NCBI GenBank assembly: GCA_013375395.1
Contig: JABXJW010000002.1
Location: 3,733-58,586, forward strand
DNA from: Desulfobacterales bacterium
GTDB taxonomy: Bacteria; Desulfobacterota; Desulfobacteria; Desulfobacterales; C00003060
Direction: 5' to 3'
DNA: 54,854 nt
Part shown: positions 1 to 54,854 of the stretch, one piece after another
Position numbering within the stretch: position 1 is the first letter of the stretch
Layout of the letters: each line of letters starts with the position of its first letter
Translations under genes and position numbers: made by a program
Notes under the pieces: model-generated
Databases searched by the model: none
Seen by the model: the letters and a program-made list of their open reading frames with translations, nothing else
Told to the model about the DNA's origin: nothing

Positions 1-941
1 GCGGTGTGCGTGCCGGATGGGCTAATTTCCCCAACGGCTATATCAGCCTCGACTACCAGACTGAGGTCATGGCCTCCGCCGGTGACCTTATTACGGATCA
101 TGTGGAATGCCTCGAGGCCAATACTCCGTATTTCTTGGCCTTGTCCGGGGCCATTCCGTTGATCGATCCGCATGTGAATACTCCCAAGGGCCGCCAGCCG
201 TTTTCCGTGGCCGGTTCTTTTGACACGGGCGACGGCGGCGGAAAGAAGGAGCGCACCATCGCGGAGGTCGTTGAATGGCTCGCTACCAGTGCAAATTGTC
301 TCGGCGTGGTAGCCTTCGGCACATGTGCCTCCTTTGGCGGCATCCCTGCCGCCAAGGGGAATAAAACCGCGGCGACCGGGGCGTACAATTTCCTGGTGAA
401 TTACAAGGGCCACACCGTATTGAAGGACAAGATCGTCAATTGTCCGGGCTGCGCACCGCACCCTGACTGGATGATCTACCCCGTAGCCTATTTCATTCTC
501 AACGGCGCCCTGCCGGCTCTGGATACGACACAGGTTCTCAATCGGGTATGGTATGGAAACAACCAGGTGTTCAGCAGGAATGTCCAAAAGAACACCGCGC
601 GTGCCATATACACGGGAGACAAAGGCTATGAGGTCTTTTGTGAGGCTGGGGCATGTGCAAAATATTCACAGACGAACCTTTGTACAGACCTGGGCGCTGG
701 TCTGGGCAACGGGGATGGCACAAACCAAAAAGAATGGTGTACCCGGCCGGAGGGGTGCAACGGCTTTATGGCCTCTCCGGACTGTCCGACGCGCAGATGG
801 AACAACTTTGACGATAACACCGTCAACCAGTGGTGTGTAGGCGCCCTGCCCAGGGGTTCCAATTACGTGTGTCAAGGCTGCGCGGAGCCGGATTTTCCGG
901 ACGGTCGATCACCGTTTTTCAGTTCTGATAAGAATGGCTAA
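1..941 (+). CDS. [NiFe] hydrogenase small subunit, periplasmic type (5' end cut by the window edge)
   Basis: The frame is open to the window start; the track ORF 6..941 begins at an internal GTG. Motifs ISLDYQTEVMASAG, AFGTCASFGGIPAAKG, CPGCAPHPDW and CQGCAEPDFPDG match the Fe-S ligand regions of group-1 small subunits. There is no C-terminal TM anchor. The large subunit starts 18 nt downstream. Confidence 0.9.
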   Translation, partial: GVRAGWANFPNGYISLDYQTEVMASAGDLITDHVECLEANTPYFLALSGAIPLIDPHVNTPKGRQPFSVAGSFDTGDGGGKKERTIAEVVEWLATSANCLGVVAFGTCASFGGIPAAKGNKTAATGAYNFLVNYKGHTVLKDKIVNCPGCAPHPDWMIYPVAYFILNGALPALDTTQVLNRVWYGNNQVFSRNVQKNTARAIYTGDKGYEVFCEAGACAKYSQTNLCTDLGAGLGNGDGTNQKEWCTRPEGCNGFMASPDCPTRRWNNFDDNTVNQWCVGALPRGSNYVCQGCAEPDFPDGRSPFFSSDKNG

Positions 942-958
942 TAAGGAGGTGAATATAG

Positions 959-2941
959 ATGCCACAAATTAATATAGATCCGGTAAACCGTATTGAAGGA
1001 CATCAAAAATGGGAGGTAGACGTTAATACCGACGGCAGGAGCCATGATGCCAAGGTCAAGGGCATGATGTTCCGCGGCTTTGAGATCATCTTGCAGGGCC
1101 GTGATCCCAGGGACGCCATCATTATCTGCGGCCGCATCTGAGGCGTCTGACTAGTCAGCCATGGATTGGCGGCCGCCAAGAACGTTGGATTTGCTTATGG
1201 TTTCAATGTACACAACGAGGATGCTAGCATTCATCCCAGGCCAGACACGGATGACATCCCCGAAGCGGGGCACCTGACGCGGGATGTGATTTATGGGTCT
1301 AATTATGTAGCGTCCCATATCGTCCACCTCTATCATCTTGCCGCGCTCGATTTTATCGATCCTGCTGCGGCGGGTTTGGACAAGGCCCCGTTTTGTCCCT
1401 CGCATGCTCCTGATCAGTCAGACCCGTTGTACCCGTATTATTATCGGATTCCGACGGCTATGGCGGGCAGCGGTTCAGCTGGGACTTATAATCTGAATGT
1501 ATATCTTGTTGCTCAGTATGTGATCGCCCTCAAGATCCGGCGGATGTGTAATCAGATCACGGCCATCTGGGGCGGCCGGGCGCCTTTTGTCCAGGGCCTC
1601 ACCCCTGGCGGCGCAGCCACTTCGGTGAGCCAGGATGCGATTGATAAAACGCGGGAGATTCTCTATGAAGGCGGTGTGGGAGGGACTCCTGCGAGTCCTG
1701 CCCCCGGCACCATTTTGTCCTTCGTCGGCCAGCCGACGGATTTTGCACTTTGGGTTGCTGACGGTGCTGATCCCGCCAAGCTGCCGATCATAGGCGACGT
1801 TAGTCCAGGGGCCTTTGGCGGCACCATGCTCTTTGATACAGTGGCAGTGGCCATGTTTTATCCGGAATACTTCTGGTACGGCAATGCCTACGAGCGTTTC
1901 CTCGCCTATGGGGTCTTTGAAAAAGGGGATCTCTCCAACCCGGACGAACGGCTCTTGAGGCGTGGACGCAAGATAGGCGGGGATAAGTATCCGGGAACGC
2001 CAAATCCTCTGGCGGTCCTTCAGCAGAATGTATTCGAAAACGTGGCCAACAGCTATTACACGTATCAAGGGACCCAGTGGAAGCAGCCGTTGAGTGGGGA
2101 GACGACCCCAGAGCCGCGAAAGACCGGCGCTTATTCGTGGGTCAAGTCTCCGCGCTACAAGGATTTGTCGGATCCCGACTGGGGAACGCCGGTCGGCAAA
2201 CCCGGTGCGGTGCCATATGAGGTAGGCCCCTTGGCCCGGATGCAGGTCAATGGCGACTACTATGCCGGGTTCCTGTATGACTTTTACACGGCTAATAGCG
2301 TCCCGCCCGTAATCCCGGTGGGCCCCTTTGCGGGTGTAACATTCCCCCGGTACGGTGATCCTGCGCCGAACCTGAACAACATCTTCGGCACAGGAGGTAT
2401 GAACATACCCCTGTCCGGCACACTCACCTGGCCGGACCTGAACGCCGATCCGTACAATCTCACCTACGTGGGGGGTTCGGCCTTGGATCGTTATGCCGCC
2501 AGACAGCTTGAGTGCTGGAAGGTCGCAAATGCTATGGTCGGATGGCTGAACAGGCTCGAAGCCAAGGTGGGCCAGGCGACGAGCAAGACACGAACGCCGC
2601 CTGGGGACAGGTTTTATAGAAAATCCTATGGGTGGACCGAGGCCCCGAGGGGCGCCCTTGGCCACTGGATGAAGCTCGGCACGAACGGAAAGATCGAAAA
2701 GTACCAGTGCGTGGTCCCTTCGACCTGGAACGCCTCTCCGAAGGATGGACTTGGTATTATAGGGCCGGCTGAAAAGGCCATGACGCAGATGTTCGTCCCG
2801 GACATCAATCATCCGTTGGAGGTGTTGCGTGTAGGACATTCGTGGGATTTCTGCACTGCCTGCGCTGTCCACGTTGTGAAACGGAAAAAAGGCGGAAAAA
2901 GAGAAGAGAAGGTTGTGAATATAGATCCCACCCACCTCTAA
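959..2941 (+). CDS. [NiFe] hydrogenase large subunit, single 660-codon frame containing two in-frame TGA codons (candidate selenocysteines)
   Basis: An AAGGAGGTG RBS precedes ATG 959. Track ORFs 959..1141 and 1166..2941 share a frame and are separated only by TGA GGC GTC TGA CTA GTC AGC CAT GGA. The joined product reads GRDPRDAIIICGRI-[TGA]-GV-[TGA]-LVSHGLAAAK, which is the L1 motif RxCGxCxxxH. The N-terminus has PVNRIEGH. The C-terminus has DFCTACAVH followed by a 22-aa tail typical of protease-processed large subunits. Confidence 0.85.
1139..1150 (+). other. Two in-frame TGA codons (1139-1141 and 1148-1150) at the positions of both L1 Ni-ligand cysteines; candidate Sec recoding sites
   Basis: Direct reading of the frame gives atc TGA ggc gtc TGA cta gtc agc cat. 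The flanking residues align residue for residue with RI-C-GV-C-xxx-H of [NiFe] hydrogenases. Confidence 0.7.
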
Positions 2942-2944
2942 GAT

Positions 2945-2972
2945 ATGAGGGGGGGAACGCCCCCCCTCATAC
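2945..2972 (+). promoter_or_regulatory. Perfect 12-bp stem-loop between the large subunit and the maturation protease (mRNA stabiliser or partial terminator candidate)
   Basis: tatgaggggggg-aacg-ccccccctcata: a 12-bp perfect stem including a G7/C7 run, with a 4-nt loop. It starts 4 nt after the TAA at 2939-2941. No clear T-run follows. Confidence 0.5.
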
Positions 2973-2985
2973 ATCCCTTCTTCCT

Positions 2986-3468
2986 ATGTCAGCGCCAGCC
3001 CCAACAGAGAGGAAACCGATCCTCATTCTCGGTGTGGGAAACATCCTTTTGAAAGACGAAGGGATTGGTGTGCATATAGCGGAACGCCTTCAGGCCGTGG
3101 ACCTGCCGGACGAGGTGGAAGTACTCGAAGGCGGAGTTCTGGGAGTGGATCTTTTGGAGCATATGGAGCACAGAGAAAAGGTCATCATCATTGATGCGGT
3201 CCAGGGGGACATGGGGCCGGGCACGATTTACCGGTTGACCAGAAAAGAGATTGAAATGGGAGAGAACAGGTGTCTTTCCTCTCTCCACGAGATCGACCTG
3301 CCCTATGTCCTTAATGTAGGGGATTTCATGGGGCACTACATAGACCCTGTCATCATCGGGGTGGAACCCAAGGATTTGAGCGTGGGCCTCGATCTTTCCC
3401 CTGAGATCGAGGCCCTGATCCCCAAGGTGGTGGATCTCGTGATGAAAGAAATTGGTCAAATGAATTAA
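2986..3468 (+). CDS. Hydrogenase maturation endopeptidase (HyaD/HybD/HoxM family)
   Basis: Start taken at ATG 2986 (MSAPAPTERKPILILGVGN...); the track ORF from 2842 overlaps the large subunit. Motifs ILGVGNILLKDEGIGVH, IIIDAV and LHEIDL are typical of the Ni-dependent C-terminal protease. It lies immediately downstream of the large subunit. Confidence 0.85.
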   Translation: MSAPAPTERKPILILGVGNILLKDEGIGVHIAERLQAVDLPDEVEVLEGGVLGVDLLEHMEHREKVIIIDAVQGDMGPGTIYRLTRKEIEMGENRCLSSLHEIDLPYVLNVGDFMGHYIDPVIIGVEPKDLSVGLDLSPEIEALIPKVVDLVMKEIGQMN

Positions 3469-3497
3469 CCGCAGACAGGCGCGGACGAACGCAGACA

Positions 3498-3549
3498 TTT
3501 TGTTCGGCCGACCTGGCCGAACAAAACAAGCAATCCGCCGCAAGGCGGA
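3498..3549 (+). terminator. Two stem-loops ending the hydrogenase operon
   Basis: ttttgttcggcc-gacct-ggccgaacaaaa (3498-3526) has a 12-bp perfect stem with A/T runs in both arms, so it is bidirectional in form. tccgcc-gcaa-ggcgga (3534-3549) has a 6-bp stem and a GNRA-like loop. Confidence 0.6.
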
Positions 3550-3627
3550 AAGAAACTAATTGCGGTTCAAGATATCTTTACTAAAACTAATGACAACTGA
3601 CAGATTTGATTGGAGGTTAGGCAACTT

Positions 3628-5181
3628 ATGAAGGTTCTATCATCAGCCAGACTTCTTTTGTGCGTGACTGTGTTCCTCTTGTTTTTTGGCGGCGGCTGTG
3701 AGGAAAAATCAGAATTAAAAGATCGCGGCAAAACGGGCGATGGGGATAAGAAGATCGCAGCGAAAGTGGGCGATGCGGAGATTACAGGGGCAGAGCTTGA
3801 TGCCGCCATGGACAAGATACCTGAAAGAAGCCGAAAAAGATATCGCCAAAGGGTCCTCAATCATCTGATAGAAGCCAAGGTCTTTTCCGGGGAGGCGAGA
3901 AGGGCTGGGCTGGACAGGGATCCGAAAATCGAGGAGGCTTTGGATAAGGCCGCCAACGAAATACTGGCGCGATATTTTGTCAAGAAATATGTTGATCCAC
4001 AGGCATTACCTTCAGAAGAGGAGGTCAAGAAATACTATCTGGAACACACGGATCAGTTTGTTGTCCCCGAAGGGGTGTTGGTCCGGCACATCGTGGTCAA
4101 GAAAAAGGAACAGGCTGATGCGGTGTTAAAGGCCGTGAAAGGGGGTGCATCTTTCGAGGAGATCTCCAAGAGAAAATCGCCTCTCCGTTCACGGAAAAAA
4201 GGAGGACGGCTTTGGCTATATAAGGGAAGGATGGCGCCGGAACTGGAGAAAGTGGCCTTTGACCTTGAAACCGGAAAACTGAGTGACGTCATAGAAACAA
4301 AGAAGGGTTACCAGATCATAAAGGTTCTCGATAAAAGCGATAAAAGGCAGATAGGTCTTGAAGAGGCAAAGACACCGATACGCCTTAAATTATCACAGGA
4401 GAGAAAAAGGGGGCTTATCCATCAGTACTATGAACGGGCAAAGGTAGACAAAGAGCCCGGACAGGGTGTGCTTGTCAAGGTAGAGGATGAGGCCCTCACC
4501 GAAGAAGCCCTTGCCACTATTCTGGCCAAAGTTCCTGAAAAAGAAAAAGAAAAGGTCAAGCAGAGTTGGATTCGTTATTTTATAGAAACGAAGGTTTTTT
4601 CCAAGGAGGCAAAAAAGGTTGGTCTCGAAACCGACCCGCAGGTAGCCGATGAACTTAAGAGAAGCAAAGATGAGATCCTGGCCAAAGCCTTTCGGCAAAA
4701 ATTTGTGGTGGATAAGTGTAAAGTAAGCGACGAGGAAGTGGGCGACTATTACCAGGCCCACCTCGAGAAGTTCAAAATACCCTTGAGGGTTAGGATAAGG
4801 TCTATCGTAGTCACAAAGAGGGAAGAGGCGGAAGAGATCTTAAAAGAACTCAAAGGCGGCGCTGCTTTTAGTCATCTGGCTATCAAGAGATCGGTTCACC
4901 CTTCGGCCCCAAGGGGAGGGGAGCTAGGGTGGTTTGGTGAAGGAGAAAAGGACCCGACTCTGGAAAAGGCCGCCTTTGCCATCGAGAAAGGGCAGATCAG
5001 CGACATCATCAAGACGGAGAGTGGTTGCGAGATCATCAAAGTGATGGATAAGAAAGGTGGCGGGACCAGATCCCTTGAAGAGGTCCATTCATCGATCAAG
5101 ACGATCCTGACAAGAAAAAAAATTCAGGCCGAAAAAGAACGTTATTTCCAAAAAGCAGGAGTCAAGGTACTGGGGGCGTAG
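3628..5181 (+). CDS. Peptidyl-prolyl cis-trans isomerase, SurA/PrsA-like, with two parvulin domains and a signal peptide
   Basis: ATG 3628 lies 11 nt after GGAGG (3612-3616). The N-terminus MKVLSSARLLLCVTVFLLFFGGGC is signal-like. Two parvulin-type segments are present: VRHIVVKKKEQADAVLKAVKGGASFEEISKRKS and IRSIVVTKREEAEEILKELKGGAAFSHLAIKRS...GGELGWFGEGE. Confidence 0.8.
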   Translation: MKVLSSARLLLCVTVFLLFFGGGCEEKSELKDRGKTGDGDKKIAAKVGDAEITGAELDAAMDKIPERSRKRYRQRVLNHLIEAKVFSGEARRAGLDRDPKIEEALDKAANEILARYFVKKYVDPQALPSEEEVKKYYLEHTDQFVVPEGVLVRHIVVKKKEQADAVLKAVKGGASFEEISKRKSPLRSRKKGGRLWLYKGRMAPELEKVAFDLETGKLSDVIETKKGYQIIKVLDKSDKRQIGLEEAKTPIRLKLSQERKRGLIHQYYERAKVDKEPGQGVLVKVEDEALTEEALATILAKVPEKEKEKVKQSWIRYFIETKVFSKEAKKVGLETDPQVADELKRSKDEILAKAFRQKFVVDKCKVSDEEVGDYYQAHLEKFKIPLRVRIRSIVVTKREEAEEILKELKGGAAFSHLAIKRSVHPSAPRGGELGWFGEGEKDPTLEKAAFAIEKGQISDIIKTESGCEIIKVMDKKGGGTRSLEEVHSSIKTILTRKKIQAEKERYFQKAGVKVLGA

Positions 5182-5710
5182 TGTGATTTGTCAGTGGCCC
5201 GTCCGCCTCGGCTGAGCCTCGCAATGCCGGGCGGGTCAGTCGTCAGTGGTCACTGGTCATTGGACGTGTTCCGTCTTGCTGGTTTCCCGTTTCTGGTTAT
5301 GGGTTGCAGGACTCCAGCCTGGATTTTCGGAACATAGCAGAGCTAAGAACTTATTTGTCCAAAGTATGCAACTTTCTTCCCTCAGCGAGGACCTGATATG
5401 GAGATTTTTTCACACTCTGCCTGGTGATGTCGCGGCCGGGAACGCTCAAGAATATGGGTGTAAAATGAATAAGTTAGAGCCAATCAAAAAGATATCTGAC
5501 GCAGGGCGCCGCCTCGCAGCCCTGCGCGGGGCCAGCATGATGCAAGCTTCGATACCGAAGCTATCCAAAATGTGAATTCTTTTTCCCTTTATTGGTACCA
5601 TCATGGACTTCCGCCCTATGTATTCGGTAAGGCAGTTACAAGGTGACGCCAAATATTGCTGTAAAATTAACAGGTTACAAATTGAAGTTGCCGGCAAAAA
5701 AGTCCTGCCC

Positions 5711-5726
5711 TGGCATGCTTCTTGTA
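5711..5726 (+). promoter_or_regulatory. Sigma-54-like -24/-12 element candidate upstream of the priming transferase
   Basis: TGGCAT-gcttc-TTGTA versus consensus TGGCAC-N5-TTGCW. The GG is correctly spaced, but the -12 GC is GT. It lies about 180 nt upstream of GTG 5903. Confidence 0.25.
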
Positions 5727-5902
5727 GCACAATAGGGCTTGAAGAGCGGCCTGGCTCTAGCGCTGAGAATTGAGGCCGAGTTTTTTGCACTCACAAGAAG
5801 CGGAAGCTTCTATTATCTATCCCGAGTAGTTGAGCAGATCAAGAGTTTTTTGGTATTTCCAGCAAGCAGCCTTGGCAAATCAGTAACGCCTGGAGATAAA
5901 TC

Positions 5903-7339
5903 GTGTCGCAATTCCGTCGACAATTGCTGCTAACTTTGTTGAAGTTTTCAGATGGGTGCATCTTGTTGATGGGCCTATTCATAACCTCTTGGCTCACTGC
6001 AACGGAATTGAAACACGTGAGTTTGGCAGATTTTCTTTCGATGCGAATCAAAATCTCCAACTTAATCGGCTTATTGGCTATGATATTTTTGTGGCACATG
6101 ATTTATCGTTTCTTCCGCCTCTACCGTTCTCGAAGACTGCAGAATTATACCAGGGAATGGAAAGATATCGTTAAGTCTACGACCGCAGGAACGCTCATTT
6201 TTTTTCTATGCGGCAAGGTCTTTAACACCGGCCCTTTCACGCCAATGTTTGCCTTGGGTTTTTGGCTTTCAACTACATTTCTGACCATATCCTTCCGAAC
6301 GCTCTTACGATACGCTCTCAAGAAAGTGCGCGCCTACGGCAGAAACTTGCGCTTTGTCCTCATTGTTGGAACTAATGAGAGGGCTTATGCCTTTGCGCGT
6401 GCTATCGAGGGAAACAGGGAATTGGGGTATCACTTGGCAGGATACGTTGACGATGTCTTACATACTGCTCCCAAGCAAGAAATAAAGCTTTTGGGAACAT
6501 TAAAAGATTTTCCCAATATTATACGGAACCGGGTCATTGATGAGGTAATTATTGCCCTGCCTATTAAATCCCAGTACGAAGGAATTCAAGCAATTATACA
6601 CAAGGCGGAAGAACAGGGCATCACGATCCGTTGTCTTTACCATCTTTTCAATACCAAGATCTCTACATCAAGCATGGCAATACTTGGAGGTCTTCGTATT
6701 CCTGTATTGGAAATAGCCTCCGGGCGCCAGGACAACACGATGTATCCGGCAAAACGCGCCGTAGACATTGTGTTGGGATTTACCTTACTCATATTGACAT
6801 TGCCTGTGATGATAGTTGCTGCTATTGCTATTAAACTCACCTCCCCCGGACCGGTTTTCTTCGTTCAAGACCGGGTAGGCTACAACAAGCGAATCTTCCC
6901 GCTGTATAAATTCCGGACCATGATAGTGGGAGCGGAGAAAACGCAGCAAGAACTGGAAGCCATGAACGAGATGGACGGCCCGGTATTCAAAATCCGAGAT
7001 GACCCAAGGGTGACCAAAGTGGGCCAGTGGCTCCGGAAAACGAGCATCGACGAGCTTCCACAGCTTCATAACGTCCTCCGGGGCCACATGAGCCTGGTTG
7101 GCCCCAGGCCACTTCCAGTGCGTGATTACAATGGCTTTAAGGATGATTGGCAACGCCGGCGATTCAGTGTGCGACCCGGCCTCACTTGCCTCTGGCAAGT
7201 TAACGGCAGGAATCATACTTGTTTCGATGATTGGATGAAGTTGGACATGAAATACATTGACAACTGGACTTTTCTTGGCGATATGAAGATACTCCTTAAA
7301 ACAATACCGGTCGTGTTCAATGGAAAGGGGGCATCATAG
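5903..7339 (+). CDS. Polyprenyl-phosphate glycosyl-phosphotransferase (WbaP/EpsB-type bacterial sugar transferase), EPS priming enzyme
   Basis: N-terminal TM segments. The C-terminal Bac_transf motifs are PGPVFFVQDRVGYNKRIFPLYKFRTM and DELPQLHNVLRGHMSLVGPRP. Confidence 0.9.
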   Translation: MSQFRRQLLLTLLKFSDGCILLMGLFITSWLTATELKHVSLADFLSMRIKISNLIGLLAMIFLWHMIYRFFRLYRSRRLQNYTREWKDIVKSTTAGTLIFFLCGKVFNTGPFTPMFALGFWLSTTFLTISFRTLLRYALKKVRAYGRNLRFVLIVGTNERAYAFARAIEGNRELGYHLAGYVDDVLHTAPKQEIKLLGTLKDFPNIIRNRVIDEVIIALPIKSQYEGIQAIIHKAEEQGITIRCLYHLFNTKISTSSMAILGGLRIPVLEIASGRQDNTMYPAKRAVDIVLGFTLLILTLPVMIVAAIAIKLTSPGPVFFVQDRVGYNKRIFPLYKFRTMIVGAEKTQQELEAMNEMDGPVFKIRDDPRVTKVGQWLRKTSIDELPQLHNVLRGHMSLVGPRPLPVRDYNGFKDDWQRRRFSVRPGLTCLWQVNGRNHTCFDDWMKLDMKYIDNWTFLGDMKILLKTIPVVFNGKGAS

Positions 7340-7345
7340 ATAAAA

Positions 7346-7426
7346 GCGTGCCCTCCCTCTTCCGGCACGCCTCCAATCCACTCCAACACCCCTCTTGCCG
7401 CCCTCCATTGTAAAAACAGAGGGGTG
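7346..7426. terminator. Two hairpins between convergent genes
   Basis: gcgtgcc-N11-ggcacgc (7346-7370) and cacccctct-N22-agaggggtg (7387-7426). Neither has a clean U-run. Confidence 0.35.
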
Positions 7427-7447
7427 GTAAAATCAATTGTCTTGAAT

Positions 7448-8545
7448 TTATGTCAATGAGATACTTCTGATAATCAACGCGGAGTTATTGCCGGCCGGAT
7501 CAAGGGAAGTAATCAAAATAGTATCAGCCGGATTCCGGCTAATTATTCTCAAGCTCGTTCCTATCTGCATACTTCCGCCGGCACTATAGCTGTCACCAAG
7601 GAGAGGCCTGAGATCGGTTTGAGGGATACTTGAGCCAAGGGTCTCCCCGATGGCCTTGTGTTCAATGTCTTTTTGCTGCTGGTTAAGATTGGTTCCCAGG
7701 ATTATCCGGTCGATCTTTCGAGCCTCCAAATTTGCTTCCTCGAGAGCCAGTTCAATTGCCCTCACCAGACCCTCCGTATTTGGAGAAAGAGTGTTGCCAT
7801 AGCCAACTATTTCTCCGTAAATACTTGCCTGCCGTTTGACTGCATCTTCCATTCTTTCCAAAGCAAAGATCACACTTCCTTCTGCCGGAAAACTATCCGC
7901 TGAAATGGCGCCTTGTCCAATATGAAACATAAATAGTTCCTCACAAAGTTCTTCTGCTCCTCCGGCGATCATGCATTTGACCCGTTTGCTCCGGAGATAG
8001 TTGAGACTAATGCCAATAGCGTCCAGTGATGCACTGTAGCCGGTAGATACGGTGACACTCAACCCCCGGATGTCCTCCTTGATTGCCAAATGACCGGCTG
8101 GCGCATTTATCACCGTATTTGCGAAAGCCATTGGGCTGACAAATCGCGGGCCTTCGGTCAATGATTCTCGATCAAAAGAGCTGATACTGTGAAGTATCCC
8201 GCAGGTGGTTCCCAGGGCGAGCCCCAAATGGTCCGGAGCATAGCAAATGTAATCCCGATTATCATTCTTGATGTGGGCATCTTTCAGGCATAGGAAGGTA
8301 GCTGACATAAGTAGTTTAGTCGTTCTGTTTAAGTATTTGAGACCTTTTGCCCCTAAGTAGACTTTTGGATCAAAATCGGTTATCTCGCCGGCCTGGTTAT
8401 AATGATATTTCGAAGTGTCGAAGAGGGTAATGGGTCTTATTGCTGAATTGTCGGATTCCAGTCCTTGCCAGAATCCCTCTTTTCCCTCACCAACGGGAGT
8501 AATGGCGCCTAATCCAGTGATTACAATGCGCTTCTTTTTCCCCAT
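7448..8545 (-). CDS. Beta-ketoacyl synthase-like protein lacking the catalytic triad (KS-beta / chain-length-factor-like partner)
   Basis: Start taken at ATG 8545 (MGKKKRIVITGLG), 4 nt after the KS-alpha stop. KS fold motifs are present, but the active-site Cys position reads STGYSAS and the two His positions read GTNLN and GDSYSAG. Confidence 0.8.
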   Translation of the reverse strand: MGKKKRIVITGLGAITPVGEGKEGFWQGLESDNSAIRPITLFDTSKYHYNQAGEITDFDPKVYLGAKGLKYLNRTTKLLMSATFLCLKDAHIKNDNRDYICYAPDHLGLALGTTCGILHSISSFDRESLTEGPRFVSPMAFANTVINAPAGHLAIKEDIRGLSVTVSTGYSASLDAIGISLNYLRSKRVKCMIAGGAEELCEELFMFHIGQGAISADSFPAEGSVIFALERMEDAVKRQASIYGEIVGYGNTLSPNTEGLVRAIELALEEANLEARKIDRIILGTNLNQQQKDIEHKAIGETLGSSIPQTDLRPLLGDSYSAGGSMQIGTSLRIISRNPADTILITSLDPAGNNSALIIRSISLT

Positions 8546-8549
8546 GAGA

Positions 8550-9770
8550 TCATTCTTTCGTATATGTTCCAAGAATAAGCGATGAATTGTTTCCGCCAAA
8601 GGCCAGGGCGTTATTCATTCCAAAAGTTATCTGTTTCTCCCGACACTTGTTAGCAACGACGTCGATATCAAAATCTGGAAGAGGGGTCCTGTAATTAATC
8701 GTTGGTGGAATAAGGTTGTGATAGACAGCCAGAGCATTGGTCAGAGCCTCGATGGCACTGGCTGCTCCCATGGAGTGGCCCAGCATGGACTTAATGGAAG
8801 TTACGGGAAGATCCTTCGCCCTATCGCCGAAGACTTGGGTTAAAGCCAGCATCTCTGCCCGGTCATTAGTTGGGGTTCCAGTGCCATGGGCAATAACACA
8901 ATCTATCTGCTCCGGTTTGAGGGAGGACCATTTCAGGGCGAAATTCATTGCCTGAATAAGTCCCCGGCTTTCCGGATGCGGCGCAGTGATATGGATGGCG
9001 TCACAACTGATGCCATAGCCCATCACCTCTGCATAGATGCGCGCCTTTCTTTCCAGGGCCTTTTCCAACGGTTCAAGGACCAGTACGGCTGCCCCTTCAC
9101 CAACCATCATGCCCGTAGAATCCCTATCAAAGGGCCGAACAACATCATGCGATACCGCTCCCACACGATTAAATCCGGTAAATGGTATCCAGGAAAAAGG
9201 ATCCGCTCCCCCTGCAAGCATCAGGTCAGCTTTAAAGGAGCGGATTAGATCAAAAGCATAGCCGATCGCAAAATTGCCGGCAGCGCAAGCATTAGGAATC
9301 ATTATGTTAAGGCCAGAGACACCCAATTCCTTGGCCATATTCGCGGGGATATTCCCACTGGGATATTGCTGAAGCAGGGATGCCCGGATCTTGTCCTGCC
9401 CCCCCCTTAACCAGACCCGGTCTGCCTTTTCCAGGGCTTGAACCTCTCCGAGGGTCGTTCCCATAGAAATGCCCACCCTCTGCAGATTCTCTTTCTTTAG
9501 ATCCAAGACAGCATCTTCCACAGCCATTTTAGCTGCCATAATTGCCATGATCGAGCCACGTTCCAACCGGGAGGCATCTTCCTGTGAGAGAAATGGGTTT
9601 GGATCCAGGTCCTTTATCTCGCCACCTCGATGATTTTCAAAGCCAGACGTATCGTGAGAAGTAACTTCGCTTGTTCCACACGTGCCGTTTAGGGCATTCT
9701 TCCAGAATTCCTGCTTTCCAACTCCAATGGCGGAGACAATCCCTAAGCCAGTTATGACGACTCTATCCAT
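8550..9770 (-). CDS. Beta-ketoacyl-ACP synthase II-type condensing enzyme (FabF-like KS-alpha)
   Basis: Start taken at ATG 9770 (MDRVVITGLGIVS), after AAGGGGA. The catalytic motifs are intact: PNACAAGNFAIGYA, AHGTGTPTNDRAE and KSMLGHSMGAASAIE. Confidence 0.9.
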   Translation of the reverse strand: MDRVVITGLGIVSAIGVGKQEFWKNALNGTCGTSEVTSHDTSGFENHRGGEIKDLDPNPFLSQEDASRLERGSIMAIMAAKMAVEDAVLDLKKENLQRVGISMGTTLGEVQALEKADRVWLRGGQDKIRASLLQQYPSGNIPANMAKELGVSGLNIMIPNACAAGNFAIGYAFDLIRSFKADLMLAGGADPFSWIPFTGFNRVGAVSHDVVRPFDRDSTGMMVGEGAAVLVLEPLEKALERKARIYAEVMGYGISCDAIHITAPHPESRGLIQAMNFALKWSSLKPEQIDCVIAHGTGTPTNDRAEMLALTQVFGDRAKDLPVTSIKSMLGHSMGAASAIEALTNALAVYHNLIPPTINYRTPLPDFDIDVVANKCREKQITFGMNNALAFGGNNSSLILGTYTKE

Positions 9771-9784
9771 TCTTATTCCCCTTA

Positions 9785-10258
9785 TCAGGTCGCCTTCTCT
9801 TTGTTGACAGAAAAGCTCAACTCCCCTTTGCAAACAATACGATCTTCCACTTTTGCAACACCTTTCACCACTCCCCCTGTAGAAATGAGCTTGACAGGAG
9901 TAACTTCAACCAACATCCGGTCTCCGGGGTAGGCCGGGCTCAGGAATCTGGCCTTAACCGAGCCAAATAGGAACGTTCTTCGGGACACATCTTGGTCCGT
10001 ATTTCCGTAGCAGAATAAGACGATAGCCGTTTGGGCTATTGCCTCCAGGATAAGTGACCCCGGCATAACGGGCAAATCCGGGAAATGGCCTTGGAAGAAT
10101 TCCTCGTTTCCCGAAATGTTCTTTAACCCAACCACCTTTTCTCCCGCCTTGATCTCAACGATTCGATCGATCATCAGGAATGGAAATCTCTGGGGCAATA
10201 TCTCCTTTACCTGATTGAAGTCTAGTTGGTCTACAGGTTGCCTTTTTTCAGACGCCAT
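9785..10258 (-). CDS. 3-hydroxyacyl-ACP dehydratase (FabZ/FabA-like hot-dog fold)
   Basis: PFLMIDRI and GHFPDLPVMPGSLILEAIAQ motifs. Confidence 0.9.
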   Translation of the reverse strand: MASEKRQPVDQLDFNQVKEILPQRFPFLMIDRIVEIKAGEKVVGLKNISGNEEFFQGHFPDLPVMPGSLILEAIAQTAIVLFCYGNTDQDVSRRTFLFGSVKARFLSPAYPGDRMLVEVTPVKLISTGGVVKGVAKVEDRIVCKGELSFSVNKEKAT

Positions 10259-10264
10259 ATCCCC

Positions 10265-10513
10265 CTATTTCCCTTCTATGAATTCTCTTGCCAAGGCAAC
10301 AGACTCATTCAAGTTGGTAATGTTTTCCAACCGATCCTCGGGTATCTTGACTTTATATTTCTTTTCTATACCGACCAGAATCTCCAGTGCCATCATGGAA
10401 TCCACACCCAAGTCATCAACGAATTTTGTCTCCCCGTCAAATTCATTTTCATCAACCTCAATAACATAAGCTACTATCTTCTTAATCTCTGAAAACAGTT
10501 GATCTTGCTCCAT
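10265..10513 (-). CDS. Acyl carrier protein
   Basis: 82 aa, acidic, with the phosphopantetheine attachment motif DDLGVDSMMALEIL. Confidence 0.9.
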   Translation of the reverse strand: MEQDQLFSEIKKIVAYVIEVDENEFDGETKFVDDLGVDSMMALEILVGIEKKYKVKIPEDRLENITNLNESVALAREFIEGK

Positions 10514-10533
10514 CCAACACTCTCCTTTCTCAT

Positions 10534-11277
10534 TTAGATTCCCATGCCGCCATCCATCTGAATCACCTGGCCGGTGATATAGCCGGCATCGTCTGATAAA
10601 AGGAAACTGACAATGCCGGCAACTTCCTCTGGCTTGCCAAATCTTCCCAAGGGAATAGTCTTCAACACCTGTTCTCGATATTTTTCCGACAGTTTTTCAA
10701 CCATCTCTGTATCCACAAAGCCCGGAGCAACGGCATTCACCCGGATATTATAGCCGGCAACTTCCTTTGCCAGGGCCTTGGTGAATCCAATAACACCTGC
10801 TTTGGAGGCCGAATAGTTTGTCTGTCCGGCGAGCCCGCCTATCCCACTGTAAGAGGCGATATTGACGATATCACCTGATTTCTGTTTAAGCATCTTCACA
10901 ATTACTGCTTTGGTATAATTGAAGACACCATGAAGGTTAGTGCCAATCACCTCTTGCCAATCGGTTTGGGACATGGTCATGAGGGCCTTGTCACGTGTAA
11001 TCCCGGCATTGTTGACAAGAACGTCAATCTTACCAAGAGCTTCCTCAACCCGGGAGCCAATACTTTGGGCTTCTTCGTAGTTGTTGGCGTCAGCCTGCAG
11101 AGCAATTGCCCTAACATTCATCATGCTCAATTCACCTTCTAATTCTTTTGCCCGATCAATACTTCGGTTAAAGGTGAAGGCAATATTGGCGCCTTCTCTG
11201 GCCAAGCGCAGGGCAACGGCACGTCCAATCCCGCGGCTGCCACCCGTTATGATAGCTACTTTGTTTCTAAGGTTCAT
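10534..11277 (-). CDS. 3-oxoacyl-ACP reductase (FabG-like SDR)
   Basis: TGGSRGIGRAVA cofactor motif and YSASKAGVIGFTKALAKE catalytic Y-x3-K. Confidence 0.9.
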   Translation of the reverse strand: MNLRNKVAIITGGSRGIGRAVALRLAREGANIAFTFNRSIDRAKELEGELSMMNVRAIALQADANNYEEAQSIGSRVEEALGKIDVLVNNAGITRDKALMTMSQTDWQEVIGTNLHGVFNYTKAVIVKMLKQKSGDIVNIASYSGIGGLAGQTNYSASKAGVIGFTKALAKEVAGYNIRVNAVAPGFVDTEMVEKLSEKYREQVLKTIPLGRFGKPEEVAGIVSFLLSDDAGYITGQVIQMDGGMGI

Positions 11278-11278
11278 T

Positions 11279-12703
11279 CTAATCCTTCCCCATTATCTGG
11301 ACTGCTGTCAGAAAACCAGAATGAATAGCAGAGGCGACACCCGTACCCGGCTTGGTCCAGTGACCAGTCAGGAACAAGTTCCTTATGGGAGTCCGGTTGT
11401 CCAATCTAAAGCGGCCTTGTGCCTCCGGGGTCAATGCCCAGCCATAGGCCGCCCCCCGGCTATTTCGGGTATACCGATAATAGGTTGCTGGAGAAGCACT
11501 CTCCCGATAGACAATCTTGTCCCCCAAGCCGGGACACCTCTTCTCCAATCTGGAGACGATGCCATTTTCAAACGCCTTTTTTTCCTCTTGCCAATTATGT
11601 CCGGAGTCAAATATCGGAACCAGAATGCGCAAGGCACACTGCCCCTTAGGGCTATCCCCTGTTGAAGCCAACAAGAGAAAGAAGTCTTCTTGTGCTAGGA
11701 TGTCACTATAGGACTCAAAATGCCAGCCGTTAATTCCCTCCACCAACTTGTTCGCCCCCTTTAACCCCAGGAAAGTCACGAACATGGAACAACTTTCTTT
11801 GTACCCCAGCAAATTCATTACAAAATCCTCTTTTAAGCAAGTGCGGGGCAACAGTTTGAGAAAAGTCTGTTTTGCGTCAACGTTTGAGACAACACACCGT
11901 CCCTTCACCGTTTGGCGTCCTTTCAACTTGACGCCTGTGGCCCGGTCGTCATCTGTCAGGATATGGGTAGCCTCGTGAGCGAGTAGAATCTGTCCCCCCA
12001 GTCCCAGCAGATGCTCGGCCAACTGGTCAGGAAGCCTTTGAGAGCCTCCTCTGATGACAAAGGCCCCGTCAAGGAAGTAGCTCCCCAACATCAAGCACAT
12101 CGTCAGAGCGGATACCTTCTTGGCAGGCAAACCCAGATATCCCCACTGGGCAGACAAAACGGCTTTCAGATTTTCATCGGTGAAATAATCACCCAGCATC
12201 CGGTAATAGGTAGTCATTTCGTAGCTTTTTACCAGGTCGTGATCAGGGTTTGCGGCCTTGGTTTTGTTAATCACAGACAGATCTTCAAAGAAACGGGCAA
12301 TACCGCCTGCTTCTTTGGGAAACATGTCTTGAAGGACTGATACATATTTCCCGCTGTCTGCCGGAATTGTGATTGTTTCATTGCCGATGTGAACTAGGTC
12401 GAGAGGGTTCTGGGGAATCACGTCTAGGTTGAGGTCAAGACGAGAGAGTATCGTCCCTGTTAAGGAGCGAGGATTTCCAATTCCGCCAAAGAGATGTGCG
12501 CCAGCATCAAAGGTAAAGCCTTCGCGTCGGAAAGAGCTGCATAACCCCCCGGGTTTGTAATGCTGTTCGACAATCAAAACGCTGTATCCGTTTTTGGCCA
12601 AAAAATTGGCGCAAATCAGACCACCTATACCTGCTCCGATGACGATGACATCGTACGACGTTTTCAGTTTTGAGGCGGGGACGGAATAGCCCTTGTAACT
12701 CAT
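11279..12703 (-). CDS. Phytoene-desaturase-family (CrtI/CrtD-like) NAD(P)/FAD-dependent oxidoreductase
   Basis: The N-terminal dinucleotide fold is YDVIVIGAGIGGLICANFLAKNGYSVLIVEQHYKPGG. The C-terminal LFLTGHWTKPGTGVASAIHSG is typical of the family. Confidence 0.8.
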   Translation of the reverse strand: MSYKGYSVPASKLKTSYDVIVIGAGIGGLICANFLAKNGYSVLIVEQHYKPGGLCSSFRREGFTFDAGAHLFGGIGNPRSLTGTILSRLDLNLDVIPQNPLDLVHIGNETITIPADSGKYVSVLQDMFPKEAGGIARFFEDLSVINKTKAANPDHDLVKSYEMTTYYRMLGDYFTDENLKAVLSAQWGYLGLPAKKVSALTMCLMLGSYFLDGAFVIRGGSQRLPDQLAEHLLGLGGQILLAHEATHILTDDDRATGVKLKGRQTVKGRCVVSNVDAKQTFLKLLPRTCLKEDFVMNLLGYKESCSMFVTFLGLKGANKLVEGINGWHFESYSDILAQEDFFLLLASTGDSPKGQCALRILVPIFDSGHNWQEEKKAFENGIVSRLEKRCPGLGDKIVYRESASPATYYRYTRNSRGAAYGWALTPEAQGRFRLDNRTPIRNLFLTGHWTKPGTGVASAIHSGFLTAVQIMGKD

Positions 12704-13581
12704 TCTGATCTCACTTTTCCGACTACCGGGATGCCGATCCTGTTGTCCCGGAATTCATCTTTGGCCTCGATAATCGCACGAAAATTCTCCCTGAAAAGAA
12801 GATGGCTTTCCTTGATCAGCCGAAATCGCTCATCCATTATCTCTTTTAGACTGCGGAATTCGCTCTTGTTTCGCCAGTCTATCGAATCGCCCGCGATTAC
12901 TCCTTCCTCTTTGCAGACCGGACAAGTTATCTTTTCCGGCCCCAGGTTGAAAGTCAAGTTATTACATGCAGGGCATATGATTCCTGCCTGGCCATGTGGA
13001 AAGGTTGCTACCCGCTCAGCCGGCCGCTCGAAATCCCGGCCAAGTTTTTCCCCCAGTTCATGAGCCCTGCGGATATTTTGCCTTTCAAGGAGGCATTCGC
13101 CAGGTGATCCTGCTGATACGGATAATATTCCAGAAACCCGGAAGTTGAGATAAAAAGAAAAGAACAACAACGGAGGCAGGGCATATATGTGCTCAAATTG
13201 GGAGGCGAAGGTGTGGGTGAACACAAAACTGGTCAATTTGTGTTTCCAGGGCTCCCCCTTCACGACATAGGGCCGCATACGATCAATTAGTGTTTTCAGG
13301 ATGCCCGGGATACTGTGGATGTATATTGGACTCCCGACAATAAGACAATCCGACTGCTTAATCTGCTGATAGATAAACCTGACATCATCCTTGATCGGAC
13401 ATTCAGGATCTTCTTGAACGACGCACTTTTCACAACCACGACAATACTCTATCCGAAAATCATAGAGGCGTATGATCTGGACTTCTGCCCCTGCTGCTGT
13501 CGCACCCTTGAGGGCCTCTTTGACCAGGATATCGGAATTTCCCGTTCTCCTTGGAGATGAAACAATGCCGGTAACTCTCAT
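12700..13581 (-). CDS. Flavodoxin-like / NADPH-dependent FMN reductase family protein with Cys clusters (iron-sulfur flavoprotein-like)
   Basis: VTGIVSSPRRTGNSD and LIVGSPIYIHSIPG (FMN_red-type). Cys motifs are CRGCEKCVVQEDPECP and a C-terminal CPAC...CPVC ribbon. It overlaps the downstream gene by 4 nt. Confidence 0.7.
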   Translation of the reverse strand: MRVTGIVSSPRRTGNSDILVKEALKGATAAGAEVQIIRLYDFRIEYCRGCEKCVVQEDPECPIKDDVRFIYQQIKQSDCLIVGSPIYIHSIPGILKTLIDRMRPYVVKGEPWKHKLTSFVFTHTFASQFEHIYALPPLLFFSFYLNFRVSGILSVSAGSPGECLLERQNIRRAHELGEKLGRDFERPAERVATFPHGQAGIICPACNNLTFNLGPEKITCPVCKEEGVIAGDSIDWRNKSEFRSLKEIMDERFRLIKESHLLFRENFRAIIEAKDEFRDNRIGIPVVGKVRSE

Positions 13582-13590
13582 CTCTGGTCC

Positions 13591-15615
13591 CTAAATCCTG
13601 TAGCCTGCATCAAAGCCTTCGTGGACCGCGTCCAGAATATTCCGAGGGTGTTTGGCGTCGCCAATGATGTGCAGGTCTATCCCAGGCAACTCCTTAACCT
13701 GTACGTACAGTGATTCCTCAGCTTCAAATCCGGTTGCAATCACCACTGTATCGGCCCGCACGAACTGTCGTTGGCCTTCGCGACTAAACACCAGACCATT
13801 CTCTGGACTGCCCTCGGCCACAAACTTTATCTCCTCGACCTCAACCTCATTGATCAACTTGATCCCTAATTCCTTTAATAGATCCAAGACCACCCATTTG
13901 GTGGAAACCCCGATTCCTATGCCAAAGACCCTTTTCTTTCCTAGAATGGTAATCTTTCTGGGGCCGCGGACCGTCTTGGCAACGGCCTGATCCATATCGG
14001 CAATCCTATTCTTCATGAGAAAAATGGCATTTGGCGGCGGGGTATTCCCCATTTTTGCCAAATGAATCGCGGTCTCACAGCCAACCGATCCTCCCCCGAT
14101 TATCGCGACTTGCTGCCCAACCTCTCGTTCACCGGATAAGGCCTCGGCGGCCGACAAGACATGAGGGTTGTTGATACCTTTTGTGAGCGGCATATGAGTC
14201 TTTGCCCCTGTGGCAATGATTACCACCTCGGTTTCTTCGCTCGTTATCATGGCCCGGTTAACCTTCCGGTTAAGAAAGATCTTGACCTCTAAAGACCTGA
14301 GTTCGGATTCCAGAAAGGCGATGATATTTCTCAGTTCGCTGCGTCCCCATGGCATAGAAGCGTAATGGACCTGCCCACCGAGACGGTTGCCTTTTTCAAA
14401 AAGACTCACTTGATGTCCCCGGAGCCCACAGACTCTGGCGGCTTCCATTCCCGCCGGGCCTCCACCAACAACCATGACTTTTCTGGGTTTCCTTGTTTTC
14501 TGAATCTTATAGATGTGTTCGCTTCCTACTCGGGCATTAACAGTGCAGGCGACCGGCTTAAAGTTGACAATATTGTCAAAGCACCCTTGATTGCAGGAAA
14601 GACACCATCTTATCCGGTCATATCTGTGCTCCAGGATCTTGTTGGGAAGTTCCGGGTCGGCAATCAGGGGTCGGCCCAAAGAGACAAGGTCTGCTTGCCC
14701 ATTTTCTACAGATTGCTTGATAACCTGCCAGGAGGCCAGTCGATTACCAGCAATTACGGGGACGCAAACTTCTTTTTTGATTTCTTCAGCCAGGAACAGA
14801 TATGCCCCTTGCGGGATATACATGGACATAACGCTTATTGGGGCGTCATGGCGACCGGGACTTACCGAGATCGCATCAATCCCGGCCTTTTCTAGGGCCC
14901 CGGCGATTTCAATATGTTCTTGAAGTTTGTTCCCCCCGGGCATTAGTTCGTCTCCGGAGATCTTGATAATCAAAGGGTAATCCTGACCAACCTTTTCCCT
15001 GACCGCAGCGATCAATTCAAGCATGAAGGTCATTCTCCCGTGCAGGTCTCCGCCGTATCTATCTTTTCGCCTATTGGTGAGAGGGGACAGGAATTGATTG
15101 ATCAGGTAACCCATGGAACTAATTATCTCTACGCAGTCAAATCCTGCCTCTTTGGCACGCTCGGAAGCCGAGGCGAAGTTATGAATAGTCTCCTGTATCT
15201 CTCCAGGGGTCAATTCCCGCGCAATATTCGCTATTCTTTTGTTCAGACAGCGTACCGGAGAAGCAGAAACGGGTTGATCTTTGATAAAAAAGGGATGGCA
15301 ACATCCTCCCCCATGCAACAACTGCGCTCCAATTTTGGCGCCGTTTTCATGAATGAGGTGAGCCAATCTTTTCAAGCCGGGAATGAACTGATCATTATCA
15401 AGGCCGATCATTCCCGTCCACATCCGGCCGATCTTTTCGGTATAACAGCCGCCGACTATGATTAAACTGACTCCTCCTTTGGCTCTCTCCTCATAAAAGG
15501 AGACCAATTGATCAGTCACAAAACCCCGGTCCACATAGCCCAGATCCATAGCTGCCATTGTTATTCTGTTTTTCAGTTCCAACTTGCCTATCTTAATTGG
15601 GTCAGATATCTTCAT
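13591..15615 (-). CDS. 2,4-dienoyl-CoA reductase / enoate reductase-like flavoprotein (OYE TIM barrel, 4Fe-4S and FAD/NAD(P) domains)
   Basis: OYE-type GFDCVEIISSMGYLINQFLSPLTNRRKDRYGG, Cys cluster CLSCNQGC, and second dinucleotide fold VMVVGGGPAGMEAARV. Confidence 0.85.
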   Translation of the reverse strand: MKISDPIKIGKLELKNRITMAAMDLGYVDRGFVTDQLVSFYEERAKGGVSLIIVGGCYTEKIGRMWTGMIGLDNDQFIPGLKRLAHLIHENGAKIGAQLLHGGGCCHPFFIKDQPVSASPVRCLNKRIANIARELTPGEIQETIHNFASASERAKEAGFDCVEIISSMGYLINQFLSPLTNRRKDRYGGDLHGRMTFMLELIAAVREKVGQDYPLIIKISGDELMPGGNKLQEHIEIAGALEKAGIDAISVSPGRHDAPISVMSMYIPQGAYLFLAEEIKKEVCVPVIAGNRLASWQVIKQSVENGQADLVSLGRPLIADPELPNKILEHRYDRIRWCLSCNQGCFDNIVNFKPVACTVNARVGSEHIYKIQKTRKPRKVMVVGGGPAGMEAARVCGLRGHQVSLFEKGNRLGGQVHYASMPWGRSELRNIIAFLESELRSLEVKIFLNRKVNRAMITSEETEVVIIATGAKTHMPLTKGINNPHVLSAAEALSGEREVGQQVAIIGGGSVGCETAIHLAKMGNTPPPNAIFLMKNRIADMDQAVAKTVRGPRKITILGKKRVFGIGIGVSTKWVVLDLLKELGIKLINEVEVEEIKFVAEGSPENGLVFSREGQRQFVRADTVVIATGFEAEESLYVQVKELPGIDLHIIGDAKHPRNILDAVHEGFDAGYRI

Positions 15616-15618
15616 TTT

Positions 15619-16683
15619 CTAATAGAAGCCGTAAAAGTCGAGGTCAGAATCTCCGATAGAAAGAAACCAATTGTTTCTCTGTTGAAGAAATCGTTGGTCG
15701 ACCTTCTCCGATTTTGATTTGACAAAAACATTAACTGTTCTTCGGTAGAAGAAAAAACCGAGTTTTTTCAGGGCATGGTCGTAACCGGCGATCCCGGGTC
15801 GGAGGCATTTTACAACGTCAACGGATTCTTCATCAAAATAGGATAAAGCCTGCTTGATGAGACATTCTGTTGCTTCACTATTGTTGCCCAGGGATATCAG
15901 ATCCGTTATAAGACCAGTCTTTAGTTTCGACCTCTTTTCCACCCTCAGCACAATATAACCGGCCAATCCGTCTGCACTCGTCGCACCGAAGATCTTATAT
16001 TTGTATCCCGGGACATCACCATATCGCCACTGAAGGTAATCCTTATCCCTGACACAGGTAACCGGGCAATCTCCGTTTATTCGGTCCCAAAGGCTGTTAA
16101 ACCTCTCATCAAAAAATGACACTTCTTCTATTCTGAATCTTCCTTCTTTCGGCCTGCATGCAAAAAGATAGATCCTCTTGAATGCCCGCCACAAAATCTG
16201 CGCACCTTGGGTCAGCCAGGACTGCTTAACTTTCCCGGACAATATGTTTTCCAAGCTTAGAACATTGGTTAACACTGGAACAGAAAAATAGCTGAATCCG
16301 ATCCTTTCTGCAATTATAGAAGAATTCGGGTTTCCTAGACCTAAAAGGATGTCAAAATCCTCCATTGCCCGGTGAGCCAATTTAAACGCTCCGGCCTTGA
16401 ATCTAAAGTCCGGATGGGTACCATAGTCAGCAAGCCATAGACAATCGAGGATAGAATTACCGACCTTTAATTTTGACCTTATCCCGGCCAAAATCCCTAC
16501 AATTTTATGGTCCAGTTCAGAGACCAAAATTGCGGGATTTAGGCCATAATTATTCGGATTAGATAAATAGTGCCATTCCCAGAAATGTACAAAACCATCG
16601 ACACCATACTTGGGAAAGATAGCTTGCAACAGAGAAATGATCTCTTGCTTATCACTTTCTTCAAAGTATCTAATCTTTAACAT
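15619..16683 (-). CDS. GNAT / FemAB-like acyltransferase family protein (first gene of the lipid operon)
   Basis: About 355 aa. The GNAT-like N-terminus is MLKIRYFEESDKQEIISLL and a second acyltransferase-like half contains YLQWRY. The start is ambiguous (ATG 16683 or TTG 16698). The assignment rests on weak motif resemblance only. Confidence 0.5.
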   Translation of the reverse strand: MLKIRYFEESDKQEIISLLQAIFPKYGVDGFVHFWEWHYLSNPNNYGLNPAILVSELDHKIVGILAGIRSKLKVGNSILDCLWLADYGTHPDFRFKAGAFKLAHRAMEDFDILLGLGNPNSSIIAERIGFSYFSVPVLTNVLSLENILSGKVKQSWLTQGAQILWRAFKRIYLFACRPKEGRFRIEEVSFFDERFNSLWDRINGDCPVTCVRDKDYLQWRYGDVPGYKYKIFGATSADGLAGYIVLRVEKRSKLKTGLITDLISLGNNSEATECLIKQALSYFDEESVDVVKCLRPGIAGYDHALKKLGFFFYRRTVNVFVKSKSEKVDQRFLQQRNNWFLSIGDSDLDFYGFY

Positions 16684-17156
16684 TTTGCTGCTTGGCAAGG
16701 TAATAAGAAGCCTCTTTCAGTACGTCTCAGCCGCCTCCCCGCTCAAGCTCAGCGGGTGTCACTCCATTTAGAGCAGCTTGGGAATAACCTTGCTCGGCAA
16801 CCGGATAGAGCCGGTTTCAAAACCCTTTTTCTGGTTTGCTTGACCGGGGAATCTTGGTCTGTCCTGTTGCTATTATTTTTCATAACACGGAGTCCTCAAC
16901 CGAGTCAATTCCAAACAAGAAGGGCTTTCTAACTGACTGACTCAGGTTTCGCACGTGTAAATTGAACCAAGCCTCTGTGCGTCAAGGCTGTTATGTCGAA
17001 ATACTGTACATGCATTCACCGTATCGTCTTTTTTTGTTACTTTTTTTGCTGGTTCCCTCCTTTTAAGTGAGCAGGGCGCCTTTCGAAAGAGCCGTCATAC
17101 CGTGGGTTTGGCAAGATGTTCGGAGCAATTGTACATAAAATTGTAGAACAGAAGCC

Positions 17157-17186
17157 TTGACAATAAGGTGCTTCAAGATGTAAAAT
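17157..17186 (+). promoter_or_regulatory. Sigma-70-like promoter candidate for the Wzz/BY-kinase-like operon
   Basis: TTGACA (17157-17162), 18 nt spacer, TAAAAT (17181-17186). It lies about 470 nt upstream of ATG 17659. Confidence 0.35.
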
Positions 17187-17400
17187 CATTGATATTTGTA
17201 GGTTATCAGGCCGAAGCATTGTCACACGCATTGCTTGAGTTGGCTTGATCGATTGAAGAAGTATTTTGTGTTTTCTGGAAACTATTTAATGGGCCGCGGT
17301 ATGCAGGGCGTGAAATTTGATTGTTATAAGTCACTTGTTGAACTCTTTTGAGGCTTTGATCAATCAGCCCGGATACCGTTGCTATTTCTGGTTCGAATAA

Positions 17401-17576
17401 TGACGGCTTCGTAAAAAGTCCACCTGCGGCGTTGTGCTTCATCTTTCGTCATTGCGACGTACCATAAGTACGCCTCATTCCTCAAGATTGCGCCTGACGG
17501 CTTAAAAAGAGGCGCACGCCTTGCATATGAACTTTTTACTTTGCCGTCGATTTAATGACTTTTTACGAGACCATCA
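17401..17576. repeat. Imperfect inverted-repeat element (MITE- or REP-like, or a structured leader RNA)
   Basis: The 21-nt left arm tgacggcttcgtaaaaagtcc (17401-17421) is the reverse complement of gaactttttactttgccgtcga (17529-17550, 16/21 matches). It is also the reverse complement of a tandem second copy, tgactttttacgagaccatca (17556-17576, 17/21). Internal sub-stems are gcgcct/aggcgc and cgtac/gtacg. Confidence 0.45.
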
Positions 17577-17658
17577 ATAATATCTTGCTAACTTTTTGGT
17601 CCGCTTTTTGCAAAAATATAGCGTGTTTTTGATTCTATTTTCGAGGCACTCGTTTGAA

Positions 17659-18438
17659 ATGACTCTAAAATCTGTAAGCATTTCTCGCATCTCGAAAGCG
17701 AACACCATCGCGAAGCCCGTTGAAGCATCAGAAAAATCGACAAGCCACGCCGTTCAAAAGAAAATGGGTGGAGGACGTCGTTTTTCCGATTTACCGCTTG
17801 GTGTACGGCATCAGTTTGAACAGTTGAAGTCTAGTATTATCCTTGGAAGCAGCGCCCAAAGAATCAAATCCATTCTTTTTACAAGTTACAATCATGGAGA
17901 AGGAACCTCTACTGTAATAGCCAATTTCGCTGAATCCCTGGTACAAGACAGAAAATATAAAATCTTGATGGTTGACGCAAATACCCGCAGTCCCGCATTA
18001 CACCAACTTGCCGGGGTCAATAACCCCGACGATAACCTTGTTTTTTCAGACATGCTAACGCAACAAATTGCAGAGTCGGATTTACCGAAGCCCTCTCCCA
18101 CTTCTAACCTATCCCTTGTTCCGTGCGGAAGCACTGCGTATCACCCATCACAGATTTTCGACCATACCAAATTTTCAAATTTCATCAACAGAGTCACAAA
18201 ACTCTTTGATTTCGTAATCTTTGATTCAAGCCCCGTTGGAAAGTACTACGACCCGGTTATCCTGGCTTCTCACGTCGACGGTGTTATATTGGTCGTACAG
18301 GCGGAAAAGACACCATTCCACGAACTAAAAAGGGCCAACCAAATCTTACAAGACGGAAATATCCCCATACTGGGAGCGGTTTTGAACAGACGGAGATTTT
18401 ATATTCCGCAAGTCATCTTTGAAAGATTCCTTAGATAG
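17659..18438 (+). CDS. BY-kinase-like P-loop ATPase (CpsD/EpsG-type) with a degenerate Walker A
   Basis: Walker A region SYNHGEGTSTVIANFA, Walker A' ILMVDANTRSP, Walker B FDFVIFDSSPV. ATG 17659 is preferred over TTG 17596. Confidence 0.75.
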   Translation: MTLKSVSISRISKANTIAKPVEASEKSTSHAVQKKMGGGRRFSDLPLGVRHQFEQLKSSIILGSSAQRIKSILFTSYNHGEGTSTVIANFAESLVQDRKYKILMVDANTRSPALHQLAGVNNPDDNLVFSDMLTQQIAESDLPKPSPTSNLSLVPCGSTAYHPSQIFDHTKFSNFINRVTKLFDFVIFDSSPVGKYYDPVILASHVDGVILVVQAEKTPFHELKRANQILQDGNIPILGAVLNRRRFYIPQVIFERFLR

Positions 18439-18452
18439 AAAGGCCCGGAACG

Positions 18453-20015
18453 TTGGACGAAATACCGGAAAAGAACCTAATCTTATATAACATCCTCTAC
18501 ACAATATTTAGAAGAAAAGTTGCACTGATAAGTCTAAGTGCCACTTCCTTTCTGCTGATCATATTCTCTACTTTTCTGACAACGCCTACGTACAAAGGGA
18601 CCACAAAAATCTTGATTCGTTCAAATCCACAGCAGCAATTGATTTTATTCAAAGACCTGGCAACTCCCGGCCGTGAAGCCCCAAAGATCAACCCGGCAAG
18701 CAATCTGATTCAGATATTGACGGGCCAGCAGATGGCCCAGCAAGTCGTCGACAGATTCAGGCTGGATGAGAGACTCCGCAGAAAGAAGGAGAAGCCCGAA
18801 GAACTCCATGGTCTGATCAAACAGTTCCTGGTTAAACTGGTTAAAGCTGTTACTTATCCAATTACGCTTGTTAAGAACTTAGTTGGGGTAGAAGGACAGC
18901 CATCGAATTTTTTTTCGGATGCTGTGGATCGCCTTGTGGAGGAAGCCGAAGATATACAGTTGGAGGAAGAGAGCAACGTCATCAACTTGAGCATCTGGGA
19001 AGAAACACCGAAACTCTCGTCTGACATAGCTAATTATATGGCGGAACTACTTATAGAGAGATCCGCCGAATTAGAACAAGTCAATACAAAGCAGGCATAC
19101 GATTTTACCAGAGAGCAACTAAAGGCAGCCGAGGCGACCTTGAGAGACTCTGAAGCCGAACTGCTTCAATTTAGAGAAAAAAACGGGATTGTCAGCCTCG
19201 AGGAACAAAAGAAGGCCAAACTCGATGAATTGCACATGGTTGAAAACCAGCACATCAATGTGAAAACAGAGCTTTCCGAAGCAAAGGCAAGGCTTGACGA
19301 ACTGCGCAAGAGAATCTCGGCACAAAAAAAATTATTATCAGATTCACCAATATTTGCCAACAACCTGGTAGTGAAAGAACTGATAAATTCTTTAAACAGT
19401 GCTGAGATTCGGTTGGCCGGGGAGTTGGAAAAATTCACGGAATCCAGTAAGAGCGTAAAAAGTTTGAGAGCCCAGACATCAGAAAGCAGGGAAAAAATTG
19501 AAAAAGAGTTGAAAGCCATGATGAAATCCGATAGCGCCATTCTCGCGTCCATTCATCCGGATCTGCCAAAAGACTATGCTCAAATAACAGCCAATTTTGC
19601 AGCCCTTGCGGCCAAGCAAGTTTCACTCGAAAAGGAGATGAATGCGTTAAAAGCGGAGGCATTTTTGCTCTCTGTGTTGGAGACGAAACTAGAAAGCCTA
19701 AATAGGCGTAGAGAAACAAATGAGAGCCTGTACAAAAACCTCTTGGACAAGCACTCCGAACTCGAAGTCCTAAAGGCTTCTCAAATGAGTGGTCATGATT
19801 TAAAGATTATCGACAAGGCCTTTGTTCCCGAAGATGCCAGTCCTGATCGTCCCAATTGGATACTCGTAATCCCCTTTGGGTTTATGGCCAGCCTGCTGCT
19901 GAGTGTCGGTTCCGTCTTCTTCATCGAATACTGGGATGAAACCTTCAAGTCTGCCGGTGAGATCGAGCAGAGACTTGGGCTGACCGTCTTGTGCACTGTA
20001 CCGGATATGAATTGA
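18453..20015 (+). CDS. Polysaccharide chain-length determinant (Wzz/GumC/EpsF-like PCP)
   Basis: TTG start. N-terminal TM followed by PTYKGTTKILI, a long coiled-coil-like central region, and a C-terminal TM (WILVIPFGFMASLLLSVGSVFFIEY). Confidence 0.8.
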   Translation: MDEIPEKNLILYNILYTIFRRKVALISLSATSFLLIIFSTFLTTPTYKGTTKILIRSNPQQQLILFKDLATPGREAPKINPASNLIQILTGQQMAQQVVDRFRLDERLRRKKEKPEELHGLIKQFLVKLVKAVTYPITLVKNLVGVEGQPSNFFSDAVDRLVEEAEDIQLEEESNVINLSIWEETPKLSSDIANYMAELLIERSAELEQVNTKQAYDFTREQLKAAEATLRDSEAELLQFREKNGIVSLEEQKKAKLDELHMVENQHINVKTELSEAKARLDELRKRISAQKKLLSDSPIFANNLVVKELINSLNSAEIRLAGELEKFTESSKSVKSLRAQTSESREKIEKELKAMMKSDSAILASIHPDLPKDYAQITANFAALAAKQVSLEKEMNALKAEAFLLSVLETKLESLNRRRETNESLYKNLLDKHSELEVLKASQMSGHDLKIIDKAFVPEDASPDRPNWILVIPFGFMASLLLSVGSVFFIEYWDETFKSAGEIEQRLGLTVLCTVPDMN

Positions 20016-20028
20016 GACAGAACAGCTT

Positions 20029-21699
20029 ATGGCGAAAACAGGGGGAAATGGAAAAGTCGTAGTCATTGGGCTGGATGGAGGAAGCTTTGCGGTCATTGAT
20101 CCGTTGATCAAAGAAGGAAAACTGCCCAACATAGCAAGACTTATTGAGGAAGGTGTCAGAGGTGACTTAGAGTCCACTGTGCCACCGGTAACCGGCCCTG
20201 CCTGGGCGTCATTCATGACCGGCAAATCGCCCGGAGCGCATAGCCTTTTTGATTTCGTCAAACGTGTTCCCAATGAATCCGCAAGACAGATCGTCAATTA
20301 CAACCATATCAAATCAAAGACCTTGTGGTCAATTCTGAGTGAACAGGGCAAGAAAATAGGCATCATTAACGTGCCCATTACATACCCCCCTTCAGAGGTG
20401 AGCGGTTTCCTGATCTCGGGGATGCTGACACCAAGCATACAATCGCAATATACCTATCCCGCTTCTTTGTCCCAAGAACTGGAGGCTAAATTTGGCCAAT
20501 ATGTACTTGATATATGGTGGCAGCACTATGGGCCCAAGCGTATCAAACGATTCTTGCAAGATCTTATGGATTGCACCAATAAGAGGGGGAAAATTGCCCT
20601 CTACCTGATGGAGAGCCGCGAGTGGGACCTTTTCATGACTGTTTTCATAGGGATGGATCGTATACAACATGCGTTATGGAATTTTCTCTTCCCACTGGAC
20701 CTCCGGAACTTATCTCCAAAAGAGGAGGAAATTAGAGACCTGATAATAGAGTATTATCAACTCGTGGATAGTATCATAGGAAAGTTGGTTGCGGCCGTTG
20801 ATGGAAACGGGAATCTTGTTATCATGTCGGACCACGGATTTGGCCCTTTGAACGGGAAGTTGTATATAAACAAATGGCTGGAAGATCTTGGTCTTCTAAC
20901 CTATGACCGCACAAAAATAAACAGGTATCGCACAACACACAGACTGGCTTCTTTGTTGAGGTCCATCGTGAGCAATATGGATTTACTGCGTCTCAGAAAG
21001 ATGCTTATGATCGCCAAGGCACGCGAGACAAGGACTACTTGCGGCTTTCTTGACTGCATAGATTGGTCAAGGACGGTGGCATACGCCGCATCTAACACTG
21101 AACAGGGCATATATCTCAATCTCGAAGGCAGGGAACCTTATGGCATTGTTAAACCAGGCGGCGATTGGGAAGAAACCAGGGACTTCATCATAGAGAAGCT
21201 GAGGGAACTTAAGCACCCAGAAACAAAAGAAAAACTGGCCAGTAGGATTTACAAAAGAGAAGATATCTATTCAGGTCCTTACGTGAATGATGCTCCGGAC
21301 ATAATATTTCTCCTACGGGAAGGCCAATACTTGGCAGATGTTCAACCCAGCAATTACCTGATCGAACGACCGAGCTGGAAAACAGGTACTGGAACGCATA
21401 GAATGGAGGGAGTATTCATAGGATATGGCAGAGACATAAGAAATGGGATTCATATTTCCAATGCCAGGATTATCGATGTTGCCCCTACCGTTCTCAATCT
21501 AATGAATGTACCAATCCCTGACGACATGGATGGAAGGGTTCTCACGGAAATCTTTGCTGTTCACTTCCTAAAGGACAATCCCCCCCTGTATGTTGGGCCG
21601 TCGGACCAGGTTGATTCGGACAAAGAGGCAGACGGGCTCTATTCTGACAGTGAATCAGCACATCTCAAGGAACAACTTAAAGGCCTGGGATATTTGTAG
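20029..21699 (+). CDS. Alkaline-phosphatase-superfamily protein, type I phosphodiesterase/nucleotide pyrophosphatase family (paralogue 1)
   Basis: VVVIGLDGGSF, PPVTGPAWASFMTGKSPGAH, DRIQHALW, IMSDHGFG, GTHRMEG and DVAPTVLNLMNVPIPDDMDGRVL. The C-terminus is LKGLGYL. No signal peptide. Confidence 0.8.
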   Translation: MAKTGGNGKVVVIGLDGGSFAVIDPLIKEGKLPNIARLIEEGVRGDLESTVPPVTGPAWASFMTGKSPGAHSLFDFVKRVPNESARQIVNYNHIKSKTLWSILSEQGKKIGIINVPITYPPSEVSGFLISGMLTPSIQSQYTYPASLSQELEAKFGQYVLDIWWQHYGPKRIKRFLQDLMDCTNKRGKIALYLMESREWDLFMTVFIGMDRIQHALWNFLFPLDLRNLSPKEEEIRDLIIEYYQLVDSIIGKLVAAVDGNGNLVIMSDHGFGPLNGKLYINKWLEDLGLLTYDRTKINRYRTTHRLASLLRSIVSNMDLLRLRKMLMIAKARETRTTCGFLDCIDWSRTVAYAASNTEQGIYLNLEGREPYGIVKPGGDWEETRDFIIEKLRELKHPETKEKLASRIYKREDIYSGPYVNDAPDIIFLLREGQYLADVQPSNYLIERPSWKTGTGTHRMEGVFIGYGRDIRNGIHISNARIIDVAPTVLNLMNVPIPDDMDGRVLTEIFAVHFLKDNPPLYVGPSDQVDSDKEADGLYSDSESAHLKEQLKGLGYL

Positions 21700-21894
21700 C
21701 AAAGCTGGAAGAACATAGAGGAGTTCAAACCCCGTTGCCAAGATGCTCAAGGGGTATGTTGCCACCCTTGAGTTTGGCACAGGTCACCTCCGACAGTTCG
21801 GCTTCTTCACGGTTTTAATCTTTTTTGACAAACATAAATACTCACTGGTCAGTCTAAAGTTCGCATAATTACCTGAAATTATTAGCAGCTAATT

Positions 21895-21930
21895 CCCCCC
21901 TTTCCTAAAGGGGGGTTAGGGGGGATTTTT
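21895..21930 (+). terminator. Rho-independent terminator candidate with alternative G-run pairing
   Basis: cccccc ttt-cct-aaa gggggg forms a 9-bp stem. A second gggggg run (21919-21924) followed by attttt could pair with the same C-run instead. Confidence 0.45.
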
Positions 21931-21986
21931 GCGCAACTTCCTGAAATCCCCTTAAATCCACCTTTAAAAAAGGGGAACTTAACGGC

Positions 21987-23537
21987 GTGTTTCCGAGAAC
22001 TTTGGACTCTCAAGATACTCAGATGCATTCTCCAATCCATGCTACACAAGGTGACTTATCGAAGTTAGCAAAAGGGGCAGGCGCAGTTTTTTTCGGAACA
22101 ATCTTCGGTAGCATTGTCACCTACGTCTACAATGTTTATATTGCCAGAACATTAGGATCTGAACTCTACGGCTCGTATTCATTAGGGCTGTATGTTTTCA
22201 ATATCGCAGCTGTCGTCTCTCTTATGGGGCTGCATACGGCGATTTTGAGATATGTCGCCCTTTACAACGGGGCGAGTAAGCACGAAAAAACGAAAGGCGC
22301 CATTATCTCAGGACTTTCCTTGGCCTTGCCAATGAGCGTTGCAACAGCAGCTGCATTGTATACCCTCTCTGATTTCCTGGCTGTCAGGCTATTCCATGAA
22401 CTCCTGTTGGGACGTGTTTTGAGAATGTTTGCTATTGGTATCCCTTTTATAAATGTATCTACTCTGCTTATGTTCGCAACACAAGGTTTTCAAATAGTGA
22501 AATATCGGGTTTATATTAGGAACGCCTTCGAACCTGTTGGCAAGCTGCTTTTCGCCGCCATATTTCTATTTTTCGGCTGGCAATTAGATGGCGTCTTACG
22601 AGCCTTCGTCCTGACACTTATTATCACATCTGTTCTTTTCTCGCGTTCGTTGTTGAAGATCTCTCCCCAGCTTCGCGAGGGCATAAGACCTGAATATGTC
22701 TTCAAGGAACTCATCATATTTTCCCTTCCTTTGATACCTGTGAGCATTTTGCAGGCCGTTACTCAGAGGATGGAACCCCTGATACTGGGAAACCTTTGCT
22801 CGCCGTATGAGGTGGGATTGTACTCTGCTGCTTACCAAACGGCAATGTTAATCACCATAGTGCTCATGTCATTAAACATCATTTTTGCCCCGATGATTTC
22901 CGATTTGCACAACAAGGGGGAACTCCCGAAGCTGGAAAGCCTTTTTAGGATCGTCACCAGGTGGGCATTTACACTGTGCATTCCTTTAGTTGTGATGACG
23001 ATCTTTTTTGCTCGAGAAATCTTGCAAATTTTTGGCAGTCAATTCGTGGCGGCAGCCGGCTGCCTGGTCATCTTGGCTCTGGGGCAACTTGGCCATTCGG
23101 CAACGGGCCCAGTGGCATTCATGCTGATGATGTCCGGAAGGACCATGATTATACTGGTAAACGCGTCACTAGCCCTTTTATTGAAACTCATTCTTAATAT
23201 CTTACTAATACCCAAATTTGGCTTAGTGGGCGCGGCGACGGCGGCGGCGATTTCTATTATTATCCTCAATCTCGCCATGGTAGTCCAAGTCTTCTACGTT
23301 CTAAGGATGCACCCTTTTGTACCCAGCTTTTTCAAACCCATATTCTGTGGCATAGCTGCCATTCTAATTGTATACGCCGTTAAGTTTCTCGCAAATATTG
23401 ACGGTCTCGTTGGACTTTTCATTTTGGGGCTGACCTTTATGGCTTTTTATGCGATACTAATCACCTTATACGGTATGAACAGTGAAGACAGAATGGTCTT
23501 TTCGGCGATCAAACGCCGAGCCCTAGGAGTTAGATGA
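21987..23537 (+). CDS. Polysaccharide flippase (Wzx / MOP-superfamily polysaccharide biosynthesis protein)
   Basis: About 516 aa, highly hydrophobic with many TM segments. GTG 21987 lies about 11 nt after AAGGGGA (alternative start ATG 22023). The stop overlaps the next gene (ATGA). Confidence 0.75.
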   Translation: MFPRTLDSQDTQMHSPIHATQGDLSKLAKGAGAVFFGTIFGSIVTYVYNVYIARTLGSELYGSYSLGLYVFNIAAVVSLMGLHTAILRYVALYNGASKHEKTKGAIISGLSLALPMSVATAAALYTLSDFLAVRLFHELLLGRVLRMFAIGIPFINVSTLLMFATQGFQIVKYRVYIRNAFEPVGKLLFAAIFLFFGWQLDGVLRAFVLTLIITSVLFSRSLLKISPQLREGIRPEYVFKELIIFSLPLIPVSILQAVTQRMEPLILGNLCSPYEVGLYSAAYQTAMLITIVLMSLNIIFAPMISDLHNKGELPKLESLFRIVTRWAFTLCIPLVVMTIFFAREILQIFGSQFVAAAGCLVILALGQLGHSATGPVAFMLMMSGRTMIILVNASLALLLKLILNILLIPKFGLVGAATAAAISIIILNLAMVVQVFYVLRMHPFVPSFFKPIFCGIAAILIVYAVKFLANIDGLVGLFILGLTFMAFYAILITLYGMNSEDRMVFSAIKRRALGVR

Positions 23538-25156
23538 TGAGTGATGCAAAGAATAAGGTTTTTGTCATAGGCCTTGATGGGGCAACCTGGGATGTTCTAA
23601 CGCCCCTGATGCACGAAGGAAAAATGCCGTTTCTCAGACAGATGACTGAAAGAGCAGCAACTAGCAATCTTGAATCCACTATTCCTCCAATGACCGGATG
23701 TGCATGGACATCCTTTCAAACGGGCTTAACTCCTGGCAATCACGGCATTTTTCATTTCGTTAAATTCGACAGGGCCTCGAAGGAACTCAGATTTGTCAAC
23801 TCATCGAGCCTGAAATCGAAAACCATCTGGGAGATTGCAAGTGAATTCGATAAGAAGGTGATTTCTATCAACGTTCCAATGACCTATCCTCCACTGAGAG
23901 TAAACGGAATGATGATTTCAGGTATCCCCATCCCCAGCCAAAATGCCGGCATTGCTTATCCGAATGGCCTGTATCAGGAAATTCTGGATCATGTAAAGGA
24001 ATACAAAGCTGTAATCCACCAACACGTCTACTTCTCCAGAGGGCTGGACTATTTTGTCGATCAGCTCATCCAAACTATCGAAAATCGAAAAAAGACTGCC
24101 TTGTACCTGTTGAAGAACTACGAATGGGACCTGTTCATGGTCCACTTCCAGTCCGTGGACGTCCTCCAACATGCCCTGTGGAATATCATAATAAATAGCC
24201 CCGGTACGTCAGAACGAGAAAAGGCCAAGGTTTACACGTTTTACGAACGCCTCGACGAAATAATCGCCAGACTGTTTGAAGAAATAGACGATACAACCAC
24301 GGCCGTCATTATGTCTGACCATGGATTTGGCGGTGACAAGAAAGTCTTCTACATAAACACTTGGCTAATGAATGAGGGCCTGCTGGTGCCCCACAAGAGG
24401 TTAAAGGCATCAACATTTTCCTCACAGGTTGCTAATTTCTTGCGGAAGGTAGATAAGCGTCGATTACGTTCGATATTTTTTAAGACTCACAAGAGAAGAG
24501 CATTTATTCTTAACGAGGTTAACAACATAATAGATTGGTCAGTCACTAGCGCACTGGCAGTTACAGTGGGGCCTTACGCATTGCTGTTTCTGAACTCTGG
24601 CGCAGAGGGACAAGATTCCGAAGCGCAACTCAGGGAAAGGATCATCAAAAAACTTGGCAAAATAACTGACCCGTCTAGCGGCAATCAGATAATGAGTGAG
24701 GTGCTCTTTAAGGAACAAATTTATCAAGGGGCATCTGTCGGTGAATCCCCGGATATGGTTTGCGTCGCCAAAAACGGTTACTCCTTCGATTTCCACTTAG
24801 ACACATCGAGAAGAGCTGTGCTCCAGGACCTCGATTCCGTGTATCAACCCCCTGGTTCCCATAGAACCGACGGAATACTCCTGTTGGTCGGAAATTCTGT
24901 TAGCAAAAACTCTACTCTGATTAGCCCCAGGATTTTTGACCTAGCACCTACTATTCTCTTCACATTGGGAGTGCCAATTCCCAGGAGTATGGAAGGCAGG
25001 GTTCTCACGGAGGCCTTTACGCCGGAATTCCTGAAAACGAGTAAGCCAATGATTAGAGATATTAACATCGACCGCAGTGAATCATCTGGCTATGATTTTT
25101 CGAGTGAAGAAGAAATGCAAATTCACAGGAGCTTGAAGGGCTTGGGATACTTTTAG
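23534..25156 (+). CDS. Alkaline-phosphatase-superfamily phosphodiesterase-family protein (paralogue 2)
   Basis: VFVIGLDGATW, PPMTGCAWTSFQTGLTPGNHGIF, DVLQHALW, IMSDHGFG, GSHRTDG and DLAPTILFTLGVPIPRSMEGRVL. The C-terminus is LKGLGYF. Confidence 0.8.
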   Translation: MMSDAKNKVFVIGLDGATWDVLTPLMHEGKMPFLRQMTERAATSNLESTIPPMTGCAWTSFQTGLTPGNHGIFHFVKFDRASKELRFVNSSSLKSKTIWEIASEFDKKVISINVPMTYPPLRVNGMMISGIPIPSQNAGIAYPNGLYQEILDHVKEYKAVIHQHVYFSRGLDYFVDQLIQTIENRKKTALYLLKNYEWDLFMVHFQSVDVLQHALWNIIINSPGTSEREKAKVYTFYERLDEIIARLFEEIDDTTTAVIMSDHGFGGDKKVFYINTWLMNEGLLVPHKRLKASTFSSQVANFLRKVDKRRLRSIFFKTHKRRAFILNEVNNIIDWSVTSALAVTVGPYALLFLNSGAEGQDSEAQLRERIIKKLGKITDPSSGNQIMSEVLFKEQIYQGASVGESPDMVCVAKNGYSFDFHLDTSRRAVLQDLDSVYQPPGSHRTDGILLLVGNSVSKNSTLISPRIFDLAPTILFTLGVPIPRSMEGRVLTEAFTPEFLKTSKPMIRDINIDRSESSGYDFSSEEEMQIHRSLKGLGYF

Positions 25157-25242
25157 GCATTGATTGTAATGGCCGTCCGACCGTAAACAACTTTGGTCCA
25201 GCCGATTATTTGATGTTTTTTTCCGGAAGGGGAAATTCGGAG

Positions 25243-26745
25243 ATGTCTCAACCCACGACAAATCCAAATACCGTCTCAGTGAAAATGAAATCACCAGTTT
25301 CGGTTGCTTTGTTATTTGTGATTCCCTTTGTCCTCGGATATTGCGTCCTTTTCTCTTTTAGTCTGCGCATTGCACTTGCGGTGTTGGTATCGATACCGTG
25401 CATTGCGGTGGTTCTTTATCGGCCATTTTTCCCCGTCCTAGCGTTTGTCTTTACCTGGTCTTTTTCCTCGCTGCTGGCCCTGCCGATTACAGCAGGAGGT
25501 TTCAAACTCTCTACTCTCATCCTCATAGCCGCTTTCCTGATATGGACAGTCAAGGCTTTTTTGGTTAAAGATCGGGATCTGTTCATCACCCCTCTCGGCA
25601 AGCCTGTTCATGTTCTGGTCCTGACTCTCTTCATTATTTCCCTGATCTCTATACTGAATGGTCGCAATCTTGAGGGTTCTCTGGTCCAAGTACAGAGATT
25701 TGCCTATTGTGTAATTATCTACTTTTTTCTCCTCTTATGCGTCAAGGAAACCAGTGAGGTCAAAAAAATAATTTTCGTTTTTGTTGGTGCGGGTTTTATA
25801 GTGTCCTTGTTCGGAATGGCGGAAGGCATGGGGTGGGATGTCTATTCGCGCTTAAACAACCGATCACTGCTTGGGTCTTCCCTTCCGCTGACCACAATGA
25901 TACGTCCAGGCAGTAGAATACACGGACTTGCGGCTGACGCTGATTTTCATGGTATGTATATGGCAGTAGTCTTTGTTTTTTCCCTTTATCTGTTTTTCGT
26001 CCATAGCTCAAAGGGCCTGCGCCTGTTCTATTCTGTAGTCATGTTACTTTCAGTAATCAATATCGTTGGAGCAGGTTCCAGGTCAGCCGCGTTAGGGTTT
26101 CTATTTTCCCTTGTAATCTTCTGGGTATTCGTCGAACTGCGATTCAAATGGCTCTTTTCTGTGCTCATGTTGGGGGGAATACTGCTCCTTGGTTTTTTCA
26201 TGCTTACGCTCGTTCCGGATTTGGACATAGAACGCTTTTATCGTCCCACGGGTAAGGCCAAATCTACTTTAGAGTTAAGAAAAAATAATGTAATGATCGG
26301 ATTGGCCATGAGCCTGGACAGTCCCTTGTTTGGTCATGGCCCTGACGGTTTCATGGCAAACTATCACCGGTACGCACCTCGTGTCGTTCCATCAGCCACA
26401 AAACGTCTGACTAGCCCCCTTAATGTGTATCTTCAAATCCTGGTTGAATATGGAATAATAGGTATTACCGCTTTCCTTTCAATATTGGGTCTGGCCATAA
26501 AATCTTTATTTGTTTCAGCCAAACGATTGAGCGGCACTGCTAGATATTTGCCGGCCGTTATCCTCAGTTCTTTGTGTGGTTATTCGGTCTTTGCGGCATT
26601 TGCTGGCGGTTATACTAACCAGTGCTACTGGATCATACTTGCTCTTTCGGCAATAATGGGTAGCATCGATCGGAGGCTCCAAAAGAGAGTGATCAACCCT
26701 TCCTTGACGGACGTCGGTGAACATCTAAACCCTAGCCTGAAATAA
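25243..26745 (+). CDS. O-antigen ligase/polymerase family membrane protein (Wzy-like)
   Basis: Polytopic membrane protein with GAGSRSAALGFLFSLVIFW and a later NVYLQILVEYGIIGITAFL segment typical of the Wzy_C/O-antigen ligase family. ATG 25243 lies after GGAAGGGG (alternative start 25210). Confidence 0.7.
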   Translation: MSQPTTNPNTVSVKMKSPVSVALLFVIPFVLGYCVLFSFSLRIALAVLVSIPCIAVVLYRPFFPVLAFVFTWSFSSLLALPITAGGFKLSTLILIAAFLIWTVKAFLVKDRDLFITPLGKPVHVLVLTLFIISLISILNGRNLEGSLVQVQRFAYCVIIYFFLLLCVKETSEVKKIIFVFVGAGFIVSLFGMAEGMGWDVYSRLNNRSLLGSSLPLTTMIRPGSRIHGLAADADFHGMYMAVVFVFSLYLFFVHSSKGLRLFYSVVMLLSVINIVGAGSRSAALGFLFSLVIFWVFVELRFKWLFSVLMLGGILLLGFFMLTLVPDLDIERFYRPTGKAKSTLELRKNNVMIGLAMSLDSPLFGHGPDGFMANYHRYAPRVVPSATKRLTSPLNVYLQILVEYGIIGITAFLSILGLAIKSLFVSAKRLSGTARYLPAVILSSLCGYSVFAAFAGGYTNQCYWIILALSAIMGSIDRRLQKRVINPSLTDVGEHLNPSLK

Positions 26746-26762
26746 GAGCAATCGCGAAAGCA

Positions 26763-28250
26763 ATGATGAGATCATTGATATTATTGGTAGCAGGCTCCTG
26801 TGTCATACTCAACCTAACCGTGATCTCTTCGGTCTGTTCCGAATACGTTGTGTCAACCTGCCCTGCTGAGGCGAAGTTCCAACAGACCAAAGTTTTGTAC
26901 GGTGATAAGAAGCTGCAAACCTCATTTTCAGAGTCCCCTTTGGGTGTCGCCTTTGGTTTCCGGTATAGAGGCCAGATCTTTATGCCCTACATTAAGGAGC
27001 TGGGAATAAACCTTACCAAGTTGTACATCTATTGGCAGGAGGTCGAGCCAGAGAAAGGGAAGTATGAATGGAGATGCATTGACAACTTTCTGAATCAGTT
27101 AGACCAGGACACTGAAGTTCTTATTGCCCTATGGAGCAGCTCAAACTGGGCAACGAAACAGAAGGCCTTTAAGGGCGGCTCTGCACCCCTGAATATGAAT
27201 CAGTACTACAGATTCGTTTTTGAGGTTGTCAAGCACTGCCAGGGAAAGATAAGATATTGGCAAAACGACTGCGAACCCAACTCTGCCGATTTCTGGAAAG
27301 GATCCAAAGAAGAATTTGTTACCACCCTAAGAGCCTTCTACAAGGCGGTCAAGGACGCCGATTCGAAGGCACAGGTAATCGTCGGAGGCCATAACGGGCA
27401 CTTCCGCGCCCAAACCCCAGGCAATCAACCTTTTTTCGACCATGTCTTTAAGGAGGCAAAGGACTCTTTTGACGTCTTTGACCTGAGACTTTACGGCGAT
27501 ATTTACACTGTTCCCGACCGGGTTGAATGGTTTAGAAAGAGAATGCGAGATTTTGGCTTTCAGAAGCCAATTGTTTGCACGGAGTACGGGGGGCCTTGGC
27601 CTGCGATCTGTCCTGATTACCCAGCGTGGAGAAGACAGTTCTCAAAGTTGCAGAGAAAACACGGAGCTAGAACAGCAAGGCGGATAATAGTAAATGGAAT
27701 GAAGAAAGACAGAGAAAAACTTTCTCCTTGCCTGCGGATGTTTCTGGATGACTGCAGCAAGAAACTGGACGACAGGAGACACCGAATCCACTCCCGGGAC
27801 ATCGTCGCCAGAACGATTATGGCTCTGTCCTGCGGCGTCAACAGGCTATGGTATTGGAATATGACGGGTTGGCGCGGCCACATAGTTTTCGGAAAATTCC
27901 CCCTAATGGATGAGAGGTTTGACCTAAGATATCCTGCCTTCTTTGCGTATCAAAGAATGGTTGAAAAATTGAAGGGCATGAAATCTGTGGAACAGATTAA
28001 GACAAGGGGTGAAAATGTGTATCTGTTTGCCATTGAAAAAGATAGTGACAAGAGGCTTTATGTCCTTTGGGAAAAAAGAGATCCGTACTTCGGCGAGGAT
28101 CAGGCACCCACGGCCCTTGAACTCGATATGAAAGCAAAAAAGATAATAGTCGAAGATGTATTTGGAAATCAAGAAGTAAAGAATGTCATACAGGACTCTC
28201 TGAAGATAGAGATCACGGATACGCCGTTGTATTTTGAAGCGGTTGAATAA
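26763..28250 (+). CDS. Secreted clan GH-A (TIM-barrel) glycoside hydrolase-like protein
   Basis: Signal peptide MMRSLILLVAGSCVILNL. YWQNDCEPN resembles the NEP acid/base motif and IVCTEYGG resembles the nucleophile motif. The GH family is not assignable by eye. Confidence 0.55.
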   Translation: MMRSLILLVAGSCVILNLTVISSVCSEYVVSTCPAEAKFQQTKVLYGDKKLQTSFSESPLGVAFGFRYRGQIFMPYIKELGINLTKLYIYWQEVEPEKGKYEWRCIDNFLNQLDQDTEVLIALWSSSNWATKQKAFKGGSAPLNMNQYYRFVFEVVKHCQGKIRYWQNDCEPNSADFWKGSKEEFVTTLRAFYKAVKDADSKAQVIVGGHNGHFRAQTPGNQPFFDHVFKEAKDSFDVFDLRLYGDIYTVPDRVEWFRKRMRDFGFQKPIVCTEYGGPWPAICPDYPAWRRQFSKLQRKHGARTARRIIVNGMKKDREKLSPCLRMFLDDCSKKLDDRRHRIHSRDIVARTIMALSCGVNRLWYWNMTGWRGHIVFGKFPLMDERFDLRYPAFFAYQRMVEKLKGMKSVEQIKTRGENVYLFAIEKDSDKRLYVLWEKRDPYFGEDQAPTALELDMKAKKIIVEDVFGNQEVKNVIQDSLKIEITDTPLYFEAVE

Positions 28251-28365
28251 TTGTCTTTGTGAAGTGAGGTTATGTTGCCACAGCCTGAAGCTACTTTGAA
28301 CCAGGCTTGAGGTGTTTCAACTGAGGGACATGTCCCCCCCATGAGCGTGGAGAAGGAGAGGCAGG

Positions 28366-29073
28366 GTGGAGAAAGAACCAATATGGTTAAAGGAATATTA
28401 TTATACCCAGAGGTTTAACTGCTCATTTCGAAAACTTGCGGCAAGGACTGTATCGCCCGGCACTTTGGTGCTGGATGCAGGCTGCGGCAAGAGAAGTGTG
28501 ATTGGCGAGGAAAATCTGAGGCCGGGGCTCACCATTGGGGCTGAATTCTCCCGCGAAGACATTGCCGCCAATTCCGGTATAGACTCCAAGGTTGTGGCAA
28601 GTCTGGAGAATTTGCCGTTCAAGAACGAGGTATTTGACATCATAATATGCAGAAATGTGGTTGAACATTTGGAAAATCCCGGGGTTGTTTTCTGGGAATT
28701 CCGAAGAATTATGAAGACAGGCGCACTGGTGTTGATCAGGACTCCAAATCTGACCAACCCGATAGCCTTCACAAGCGCTATTCTTCCACTAACGCTGCGG
28801 ACATGGATAAAGCGCAACCTGTTCCATGATGAAGATGGGGACACGTTTCCAACGTACTTCAAGTGTAATACGGCGACTCAACTGGCAAGTGCCTTTGGGA
28901 GCCTGGGCATGAGACCGCAACTCGTGACGCATGACGGCCTTATGGCCTATTTCAATTTCTCTGCGATAATCCTTTCCTTAATCGTGCTTTTCGAAAGGGT
29001 TACTGACATTGCCAAGCTGCGATGGCTCAAGATGTGGATAATAGCCTCCTTTGAAAAAGATAAAGATTCGTAA
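28366..29073 (+). CDS. Class I SAM-dependent methyltransferase
   Basis: VLDAGCGKRS (motif I) and FDIIICRNVVEHLENP. GTG start after GGAGAAGGAGAGG. Confidence 0.8.
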   Translation: MEKEPIWLKEYYYTQRFNCSFRKLAARTVSPGTLVLDAGCGKRSVIGEENLRPGLTIGAEFSREDIAANSGIDSKVVASLENLPFKNEVFDIIICRNVVEHLENPGVVFWEFRRIMKTGALVLIRTPNLTNPIAFTSAILPLTLRTWIKRNLFHDEDGDTFPTYFKCNTATQLASAFGSLGMRPQLVTHDGLMAYFNFSAIILSLIVLFERVTDIAKLRWLKMWIIASFEKDKDS

Positions 29074-29074
29074 A

Positions 29075-30247
29075 ATGAGATGTCTATATCCTATTGAGGG
29101 TACCGGGGGCGGAGCGGTAACTCATGCTTTAACTCTGGCAGAACACCTGCCCAAACATGGCATTCAGCCTATCTTGGCGTTTTTCCTGGATGGGCCGTCA
29201 GTAAACAAGGCCCAAGATCTAAGATTGGACTACAGGTTGGTTCCGTGGAGATTTGGATTGGACTTCACACTTGCATGGAGGCTGAACAAGATACTGCGGG
29301 AAGAAGACGTTGATATTATCCATACCCATACCATTACGGGGAGTTTTTACAGCCACATGGCAAATTTCCTGTACCCTCAACGCTTGTTGTTCATAACCAC
29401 TGTTCATAGCTTTATAATTGATGAATTAGAGGGACATACGGGGATGACGTTCAGCGATTGGTCCAGGTACAAGAGGGACTTGTACCTGAGGCGATTTGTG
29501 GACCAGTTTATCGTAGTATCAGACCACCTTCAGAATACTTTACGAAAAGATGGTGTGCCGGAAAACAAAATTGTACGGATAAGACACGGAATAGGTATCC
29601 CCAACAAGGATTGCTGTTTGAAAGAAACCGCTGCGAAACTTGAGTTAAACATAGGCCGGGATAAGGTGGTGGTAGGGACGGTCGGAAGGTTAGTTGAAGT
29701 AAAAAACCATAAGCTGTTTCTTAAGGCAGCAAAAAGGGTATTAACCTCAGTGCAGAACATAGCCTTTCTTATTGTCGGTGATGGCCCGTTGAGGCAGTCC
29801 TTGGAGAGGCTTGCACAGGATTTGTGTATCGAAGATTCTGTGATATTTGTCGGATGGCAAAATGAGATAGGAGATTTCCTTAAGACAATCGATATTTTTG
29901 TATCCTGTTCAATAACTGAGAGTCAAGGGCTGGCAATTCTTGAGGCTATGGCGGTTTCAAAGCCGGTTATTGCTGCTGACGTTAATCAACTTGGCGAGAC
30001 TGTCATAGACGGCAAAACCGGTCTGTTAATTGCTTCAAATGATTTGGACGGCCTGGTAAATGCCATATTGACCTTGGTTTCTGACGTAACCCTAAGGAAT
30101 GAGTTAGGAAGAGCGGGCAGACAGTTGGTCGAGGGCAAACATTCAATTGAAAGGATGGTCCGAGAAACCGCGGAACTTTACACCAGATTATACAAAGAGA
30201 AATGCAGACAGCAATCAACAAGGAAAGGAATAAGTTGCAGACAATAA
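29075..30247 (+). CDS. Glycosyltransferase family 4 (GT-B, retaining type)
   Basis: GRLVEVKNHKLFLKAA and the EX7E region ESQGLAILEAMAVSKPVIAADV. ATG 29075 follows the previous TAA directly. Confidence 0.85.
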   Translation: MRCLYPIEGTGGGAVTHALTLAEHLPKHGIQPILAFFLDGPSVNKAQDLRLDYRLVPWRFGLDFTLAWRLNKILREEDVDIIHTHTITGSFYSHMANFLYPQRLLFITTVHSFIIDELEGHTGMTFSDWSRYKRDLYLRRFVDQFIVVSDHLQNTLRKDGVPENKIVRIRHGIGIPNKDCCLKETAAKLELNIGRDKVVVGTVGRLVEVKNHKLFLKAAKRVLTSVQNIAFLIVGDGPLRQSLERLAQDLCIEDSVIFVGWQNEIGDFLKTIDIFVSCSITESQGLAILEAMAVSKPVIAADVNQLGETVIDGKTGLLIASNDLDGLVNAILTLVSDVTLRNELGRAGRQLVEGKHSIERMVRETAELYTRLYKEKCRQQSTRKGISCRQ

Positions 30248-31116
30248 GATATGTAGGGTGTGAGATTTGCGGCTCCGATGATGCAGAAACCTTGTATGAG
30301 AAGAGAATGGTGCCGCATGCTGCAGGTCGAATTGTAACATGCAAGAAATGTGGATTAGTATATGTGAATCCGAGGGAGCGTGCGGGGCAGTGGTTTGATG
30401 TTCCCGAAGTACTCGATTCTTTCACAGATTTGATTGAGGCAAGATATCCAGTTTATCATCACCGCATTAGACAGATCGAAAGGCATAAGAAAGGAGGCCG
30501 TTTGCTTGAAATCGGCTGTTACGTCGGTGCATTTCTGAATATGGCCAAGCAAAACGGATGGACGTGTTACGGAATAGAGCCATCATTCGTAATAAGTGAC
30601 TACGCAATGAAAACATATGGAATAAATGTCTTCCCAGGCTTCTTGGCTGAATCCGATTTTCAGAGCAACTTTTTCGATGTTGTCGCTATGTTTCATGTGT
30701 TGGAACATCTTCCCTCGCCAAGAAAAGAATTAAGGGAAATTCATAGAATCCTGAAACCAGATGGACTGTTGGTCATAGAAGTCCCCAATATAGAGCATCC
30801 TTTGCATAGACTCATAAAAAGACCTCAATGGCTTTTTGTGCCCGGCCATTTCTATTATTTTGCGCCACAAACACTCGGGAAGTTGCTGAACGCAGAGGAA
30901 TTTGAAGTCATCGGAATTGAACCCACCTATAAGATGATAGGCATCAGGCATTTTGGTCAAATTCTGAGAAAACTGGGTAGACATATGGGTAAGATCGGCA
31001 ATATGCTTATGGACAGCGGCAAGACAACAGGTTTTTCCATTAAAATTCGAACTAATCTGAACATTTTGGTAATGGCAAAGCCTGTCAAGAACAGACATCA
31101 TAGTGCCAGCGTATAG
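30202..31116 (+). CDS. Class I SAM-dependent methyltransferase with an N-terminal zinc ribbon
   Basis: CEICGS...CKKCGLVYVNP, then RLLEIGCYVGAFL and FDVVAMFHVLEHLPSP. The start is uncertain (ATG 30202 overlaps the GT4 gene by 46 nt; TTG 30235 is possible). Confidence 0.75.
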   Translation: MQTAINKERNKLQTIRYVGCEICGSDDAETLYEKRMVPHAAGRIVTCKKCGLVYVNPRERAGQWFDVPEVLDSFTDLIEARYPVYHHRIRQIERHKKGGRLLEIGCYVGAFLNMAKQNGWTCYGIEPSFVISDYAMKTYGINVFPGFLAESDFQSNFFDVVAMFHVLEHLPSPRKELREIHRILKPDGLLVIEVPNIEHPLHRLIKRPQWLFVPGHFYYFAPQTLGKLLNAEEFEVIGIEPTYKMIGIRHFGQILRKLGRHMGKIGNMLMDSGKTTGFSIKIRTNLNILVMAKPVKNRHHSASV

Positions 31117-31136
31117 CGATACGGAGCATCCTTTGC

Positions 31137-32003
31137 ATGGGTAGATTTTTCCTGAACAAAATGACACCTGGAGCATACGGGGTGAAAAGGCTTATGTCCA
31201 CAACCTTGGTTCTCCTGGGTCGCTTCCGTCCCAAAGCCGGAATTCCTGTCCTGACATACCATTCCGTGGATGACAGCCGGTCAGTCATCTCTGTTTCGCC
31301 GACTGAATTTAGGGCACACATGGAATATCTCAAGCGCAGCGGGTATCATACCATCTCCTTGCGGGAACTTGTCGAATGCCTCCACACGGATGCAAGAGCC
31401 GGTCACAAGAAAACCGTTGTTCTCACTTTCGATGACGGGTTCAAAAACAATTACACAGAAGCTTTCCCTGTTCTACGACATCATGGATTTACTGCTACAA
31501 TATTCCTGCCGACGGACTACATAGGCGGAACATGTACGTGGGACAAAGACAAATCCATTCCGGAACTTCCCCTGCTGAGCTGGGAAGACATCCAGGAAAT
31601 GAGTGATCGGGGAATTGACTTCGGATCTCATGGTTGCAGTCATGCGCATTTGACACGGCTGCCAAGAATACAACTAAGAACTGAGCTTTTGAAAAGCAAA
31701 TGCACAATAGAGGCAAGACTGGACAAACCGGTAGCCTTCTTCTGCCATCCGTACGGTGAAACTAGTCATGTCACGCAGCAAGCGGCGAAAGAGTGTGGAT
31801 ATCTGGGCGCTTTTGGCAGCCTTGATTTTGGTTTCGCCTACAACAGGGATGACGTTTATGACCTGAAAAGGGTTGGCACAGCGCATTTTTCGTCTCTTTG
31901 TGACTTCAAAGCAGGTCTGCTCGGAACCTATGAGTGGTATGTTAAGATCAAACGGCTTTTTTTCGCGTCTCTCGGCCGACTTGAAATGCGATACAAGCAA
32001 TAA
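31137..32003 (+). CDS. Polysaccharide deacetylase (CE4 / NodB-homology)
   Basis: VVLTFDDGFKNNY and FGSHGCSHAHL motifs. Confidence 0.85.
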   Translation: MGRFFLNKMTPGAYGVKRLMSTTLVLLGRFRPKAGIPVLTYHSVDDSRSVISVSPTEFRAHMEYLKRSGYHTISLRELVECLHTDARAGHKKTVVLTFDDGFKNNYTEAFPVLRHHGFTATIFLPTDYIGGTCTWDKDKSIPELPLLSWEDIQEMSDRGIDFGSHGCSHAHLTRLPRIQLRTELLKSKCTIEARLDKPVAFFCHPYGETSHVTQQAAKECGYLGAFGSLDFGFAYNRDDVYDLKRVGTAHFSSLCDFKAGLLGTYEWYVKIKRLFFASLGRLEMRYKQ

Positions 32004-32041
32004 TCATTTTGTGTCCAGTATTGTGGGAGGCAAAAGGGGGG

Positions 32042-33778
32042 TTGAAAATAGCACTATTAGAGTTTTTGTTGAAGAAAAGCATTCTACTTTCACTTGTTAT
32101 ATTGGCTTTGGTTTTTCCCGGAGCTGTGCACTCTCAAGAACCAGCGATTCTTGTTGATACTTCAACCAGTTATGGATCCATGAAGAATATGGCCGGAGGG
32201 ATCAATTTCTGGGGACAGAAAGAAGCGCAAGAGCGATTCATTAAGGAGGTAGGTACATATTTGTACAGGTTTAAAATGAGATTGCACAAGGTTGAAAAGA
32301 AAGCAGGAGGTTATACGAGGTTTCCTTGGGAAGGAGACGATGTAACTCCGGAGGATATGACAGTTCTTATACAAAATCTTAATTTGGCCAAAACTAAGGG
32401 TTGCAAGATTATAGTCCAGATGTACGGGATACCCAACTGGCTGTCTACTTCCCGGGATGAAAGGATCATAACAAACAACTTGCCGAACTATGCTAAATAT
32501 CCTCCTAAAGATTTTGTGGAATGGGCGAAGCTTGTTTTTACGGCAATAAGAGAGCTTAAGAGATTAGGCCTGGAGGGAATAGATTACTATGAAATCTTTG
32601 GAGAGCCCAATGTCGGCTCCACCTGGTATGAGCAGACAATGCCCTGCAGGCGGAACGGAGATACAGTCCTCGGGTGCGAACAAAATGAACTTGGACATAA
32701 TACACTGCAGGTGATGAAGAACTTCTTGAAAGTTTATAAATATACCGTGAAAGGTATAAGAGCTGCTGATCCTGAAGCCAAAACAGGAAAGATAGGAGGC
32801 GTTGCAATAATCCCCACTCCAGATGGGATATGGTGGACTAGACTCCTCGCCAAGTATGCAAAATTATACAATCTGCCCTTAGATTTCTATTCATGGCATT
32901 GGTATGGCATCGATGAGGCCATGACGTCGATTTTCGGTAGGATCGAACCACATAAGCCCCTGACTATAGATTTGATTCGCCGACGTTTCGAAAACAGCCT
33001 TACGAAACAAGGCTTCAGTGACTTTCAAATAGATGCTATTATTGGCGATATCTATGATTACCTGAAAGACCTTGAACAACTGGATCAAGAGGCCATACGC
33101 TTTCCTTACTCCTTTGCAAGCTCGCACCTTAGGAGAGTCTTACTCGAGGAGGGATTCAGCGCAACAGAGTTATTCTTGACCGAGTGGAATGTAAATTATG
33201 TTCCGGACAGAAGGCACGATACCCACTATGGCGCTTCGCATATCACCAGAGGGCTTATTGACATAAGCGATTCAGGCACCGAGGCCCAGAACTTATACGG
33301 ACTGTCTCATACCAAGCCGTTTTATTATGATGATGGGTACGGCGGATCCTTTAGCATATTTACATCGGATGGAAGAAATATTCCCAAGGCAAGTTTTAAT
33401 GCCTTGAAATTGTTTTCAATGCTTGGAAATGAAGTAGAGCGAATCTTTGTGGATATTCCTGATGATGACATCTATGTCATCGCAACTAAAGATGAAAACA
33501 ACGTATCAGTGTTGGCGACGTACTATGTGATGGCCAAAGACCCCAGGAATCCCAATTATGACTTAAGTAAACCTGTCGCAATAAGTATTAGCAATCTTCC
33601 TTTTTCCGAATATACCTATAAGGTATATTTAATAGACGGCAAACACTCAAATAGTTACTATGGCTCCGGTCCGGAATTGGAAATTGTAGACAGTGGGAGT
33701 AGTTTTGGAGATTTTGAGAAGGTCTTAGATCTTCCAATTTATGGGGTGGTGATGGTTGAAGTCGAGAGGAACCATTGA
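32042..33778 (+). CDS. Secreted clan GH-A glycoside hydrolase-like protein (PslG/GH39-like by layout)
   Basis: A TTG 32042 start after GGGAGG gives the signal peptide MKIALLEFLLKKSILLSLVILALVFPGAVHS (the track ORF starts at 32009). YYEIFGEPN resembles the acid/base motif and LFLTEWNV the nucleophile motif. Confidence 0.55.
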   Translation: MKIALLEFLLKKSILLSLVILALVFPGAVHSQEPAILVDTSTSYGSMKNMAGGINFWGQKEAQERFIKEVGTYLYRFKMRLHKVEKKAGGYTRFPWEGDDVTPEDMTVLIQNLNLAKTKGCKIIVQMYGIPNWLSTSRDERIITNNLPNYAKYPPKDFVEWAKLVFTAIRELKRLGLEGIDYYEIFGEPNVGSTWYEQTMPCRRNGDTVLGCEQNELGHNTLQVMKNFLKVYKYTVKGIRAADPEAKTGKIGGVAIIPTPDGIWWTRLLAKYAKLYNLPLDFYSWHWYGIDEAMTSIFGRIEPHKPLTIDLIRRRFENSLTKQGFSDFQIDAIIGDIYDYLKDLEQLDQEAIRFPYSFASSHLRRVLLEEGFSATELFLTEWNVNYVPDRRHDTHYGASHITRGLIDISDSGTEAQNLYGLSHTKPFYYDDGYGGSFSIFTSDGRNIPKASFNALKLFSMLGNEVERIFVDIPDDDIYVIATKDENNVSVLATYYVMAKDPRNPNYDLSKPVAISISNLPFSEYTYKVYLIDGKHSNSYYGSGPELEIVDSGSSFGDFEKVLDLPIYGVVMVEVERNH

Positions 33779-33820
33779 CGAGATTCATTGTGGTTTTGGC
33801 ATTCTGGAGAACGAATAGAG

Positions 33821-35506
33821 GTGGTTAATTCCTTTAAGACAAACGAGACAAGGGTCGTTGTAATCGGCTTAGACGGCGCTACGTTTGATGTTATCGAACC
33901 TTTGATCAAGAGAGGCAAGCTCCCAAATTTGGCGAGGATTATGCAGAATGGCGTATACGGAGAACTAAAATCGACCATCCATCCCATTACCCCTCAGGCC
34001 TGGACCACGTTTCTAAGCGGTAAGAAGGCCGGCAAGCACGGAATCTTCGATTTTATCTGCAGGAAACAAGATTCATATGAAATACAATTTGTTAATGCCA
34101 GTAAAAGAAAGGCAGAGAGTATATTCTCAATTCTAAGTAGAGCCGACAAGAGAGTAGGTGCAATAGGTGTTCCCTTTACCTTTCCGCCGGAAAAAGTGAA
34201 CGGATTTATGCTCTCAGGAATGGACGCCCCGGCCGAAGACGGCAGGGCTGTCTATCCCGATTCGATCTATGACGAAATAAAGAAGGAATTTGGGCACTAT
34301 TACATACATTTGGCCTCTCCGGTAGGGCGAAGAGTTGATCAAGACAAATTTTGGAAGGACATTGTAAGGGAGGACGAAAACAGAACGCTGATCAGCAAAT
34401 ATCTAATGGCAAAGTACCCTTGTGATCTATTCATTACGGTATACAACAACACCGATCGAGTTGCACACCAACATCTGGACCAAACTGTGTACGACATGAT
34501 TCGAAATGACCAGGATGTTAACCATGAAGATTTTCTGGTCAGAACCTATGAGAATGCCGATGCTCAGGTCGGTTCACTCCTTTCGGACACGGACGGGGAC
34601 ACCTCAGTAATTATCATGTCGGACCATGGTTCCGGCCCCATACGGAGGGTTTTTTTTCTCAACAGGTGGCTTGAGGAAAATGGGTTTCTGACATACAAGG
34701 AGAAAAAACAAGACCCCTTTCTAAGAGGTATGCATCTGGCTCGATTTATTGCAAAGCGTTTTTTGCCAAGGTGGGCAAAGAATCTTATCGAAAGCAGAAT
34801 GGGATGCGTCAGGGATAAAGTGGAATCCATGCTATCCTTCTCAGACATTGAATGGGAGCAAACAAGGGCTTATGGCTTTGGGATGTATGGAAACATATAC
34901 ATTAATCTCAAAGGGCGGGAGCCAAAAGGTATTGTGGCACAGGGAAAGGAATATGAAGATTTACGTCATCAGATTATCGAACGGTTGAGCAGGCTGAGTG
35001 ATCCGAATACTGGCGAGAAGATCATAGAAAAGGTATACAGGCGTGAGGAATTATATCAAGGGCCTCAACTTGAAGACGCGCCGGATTTGTTGATCGGCTG
35101 GAAAGATTATGCTTATTATACTTCAGTTACATTGGGCAAGGAAAAGGGCCCGATCTTCGGACCACATATGAACATTGATTGTTCGGAATACAAACATGTG
35201 GGAACCCATCGGCTCAATGGAATCTTTATGGCTATGGGAGATATCATAAAAAAGGGGGCGGAGATCTCAGGCGCCGGGATCTGTGATGTTGCCCCGACGA
35301 TTCTTTATATGCTTGGTCAACCTATCCCGGAGGACATGGATGGGAAGGTCCTTACTGAAATATTTGATGAGAATTTTCAGAGGAGCAATTCTCCAAGGTA
35401 TGAACGACCCAGTTCCGCTGCCAATGCTAGTGAAGTTGTTTCTTATTCGGATGGAGAGAGCCGCAAGATAGCAGAGAGATTGAAAGGGTTAGGATATCTG
35501 GAGTAA
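33821..35506 (+). CDS. Alkaline-phosphatase-superfamily phosphodiesterase-family protein (paralogue 3)
   Basis: VVVIGLDGATF, HPITPQAWTTFLSGKKAGKHGIF, DRVAHQHL, IMSDHGSG, GTHRLNG and DVAPTILYMLGQPIPEDMDGKVL. The C-terminus is LKGLGYLE. GTG 33821 (11 nt after GGAG) gives an N-terminal length matching the paralogues; the track start is 33788. Confidence 0.8.
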   Translation: MVNSFKTNETRVVVIGLDGATFDVIEPLIKRGKLPNLARIMQNGVYGELKSTIHPITPQAWTTFLSGKKAGKHGIFDFICRKQDSYEIQFVNASKRKAESIFSILSRADKRVGAIGVPFTFPPEKVNGFMLSGMDAPAEDGRAVYPDSIYDEIKKEFGHYYIHLASPVGRRVDQDKFWKDIVREDENRTLISKYLMAKYPCDLFITVYNNTDRVAHQHLDQTVYDMIRNDQDVNHEDFLVRTYENADAQVGSLLSDTDGDTSVIIMSDHGSGPIRRVFFLNRWLEENGFLTYKEKKQDPFLRGMHLARFIAKRFLPRWAKNLIESRMGCVRDKVESMLSFSDIEWEQTRAYGFGMYGNIYINLKGREPKGIVAQGKEYEDLRHQIIERLSRLSDPNTGEKIIEKVYRREELYQGPQLEDAPDLLIGWKDYAYYTSVTLGKEKGPIFGPHMNIDCSEYKHVGTHRLNGIFMAMGDIIKKGAEISGAGICDVAPTILYMLGQPIPEDMDGKVLTEIFDENFQRSNSPRYERPSSAANASEVVSYSDGESRKIAERLKGLGYLE

Positions 35507-36297
35507 TGTCAGGCCGAACTAATTCTTGTCAACATAGCATAAGTGTTATGGGAGTTAACGTAGCTGCACTCGATGCCAAGGGACTATTTGACAGGATTAT
35601 TGAATTTGTTGCCGATGACAAGTCACACAAGGTCATGTACGTTAATGCCCACTGTATGGTGGTTTCGCAAAGGGATGAGAGGTATCGTAAGATTTTGGGC
35701 CATGCCCATTTGGTATACGCTGATGGGATGAGCCTTGTGTGGGGAGCTAAGCTGTCAGGTCATTATTTGCCCGGCCGGTTGACGGCTGCCGACTTTATGC
35801 CGGCATTTTTCAACCTTTTTGCCGAAAAGGGACTTAGGATATTTTTTTTGGGCGCCAGACCCGGAGTGGCGGAAGCTGCGGCGGAAAGTCTAAGACAGAA
35901 CAACCCAAAACTCAAAATTGTGGGCGCCCATGACGGATATTTTCAACCACAGGAACATGGCAAGATAATAGAGAAAATTAACAGAACCAACCCCCACATC
36001 CTGATGGTTGGTATGGGGGTCCCGTATCAAGAGAAGTGGATAGAAGAACATTTTGGCCGGATTAACGCCCGCGTGATCTGGGGGGTCGGGGCTTTATTCG
36101 ATTTTCTCTCAGGTCGACTGCCCCGGGGGCCTCAATGGTTATTAGACAATGGATTTGAATGGCTTTGCAGATTGTTGGCGGAGCCAAGGCGTCTATGCCA
36201 GCGTTACCTTGTCGGCAACCTCTTGTTTATGTGGTATGTGTTTCATTGGAGGTTTTGTCAAGAACGGGACAAGAGAGAAGCTCGTGGCCGTAATTGA
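35506..36297 (+). CDS. WecB/TagA/CpsF-family glycosyltransferase (GT26)
   Basis: YVNAHCMVVSQRD, LVYADGMSLVWGAK and RIFFLGARPGVAEAAA. The start overlaps the previous stop (TAATG). Confidence 0.85.
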   Translation: MSGRTNSCQHSISVMGVNVAALDAKGLFDRIIEFVADDKSHKVMYVNAHCMVVSQRDERYRKILGHAHLVYADGMSLVWGAKLSGHYLPGRLTAADFMPAFFNLFAEKGLRIFFLGARPGVAEAAAESLRQNNPKLKIVGAHDGYFQPQEHGKIIEKINRTNPHILMVGMGVPYQEKWIEEHFGRINARVIWGVGALFDFLSGRLPRGPQWLLDNGFEWLCRLLAEPRRLCQRYLVGNLLFMWYVFHWRFCQERDKREARGRN

Positions 36298-37486
36298 TTT
36301 TTTTTTCTGGACGGTTGGCGGATTATTAATCTCCGGCATTGCTTATCTTTATTTTCTCGGTGTCCAGAGTCTCTTACCCGTGAAGAAACACAGCCTTTCC
36401 CTAAAGCCCGCAACAAGATTTGCTATTCTGATCCCGGCCCATAATGAGGCCGAAATCATCAAAAACCCCTTGGAAAGCATCAGAAATATGGATTACCCCC
36501 AGGGTCTTTGTAAAACATTTGTAATAGCGGATAACTGTATAGATGAAACTGCTCAAGTGGCGCGGGAATACGGGGTTAGATCCTTTGAGAGGAAGGACAA
36601 TGAGAGAAAGGGCAAGGGATTTGCACTTCAGTGGGCCTTTGAGTATTTGCAACAAGGAAACGAATTTGATGACTATGACGCTTTTGTCATAATTGATGCC
36701 GATACTATTGCGGAAGCTGGTTTTCTGCGGGCAATGGACAGCAGGATAGCGAAAGGCGAAATGGCAATTCAGGGGTATTATGATGTGATCAATCCGGAGG
36801 GATCCCCTATGGCAAGCCTTTCGTATCTTGGTTTTGCCTTGAGTAGAAACCTTAAGTACAAAGGTAGAACCAGAATGGGTTGGTCGAGCAACCTGCTGGG
36901 AAATGGAATGTGCTTCTCAAAGGAGGTTGTAAGCCGGTTTGGGTGGGATGCCACTTCAATCGTCGAGGATCTGGAATATGCCGTGATGTTGCATCTTAAT
37001 GGCATAAAGGTCTCTTTCGCACCTGAGGCAAGGGTCTTTGCCGAGATTCCCAAGACATTTAAGAATTCCAGAATACAGCGCTCGCGGTGGGATATTGGCA
37101 GATTTCAGCTCAGAAACAGGTATCTCGTTCCGCTTCTCAAGAAGGCAATCAGAAACAGGGATGTAAGTTATCTGGATACGGCTATGGAACTTCTTATTCC
37201 TCCCTTTGCACTCTTCCTGATCCTTTCTTTCGCCCTGTTTGGGTTATTCATGGCTACTTCATTTCGCGGATTTAATATCCTTTCAACAATCTGGTTCACC
37301 ATTGTCTCAGGGCTTGGCGCCTATGTGCTGGTCGGTTTGGTCATAGCTAAAGCGAATTGGAAAACATATACAAATCTCATGTATGCACCTTTCTTTATGA
37401 TATGGAGAGTAAAGACCGTCATTTGGGGATACTTTTTTAGAATCGGCAAGCAGTGGATCAAGACTGAAAGAAAAGAAATTTTATAA
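36284..37486 (+). CDS. Membrane-integrated family 2 glycosyltransferase with processive-synthase signature
   Basis: FAILIPAHNE, ADNCIDET, VIIDADT, SIVEDLEY and QRSRWDIG (D, DxD, ED, QxxRW), with N- and C-terminal TM segments. The start is uncertain (GTG 36284, ATG 36236, or track 36149). Confidence 0.85.
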   Translation: MAVIDFFFWTVGGLLISGIAYLYFLGVQSLLPVKKHSLSLKPATRFAILIPAHNEAEIIKNPLESIRNMDYPQGLCKTFVIADNCIDETAQVAREYGVRSFERKDNERKGKGFALQWAFEYLQQGNEFDDYDAFVIIDADTIAEAGFLRAMDSRIAKGEMAIQGYYDVINPEGSPMASLSYLGFALSRNLKYKGRTRMGWSSNLLGNGMCFSKEVVSRFGWDATSIVEDLEYAVMLHLNGIKVSFAPEARVFAEIPKTFKNSRIQRSRWDIGRFQLRNRYLVPLLKKAIRNRDVSYLDTAMELLIPPFALFLILSFALFGLFMATSFRGFNILSTIWFTIVSGLGAYVLVGLVIAKANWKTYTNLMYAPFFMIWRVKTVIWGYFFRIGKQWIKTERKEIL

Positions 37487-38955
37487 TGAAGATTTTTATC
37501 AGCTACCCGCCCTTTCGCGATAAAGGGAGCCCCATGTGGACACAAAACAGACAATTCCAGTGGTACCACGTGGGTTCCTTCATATATCCGCTTGTATCTG
37601 CAATGGCAGCTACACTGTTGGATCGAGAAGGCTTTGAAGTAGTCTGGGATGACTGCATTGCTCAGGGCCGGAGTTTTGACGAGTTTCTCCGGAACATCTA
37701 TACCGAAAAGCCTGACATAATAGCCTTTGAAACGAAAACCCCCATTGTGAAAAGGCTGTGGGACCTTGCCAAAGACTTAAGGGCCAAGGGTGTCGAATCA
37801 AAACTGGTCCTGTTTGGAGATCATGTTACTGCCAAGCCGGAAGAGTCAATGACGGAGTCGCCTGTTGACTATATAATAACAGGCGGAAATTACGACATAT
37901 GCATGCTTGCACTTGCTAAACACCTGAGGGACGGCGACGATTTGCCGCCCGGTATCTGGTACAGAGAGAAAGATGAAGTCAAGAGCACAGGGAAGTTCAG
38001 ACTCGATTTCGACTTAAATAAACTCCCCTTCATCGACAGAAGGCTTACCAAAGCACACCTGTATGGGGAGAAATGGAAAAAGCGCCTTCCTTTCATGTAT
38101 ACCATGGTTGGCAGGGATTGTCCCTGGGCCAGGTGTACCTTCTGCTCATGGACAACCCTCTATCCTTCCTTTAGAACCAGAAGCCCTGAGAGTCTATTGG
38201 ATGAGATTGGTTGCCTGATCGATGAATTTGGGACAAAAGAGATCTTTGACGACACGGGAACATTCCCCGGAGGAAAATGGCTCAAGACTTTCTGTAAGGG
38301 AATGGTCGAAAGGGGCTACCATAGAGAGGTTCTATTTTCCTGCAACATGAGATTTGACTACATGCTAGACCCGGCAGTACCGGAACTGATGAAGAAGGCC
38401 GGCTTCAGAAAGGTGAAGGCCGGCTTGGAGTCTGCCAGTGATGAGACCCTCATCAAGATCCGAAAAGGATACAAGGTCAAAGAGATCGTGAAGGGATGTA
38501 AAAATGCCGCCAGGGCGGGAATAGACGTCCATCTCACAGTGATCGTCGGCTATCCGTGGGAAACAAAAGAGGATGCAAAAAGGACTATGGATTTGGCTAG
38601 AAAGCTCATGGCCGACGGAGATGCAGAGATGCTTCAGGCGACCATGCTTGTACCCTATCCCGGCACTCCCCTTTACCGATACGGAATGGATAAGGATCTG
38701 TTTAGATTTGATCCAACAAACTACGATCGTTTTGATATGACCGAACCGGTTTTCAAAACGCCCGATATGAGGCCCGCAGAGGTGGTTGACATGTGCCAAG
38801 GTATCTACAAGGCCTTTCTCACGCCCAGGTTTATCTTAAGACGCATTGTAAACATGCGTTCATGGGAAGATATGGACTATTTACTCAGGGGGGCAAAAGC
38901 TGTCATGGGGCATCTAAGGGATTTCGGAAGGAAAAGAAAAACAAGATGCTCTTAG
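37486..38955 (+). CDS. B12-binding-domain radical SAM protein
   Basis: The N-terminal Rossmann-like B12 domain has IIAFETKTP and LVLFGDHVT. The cluster motif is GRDCPWARCTFCSW (38119-38145). The start overlaps the previous stop (TAATG). Confidence 0.8.
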   Translation: MKIFISYPPFRDKGSPMWTQNRQFQWYHVGSFIYPLVSAMAATLLDREGFEVVWDDCIAQGRSFDEFLRNIYTEKPDIIAFETKTPIVKRLWDLAKDLRAKGVESKLVLFGDHVTAKPEESMTESPVDYIITGGNYDICMLALAKHLRDGDDLPPGIWYREKDEVKSTGKFRLDFDLNKLPFIDRRLTKAHLYGEKWKKRLPFMYTMVGRDCPWARCTFCSWTTLYPSFRTRSPESLLDEIGCLIDEFGTKEIFDDTGTFPGGKWLKTFCKGMVERGYHREVLFSCNMRFDYMLDPAVPELMKKAGFRKVKAGLESASDETLIKIRKGYKVKEIVKGCKNAARAGIDVHLTVIVGYPWETKEDAKRTMDLARKLMADGDAEMLQATMLVPYPGTPLYRYGMDKDLFRFDPTNYDRFDMTEPVFKTPDMRPAEVVDMCQGIYKAFLTPRFILRRIVNMRSWEDMDYLLRGAKAVMGHLRDFGRKRKTRCS

Positions 38956-38956
38956 G

Positions 38957-40444
38957 TTATTCCTGCATCACACCCGTCACGTCTGTCAAGTCGCGCTTAT
39001 TCTCAAAGGTGGAAAAATAGATTTTGTCTTGCAACAGTGGGTAGCTTGCACCAAAACAGCAATTGAGTATTACACGAAACGTATTTACCGGTGTTATGCT
39101 ATCATACAATAGTTCTTTGCAAGTCTCGGGCAAATAATAAGCACTCAAGATGCCCATTCTTAGTCTTTGATTATCTATGTCTCCACCCGCCAGTTCGTAA
39201 GCACCGTGATCGCCCTGAATAACTATAATTGGCTCTGTCTCACACCTGGACAGAATGCTTTCAATCACTTTTTGTGTCTCTTTGTTTGCAAAGATCAACT
39301 GACCCAAGTACAGATCCTTTTCGGAGGTTATCTGGGCGACCCTTGATTGAAACGGTGGCAAATTACCGTTCTCATCGAAAACGTACGGGTGGTGAGGGAT
39401 CATGAAGTGGGCATACACAAAGATTGGCTGCGTTCTACCCGGCACTTTTTTTAGATCATTGAACCTTTCCAGAATCTGGCCGCGTTTAAGCTTCCCCGCC
39501 AAGTAATTGTGCACCAATGGCCGAGCCAAAACAGTCATCCTCAATACGTGGAGGTAAAAATCATAGGAATTCAGTCTGATAGTACCTAAAGGCCTATTCC
39601 AAGTAGAAATATCGACAAACTCGTAGCCTATGCCTTGAAGAGTACTTTTTACACTATTGTCTACCATCCTGTCATAGTCCGATATAGAATCGTCTAACTG
39701 AAATACTCCGCTGGCCTTCTCGGATGCCTTAGGTGGAAGGTATTGCATGTTCAAAGTTGATGCCAAAGATAGACTCGTCCACGCATAGTTGCTGTGAGCC
39801 TGGTCTGCGACGTAAAAACCCTTATCACGCAGGTATGCGATGAACTCAGCATTATCAAAATTCAAATACCTCTTCAGATCCTTATTTCTGCCATATCCGT
39901 CCAGTATTATGTAGTAAATATCCGGCAGATTATCCGTCTGCAACGAATGACTGCTGTATTGATCAGGTTCGAACTTCATGTTTTTTCGATCAAACAAAGA
40001 TTTCTTGAACTGGTGACTCACGATACCGATAAGCGGGAACAGAATCAGAACAGAAGCAAAAATGTTGAAGAACCTCGTCACATTGTTGTAGTCAAGACGC
40101 GATCTCAGTGAAATGAGAAGTACCGCCAGGAAAACCAGTGTCCAGATGATAATGAAGTATCTGTGTCTGTAAAGCTTGAACCCCGCTACTTCAAACATTA
40201 TCAAAGAGCGGACTGCTGCGTAGGAAAAAAAATAGATTAGAAAACTTGATACGCAAAAAGCGGCCTTCTGTTTATCCGCACAACAAATTCTTCCTAACTG
40301 CAAGAGAAAGAAAGTTGCCAGGACGAGAACCAAACAGGGCAACAATATCACATAGAAAGATACCTGCTCAATGTTCTTGCTGTACAGATGTAGGATAGGA
40401 TAAAGCGCAAATAGGAATGGGTGGACGGTGAATACTTTTTTCAT
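38957..40444 (-). CDS. Membrane-anchored sulfatase/LTA-synthase-like alkaline-phosphatase-superfamily protein
   Basis: About 5 N-terminal TM segments, then DIYYIILDGYGRN, HFMIPHHPYVFD and IVIQGDHG. ATGA overlap with the upstream methyltransferase. Confidence 0.65.
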   Translation of the reverse strand: MKKVFTVHPFLFALYPILHLYSKNIEQVSFYVILLPCLVLVLATFFLLQLGRICCADKQKAAFCVSSFLIYFFSYAAVRSLIMFEVAGFKLYRHRYFIIIWTLVFLAVLLISLRSRLDYNNVTRFFNIFASVLILFPLIGIVSHQFKKSLFDRKNMKFEPDQYSSHSLQTDNLPDIYYIILDGYGRNKDLKRYLNFDNAEFIAYLRDKGFYVADQAHSNYAWTSLSLASTLNMQYLPPKASEKASGVFQLDDSISDYDRMVDNSVKSTLQGIGYEFVDISTWNRPLGTIRLNSYDFYLHVLRMTVLARPLVHNYLAGKLKRGQILERFNDLKKVPGRTQPIFVYAHFMIPHHPYVFDENGNLPPFQSRVAQITSEKDLYLGQLIFANKETQKVIESILSRCETEPIIVIQGDHGAYELAGGDIDNQRLRMGILSAYYLPETCKELLYDSITPVNTFRVILNCCFGASYPLLQDKIYFSTFENKRDLTDVTGVMQE

Positions 40445-41829
40445 GTTGCTTTCCGCCTTCCCATTAGGTACATGGTTCTTTGGGAATCTCTGATCTCGAC
40501 AGAATCTTCTATAGTGAAGTATTTACTGAATTCCCTCTCAAAAATGTGTTGTGTATAATCGGGGAAAACATCCTCTCTGGTTGATAGAAGTCTTTGTACT
40601 TGGGAGTCATTTTTGGGGACGAATTCGATGATAAGTGAATTGCAAATGTTATTGAAGAAGTCGGCGAGTTTACCGAGCGGCACATTGTTAGAAATTGCCA
40701 AATGATGAACTAAAGCAAGGGCAATTACAGTATCTGGGTTACCGCGTTCAAAAAGAGAGATCCTTTCCTGATTTTCCCAGCCAATACTTGGGCTTGGATT
40801 TGTTAAATCAATGTGTAAAGGAAGAATGTTCGATTCTCCCTCCCTGGTACATTCCAGATAATTTTTTTCCACAGCAGCGGGATCAATATCGAGAGAGATA
40901 GTCGGTATTGCTCTGCCACTGGCAATACGACTGAAGATCCCCACATTTGAACCCAGGTCCCAGACGCTTTCCGGGTTAATGCTGTCCAAGAATTCAGCGG
41001 CAACCTGTTTCTTGTGGTCAAACGCGTCTGAAGAATAATTGGTCTGATCGTAATAATCCCCCCACTGGGTATCTTTGGGTTGCCACGTAATTTTCCTAAT
41101 CGTAGATTCTAGACTCTCGACGAGACCAAGGAACGACAAGCGAGCCATTTTTCGGCCTCTTGTATCTACAGCTTTATCAGCGAAAAATTTTTGGCTTTTT
41201 GCATGAAGATGAATGTGAGAGAGCAAGGAGAAGCTGAAATAGGTGCGAAGCGGCAGAAGTGAACTTGCCAAATCCAAGGGAGCTCCGTCCAGGTAAACTC
41301 GAAACAATTGATTGAGCCGAACGTCCCTATAGCCGATCAATGCCAGGGGCGCAAGAAAGTGTTGACAGAATTGTCTATAAGCAATCCAAGGCTCTCCCTC
41401 ACGGTACTTTTCGAAGGACAGTGTATCGATCAATATGGGCTTACCTTTACTGAACTGAATATTGTAAGCACTACAATCTTTCAAAGACATTCCGAAGTCG
41501 AGCGATGTCTTCTGAATCTTAAGTGTAGTTAAAGCTGCATCTTTTAATTGGCTGAAACACCATTCGTATGGATACGAGATGAACGGTAACAATTCAGGCT
41601 TTATTACTTTGTACGCTTTATCGGACCTTGCATACGAGATATTCGCTTCATCATGAGGGATCAGTAATTCAGCATCCACAAGTGCTTGATAAAGCCCAGA
41701 ATTCCTAAAGTGATCATAATTATCTTTGTACGTATTGTTAACTTGACGGTAAATCGAGCCATCTCGATAAAAGAGGAAGCCGCTCGGGTCTCGAAATGAG
41801 CCCGGAATGTCTCCGGTGGTCCTTGACAC
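40441..41829 (-). CDS. SAM-dependent methyltransferase with an N-terminal domain of unknown function
   Basis: VWDLGSNVGIFSRIA (motif I) and VIALALVHHLAISNNVP. The N-terminus has FRDPSGFLFYRDGSIYRQV. Start placed at GTG 41829, 1 nt after the stop of the upstream small ORF (the track ORF extends to 41916). Confidence 0.7.
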   Translation of the reverse strand: MSRTTGDIPGSFRDPSGFLFYRDGSIYRQVNNTYKDNYDHFRNSGLYQALVDAELLIPHDEANISYARSDKAYKVIKPELLPFISYPYEWCFSQLKDAALTTLKIQKTSLDFGMSLKDCSAYNIQFSKGKPILIDTLSFEKYREGEPWIAYRQFCQHFLAPLALIGYRDVRLNQLFRVYLDGAPLDLASSLLPLRTYFSFSLLSHIHLHAKSQKFFADKAVDTRGRKMARLSFLGLVESLESTIRKITWQPKDTQWGDYYDQTNYSSDAFDHKKQVAAEFLDSINPESVWDLGSNVGIFSRIASGRAIPTISLDIDPAAVEKNYLECTREGESNILPLHIDLTNPSPSIGWENQERISLFERGNPDTVIALALVHHLAISNNVPLGKLADFFNNICNSLIIEFVPKNDSQVQRLLSTREDVFPDYTQHIFEREFSKYFTIEDSVEIRDSQRTMYLMGRRKAT

Positions 41830-41830
41830 C

Positions 41831-42064
41831 TTAATTCTTCTTCGCTGTGGAGAATAGATTTCCAAAAAAGGTCTTAATCTTTTTCCAGGACACCTTAAGT
41901 ACAAACAATCCTCCAAAAAAGGCGGCTATGACCAACTGAATGATATAGCTCCCGGTCCCCGGATCTATATAAGCGTATGTCTCGCTGGCAAAGATCAAGG
42001 CTAACAAGGCAGCCAAAACAAGCGACCTAATCAAGATTGCTGAATGCTTCATCATGGTAGACAA
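41831..42064 (-). CDS. Small secreted/membrane protein with a YIDPGTGS motif
   Basis: AAGGAGG RBS upstream. Signal peptide ...LALIFASETYA, then YIDPGTGSYIIQLVIAAFFGGLFVL (TM) and a basic tail. The start is TTG 42064 or ATG 42055. Confidence 0.55.
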   Translation of the reverse strand: MSTMMKHSAILIRSLVLAALLALIFASETYAYIDPGTGSYIIQLVIAAFFGGLFVLKVSWKKIKTFFGNLFSTAKKN

Positions 42065-42462
42065 TAACCTCCTTGTTAGTGCTTGGGATATAGACGTGTT
42101 TCACTCAAGCTGACCGCACAAGGCCAGCTTGTCAGGTCAACATATATCACATATTATGCCAGGTTTAAATACCTATGTTTTTTTGTTTATGTCCGAATAG
42201 TTAGCCGACACTTTATCACAAATCACATCGCCCATATGGGCAACTAAAGTCACATATTGAGCAGAAATTTTCCGCTTGTGAGAAAATGGGGGCTAACACG
42301 AGGCTTAGAAGAATGGATATCCCTGGCAAGGTCAGCCTGAATCAGATTTCCCCTACGCAGTAGGAACTCGGAGATCCTTTGAAGTGGAAGGGTGTTGATT
42401 CGTTTGGCAGATCATTGAGGCGGCTGTCTGTGACAGCACCAGTGCGGCCTGTACCACCTCGC

Positions 42463-42501
42463 ACAAAGAGGCAGGGTTTCAAGAGCAACCTGCCTCTTTG
42501 T
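42463..42501. terminator. Perfect 13-bp stem-loop downstream of the 42519..43091 gene
   Basis: acaaagaggcagg-N13-cctgcctctttgt, with a T-rich flank on the plus strand (tttgtttg). Confidence 0.5.
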
Positions 42502-42518
42502 TTGAGATTCAGCTACTC

Positions 42519-43091
42519 CTATTTCTTCAAGACAACGCCGGTACCGTTCAATCCGCCTAGGGACGTCTCGCACCATGTCCTAAAATATTGAGTCTGCCAG
42601 ATGAGTTCTCCCGGAGGTTTCTCCGTGGGCCCGGAGTAAATGACCTGTTTGACCTCAACAACCGGGGGTGTGGAGGGGTTAGTGTATATCCTGAAAGAAA
42701 ACTTCTCTGCGCCCGGGAATCCCCAAGGATCAGCTGTGTCCCGAGCCACGATCATACCGAGGGTAATCCAGCCATAGGCATCAGCGGGTATTATGTTATT
42801 CGGCCATATGGCCCCGCCATTGAGAAGTCCCAGCGGTGTATCGTTGACCTTATTCCCCTTTTTGTCAAAAACATCGATCAAGGCAGCCATACCTGCCGCT
42901 GGGTGGCTGTTGTTCACCACGATAAGGGTATCTGCTGACATGGTCGTTATGCCACCGGGGTCAGTAAGTTTTTCCAGATACCCGTCATATGTAATCATCC
43001 ATTTTGTGCCAGCAGGCGGCCCTGCCGGGGCTGATCCGACAAACGCCAGAACGCAAATCACCGCCAATATAAATACTAACTTCTTATGCAT
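42519..43091 (-). CDS. Secreted hypothetical protein (190 aa)
   Basis: ATG 43091 lies 5 nt after GGAGGAG. Signal peptide MHKKLVFILAVICVLAFVGSAPA. No motif recognised. Confidence 0.6.
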   Translation of the reverse strand: MHKKLVFILAVICVLAFVGSAPAGPPAGTKWMITYDGYLEKLTDPGGITTMSADTLIVVNNSHPAAGMAALIDVFDKKGNKVNDTPLGLLNGGAIWPNNIIPADAYGWITLGMIVARDTADPWGFPGAEKFSFRIYTNPSTPPVVEVKQVIYSGPTEKPPGELIWQTQYFRTWCETSLGGLNGTGVVLKK

Positions 43092-43802
43092 TTTTACTCC
43101 TCCTTTCACCGCGGACACGGCCATCCGGCACCGTGCCAAGAGGGTTCGCTTAGACCTGCATACCTCACCTCCTTTCCGTTCCAATGACTCGCCATGACCA
43201 GGTGCGACATCCAATAGGATTTCAGGATTTGTATCACTTCAGCCTTATGAAACAAATGGATTTCAGGGAGATCCAACGACCGTCTTTTCAAAGACCTAAA
43301 TTGTTACCAGGATTTCTACAAGCCACGAAAGCTAAGTTGTAAGAGAGAGGGAGTTATAGTTCAGGCTTCCAATAGAACGGAGCACGTCCTATTGGGAGCC
43401 ACGTAGGCACATTTTGAGGTTTTTCTCCATTTGAATGTGGCTAGATCAGAGGTTGGGTGACGACGCGTGCGCTGTTGGCTGTGAAGTGGCAATAATCATG
43501 CCAAATTTCGTTTCGCTTTGATCTTTATTTTTTTTTCTTCATTCTTAAGTAGTTATCTCAGCCTGTCCTGGCACGATACCGTCAGACCAGGTAAAAAAGG
43601 TTACACATTTGGCAAGGAAATACCACATCAGGGAACAAAACGTTACTCGTTGTAGAGAGAATCATGATGTGCGACATCGTATTCAGACAGCTTTTATGCA
43701 CCATTTCAGGGGAGTGAAACCGAGTACATTGCGTTCATTTTTGTTTGAAAAATGATTCTTTTGATGAAATACTATGATATAGGAGATATTAGATATTAGG
43801 CT

Positions 43803-43849
43803 GTAAAATGCACGTGATAACGCCATTGGCGAGGAACCGTGCATTTTAC
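43803..43849. promoter_or_regulatory. Perfect 12-bp stem-loop in the leader region of the 43938 gene
   Basis: gtaaaatgcacg-N23-cgtgcattttac. No U-run on either strand. Confidence 0.35.
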
Positions 43850-43937
43850 GTTGTCTGTGGACCCACATCTCGTGCTGCCTGAGAGACGTTGTGGGGCATT
43901 AACCGACATTATTATATATTATAGAAGGAGGTAATAT

Positions 43938-44315
43938 ATGAACATCAAAATGCTTTTCTTGACTCTAATTCTCATCATTTCCGTATCTTTGCTCAATATT
44001 TCCTGTGAAAACGAGCAGCCGGCACAAGAACAGGCAGTGGGAGAACAGCCGGTACAAGAGCAGCCAATGGAAAAACAACGGGTACAGGACGAGGAATGGC
44101 CGGGTAAGCCGGACAAGGATGAGAGTTGGTCGGAAGGAGATGAAAAATGGTTAGAGAAAGGCGAAGGTAGGTTAAAGGGCGAGGAAAGATGGTCTGAGAA
44201 AGGCCAAGGTTGGCCGGAGCAAGATGAGGGATGGTTAGACAAAGATGAGGGATTGCCACAGCAACAGGAAGATGAGGAATGGCTAAAGGAGAATGCGCCG
44301 AAGCGACGGCAGTAA
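43938..44315 (+). CDS. Small secreted acidic protein with periodic Trp repeats (possible lipoprotein)
   Basis: Strong AAGGAGG RBS. Signal-like MNIKMLFLTLILIISVSLLNISC. The mature part is rich in E, D, K, G and Q, with W recurring (EEW, ESW, EKW, ERW, QGW, EGW, EEW). Confidence 0.65.
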   Translation: MNIKMLFLTLILIISVSLLNISCENEQPAQEQAVGEQPVQEQPMEKQRVQDEEWPGKPDKDESWSEGDEKWLEKGEGRLKGEERWSEKGQGWPEQDEGWLDKDEGLPQQQEDEEWLKENAPKRRQ

Positions 44316-44373
44316 TCATTCTTGCCGGTCCATGTTTGAGTTCCTTGCCCGGAACACGGTATCGATGGCAGCA

Positions 44374-44402
44374 GAAGGCGGAGCCATGATGACTCCGCCT
44401 TC
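44374..44402. terminator. Perfect 10-bp hairpin between convergent genes
   Basis: gaaggcggag-N9-ctccgccttc. No U-run. Confidence 0.4.
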
Positions 44403-44480
44403 CGTCTGAGAGTTCCCGGCGGCCCAGAGGTTTCACGCGCCGATTTGTTTCAATTCAGCCACTACCTATGTCTTACTGCT

Positions 44481-46250
44481 CTATGGCGCACTCGCAATAC
44501 TGAAAGTCGAGATCTTTTTGTCCGTGCTAAGCAGGGTTCCGCCCGGCGTATCAAACATGCCAATCTGAATCAAGAGCTTGGCCGGTGAATCGGGGGTGGC
44601 CTCTCCTGGAATGGTCTTATCCCAGGTTATCTCGTAAGTACCAGAAGAAACAGTACCCTGCTTGTAGAGTTTGGTTACCCAATCGGTTCCGGGCATCGAC
44701 GAGGTGTTCCCTGCCCCGGACTTTGCCACCTTAACAAAGTATGAGCCTGGGCCGACGAGCGTAAAACGCGCATGATAACGGATATTCTCATTGGGAGCAA
44801 ATACCGTCTTTGTTACGTTACTTAGATTGCTGGTCCACACAGCGTCAAGATACACCCCAAGAGCACCTGCTGGGCTTCGATACCACTTTAGCTCTTCTGT
44901 CGGATGGCAACCAGAGCATACGTGGTTGACCGAAGCATCCGGCATCACTCCACATATAAGGCCCCCATAACGACTTTCCCCAAGGACCGCTGTCTGGGTA
45001 ACCCCATCGGCCTTGTACCAGCGGAAATCTAAGGCAGGCACTTTGTCGGTCGTGCCTGGGGTGCTGATAAGCTCCCCATGGCGGATCATCGCGCCGTTAG
45101 GCGGACCATGAACGTTGTGACAATTTATGCACGTCATGGCGGAATCCCGACAAGTGCCCGTGTTGCACCCAACACCATCAAAGTCGGAGTCCGAAGCAAA
45201 GAGGGCGGGCCACAAATTCAGGTGCATCTCATGAAACTGCATTCCTTTCCCGTCATCCCTGAAGTTGCTTGTGGAGCCGGTTATATCTGTATATACGTGG
45301 CAATTGGTACAGAGCCTGAAGGCTTCCGGATGGATCTCGCCATTGCGTGGCACAGCCATGTTTTCGCTGAGCCTATAGCCAGACCTGTAGTTGTCCGCTG
45401 CGGCCGAATAGGTTCTGGCGTCGCCATCTGTGTGCATAACCGTAAGATCGTGGCAATCCTTGCAAAGAACAGCGTGGTGTCCGTGGCCGGATACGTTGTA
45501 GCCATAGCCTACGTTATCTCCCATCACATTCGGGGCCTCCACGCCTTTCACATTGGACATCCCGCCATCATGGCACGTGGCACACCAATTCTCTTTTCCT
45601 GATTTCAAGTCGGAACCATCGGCTTCGTAGATTCCCTGCTCCCAATTGGGCTTAGCTCCGACTATTAGATCGTCCACCCCGTCAAAGGCGGACCCATCTT
45701 TGCTGTGGCAGGGATTGCAAACATCGGTGTTGGCCAGATCTTTGCCATCGGCAAACAGCGAGTAAGTGCTGGAGCTGTGACACTCCGTGCATGCAGTGAT
45801 CTCAGGGCCTTTTGGATCCGACAGATGGGTCTCGTGGGATTGAGGGCCTACATAGGTTGGGGCAAACATGGTGACCTGAAAATGCTTGTGACACTCAGTG
45901 CAATATTCGCCCGCATAATGGGAGTGGTCCCCCCCGCTGTTATTCCGATGGTAGGCGGTCTGTGTATGACAGACCTCACACGCCCCGTCGTACGTGCTGT
46001 CGCCGTCGGCCAGAGAGTTTGGGCCGGTCAAGTTCAGATATACAGGGGAAACCGAGCCGGGACCAGGAATCAGTACAATCTCTTCGGCTACCCACTTGAG
46101 GTTTGTATTGTCATCTGCAAAACGATGACAATCGAAACACCAATAGCCGTTATGTGCCCCAACTTCCTGGGCGTGAATATCAAGGATGCCTGTGAAACCC
46201 ACACCGGAAACCAGTAAAAGCGCTAAGAGCAATAGTGGACGTTTTTTCAT
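44481..46250 (-). CDS. Decahaem c-type cytochrome with a non-haem C-terminal domain, secreted
   Basis: ATG 46250 follows GGGGGGAG. Signal peptide MKKRPLLLLALLLVSGVGF. Ten CxxCH motifs are present: CFDCH, CEVCH, CTECH x2, CNPCH, CATCH, CKDCH, CTNCH, CINCH and CSGCH. The last ~120 aa have no haem motif. Confidence 0.85.
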   Translation of the reverse strand: MKKRPLLLLALLLVSGVGFTGILDIHAQEVGAHNGYWCFDCHRFADDNTNLKWVAEEIVLIPGPGSVSPVYLNLTGPNSLADGDSTYDGACEVCHTQTAYHRNNSGGDHSHYAGEYCTECHKHFQVTMFAPTYVGPQSHETHLSDPKGPEITACTECHSSSTYSLFADGKDLANTDVCNPCHSKDGSAFDGVDDLIVGAKPNWEQGIYEADGSDLKSGKENWCATCHDGGMSNVKGVEAPNVMGDNVGYGYNVSGHGHHAVLCKDCHDLTVMHTDGDARTYSAAADNYRSGYRLSENMAVPRNGEIHPEAFRLCTNCHVYTDITGSTSNFRDDGKGMQFHEMHLNLWPALFASDSDFDGVGCNTGTCRDSAMTCINCHNVHGPPNGAMIRHGELISTPGTTDKVPALDFRWYKADGVTQTAVLGESRYGGLICGVMPDASVNHVCSGCHPTEELKWYRSPAGALGVYLDAVWTSNLSNVTKTVFAPNENIRYHARFTLVGPGSYFVKVAKSGAGNTSSMPGTDWVTKLYKQGTVSSGTYEITWDKTIPGEATPDSPAKLLIQIGMFDTPGGTLLSTDKKISTFSIASAP

Positions 46251-46479
46251 TGTTCTCCCCCCTTCACACGCTTCGGACGTGCGTCCGAGCGGGCAAAAAA
46301 GAATAATGGACAAACCATATTTGGCGTAAACATTCGGGTGACTTATCCTGCCTATTTCAGGGCAACCTTCTCAACCCCGTTCCGGGGCGTGAGAACGGTA
46401 TAATTTCCAGCTTTTATCGGCCAATACAGGAGCATGTTTTTGTATCGGGGCTCGTGTCCTACATCCTTCATGGTCTGTG

Positions 46480-47169
46480 TTACGCGTTGCCTATGGTTTG
46501 CTTTTCGACCAAAAGGTGTTTCAGTAACTGCACAGTCGCCCTGTCCGTGTGGCGCGCGGACACAATGCCGTCCCAACCGATGTATGCTTTGGCCCCTTTG
46601 TGTAAAAATGCCGTGGCCGCACATCTCTTGATGCCCGTACATCCCATCATAATAATGACCGTGCCGTCGAAGGACCCCTCCATGCTGAATCGGACGAATT
46701 TGTCGGTGATCACCATGTAGCGTTTGTCTCCCTCGTGATACGGCTCAATGTAACCGGACGCCACCCGATTGCGAAGCTGCTCATAGACATACCTTTCCTT
46801 GCTGTATGGTTCGGAGGTGAACATGGCCAGAGACAGATACTTGTGTATGTAGGCTGAATGTACCCTGAGGAGGATCAATTTGTATCCGTGGATCGGTAGA
46901 TTTCTGTAAAATTCCACCGTGACCTGTTCACCCTTATAGTAGTCCGCCTGATATCCCGCCCCTTCCAGTACGGACGTGCACTCCTTAACAAAGGCCGGAT
47001 GAGGCCATTCAATGCTTAAATGGTCAACGATTGCCGCCTTGGAAAGAGACGCCGCCAGGGGGCTGTATGGTTTGACGCGTTTGCCTTGAAGGAAATAGGC
47101 TAAGAGACCCAGAAAGCCGATTCCAACGACCGCCCGGGTGAACTTGTTGTACGGCCCAGACCTTTTCAA
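46480..47169 (-). CDS. Hypothetical membrane-anchored protein (229 aa)
   Basis: One N-terminal TM (AVVGIGFLGLLAYFL). No family recognised with confidence. Confidence 0.5.
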   Translation of the reverse strand: MKRSGPYNKFTRAVVGIGFLGLLAYFLQGKRVKPYSPLAASLSKAAIVDHLSIEWPHPAFVKECTSVLEGAGYQADYYKGEQVTVEFYRNLPIHGYKLILLRVHSAYIHKYLSLAMFTSEPYSKERYVYEQLRNRVASGYIEPYHEGDKRYMVITDKFVRFSMEGSFDGTVIIMMGCTGIKRCAATAFLHKGAKAYIGWDGIVSARHTDRATVQLLKHLLVEKQTIGNA

Positions 47170-47289
47170 CCTATTCCATCGAACCTCGTGTCTTATTCGA
47201 AATCACTGCCAACGCAATAATAGCCGCCATCAGTGCAGCCTGGACCAACCACGGGGCGGGCAGATCAAACTTATCAATTGTTGGTCATT

Positions 47290-47310
47290 CTTTACACTTT
47301 ACACTTTACG
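47290..47310. repeat. Three tandem heptamers CTTTACA/CTTTACA/CTTTACG
   Basis: Direct reading. They lie about 120 nt upstream of the minus-strand start at 47169. On the minus strand they give repeated TAAAGT (-10-like) hexamers after TTGCAC/TTGCAG. Confidence 0.6.
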
Positions 47311-47728
47311 CTCTGCAAAAATTGTGCAAAATTAAGCGATTGTCATATTTCCCCAATTCCTGAATAGTTACGTGACACCATGCAAATAATTAGCCTAGAA
47401 TATGGATAATAAATGTTATATTTTGCGGAAAAAAATTCCACTTTTGAGCAATGTGATGGACACGACAAACGGGGAAAGGGCAAAACGCCATGCCGCCAAA
47501 ATAGGACATCAACAGTTATTGCGGGATATTTTCAGATCGTTGCAGGAAGGGAAAGAAAAATAATCTGCGGTGGGAGAAGGTATTTCTACAAGAGATACTT
47601 TAGTCGAAACAGGGCTGATCCTGTTTGCCCCTTCAAGTTGAAAGGCTCAAACGTGGAAGCAAAGATCAAACACTAAGAGGTGAAGCTGATATGGTCTAAA
47701 GTGCATCGGCCACACAGGCGGCCTCGCT

Positions 47729-48658
47729 CTACTCAAGATCTTCTATACTGAAACCTAATGGATGAACCTCCCTTTCGTAACCCTCCTTTTTTGCAAGGAC
47801 GTCAAGATACAGCGTGCCCATATCTTCAACCGAAGGGATAACCTCCTCGCCTAGCTCCTCGGTATCCACGGTCTTGATATATTTCTTGCAGTTCTGACAG
47901 GTTTCCACCCGGTATGCTCTTCCTTCTTTTTCCGTAAAGAAATACTTGAACCCCTTCGGCTCCTCATTTTCACAGAAGGGGCACTTGGTTCTCATGAATC
48001 GCCATTCGTAACCGCAGCACGAACAAATAAGAAATTTCTTCCTTTCAGCGCCTACGAGTTCCGCCATCACTGGCTTTGATCCGCAGATAGGACAATAGCC
48101 ACGCTGCCACGTTTCCTGATCCACATGGCCCTTGAGCTCGTCCGCGTACGCCTCAAAAATAGGCTGCAGACTGTTTTCAGCTAAAAAAGAGATGATTTCT
48201 CCTTTTAGGTTCAGCCTGTCGGCCAAGCCGGCTACATATTCTGCATCTTTGGCAGCCGTCTTTTTGAACAACTCATCAAGATTCAGCTCCTTGCGACTTA
48301 TGACCTGCTCTATTTTTTCAACATCTGCGGAAACGTTGGTATTGCGCTTCAAGACATTGCACAATCTTTCAAACAGATTTGTAGCCGAGGCTACGTCCAG
48401 CTTCAGGTCGCCCTTATCCACAAGAGGAAATCCTTCCGCGCTCTTCGTCTTGATCAGCTTTTCATCCATGTGGACCGAGTGGGTTTTAATTCCCGGCTTT
48501 ATCTTAAACTGCTCCGTGACAACCCCTTTCAGAAATTCAAGGACCTCTTTGTGACTCGGCCTTTCTTTTGCAACACGATCTATTCTCATGCTCACCTTGC
48601 GCAAGCCGGCATTTGAACTTTCCGTTTTCTTTCTTGAAATTTCTTTTCCCGCGGCCAT
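47729..48658 (-). CDS. fdhE: Formate dehydrogenase accessory protein FdhE
   Basis: Four CxxC pairs in the typical arrangement (CPICGS, CSCCGYEW, CPFCEN, CQNCKKY). GAGGAG RBS. It is adjacent to fdhAB. Confidence 0.85.
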   Translation of the reverse strand: MAAGKEISRKKTESSNAGLRKVSMRIDRVAKERPSHKEVLEFLKGVVTEQFKIKPGIKTHSVHMDEKLIKTKSAEGFPLVDKGDLKLDVASATNLFERLCNVLKRNTNVSADVEKIEQVISRKELNLDELFKKTAAKDAEYVAGLADRLNLKGEIISFLAENSLQPIFEAYADELKGHVDQETWQRGYCPICGSKPVMAELVGAERKKFLICSCCGYEWRFMRTKCPFCENEEPKGFKYFFTEKEGRAYRVETCQNCKKYIKTVDTEELGEEVIPSVEDMGTLYLDVLAKKEGYEREVHPLGFSIEDLE

Positions 48659-48782
48659 ATTTTCTCCTCAAAAATACTGAAGTGTTGGAACCAGGACGAC
48701 TCACCCATCATGTGCGTAAAGCTTCGGTTCGTGTCCAATCTTCCAATTGCAATTGGGGCGAAGCCCCCACAGGTTCGGTTTT

Positions 48783-48819
48783 GCTATGGTACTGCCCCGT
48801 ATTGGGGCAGTACCATAGC
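48783..48819 (-). promoter_or_regulatory. Perfect 16-bp stem-loop between fdhB and fdhE
   Basis: gctatggtactgcccc-gtatt-ggggcagtaccatagc, 11 nt after the fdhB stop. On the minus strand it is followed by caaaa rather than a U-run. Confidence 0.45.
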
Positions 48820-48829
48820 TGGGCATCTT

Positions 48830-49567
48830 TCAGAGTCCATACACAGAGCGATCCTCTGTAAGCACCCAGACCACATGGGTATACAATCCCGGATACCCGG
48901 TGGCATTAGGATATCCGTTGTTTTTCAGGTATCTTATCCTTGCTTTGGCCCATGATATTATCTGTTCGGCGTAGCCGGCCCTTATGGCGCCGGTCGGGCA
49001 TGAAAGCTCACAAGCCGGTCTTCTGGAATTGACAAACTCTCCGTCAAAGTTCGGAATACCCGCAGAATCATCGGCACCCCTTAGCGTCGGATTAAATATT
49101 CGATCATAGCAGAAATCGCACTTCTGCGCTTTTGTGTCCTGCAATTCACCGTCCTTCATATACCCGACCCGGGGAATCCCCATTGGTGTTGGAGAGCCGG
49201 TCTTAAACGGACAGGCTGTCTGACACTCCATCTGGCATTTCGACGGATCACATCGTGCCTCGTTAACCCCGCTGAATCCCATGCGATGTTGCTTAATCGC
49301 ACCCAGCGGGCATGCGTCCTTGCAGTAAGGGTCCACACACTGACGGCATCGATCCGGGAAGAACAGCCACCTCAAATCGCCATTGTTGCCAACCTCAATG
49401 AACTTGACCACATTGAGACTGGCGCCTGACAAATCCTCGGGATTCTGATAGCTCCCCGTAAAGGAGGTGTCCTCGGCCGGCTTTGAATGCCACTGCTGGC
49501 ACGCAATCTGGCAAGCTTTGCAACCTATGCACTTTGAAGTATCAATCATCATCGCTATCTTAGCCAT
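48830..49567 (-). CDS. fdhB: Formate dehydrogenase iron-sulfur (beta) subunit, 4Fe-4S ferredoxin type
   Basis: MIDTSKCIGCKACQIACQQWH and further Cys clusters (CRQCVDPYCKDACP, CPTGA). AAGGAGGTG RBS. No TM anchor is visible. Confidence 0.85.
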   Translation of the reverse strand: MAKIAMMIDTSKCIGCKACQIACQQWHSKPAEDTSFTGSYQNPEDLSGASLNVVKFIEVGNNGDLRWLFFPDRCRQCVDPYCKDACPLGAIKQHRMGFSGVNEARCDPSKCQMECQTACPFKTGSPTPMGIPRVGYMKDGELQDTKAQKCDFCYDRIFNPTLRGADDSAGIPNFDGEFVNSRRPACELSCPTGAIRAGYAEQIISWAKARIRYLKNNGYPNATGYPGLYTHVVWVLTEDRSVYGL

Positions 49568-49585
49568 TCAGAACCACCTCCTTTC

Positions 49586-52500
49586 TTATGGTACCACCTT
49601 TTCTATGTTAACCAAAAATGCCTTGGATTCTTGAATCCTTGTATTGGCATCACCCACAAAAGGCGTCAGCACATTTCCGCTGTCACCCGGATTGGGGGTC
49701 GCATATCCCCAGTGCCAAATAACGCCTACCTGATGAACCGTCTGACCGTTCAGTTGAAACGGCTTGAAGCGCTTGGTAACGCATGCCTTTACGCTGATAT
49801 CACCTCTGGCGCAGCTTACCTTTACCGGGTCTCCATTATTGATCCCCTTGAGAGCCGCAAGCTCTTCGCTCATTTCGACAAATGGTTCGGGCTGAACTTG
49901 GTTGCACCATGGCAGGTTTCTCGTCATGGAGCCCGTATGCCAATGTTCGGTCAGCCTGTAAGTAGTAGCAGCAATTGGAAACTCGGGCGTAGGCGCCAGA
50001 CCATCCGTAAACACGGCGCCATCATAAATATGAACGATCGGGTTTACCTGGTAATTGCCCATGGGGTTTGCCACCACGCTTTCTATGGGCTCATAGTGCG
50101 AAGGAAATGGGCCTTCTGCACGGCCGGGGCCGAACAGGTGCGCATGGCCTTCCTTGTGCATGATAAAGGGGTACACGCCCCCTGGTGCCGCGCCATGGTC
50201 GGGTACATCGCCCTTCCATCCGCCATTATACCTCATAACGTACTTGCTCGGAGCCAGCGGAGCGCCTGCATTACCATTGGCCCCGCCGTCGCTCTGATAT
50301 GTGGAGGCCCGGTTGTAGATGATCCTCCTGTTTAGGGGCCAACACCACGACCAGTAAGAATGAAGGCCTATGTTCGGGTATGAAGGATCGGCCAAAGGCC
50401 CTCCATTGGGAGCATCTGGGCAATGGCGCCTTGCCATCCTGTTTCCAACAGTTGCGGCAAACATACCCGGATTTGCTGTTTCAAAACCATCAGTGCTGCT
50501 GGGGTCAACGAATTGGGCACAATAGAGCCAATTGCCGGAGCAGGTTGTACCGGTCGTCGTCAAAAGGGTGAACTTGGGAACCAGCCCGCTCGGGTTGACG
50601 GTTGTGTCAATGGTGCCATCTGGATTCAGATAATAACCATTGACTTCCATGGCGGCCTTTTCCGCTCTCGTCTGTGCATCGTCCGCAGAGTTGTAACTGA
50701 AATAAGGCCAGTTAAGGTTTGTAATTGGCTGCGGGTATATTCCCGGGCTGGCAGCTTCCTGGGCCTGAATTTCCAGACCAAGCTCTGTTATGATCACAAG
50801 GTCATCCTTTGCGACCCCCGGCGGCTCGGCGGCTTTCCAGTGCCACTGGGCCCACCTGCCGCTATTGCTCCTGGAGCCTGCCCTTTCATAGGCAACGGCG
50901 GCCGGCAGCAAATAGACTGTAGTGTTAATAGCCGCCATCTGTGTAGTTGTAAGGGGGTTCCCATCCACGTCAAACTCCCAGAAGCGAGCCGTCTCCGACT
51001 TGAAGGGGTCTATGACCACCATCCACTGAAGGTTTCTCAGGGCGGCTCTCACATGCTTGCTGTCGGGGTCGCTGACGGCCGGGTTTTCCCCGTCACAGAT
51101 GAACCCGTTGAGTTCACTATGATACATGGCATCAAAGATCGAGAGCATGCTGTAGTTCTTGCCACTCACCTTCTTCGCCAGTCGGTTGTACCCAGTAACA
51201 AGATCCTCGGTGGGCCACCACGCCTTGATCAGGCTTGCCATATACTTTTCCCCGTGCTGCCACCAGTAGGAACTGGCGGGGTCCGTACCAGGTGTTCCAT
51301 TCACCGTGTAGTCATGAGCCGGCTCGATGATCTTTGTTGAGTCAGCCCAGTTGGCTATGAATGTAGCCATGTCCACGTCCATTCCGGTGGGTTGTTTGAT
51401 GTATCCTGGCAGGATATGCTCCAGTATGCACATGTCGGTGGAGCCCTGGACGTTGTCCTGGCCCCTCAGGGCATTGATGCCGCCGCCGGCCACACCGATG
51501 TTTCCCAGCAAGAGCTGAAGAATGGCATAGCTTCTCACATTCTGGGTTCCGACGGTATGCTGTGTCGTACCCATGGCGTACATGATGGTGGCCGACTTGT
51601 CATCAGGATAGGTCGCGCAATAGGCCTGGCAGATCTGCTCATACACAACGGGATCTGATCCGGTAATTTCGCACACCTGATTGATGGTATATGGAGCAAA
51701 CTGCTTTTTCAGAAGCTGGAACGCGCAGTCCGGGTCATTGAGGTCTGCGGCCAGAACGGGAACAAAAGGAGGACCTGCGGTCCCCTGGTAGGCCCAGGTA
51801 CTCTTGTTATACTTGCAGTCAACATCGTGACCAAAAAGGGTACCTCCACCGGTTTTGTCCAATCCGGAAAATACACCAAGATCACCCTCAGCGCATGTCT
51901 GAAAACCAGTGTTGATTTTAAAAAGCGCGTTGGTGCATTCCTTGACGTACTTTTCGTTATACAGATTATTTTGAAGCGCATAATTGATGATCCCGCCGAT
52001 AAAGGCAATATCCGTTCCTGAGCGCATGTGCGCAAACAGATGGGCCTTTGACGAACTCCTGGTAAACCTGGGGTCCACACTGATAAGGGTTCCACCTTTG
52101 TCGATGGCCTTTTGAACCCACTTGAAGGACATGGGGTGGTTTTCGGCGGCATTGCTTCCGATAATCATGACCACATCGGCGTTTCTTATGTCAATCCAAT
52201 GCTGGGTCATTGCACCTCTTCCGAACGACTCTGCCAGAGCCGCAACAGTGGCAGAGTGTCAGACCCGGGCGCAGTGCTCAAGGTACACGATACCCAGGGC
52301 CCTCATCAGCTTTGTAAACAGATAACACTCCTCGTTGGTGTCCTTTGCCGTTCCCAGAGCAGCAATGGTCTCAAGTCTATTGACATATGTAGACTCATCT
52401 TCACCCACTCCCGCGTCTCCCATTTTTTGTAGGTTGGCCTCCCTTTCAGCTTTTATCAGTCCGGCAATTTCAGTCATTGCCGTATTCCAGTCTATCGGAG

Positions 52501-52858
52501 TCCAGGTTGAACTACCGGGCGAACGCCTCAATGGTTGCTGTACTCTCTCTGGATTTACCTGGCCGTCCACTGTGCAGAGTTGCACAGAGGCTGCACCCTT
52601 GCTGCATAGTGCGCCCTGGTTTATGGGATGGTCCGGGTCGCCTTGCACGTAGGTTATGAGACCGCCGCTATCGCTCCCAACCAAGACACCGCATCCGCAT
52701 CCGCAATAAGGACAGATGCTGGCAACCACAGTATCCCATTCAGGCGGATTTGCCGTTGCGTAAGCCTTTATGGGCATCAGGTCAAAGACGCTGCCCAGCA
52801 TCAGGCCCGCAGTGGCCGCACCAGAGATCTTTAAAAAATCTCTTCTAGTTACATCCAT
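49586..52858 (-). CDS. fdhA: Periplasmic formate dehydrogenase catalytic subunit (molybdo/tungstopterin), selenocysteine-containing, Tat-exported
   Basis: Track ORFs 52259..52858 and 49586..52210 share a frame and are joined by ...EHCARV-[TGA 52261-52259]-HSATVAALAESFGRGAMTQ..., the canonical FdhA/FdnG Sec context. Tat signal MDVTRRDFLKISGAATAG. N-terminal 4Fe-4S motif CPYCGCGCG. Confidence 0.92.
52228..52257 (-). promoter_or_regulatory. Bacterial SECIS-like hairpin immediately 3' of the fdhA UGA
   Basis: The minus-strand RNA is UGA C ACUCUGCCA-CUGUUGCGGCUC-UGGCAGAGU. It forms a 9-bp perfect stem starting 2 nt after the UGA, with a G-containing apical region. Confidence 0.75.
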
Positions 52859-53092
52859 TTAAAACCCTCCTTTCCAAAAACTTCTCACATTTTAAACTTT
52901 AGCCTTTCTTTTCTCTTAAGGAAAGGCCAGATCACTGCATAATGTCCAATGCATCCCCCCTTTCGTGTTTCTGTGTGTGAAAAAAACTACCTCTTTACTT
53001 TTCCTTTAATACAGGTACTTGGTCCTCTAATTTCCAACCTTCATATAATTATGCCATCAGCAACCGCATGCAAAGATTGGAGGGAATAGACA

Positions 53093-53341
53093 ATGAATAA
53101 TACTACCAGAAGGCAATTCTTGCAGTACTGCACCACCTCAGCGGCTGCCTTGTGCCTGAGCCAAATCGACCTGCTGAAGTCAGACAAGGCTCTCGGCAGA
53201 GCAGGATGGTTGTTTTTGCGCGTCACAGCTATTCCCTCCAAGCCTTGCATGCGGAAATACACTCCGGCTTCGCCCCAAACCTTATTGCCGGTTGCGTCAC
53301 GCCTTCCACAGAGCACGGCGCTGAGGCAAGTAACAGTATAG
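53093..53341 (+). CDS. Small ORF with a twin-arginine signal (82 aa), function unknown; possibly a gene remnant
   Basis: GGAGGG lies 8 nt upstream of the ATG. MNNTTRRQFLQYCTTSAAALCL resembles the RRxFLxxC Tat leaders of hydrogenase small subunits. The rest has no recognisable domain. Confidence 0.35.
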   Translation: MNNTTRRQFLQYCTTSAAALCLSQIDLLKSDKALGRAGWLFLRVTAIPSKPCMRKYTPASPQTLLPVASRLPQSTALRQVTV

Positions 53342-53729
53342 GGAAACCTTTGTGCCTGGTTGCATCATTTTCTCCAAGGCTTTTTTAGGGTTGGTCGGTT
53401 GATAAATCGATAAGGGATGTCTCAGTCAACAGGAGCTGTTCAAAGCCTTGATAGGGCATGAGCTTCGAGCGACCCTCTATGTCTGAAATGACATAGCATC
53501 TTGGCTTTTCGGCAACCCCCAACTTTTCTCTTAGCTTGCAAAAACCGTGCAAAAGCGATCAATTTGGAGGGCGCATCATAATACTGCACATTTTCACACA
53601 GTTATCTCTTCCCACCTTGAGGACCACGTTGCGGGCATTGGGTAATTAAGGTTATACAATGGAAAAAAAATACCAAATGTGAGGCAACTCGTGGGCTTCT
53701 GGGAATCTTTTTCACAAGGCTCCTTCGAT

Positions 53730-54854
53730 TCAAAACCAAAGCGTTGTGGCGCCACGCTTTTTCTTGCATATCAACACTGATACGACAACAGCCATTACTA
53801 ACATCATCAGGCATATCCAGGGAGCGAGCAGGCCGAATTTATCCACAGGAACAGCGACACCCCCAACGCCACCACCGCCGCCGCCTGAGCCCGATATGCA
53901 GTCCTCGTCAACGCGCCCGTCGCAATCGTCATCCCTCCAATTGTTACACGCTTCAGTGGCGCCAGGATGAATAGTGGCATCGTTGTCATTACAGTCACCT
54001 GCATTCGCCAGATAGCCCGGTGGTGGAGCAGGAGATGCAACGGATTTCGTAACAACGGGATTCCCATAGCCATCGCCATCAGCGTCCTCGTAATAAGTCA
54101 CACAACCTTCGTCAACGGCGCCATCGCAGTCGTCATCCATCCCATTGCCGCACTTTTCGGCACAGCCGGGACAAGTCGTGTCATCCGCATCGTTGCAATC
54201 CTCGTCATTCGTCACATATCCTGCTGTTGGAGTGGTAGTAGAGTCAGCCGGGTCACCATAGCCGTCGCCATCGGCATCCCGATAATAGATCGTAATCGGA
54301 CAGTCCTCATCCGTAGCCCCATCACAGTCATTGTCCAGTCCGTCACACAGCTCGACAGCCCCGGGGTAGATAGCAGCATTGCTGTCATCGCAGTCATCAG
54401 GATTAGCCGCATATCCTGACGGTAGCGAGGTATCTACTACAGAGTCGGCCGGGTCCCCGTAGCCATCGTTATCGCCATCCCGATAATAGGTCGTGCAGCC
54501 TTCATCACTATTCCCATCGCAGTTATCATCCGTCCCATTGCATGTTTCAGTAGCGGCGGGATTTATACCTGGATCGTTGTCCTTGCAATCACCACCGTTA
54601 GCCACATAGCCGGATGGCTGGCTGGTGGCTGTGGTGGAGTCACTTGGGTTACCATAGCCATCGCCATCGGCATCCCTATAATAGGTCATGCAGCCCTCGT
54701 CCATAGCCCCATCGCAGTTATCATCCACTCCATTACACACCTCGCCGGCGCCCGGATGGATGTTGAGATCGGCATCGTCGCAATCACCGCCGTTGGCGAT
54801 ATAACCCGGCTTGGTGTGGTCTGTTGTGGAGTCACTTGTGTTACCATAGCCATC
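53730..54854 (-). CDS. Cys/Asp-rich repeat surface protein (MopE-like 'putative metal-binding motif' repeats) with a C-terminal TM anchor; 5' end outside the window
   Basis: The frame stays open to the window end; the track M at 54740 is an internal GTG. Five repeats have the form DGDGYG[ND]P..S....P.GY..N..DC[ND]D....I.PGA.E.C[ND]G.DDNCDG..DE.C. The tail is SGSGGGGGGVGGVAVPVDKFGLLAPWICLMMLVMAVVVSVLICKKKRG. Confidence 0.8.
   Translation of the reverse strand, partial: DGYGNTSDSTTDHTKPGYIANGGDCDDADLNIHPGAGEVCNGVDDNCDGAMDEGCMTYYRDADGDGYGNPSDSTTATSQPSGYVANGGDCKDNDPGINPAATETCNGTDDNCDGNSDEGCTTYYRDGDNDGYGDPADSVVDTSLPSGYAANPDDCDDSNAAIYPGAVELCDGLDNDCDGATDEDCPITIYYRDADGDGYGDPADSTTTPTAGYVTNDEDCNDADDTTCPGCAEKCGNGMDDDCDGAVDEGCVTYYEDADGDGYGNPVVTKSVASPAPPPGYLANAGDCNDNDATIHPGATEACNNWRDDDCDGRVDEDCISGSGGGGGGVGGVAVPVDKFGLLAPWICLMMLVMAVVVSVLICKKKRGATTLWF
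54064..54854 (-). repeat. Tandem coding repeats of about 192-201 nt (5 copies, last one cut by the window)
   Basis: The recurring plus-strand ccatagcc/ccgtagcc (GYG codons on the minus strand) starts at 54064, 54256, 54457, 54652 and 54844. Confidence 0.8.

Follow-up and report, generated by a model that had tools for sequence, protein, structure and literature searches.

A Group 1 [NiFe] hydrogenase large-subunit gene with in-frame UGA codons at both L1 nickel-ligand positions: a candidate natural U-x-x-U active site

The window, i.e. the whole 54,854-nt (54.8-kb) stretch of Desulfobacterales DNA that was analysed, encodes at its left edge a [NiFe] hydrogenase operon, the large-subunit gene of which contains two in-frame TGA codons, and on the opposite strand a formate dehydrogenase subunit. 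The relevant features are as follows:

3..941, + strand: [NiFe] hydrogenase small subunit, C-terminal 312 residues, stop TAA at 939-941; Oxidored_q6 (7.5e-14) and NiFe_hyd_SSU_C (2e-08)
943..949, + strand: Shine-Dalgarno sequence AAGGAGG (read from sequence), 9 nt upstream of the large-subunit ATG at 959
959..2941, + strand: 660-codon gene of the [NiFe] hydrogenase large subunit with two recoded UGAs, ending in TAA at 2939-2941; Pfam NiFeSe_Hases (PF00374), 1.7e-87
1139..1141, + strand: UGA1 (codon 61), in the place of the first L1 ligand, which binds Ni terminally in solved homologues; aligned with the first Cys of RICGVC
1148..1150, + strand: UGA2 (codon 64), in the place of the second L1 ligand, which bridges Ni and Fe in solved homologues; aligned with the second Cys of RICGVC
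2846..2872, + strand: L2 motif DFCTACAVH, both ligands encoded by ordinary TGC codons, the first at 2852-2854
2873-2938, + strand: C-terminal extension of 22 residues directly after the L2 motif
2986..3468, + strand: HycI-type large-subunit maturation endopeptidase, intact, Pfam HycI 3.6e-24, at the same position in all orthologous loci
49586..52858, - strand: Tat-exported formate dehydrogenase alpha subunit (fdhA) with molybdopterin domains and a Sec codon TGA at 52259-52261

The large-subunit frame is open apart from its two TGA codons, which lie 9 nt apart, and the translation around them reads ...RDPRDAIIICGRI*GV*LVSHG..., with asterisks for TGA. In a phmmer search against PDB the large subunit matched 4kl8_L (E 1.3e-68) and 1cc1_L (E 2.1e-68), and the two stops fall on both cysteines of R-I-C-G-V-C in the Desulfomicrobium baculatum [NiFeSe] large subunit. 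R-I-[TGA]-G-V-[TGA]-L-V-S-H matches RICGVCPTAH of 1CC1 column for column, with TGA in place of both Cys codons, and this residue-for-residue alignment fixes the ligand positions. Accessory residues are present as NRIEGHQ and EAPRGALGHW, in which RIEGH holds the proton-gate Glu and PRGALGHW the canopy Arg (PMC8020662). The Phe that replaces Pro in DFC is invariant in the large-subunit clade and its nearest relatives. A first-pass annotation of this DNA had described one frame, uninterrupted save for two TGAs 9 nt apart, in which TGA stands for both N-terminal Ni-ligand cysteines of a residue-for-residue aligned L1 motif while the C-terminal DFCTACAVH keeps ordinary Cys codons, and translation, PDB alignment and codon inspection bear out this description in full. 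The 499-aa antisense ORF at 1475..2974 is not regarded as a gene, as it runs in the codon-complement frame and is not conserved in length among orthologues (97-534 aa).

Group 1 periplasmic hydrogenases are structurally and electrochemically the best understood [NiFe] enzymes. To our knowledge, all of their characterised natural selenium variants carry one Sec, at the C-terminal terminal-ligand position, to which fast H2 production and O2 resistance are attributed. The large subunit described here combines the PF00374 fold with L1 in register, the L2 motif, a C-terminal extension with a dedicated endopeptidase, and the accessory residues, all in agreement with Group 1. Furthermore, its best solved relatives belong to Group 1 and not to Group 4, its small subunit carries an NiFe_hyd_SSU_C domain, the full-length small subunits of orthologues start with a twin-arginine signal (ITRRQFLQ), the orthologous loci encode a multihaem cytochrome c partner, and no Nuo/Hyf-like genes were found near the large-subunit gene. 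It is not of the classical Hys type, in which TGA occupies the first Cys position of DPUxxCxxH, as this position is TGC here. The rest of the operon had been called intact in the first-pass annotation, which holds for the protease and for the remaining ~1.8 kb of the large-subunit gene; for the small subunit it holds for the part present, which is open and contains the expected domains, because the window edge cuts off its N-terminus.

TGA is the normal stop codon of 10 of the 38 genes in the window, and only three in-frame TGAs occur, two in the hydrogenase and one in fdhA, all at Cys/Sec ligand positions. An alternative genetic code with UGA as a sense codon for Trp or Gly, in favour of which nothing speaks beyond the in-frame TGAs themselves, is refuted by this stop usage and can be given practically no weight; moreover, neither residue ligates Ni. 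The in-frame TGA of fdhA lies in the context CARV*HS (CARV*HSATVAALAESFGRG), a canonical Sec site, and a long hairpin with the apical loop UGCG begins at this UGA. The gene thus serves as an internal control, and genuine Sec decoding is expected in the source genome, in agreement with what the first-pass annotation had concluded from the same gene. None of selA, selB, selC and selD is encoded within the 54.8-kb window.

Orthologues of the large subunit from independent samples and metagenomes (JGI, ENA, Logan and NCBI) retain both TGAs in 10 further distinct contigs (L001, L002/L003, L004, L005, L166, L167, L169, L172 and L173) at 57-66% protein identity, so that the double TGA is not confined to one genome. 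They share TGA-GGS-GTC-TGA and never have TAA or TAG at these positions, while flanking synonymous sites drift. The UGA1 position is TGA in 11/11 distinct clade contigs with a stop codon there, including the UxxC form L168, with AGA in L086 as the single exception, and the UGA2 position is TGA in all UxxU-type orthologues and TGC in L168. L086 was the only orthologue recovered by alignment-based scans of genome and metagenome collections, which settled on generic motifs and otherwise returned mostly hydrogenases of ~30% identity that were kept as a control set; a scan of genome contigs with a single protein query found nothing. The recurrence of both TGAs, and not of Cys codons, across independent orthologues confirms the earlier view that two chance nonsense mutations are unlikely.

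Gene callers split the large subunit into pieces of 60 and 591 aa in every orthologue, and the 33 closest homologues in the databases all show an N-terminal truncation there. Such splitting could speak for a pseudogene, a sequencing or assembly error, or a subunit made as two polypeptides of 60 and ~590 residues, and the AGA of L086 would be inactivating if real. These readings are, however, effectively refuted by the TGAs of the 10 orthologous assemblies and by the missing Shine-Dalgarno sequence of the second piece, nothing comparable to AAGGAGG preceding its artefactual TTG start at 1166, and we regard them as very improbable. Both halves of the gene are open, with conserved residues that still differ at synonymous sites, and no promoter-like site was found in 900-1400. 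A split product would lack both L1 ligands and, as the proton-gate Glu of RIEGH is encoded within the N-terminal 60 codons, 5' of UGA1, could not be active.

In a neighbour-joining tree the large subunit falls into a separate 'DFC' clade, which is sister to the classical [NiFeSe] group; five controls of the classical Sec type (DP*LGC) were recovered and form a clade of their own. L168 is sister to the clade with two TGAs in 99/100 bootstraps, and the Cys-type relatives comprise P0034-36 and the nearest one, L170, with TGC/TGC. There thus appears to be an evolutionary series from CC (L170) via UC (L168) to UU, in which the first position was acquired first. Furthermore, UxxU double TGAs were found in two other Group 1 lineages, represented by 14 TTVH-type loci and by L171, and 8 further CxxU-type Group 1 loci were recovered. 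Judged from these sequences, the predicted UxxU motif has been gained independently in no fewer than three Group 1 lineages, found in Desulfobacterota-like, Nitrospirota and Chloroflexota MAGs, which argues for a selective advantage.

TTVH-type loci contain one hairpin common to their CxxU and UxxU forms, located 26 nt from UGA2 and 35 nt from UGA1. This hairpin was specified by hand and then put through covariation controls, unconstrained RNAalifold having given a poor consensus; 89% of cells are paired, 4/6 pairs have changed on both sides, and 0/500 shuffles reach its score.

UGA recoding in the large-subunit gene is close to certain, given the conservation of both TGAs, the minimum of synonymous change described below, the use of TGA as a normal stop elsewhere, the relatives L168 and L170, and the UxxU motifs of other Group 1 lineages. 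The residue inserted is probably Sec at both L1 positions. The U-x-x-U active site proposed in the first-pass annotation thus stands as far as both L1 codons are translated UGAs, with Sec probable as the identity of each. Alternatively, both UGAs could be recoded through SelB and a downstream element, with Cys delivered at one or both by a non-canonical tRNA-ReC (SelC*), resulting in an ordinary all-Cys or single-Sec enzyme that is simply made by way of the Sec-decoding machinery. As tRNA-ReC-like genes occur in ~56% of genomes with Group 4 UXXU hydrogenases, compared with ~2% of other Sec-type genomes, Desulfobacterota included, Cys insertion at either UGA or at both has to be reckoned with, and the same survey cautions explicitly that each of the two could stand for Cys (PMC13582414). 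Codon and synonymous-site conservation are equally compatible with Cys. On the other hand, the canonical Sec site of fdhA points to genuine Sec decoding, tRNA scans found no tRNA genes (including selC and tRNA-ReC) in the window or in 27 related loci, so that nothing positive supports Cys insertion there, and a stepwise, strongly constrained fixation of UC and then UU makes more sense if a residue other than Cys is inserted. Taken together, we consider Cys insertion rather unlikely.

Directly downstream of UGA2 lies a stretch of suppressed synonymous change with two overlapping candidate SECIS hairpins:

1151..1188, + strand: synonymous-site-suppressed stretch, candidate recoding element, nucleotides nearly invariant across orthologues
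1154..1173, + strand: hairpin B, GUC(A)GCCA-UGGAU-UGGCGGC, 7 bp with a bulged A, RNAalifold clade consensus
1166..1179, + strand: hairpin C, palindrome UUGGC-GGCC-GCCAA, 5 bp, overlapping the 3' arm of hairpin B

The fraction of synonymous differences in this stretch is 0.089, the lowest of 148 sliding windows, the mean over the gene being 0.527; its first codon (1151-1153) is the gene's only CTA and is conserved. The loop of hairpin B (-7.9 kcal/mol) starts 23 nt after the U of UGA1, and that of hairpin C (-5.9 kcal/mol) starts 23 nt after the U of UGA2; bSECISearch, attributed to Zhang and Gladyshev in 2005, is said to use a UGA-to-loop range of 16-37 nt. With the nucleotides occluded by a ribosome at UGA1 masked, hairpin B is the minimum free energy structure, and with those occluded at UGA2 masked it is hairpin C, so that the predicted fold changes from B to C with the step of the ribosome from UGA1 to UGA2. 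L168, which has UGA1 only, keeps a strengthened hairpin B of 7 contiguous bp with a GGA loop and lacks hairpin C, and this one informative sequence provides the link between B and UGA1 and between C and UGA2. Hairpin C is positioned within 3 nt of the covarying TTVH-lineage hairpin. SECIS-like hairpins of Group 4 genes carry a G at loop position 1 or 2 (PMC13582414), compared with UGGAU in the loop of hairpin B and GGCC in that of hairpin C.

The region varies too little in the clade alignment to provide covariation for hairpins B and C. Neither a relevant family nor a bacterial SECIS-type match came out of Rfam scans, which were run with gathering and with permissive thresholds. Of the downstream structure envisaged in the first-pass annotation, a strongly conserved element at 1151-1188 was found, whereas single-sequence folds of 1139-1215 and 1120-1260 do not differ significantly from shuffles (z -0.97 and -1.39). 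The minimum free energy structure of the free RNA, hairpin A (CUAGUC/GAUUGG, -16.1 kcal/mol), was discarded as a functional element, since L166 and L169 have G-A in place of one of its pairs, UGA2 lies within it, and a ribosome decoding UGA1 would cover its 5' arm.

We therefore favour, with a probability of about two in three, a reading in which the gene encodes a complete and functional Group 1 large subunit with a U-x-x-U L1 motif, both UGAs being decoded by SelB-dependent selenocysteine insertion under the direction of a downstream element, predicted to be the ~40 nt at 1151-1188. The large subunit would be Tat-exported together with the small subunit as a periplasmic Group 1 enzyme, and the ligands of its nickel would be a terminal selenolate, a selenolate bridging Ni and Fe, and both cysteines of DFCTACAVH.

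For the decoding itself, our preferred but tentative proposal is that the overlapping, mutually exclusive SECIS hairpins form in turn and act as a ribosome-driven RNA switch for tandem Sec insertion, thereby yielding a Group 1 enzyme with a terminal and a bridging selenolate. Hairpin B would offer its loop to UGA1; after three translocations the ribosome would have unwound the 5' arm of B, and the freed 3' arm could refold as hairpin C, presenting its loop at the same distance from UGA2. Both UGAs could also be decoded as Sec with one SECIS, either hairpin C alone or B with a lower stem, the second hairpin being coincidental or having another role. Hairpin C lies 23 and 32 nt from the two UGAs, both within the range given above, and since the TTVH loci apparently manage two UGAs with a single covarying hairpin, two may not be needed; a single SECIS has also been proposed for both UGAs of Group 4 UXXU genes (PMC13582414). 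Against this, the decoding of UGA1 in L168 does without hairpin C while hairpin B is strengthened there, the loops of B and C are equally spaced from UGA1 and UGA2, respectively, and nucleotide invariance spans both hairpins. A single SECIS is conceivable, although we would not assume it, and the two-hairpin switch with B assigned to UGA1 and C to UGA2 is retained as the working model. UGAs 9 nt apart pose a decoding problem, which the conserved overlapping hairpins make open to experiment.

If the predicted double Sec is correct, selenium at the other terminal ligand and at the bridging ligand would constitute a new Ni(Se)2(S)2 coordination sphere, which has so far been approximated by engineering only, in single residues (PMC8020662). 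The soluble, Tat-exported, heterodimeric format suits purification, crystallography and protein-film electrochemistry. Furthermore, UxxU genes are systematically mis-annotated as split or truncated and are therefore undercounted in hydrogenase surveys.

The best solved relatives (E 1e-68 to 1e-61) are the classical periplasmic [NiFeSe] hydrogenases of D. baculatum (1CC1/4KL8) and Desulfovibrio vulgaris Hildenborough (Hys, 2WPN/5JSH), with which the present enzyme shares a heterodimeric periplasmic Group 1 architecture, a HycI-type protease, a C-terminal extension, and a partner cytochrome c. Both have selenium at the Ni site, established for the classical enzymes and predicted from sequence for the present one. 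In the classical enzymes the single Sec takes the place of the first Cys of the C-terminal motif (DPUxxC) and L1 is all-Cys, whereas the present large subunit has an all-Cys C-terminal motif and both UGAs in L1, and is ~160 residues longer. Hairpin B resembles the E. coli fdhF SECIS in its single bulged base in the upper stem, its GG apical loop and its 12-nt spacer after the UGA, the fdhF spacer reportedly being 11 nt in Huttenhofer/Bock-era work; it differs in that the bulged base is A and not U, in the remaining loop sequence, and in the second overlapping hairpin phased to a second UGA.

For Group 4 hydrogenases, an in silico survey of September 2026 that left out Groups 1-3 described N-terminal UXXU, UXXC and CXXU motifs, the UXXU type being represented by 16 sequences in which the two UGAs lie 9 nt apart (Takano, Inoue, Aono, Ochi, Mihara, Front Microbiol 2026, PMC13582414). 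The present large subunit carries the same N-terminal UXXU motif, and shares with the Group 4 genes a downstream candidate SECIS-like hairpin, multiple independent origins from Cys-type ancestors and the tRNA-ReC caveat. In contrast to those membrane-bound energy-converting complexes, for which one SECIS was proposed, it is a putatively Tat-exported Group 1 enzyme with an acquisition order of UC then UU and two overlapping conserved hairpins. A two-Sec active site, which the present Group 1 enzyme probably has, had until now been predicted solely for another hydrogenase group (Group 4, PMC13582414).

Single N-terminal CXXU motifs have been reported for a small number of sequences from Groups 1 and 3 (Baltazar 2011, as cited in PMC13582414 and PMC8020662), and CxxU is also found in FrhA of the Olavius delta-1 symbiont (PMC1976440). 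These represent a natural Sec at the bridging position, like UGA2, but only one per protein. The first-pass annotation had taken described [NiFeSe] hydrogenases to carry a single Sec, in the C-terminal motif, which holds only in part in view of these CXXU sequences and of Group 4 UXXU; in the literature searched, which covers Baltazar 2011 through the papers citing it, we found no report of UxxU or UxxC in Group 1. Sec has furthermore been engineered at the same two L1 positions of a Group 1 enzyme, the O2-tolerant E. coli Hyd-1, via EF-Tu/UAG suppression, and the C76U and C79U variants are active, with 3% and 13% of native H2 oxidation, respectively, and a lower K_M for H2 (Evans et al. 2021, PMC8020662). 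Single L1 Sec substitutions are therefore chemically tolerated. Whereas each Hyd-1 variant carries one substitution and no double variant was reported, the gene described here would represent a natural double variant with its own candidate SECIS.

The operon at the 5' end of the window contains three genes of a [NiFe] hydrogenase:

3..941, plus strand: small subunit, 3' part, cut by the window edge
959..2941, plus strand: large subunit, 660 codons, open except for two TGAs
2986..3468, plus strand: HycI-type maturation protease

TGA codons at 1139-1141 (UGA1) and 1148-1150 (UGA2) are the sole interruptions of the large-subunit frame, whose translation reads ...RDPRDAIIICGRI*GV*LVSHG... (asterisks, TGA). 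The top solved-structure match in a phmmer search is the [NiFeSe] hydrogenase of Desulfomicrobium baculatum (4kl8_L, 1.3e-68; 1cc1_L, 2.1e-68), and the two Cys of its RICGVC align with the two TGAs. In solved homologues the first Cys of this N-terminal motif (L1) binds Ni terminally, whereas the second bridges Ni and Fe (PMC8020662). Both Cys of the C-terminal motif (L2), DFCTACAVH (2846-2872), are encoded by ordinary TGC, and the protein extends 22 residues beyond it. Thus the first-pass annotation, which had placed TGAs on both L1 Cys of an otherwise open gene with Cys codons at L2, was correct on these points; its description of the operon as otherwise intact holds for the large-subunit frame and the protease gene, but for the small subunit only as far as the part present, the N-terminal part lying beyond the window edge. 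An AAGGAGG is located 9 nt 5' of ATG 959, and neither an AAGGAGG-like site nor a promoter was identified upstream of TTG 1166, the ORF-finder start of a '591-aa' product. A 499-aa antisense ORF also crosses the gene (1475-2974, minus strand); it was rejected as a gene, being a codon-complement frame of variable length in orthologues (97 to 534 aa) that stays open because TTA/CTA/TCA codons are rare.

The joined protein, used as a database query, retrieved 33 close homologues (about 46-66% identity, excluding the window's own product), all 33 of which lack the N-terminus; those not truncated by contig ends start with [M/L]AAAKNVG, directly past the second TGA. On DNA of this clade (the LVSH lineage, named by its L1 ending; 13 contigs from independent JGI, ENA, Logan and NCBI samples), TGA-GG(C/G)-GTC-TGA is present in ten distinct sequences with 57-66% protein identity (L001, L002=L003, L004, L005, L166, L167, L169, L172, L173), so that both TGAs are kept in place of TGC/TGT. 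None of the ten has TAA or TAG at either stop position, and the codons 5' of the TGAs drift synonymously (ATT/ATC, TGC/TGT, CGC/CGT). The sole non-TGA codon at UGA1 among the clade contigs is AGA (Arg; RIRGV*LVSH) in L086 (Ga0180435_10002109, 1040-1200), which is nearly identical to L005 and reflects a sequencing error or else an allele without activity. TGA terminates 10 of the 38 window genes, and in-frame TGAs are confined to the two in the large subunit and one in fdhA, indicating that UGA is a normal stop in this organism. The fdhA TGA, already called canonical in the first-pass annotation, lies at the CARV*HS site of a formate dehydrogenase exported by Tat, with a long hairpin downstream, which indicates that Sec decoding is in use. 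The conserved TGAs, the normal TGA stops and the lack of a site at TTG 1166 effectively exclude a pseudogene, a sequencing error, a split gene and a code change; both UGAs are nearly certainly translated. The formate dehydrogenase cluster (44481-54740, minus strand) comprises:

49586-52858, minus strand: Tat-FdhA with Sec
48830-49567, minus strand: 4Fe-4S subunit
47729-48658, minus strand: FdhE
44481-46313, minus strand: 10-haem cytochrome c
53730-54740, minus strand: MopE-type metal-binding repeat protein, upstream of the formate dehydrogenase genes

Synonymous constraint was measured in 12-codon sliding windows of a codon alignment of nine clade members as the fraction of sequence pairs with the same amino acid but different codons. 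This fraction averages 0.527 gene-wide versus 0.089 in the window starting at the UGAs, the lowest value among all 148, and CTA GTC AGC CAT GGA TTG GCG GCC GCC AAG AAC GTT (1151-1186) is essentially invariant. The Leu codon directly after UGA2 (1151-1153) is the only CTA of the 660-codon gene and is kept in all UxxU orthologues, which may reflect a codon-context or structural requirement. Two overlapping and hence mutually exclusive hairpins are predicted here:

1154-1173, plus strand: hairpin B, GUC(A)GCCA-UGGAU-UGGCGGC, RNAalifold consensus, -7.9 kcal/mol
1166-1179, plus strand: hairpin C, palindrome UUGGC-GGCC-GCCAA, -5.9 kcal/mol

Counted from the U of the respective UGA, the loop begins at 23 nt in both cases (hairpin B from UGA1, hairpin C from UGA2), and both hairpins have a G within the first two loop positions, a feature of all Sec-type hydrogenase SECIS elements in PMC13582414. 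When ribosome-occluded nucleotides are masked, the minimum free energy structure is hairpin B with UGA1 in the A site and hairpin C with UGA2 in the A site. Of the conserved downstream structure envisaged in the first-pass annotation, the nucleotide conservation is extreme, but neither covariation (none obtainable from this near-invariant region) nor single-sequence fold z-scores (unremarkable) support the hairpins, so that conservation and geometry are the grounds on which B and C are proposed.

The most divergent clade member, L168 (48% identity), has RI*GVCLVSH, in which TGA occupies the first position, the second being TGC, and the Leu codon after it is CTG. It contains a stronger hairpin B (CAGCCAU-GGA-AUGGCUG) and lacks hairpin C (GGCTGCTTCA). 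A neighbour-joining tree makes L168 the sister of the UxxU clade (99 of 100 bootstraps), and outside both lie the PIGH lineage and the Cys-type L170/P0034 (RICGVCPSAH, TGC/TGC, neither hairpin). The simplest history runs from CC through UC to UU (U, UGA; C, Cys codon), with hairpin C arriving together with UGA2. The case for one hairpin per UGA draws chiefly on this series, whose UC form is a single sequence.

N-terminal UGAs are not confined to this clade. Among 167 large-subunit genes, a biased sample retrieved by conserved peptide motifs, L1/L2 types are 127 CC/CC, 26 UU/CC, 8 CU/CC, 1 UC/CC and 5 classical CC/UC. The TTVH lineage (RI(*/C)GV*TTVH with DPCMACAVH) of Nitrospirota/Thermodesulfovibrionales, Anaerolineae and other MAGs includes fourteen UU genes (L016, L018, L022, L024, L029, L030, L032, L035, L036, L038, L039, L041, L044, L068) and six CU genes (L025, L031, L033, L047, L163, L164); two further CU genes have other L1 variants (L023, PTGH; L036, first gene, TSVH). 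Among solved structures the Allochromatium vinosum enzyme comes closest to it (3MYR, 1.7e-220). The lineage has Cys-type neighbours at 68-78% identity, which sometimes share a locus with it (L033). L033 (CxxU and CxxC, 78% identity), L036 (CxxU and UxxU) and L064 each contain a pair of large-subunit paralogues that differ in L1 type, and the L033 and L036 pairs recall the Sec/Cys isoenzyme pairs of methanogens. Furthermore, the PIGH lineage includes L171:3767-5839 (P0091; RH*GV*PIGH with DFCIACAVH), 74% identical to Cys-type P0035/P0036 and 87% to P0046. This gene lies next to one for an 8-haem cytochrome, and two candidate hairpins follow its TGAs (CCCAU-UGGAC-AUGGG and GCGCAUC-GUC-GAUGUGC). 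As the LVSH, TTVH and PIGH lineages each carry the double TGA, N-terminal UxxU arose at least three times in Group 1.

The TTVH genes share a downstream hairpin (e.g. AGCUC-CGUGA-GAGCU; loop CGUGA/CGUGC) that is supported by covariation: 89% of cells are paired, both partners vary in four of six pairs (one of them with AU:8, UA:8, GC:1), none of 500 shuffles scores as high, and the support collapses in slid registers. UxxU and CxxU forms have this hairpin in common, at a distance of 26 nt from UGA2 (35 nt from UGA1), and hairpin C of the LVSH clade lies within 3 nt of its position. Overall, the analysis supports the candidate U-x-x-U active site proposed in the first-pass annotation, and we put the probability that both UGAs encode Sec at roughly two in three. 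The main rival, Cys inserted at the UGAs via the non-canonical tRNA-ReC, is considerably less probable; this SelB-dependent tRNA is able to insert Cys at a SECIS-linked UGA and is enriched in genomes carrying Group 4 UXXU genes (PMC13582414). If the residues are Sec, we tentatively favour, at an overall probability well below even, hairpin B serving UGA1 and then hairpin C serving UGA2; the 23-nt spacing common to both, the L168 variant and the switch of the masked folds speak for this order. The TTVH precedent of one hairpin with two UGAs makes it about as likely that one SECIS serves both codons.

The first gene of orthologous operons encodes a multihaem cytochrome c (5-9 CxxCH) and is followed by one for a small subunit with a twin-arginine signal. 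This arrangement points to a periplasmic H2-cycling module that would, as in sulfate reducers, feed electrons to c-type cytochromes. The large subunit retains RIEGH and PRGALGHW, the sites of the proton-gate Glu and the canopy Arg, respectively (PMC8020662). In L2, Phe replaces the near-universal Pro (DFCxxCxxH; 2846-2854), a trait invariant in the LVSH and PIGH lineages and L170. A SurA-like double-PPIase gene (3610-5181) 3' of the protease gene, syntenic in L002, L166, L168 and L173, may encode a periplasmic folding helper of the exported hydrogenase. The window also contains a large exopolysaccharide/glycan cluster (17596-38955; Wzz/GNVR, Wzy, flippase, glycosyltransferases, methyltransferases, deacetylase) with three paralogous PF01663 phosphodiesterase-family genes (20029-21699, 23534-25156, 33788-35506), and two genes of this family lie 3' of the hydrogenase in L167.

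In the neighbour-joining tree the large subunit falls in a 'DFC' group, sister to the classical C-terminal-Sec [NiFeSe] clade. In contrast to classical [NiFeSe] hydrogenases, it is about 160 residues longer and lacks their defining single Sec in the C-terminal motif. E. coli Hyd-1 is active with a single Sec at either L1 position, at 3% and 13% of the native rate and with a lower K_M for H2, and nature is said there to substitute 'a single Cys' (Evans et al., 2021; PMC8020662). A CxxU FrhA was reported earlier (PMC1976440), as was N-terminal CXXU in a few Group 1 and Group 3 sequences (Baltazar et al., 2011, as cited in PMC13582414 and PMC8020662), and a 2026 selenoproteome review lists [NiFeSe] hydrogenases as UxxC only (PMC13188914). 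Takano et al. (September 2026; PMC13582414), who described N-terminal UXXU, UXXC and CXXU in silico for Group 4 hydrogenases and excluded Groups 1-3, termed UXXC and UXXU 'previously unrecognized', which somewhat reduces the novelty claimed in the first-pass annotation. As our literature searches found no published report of UxxU or UxxC in Group 1, the gene described here is the Group 1 counterpart of the motif just predicted for Group 4, and what it adds are at least three independent Group 1 UxxU lineages and a distinctive pair of overlapping predicted hairpins.
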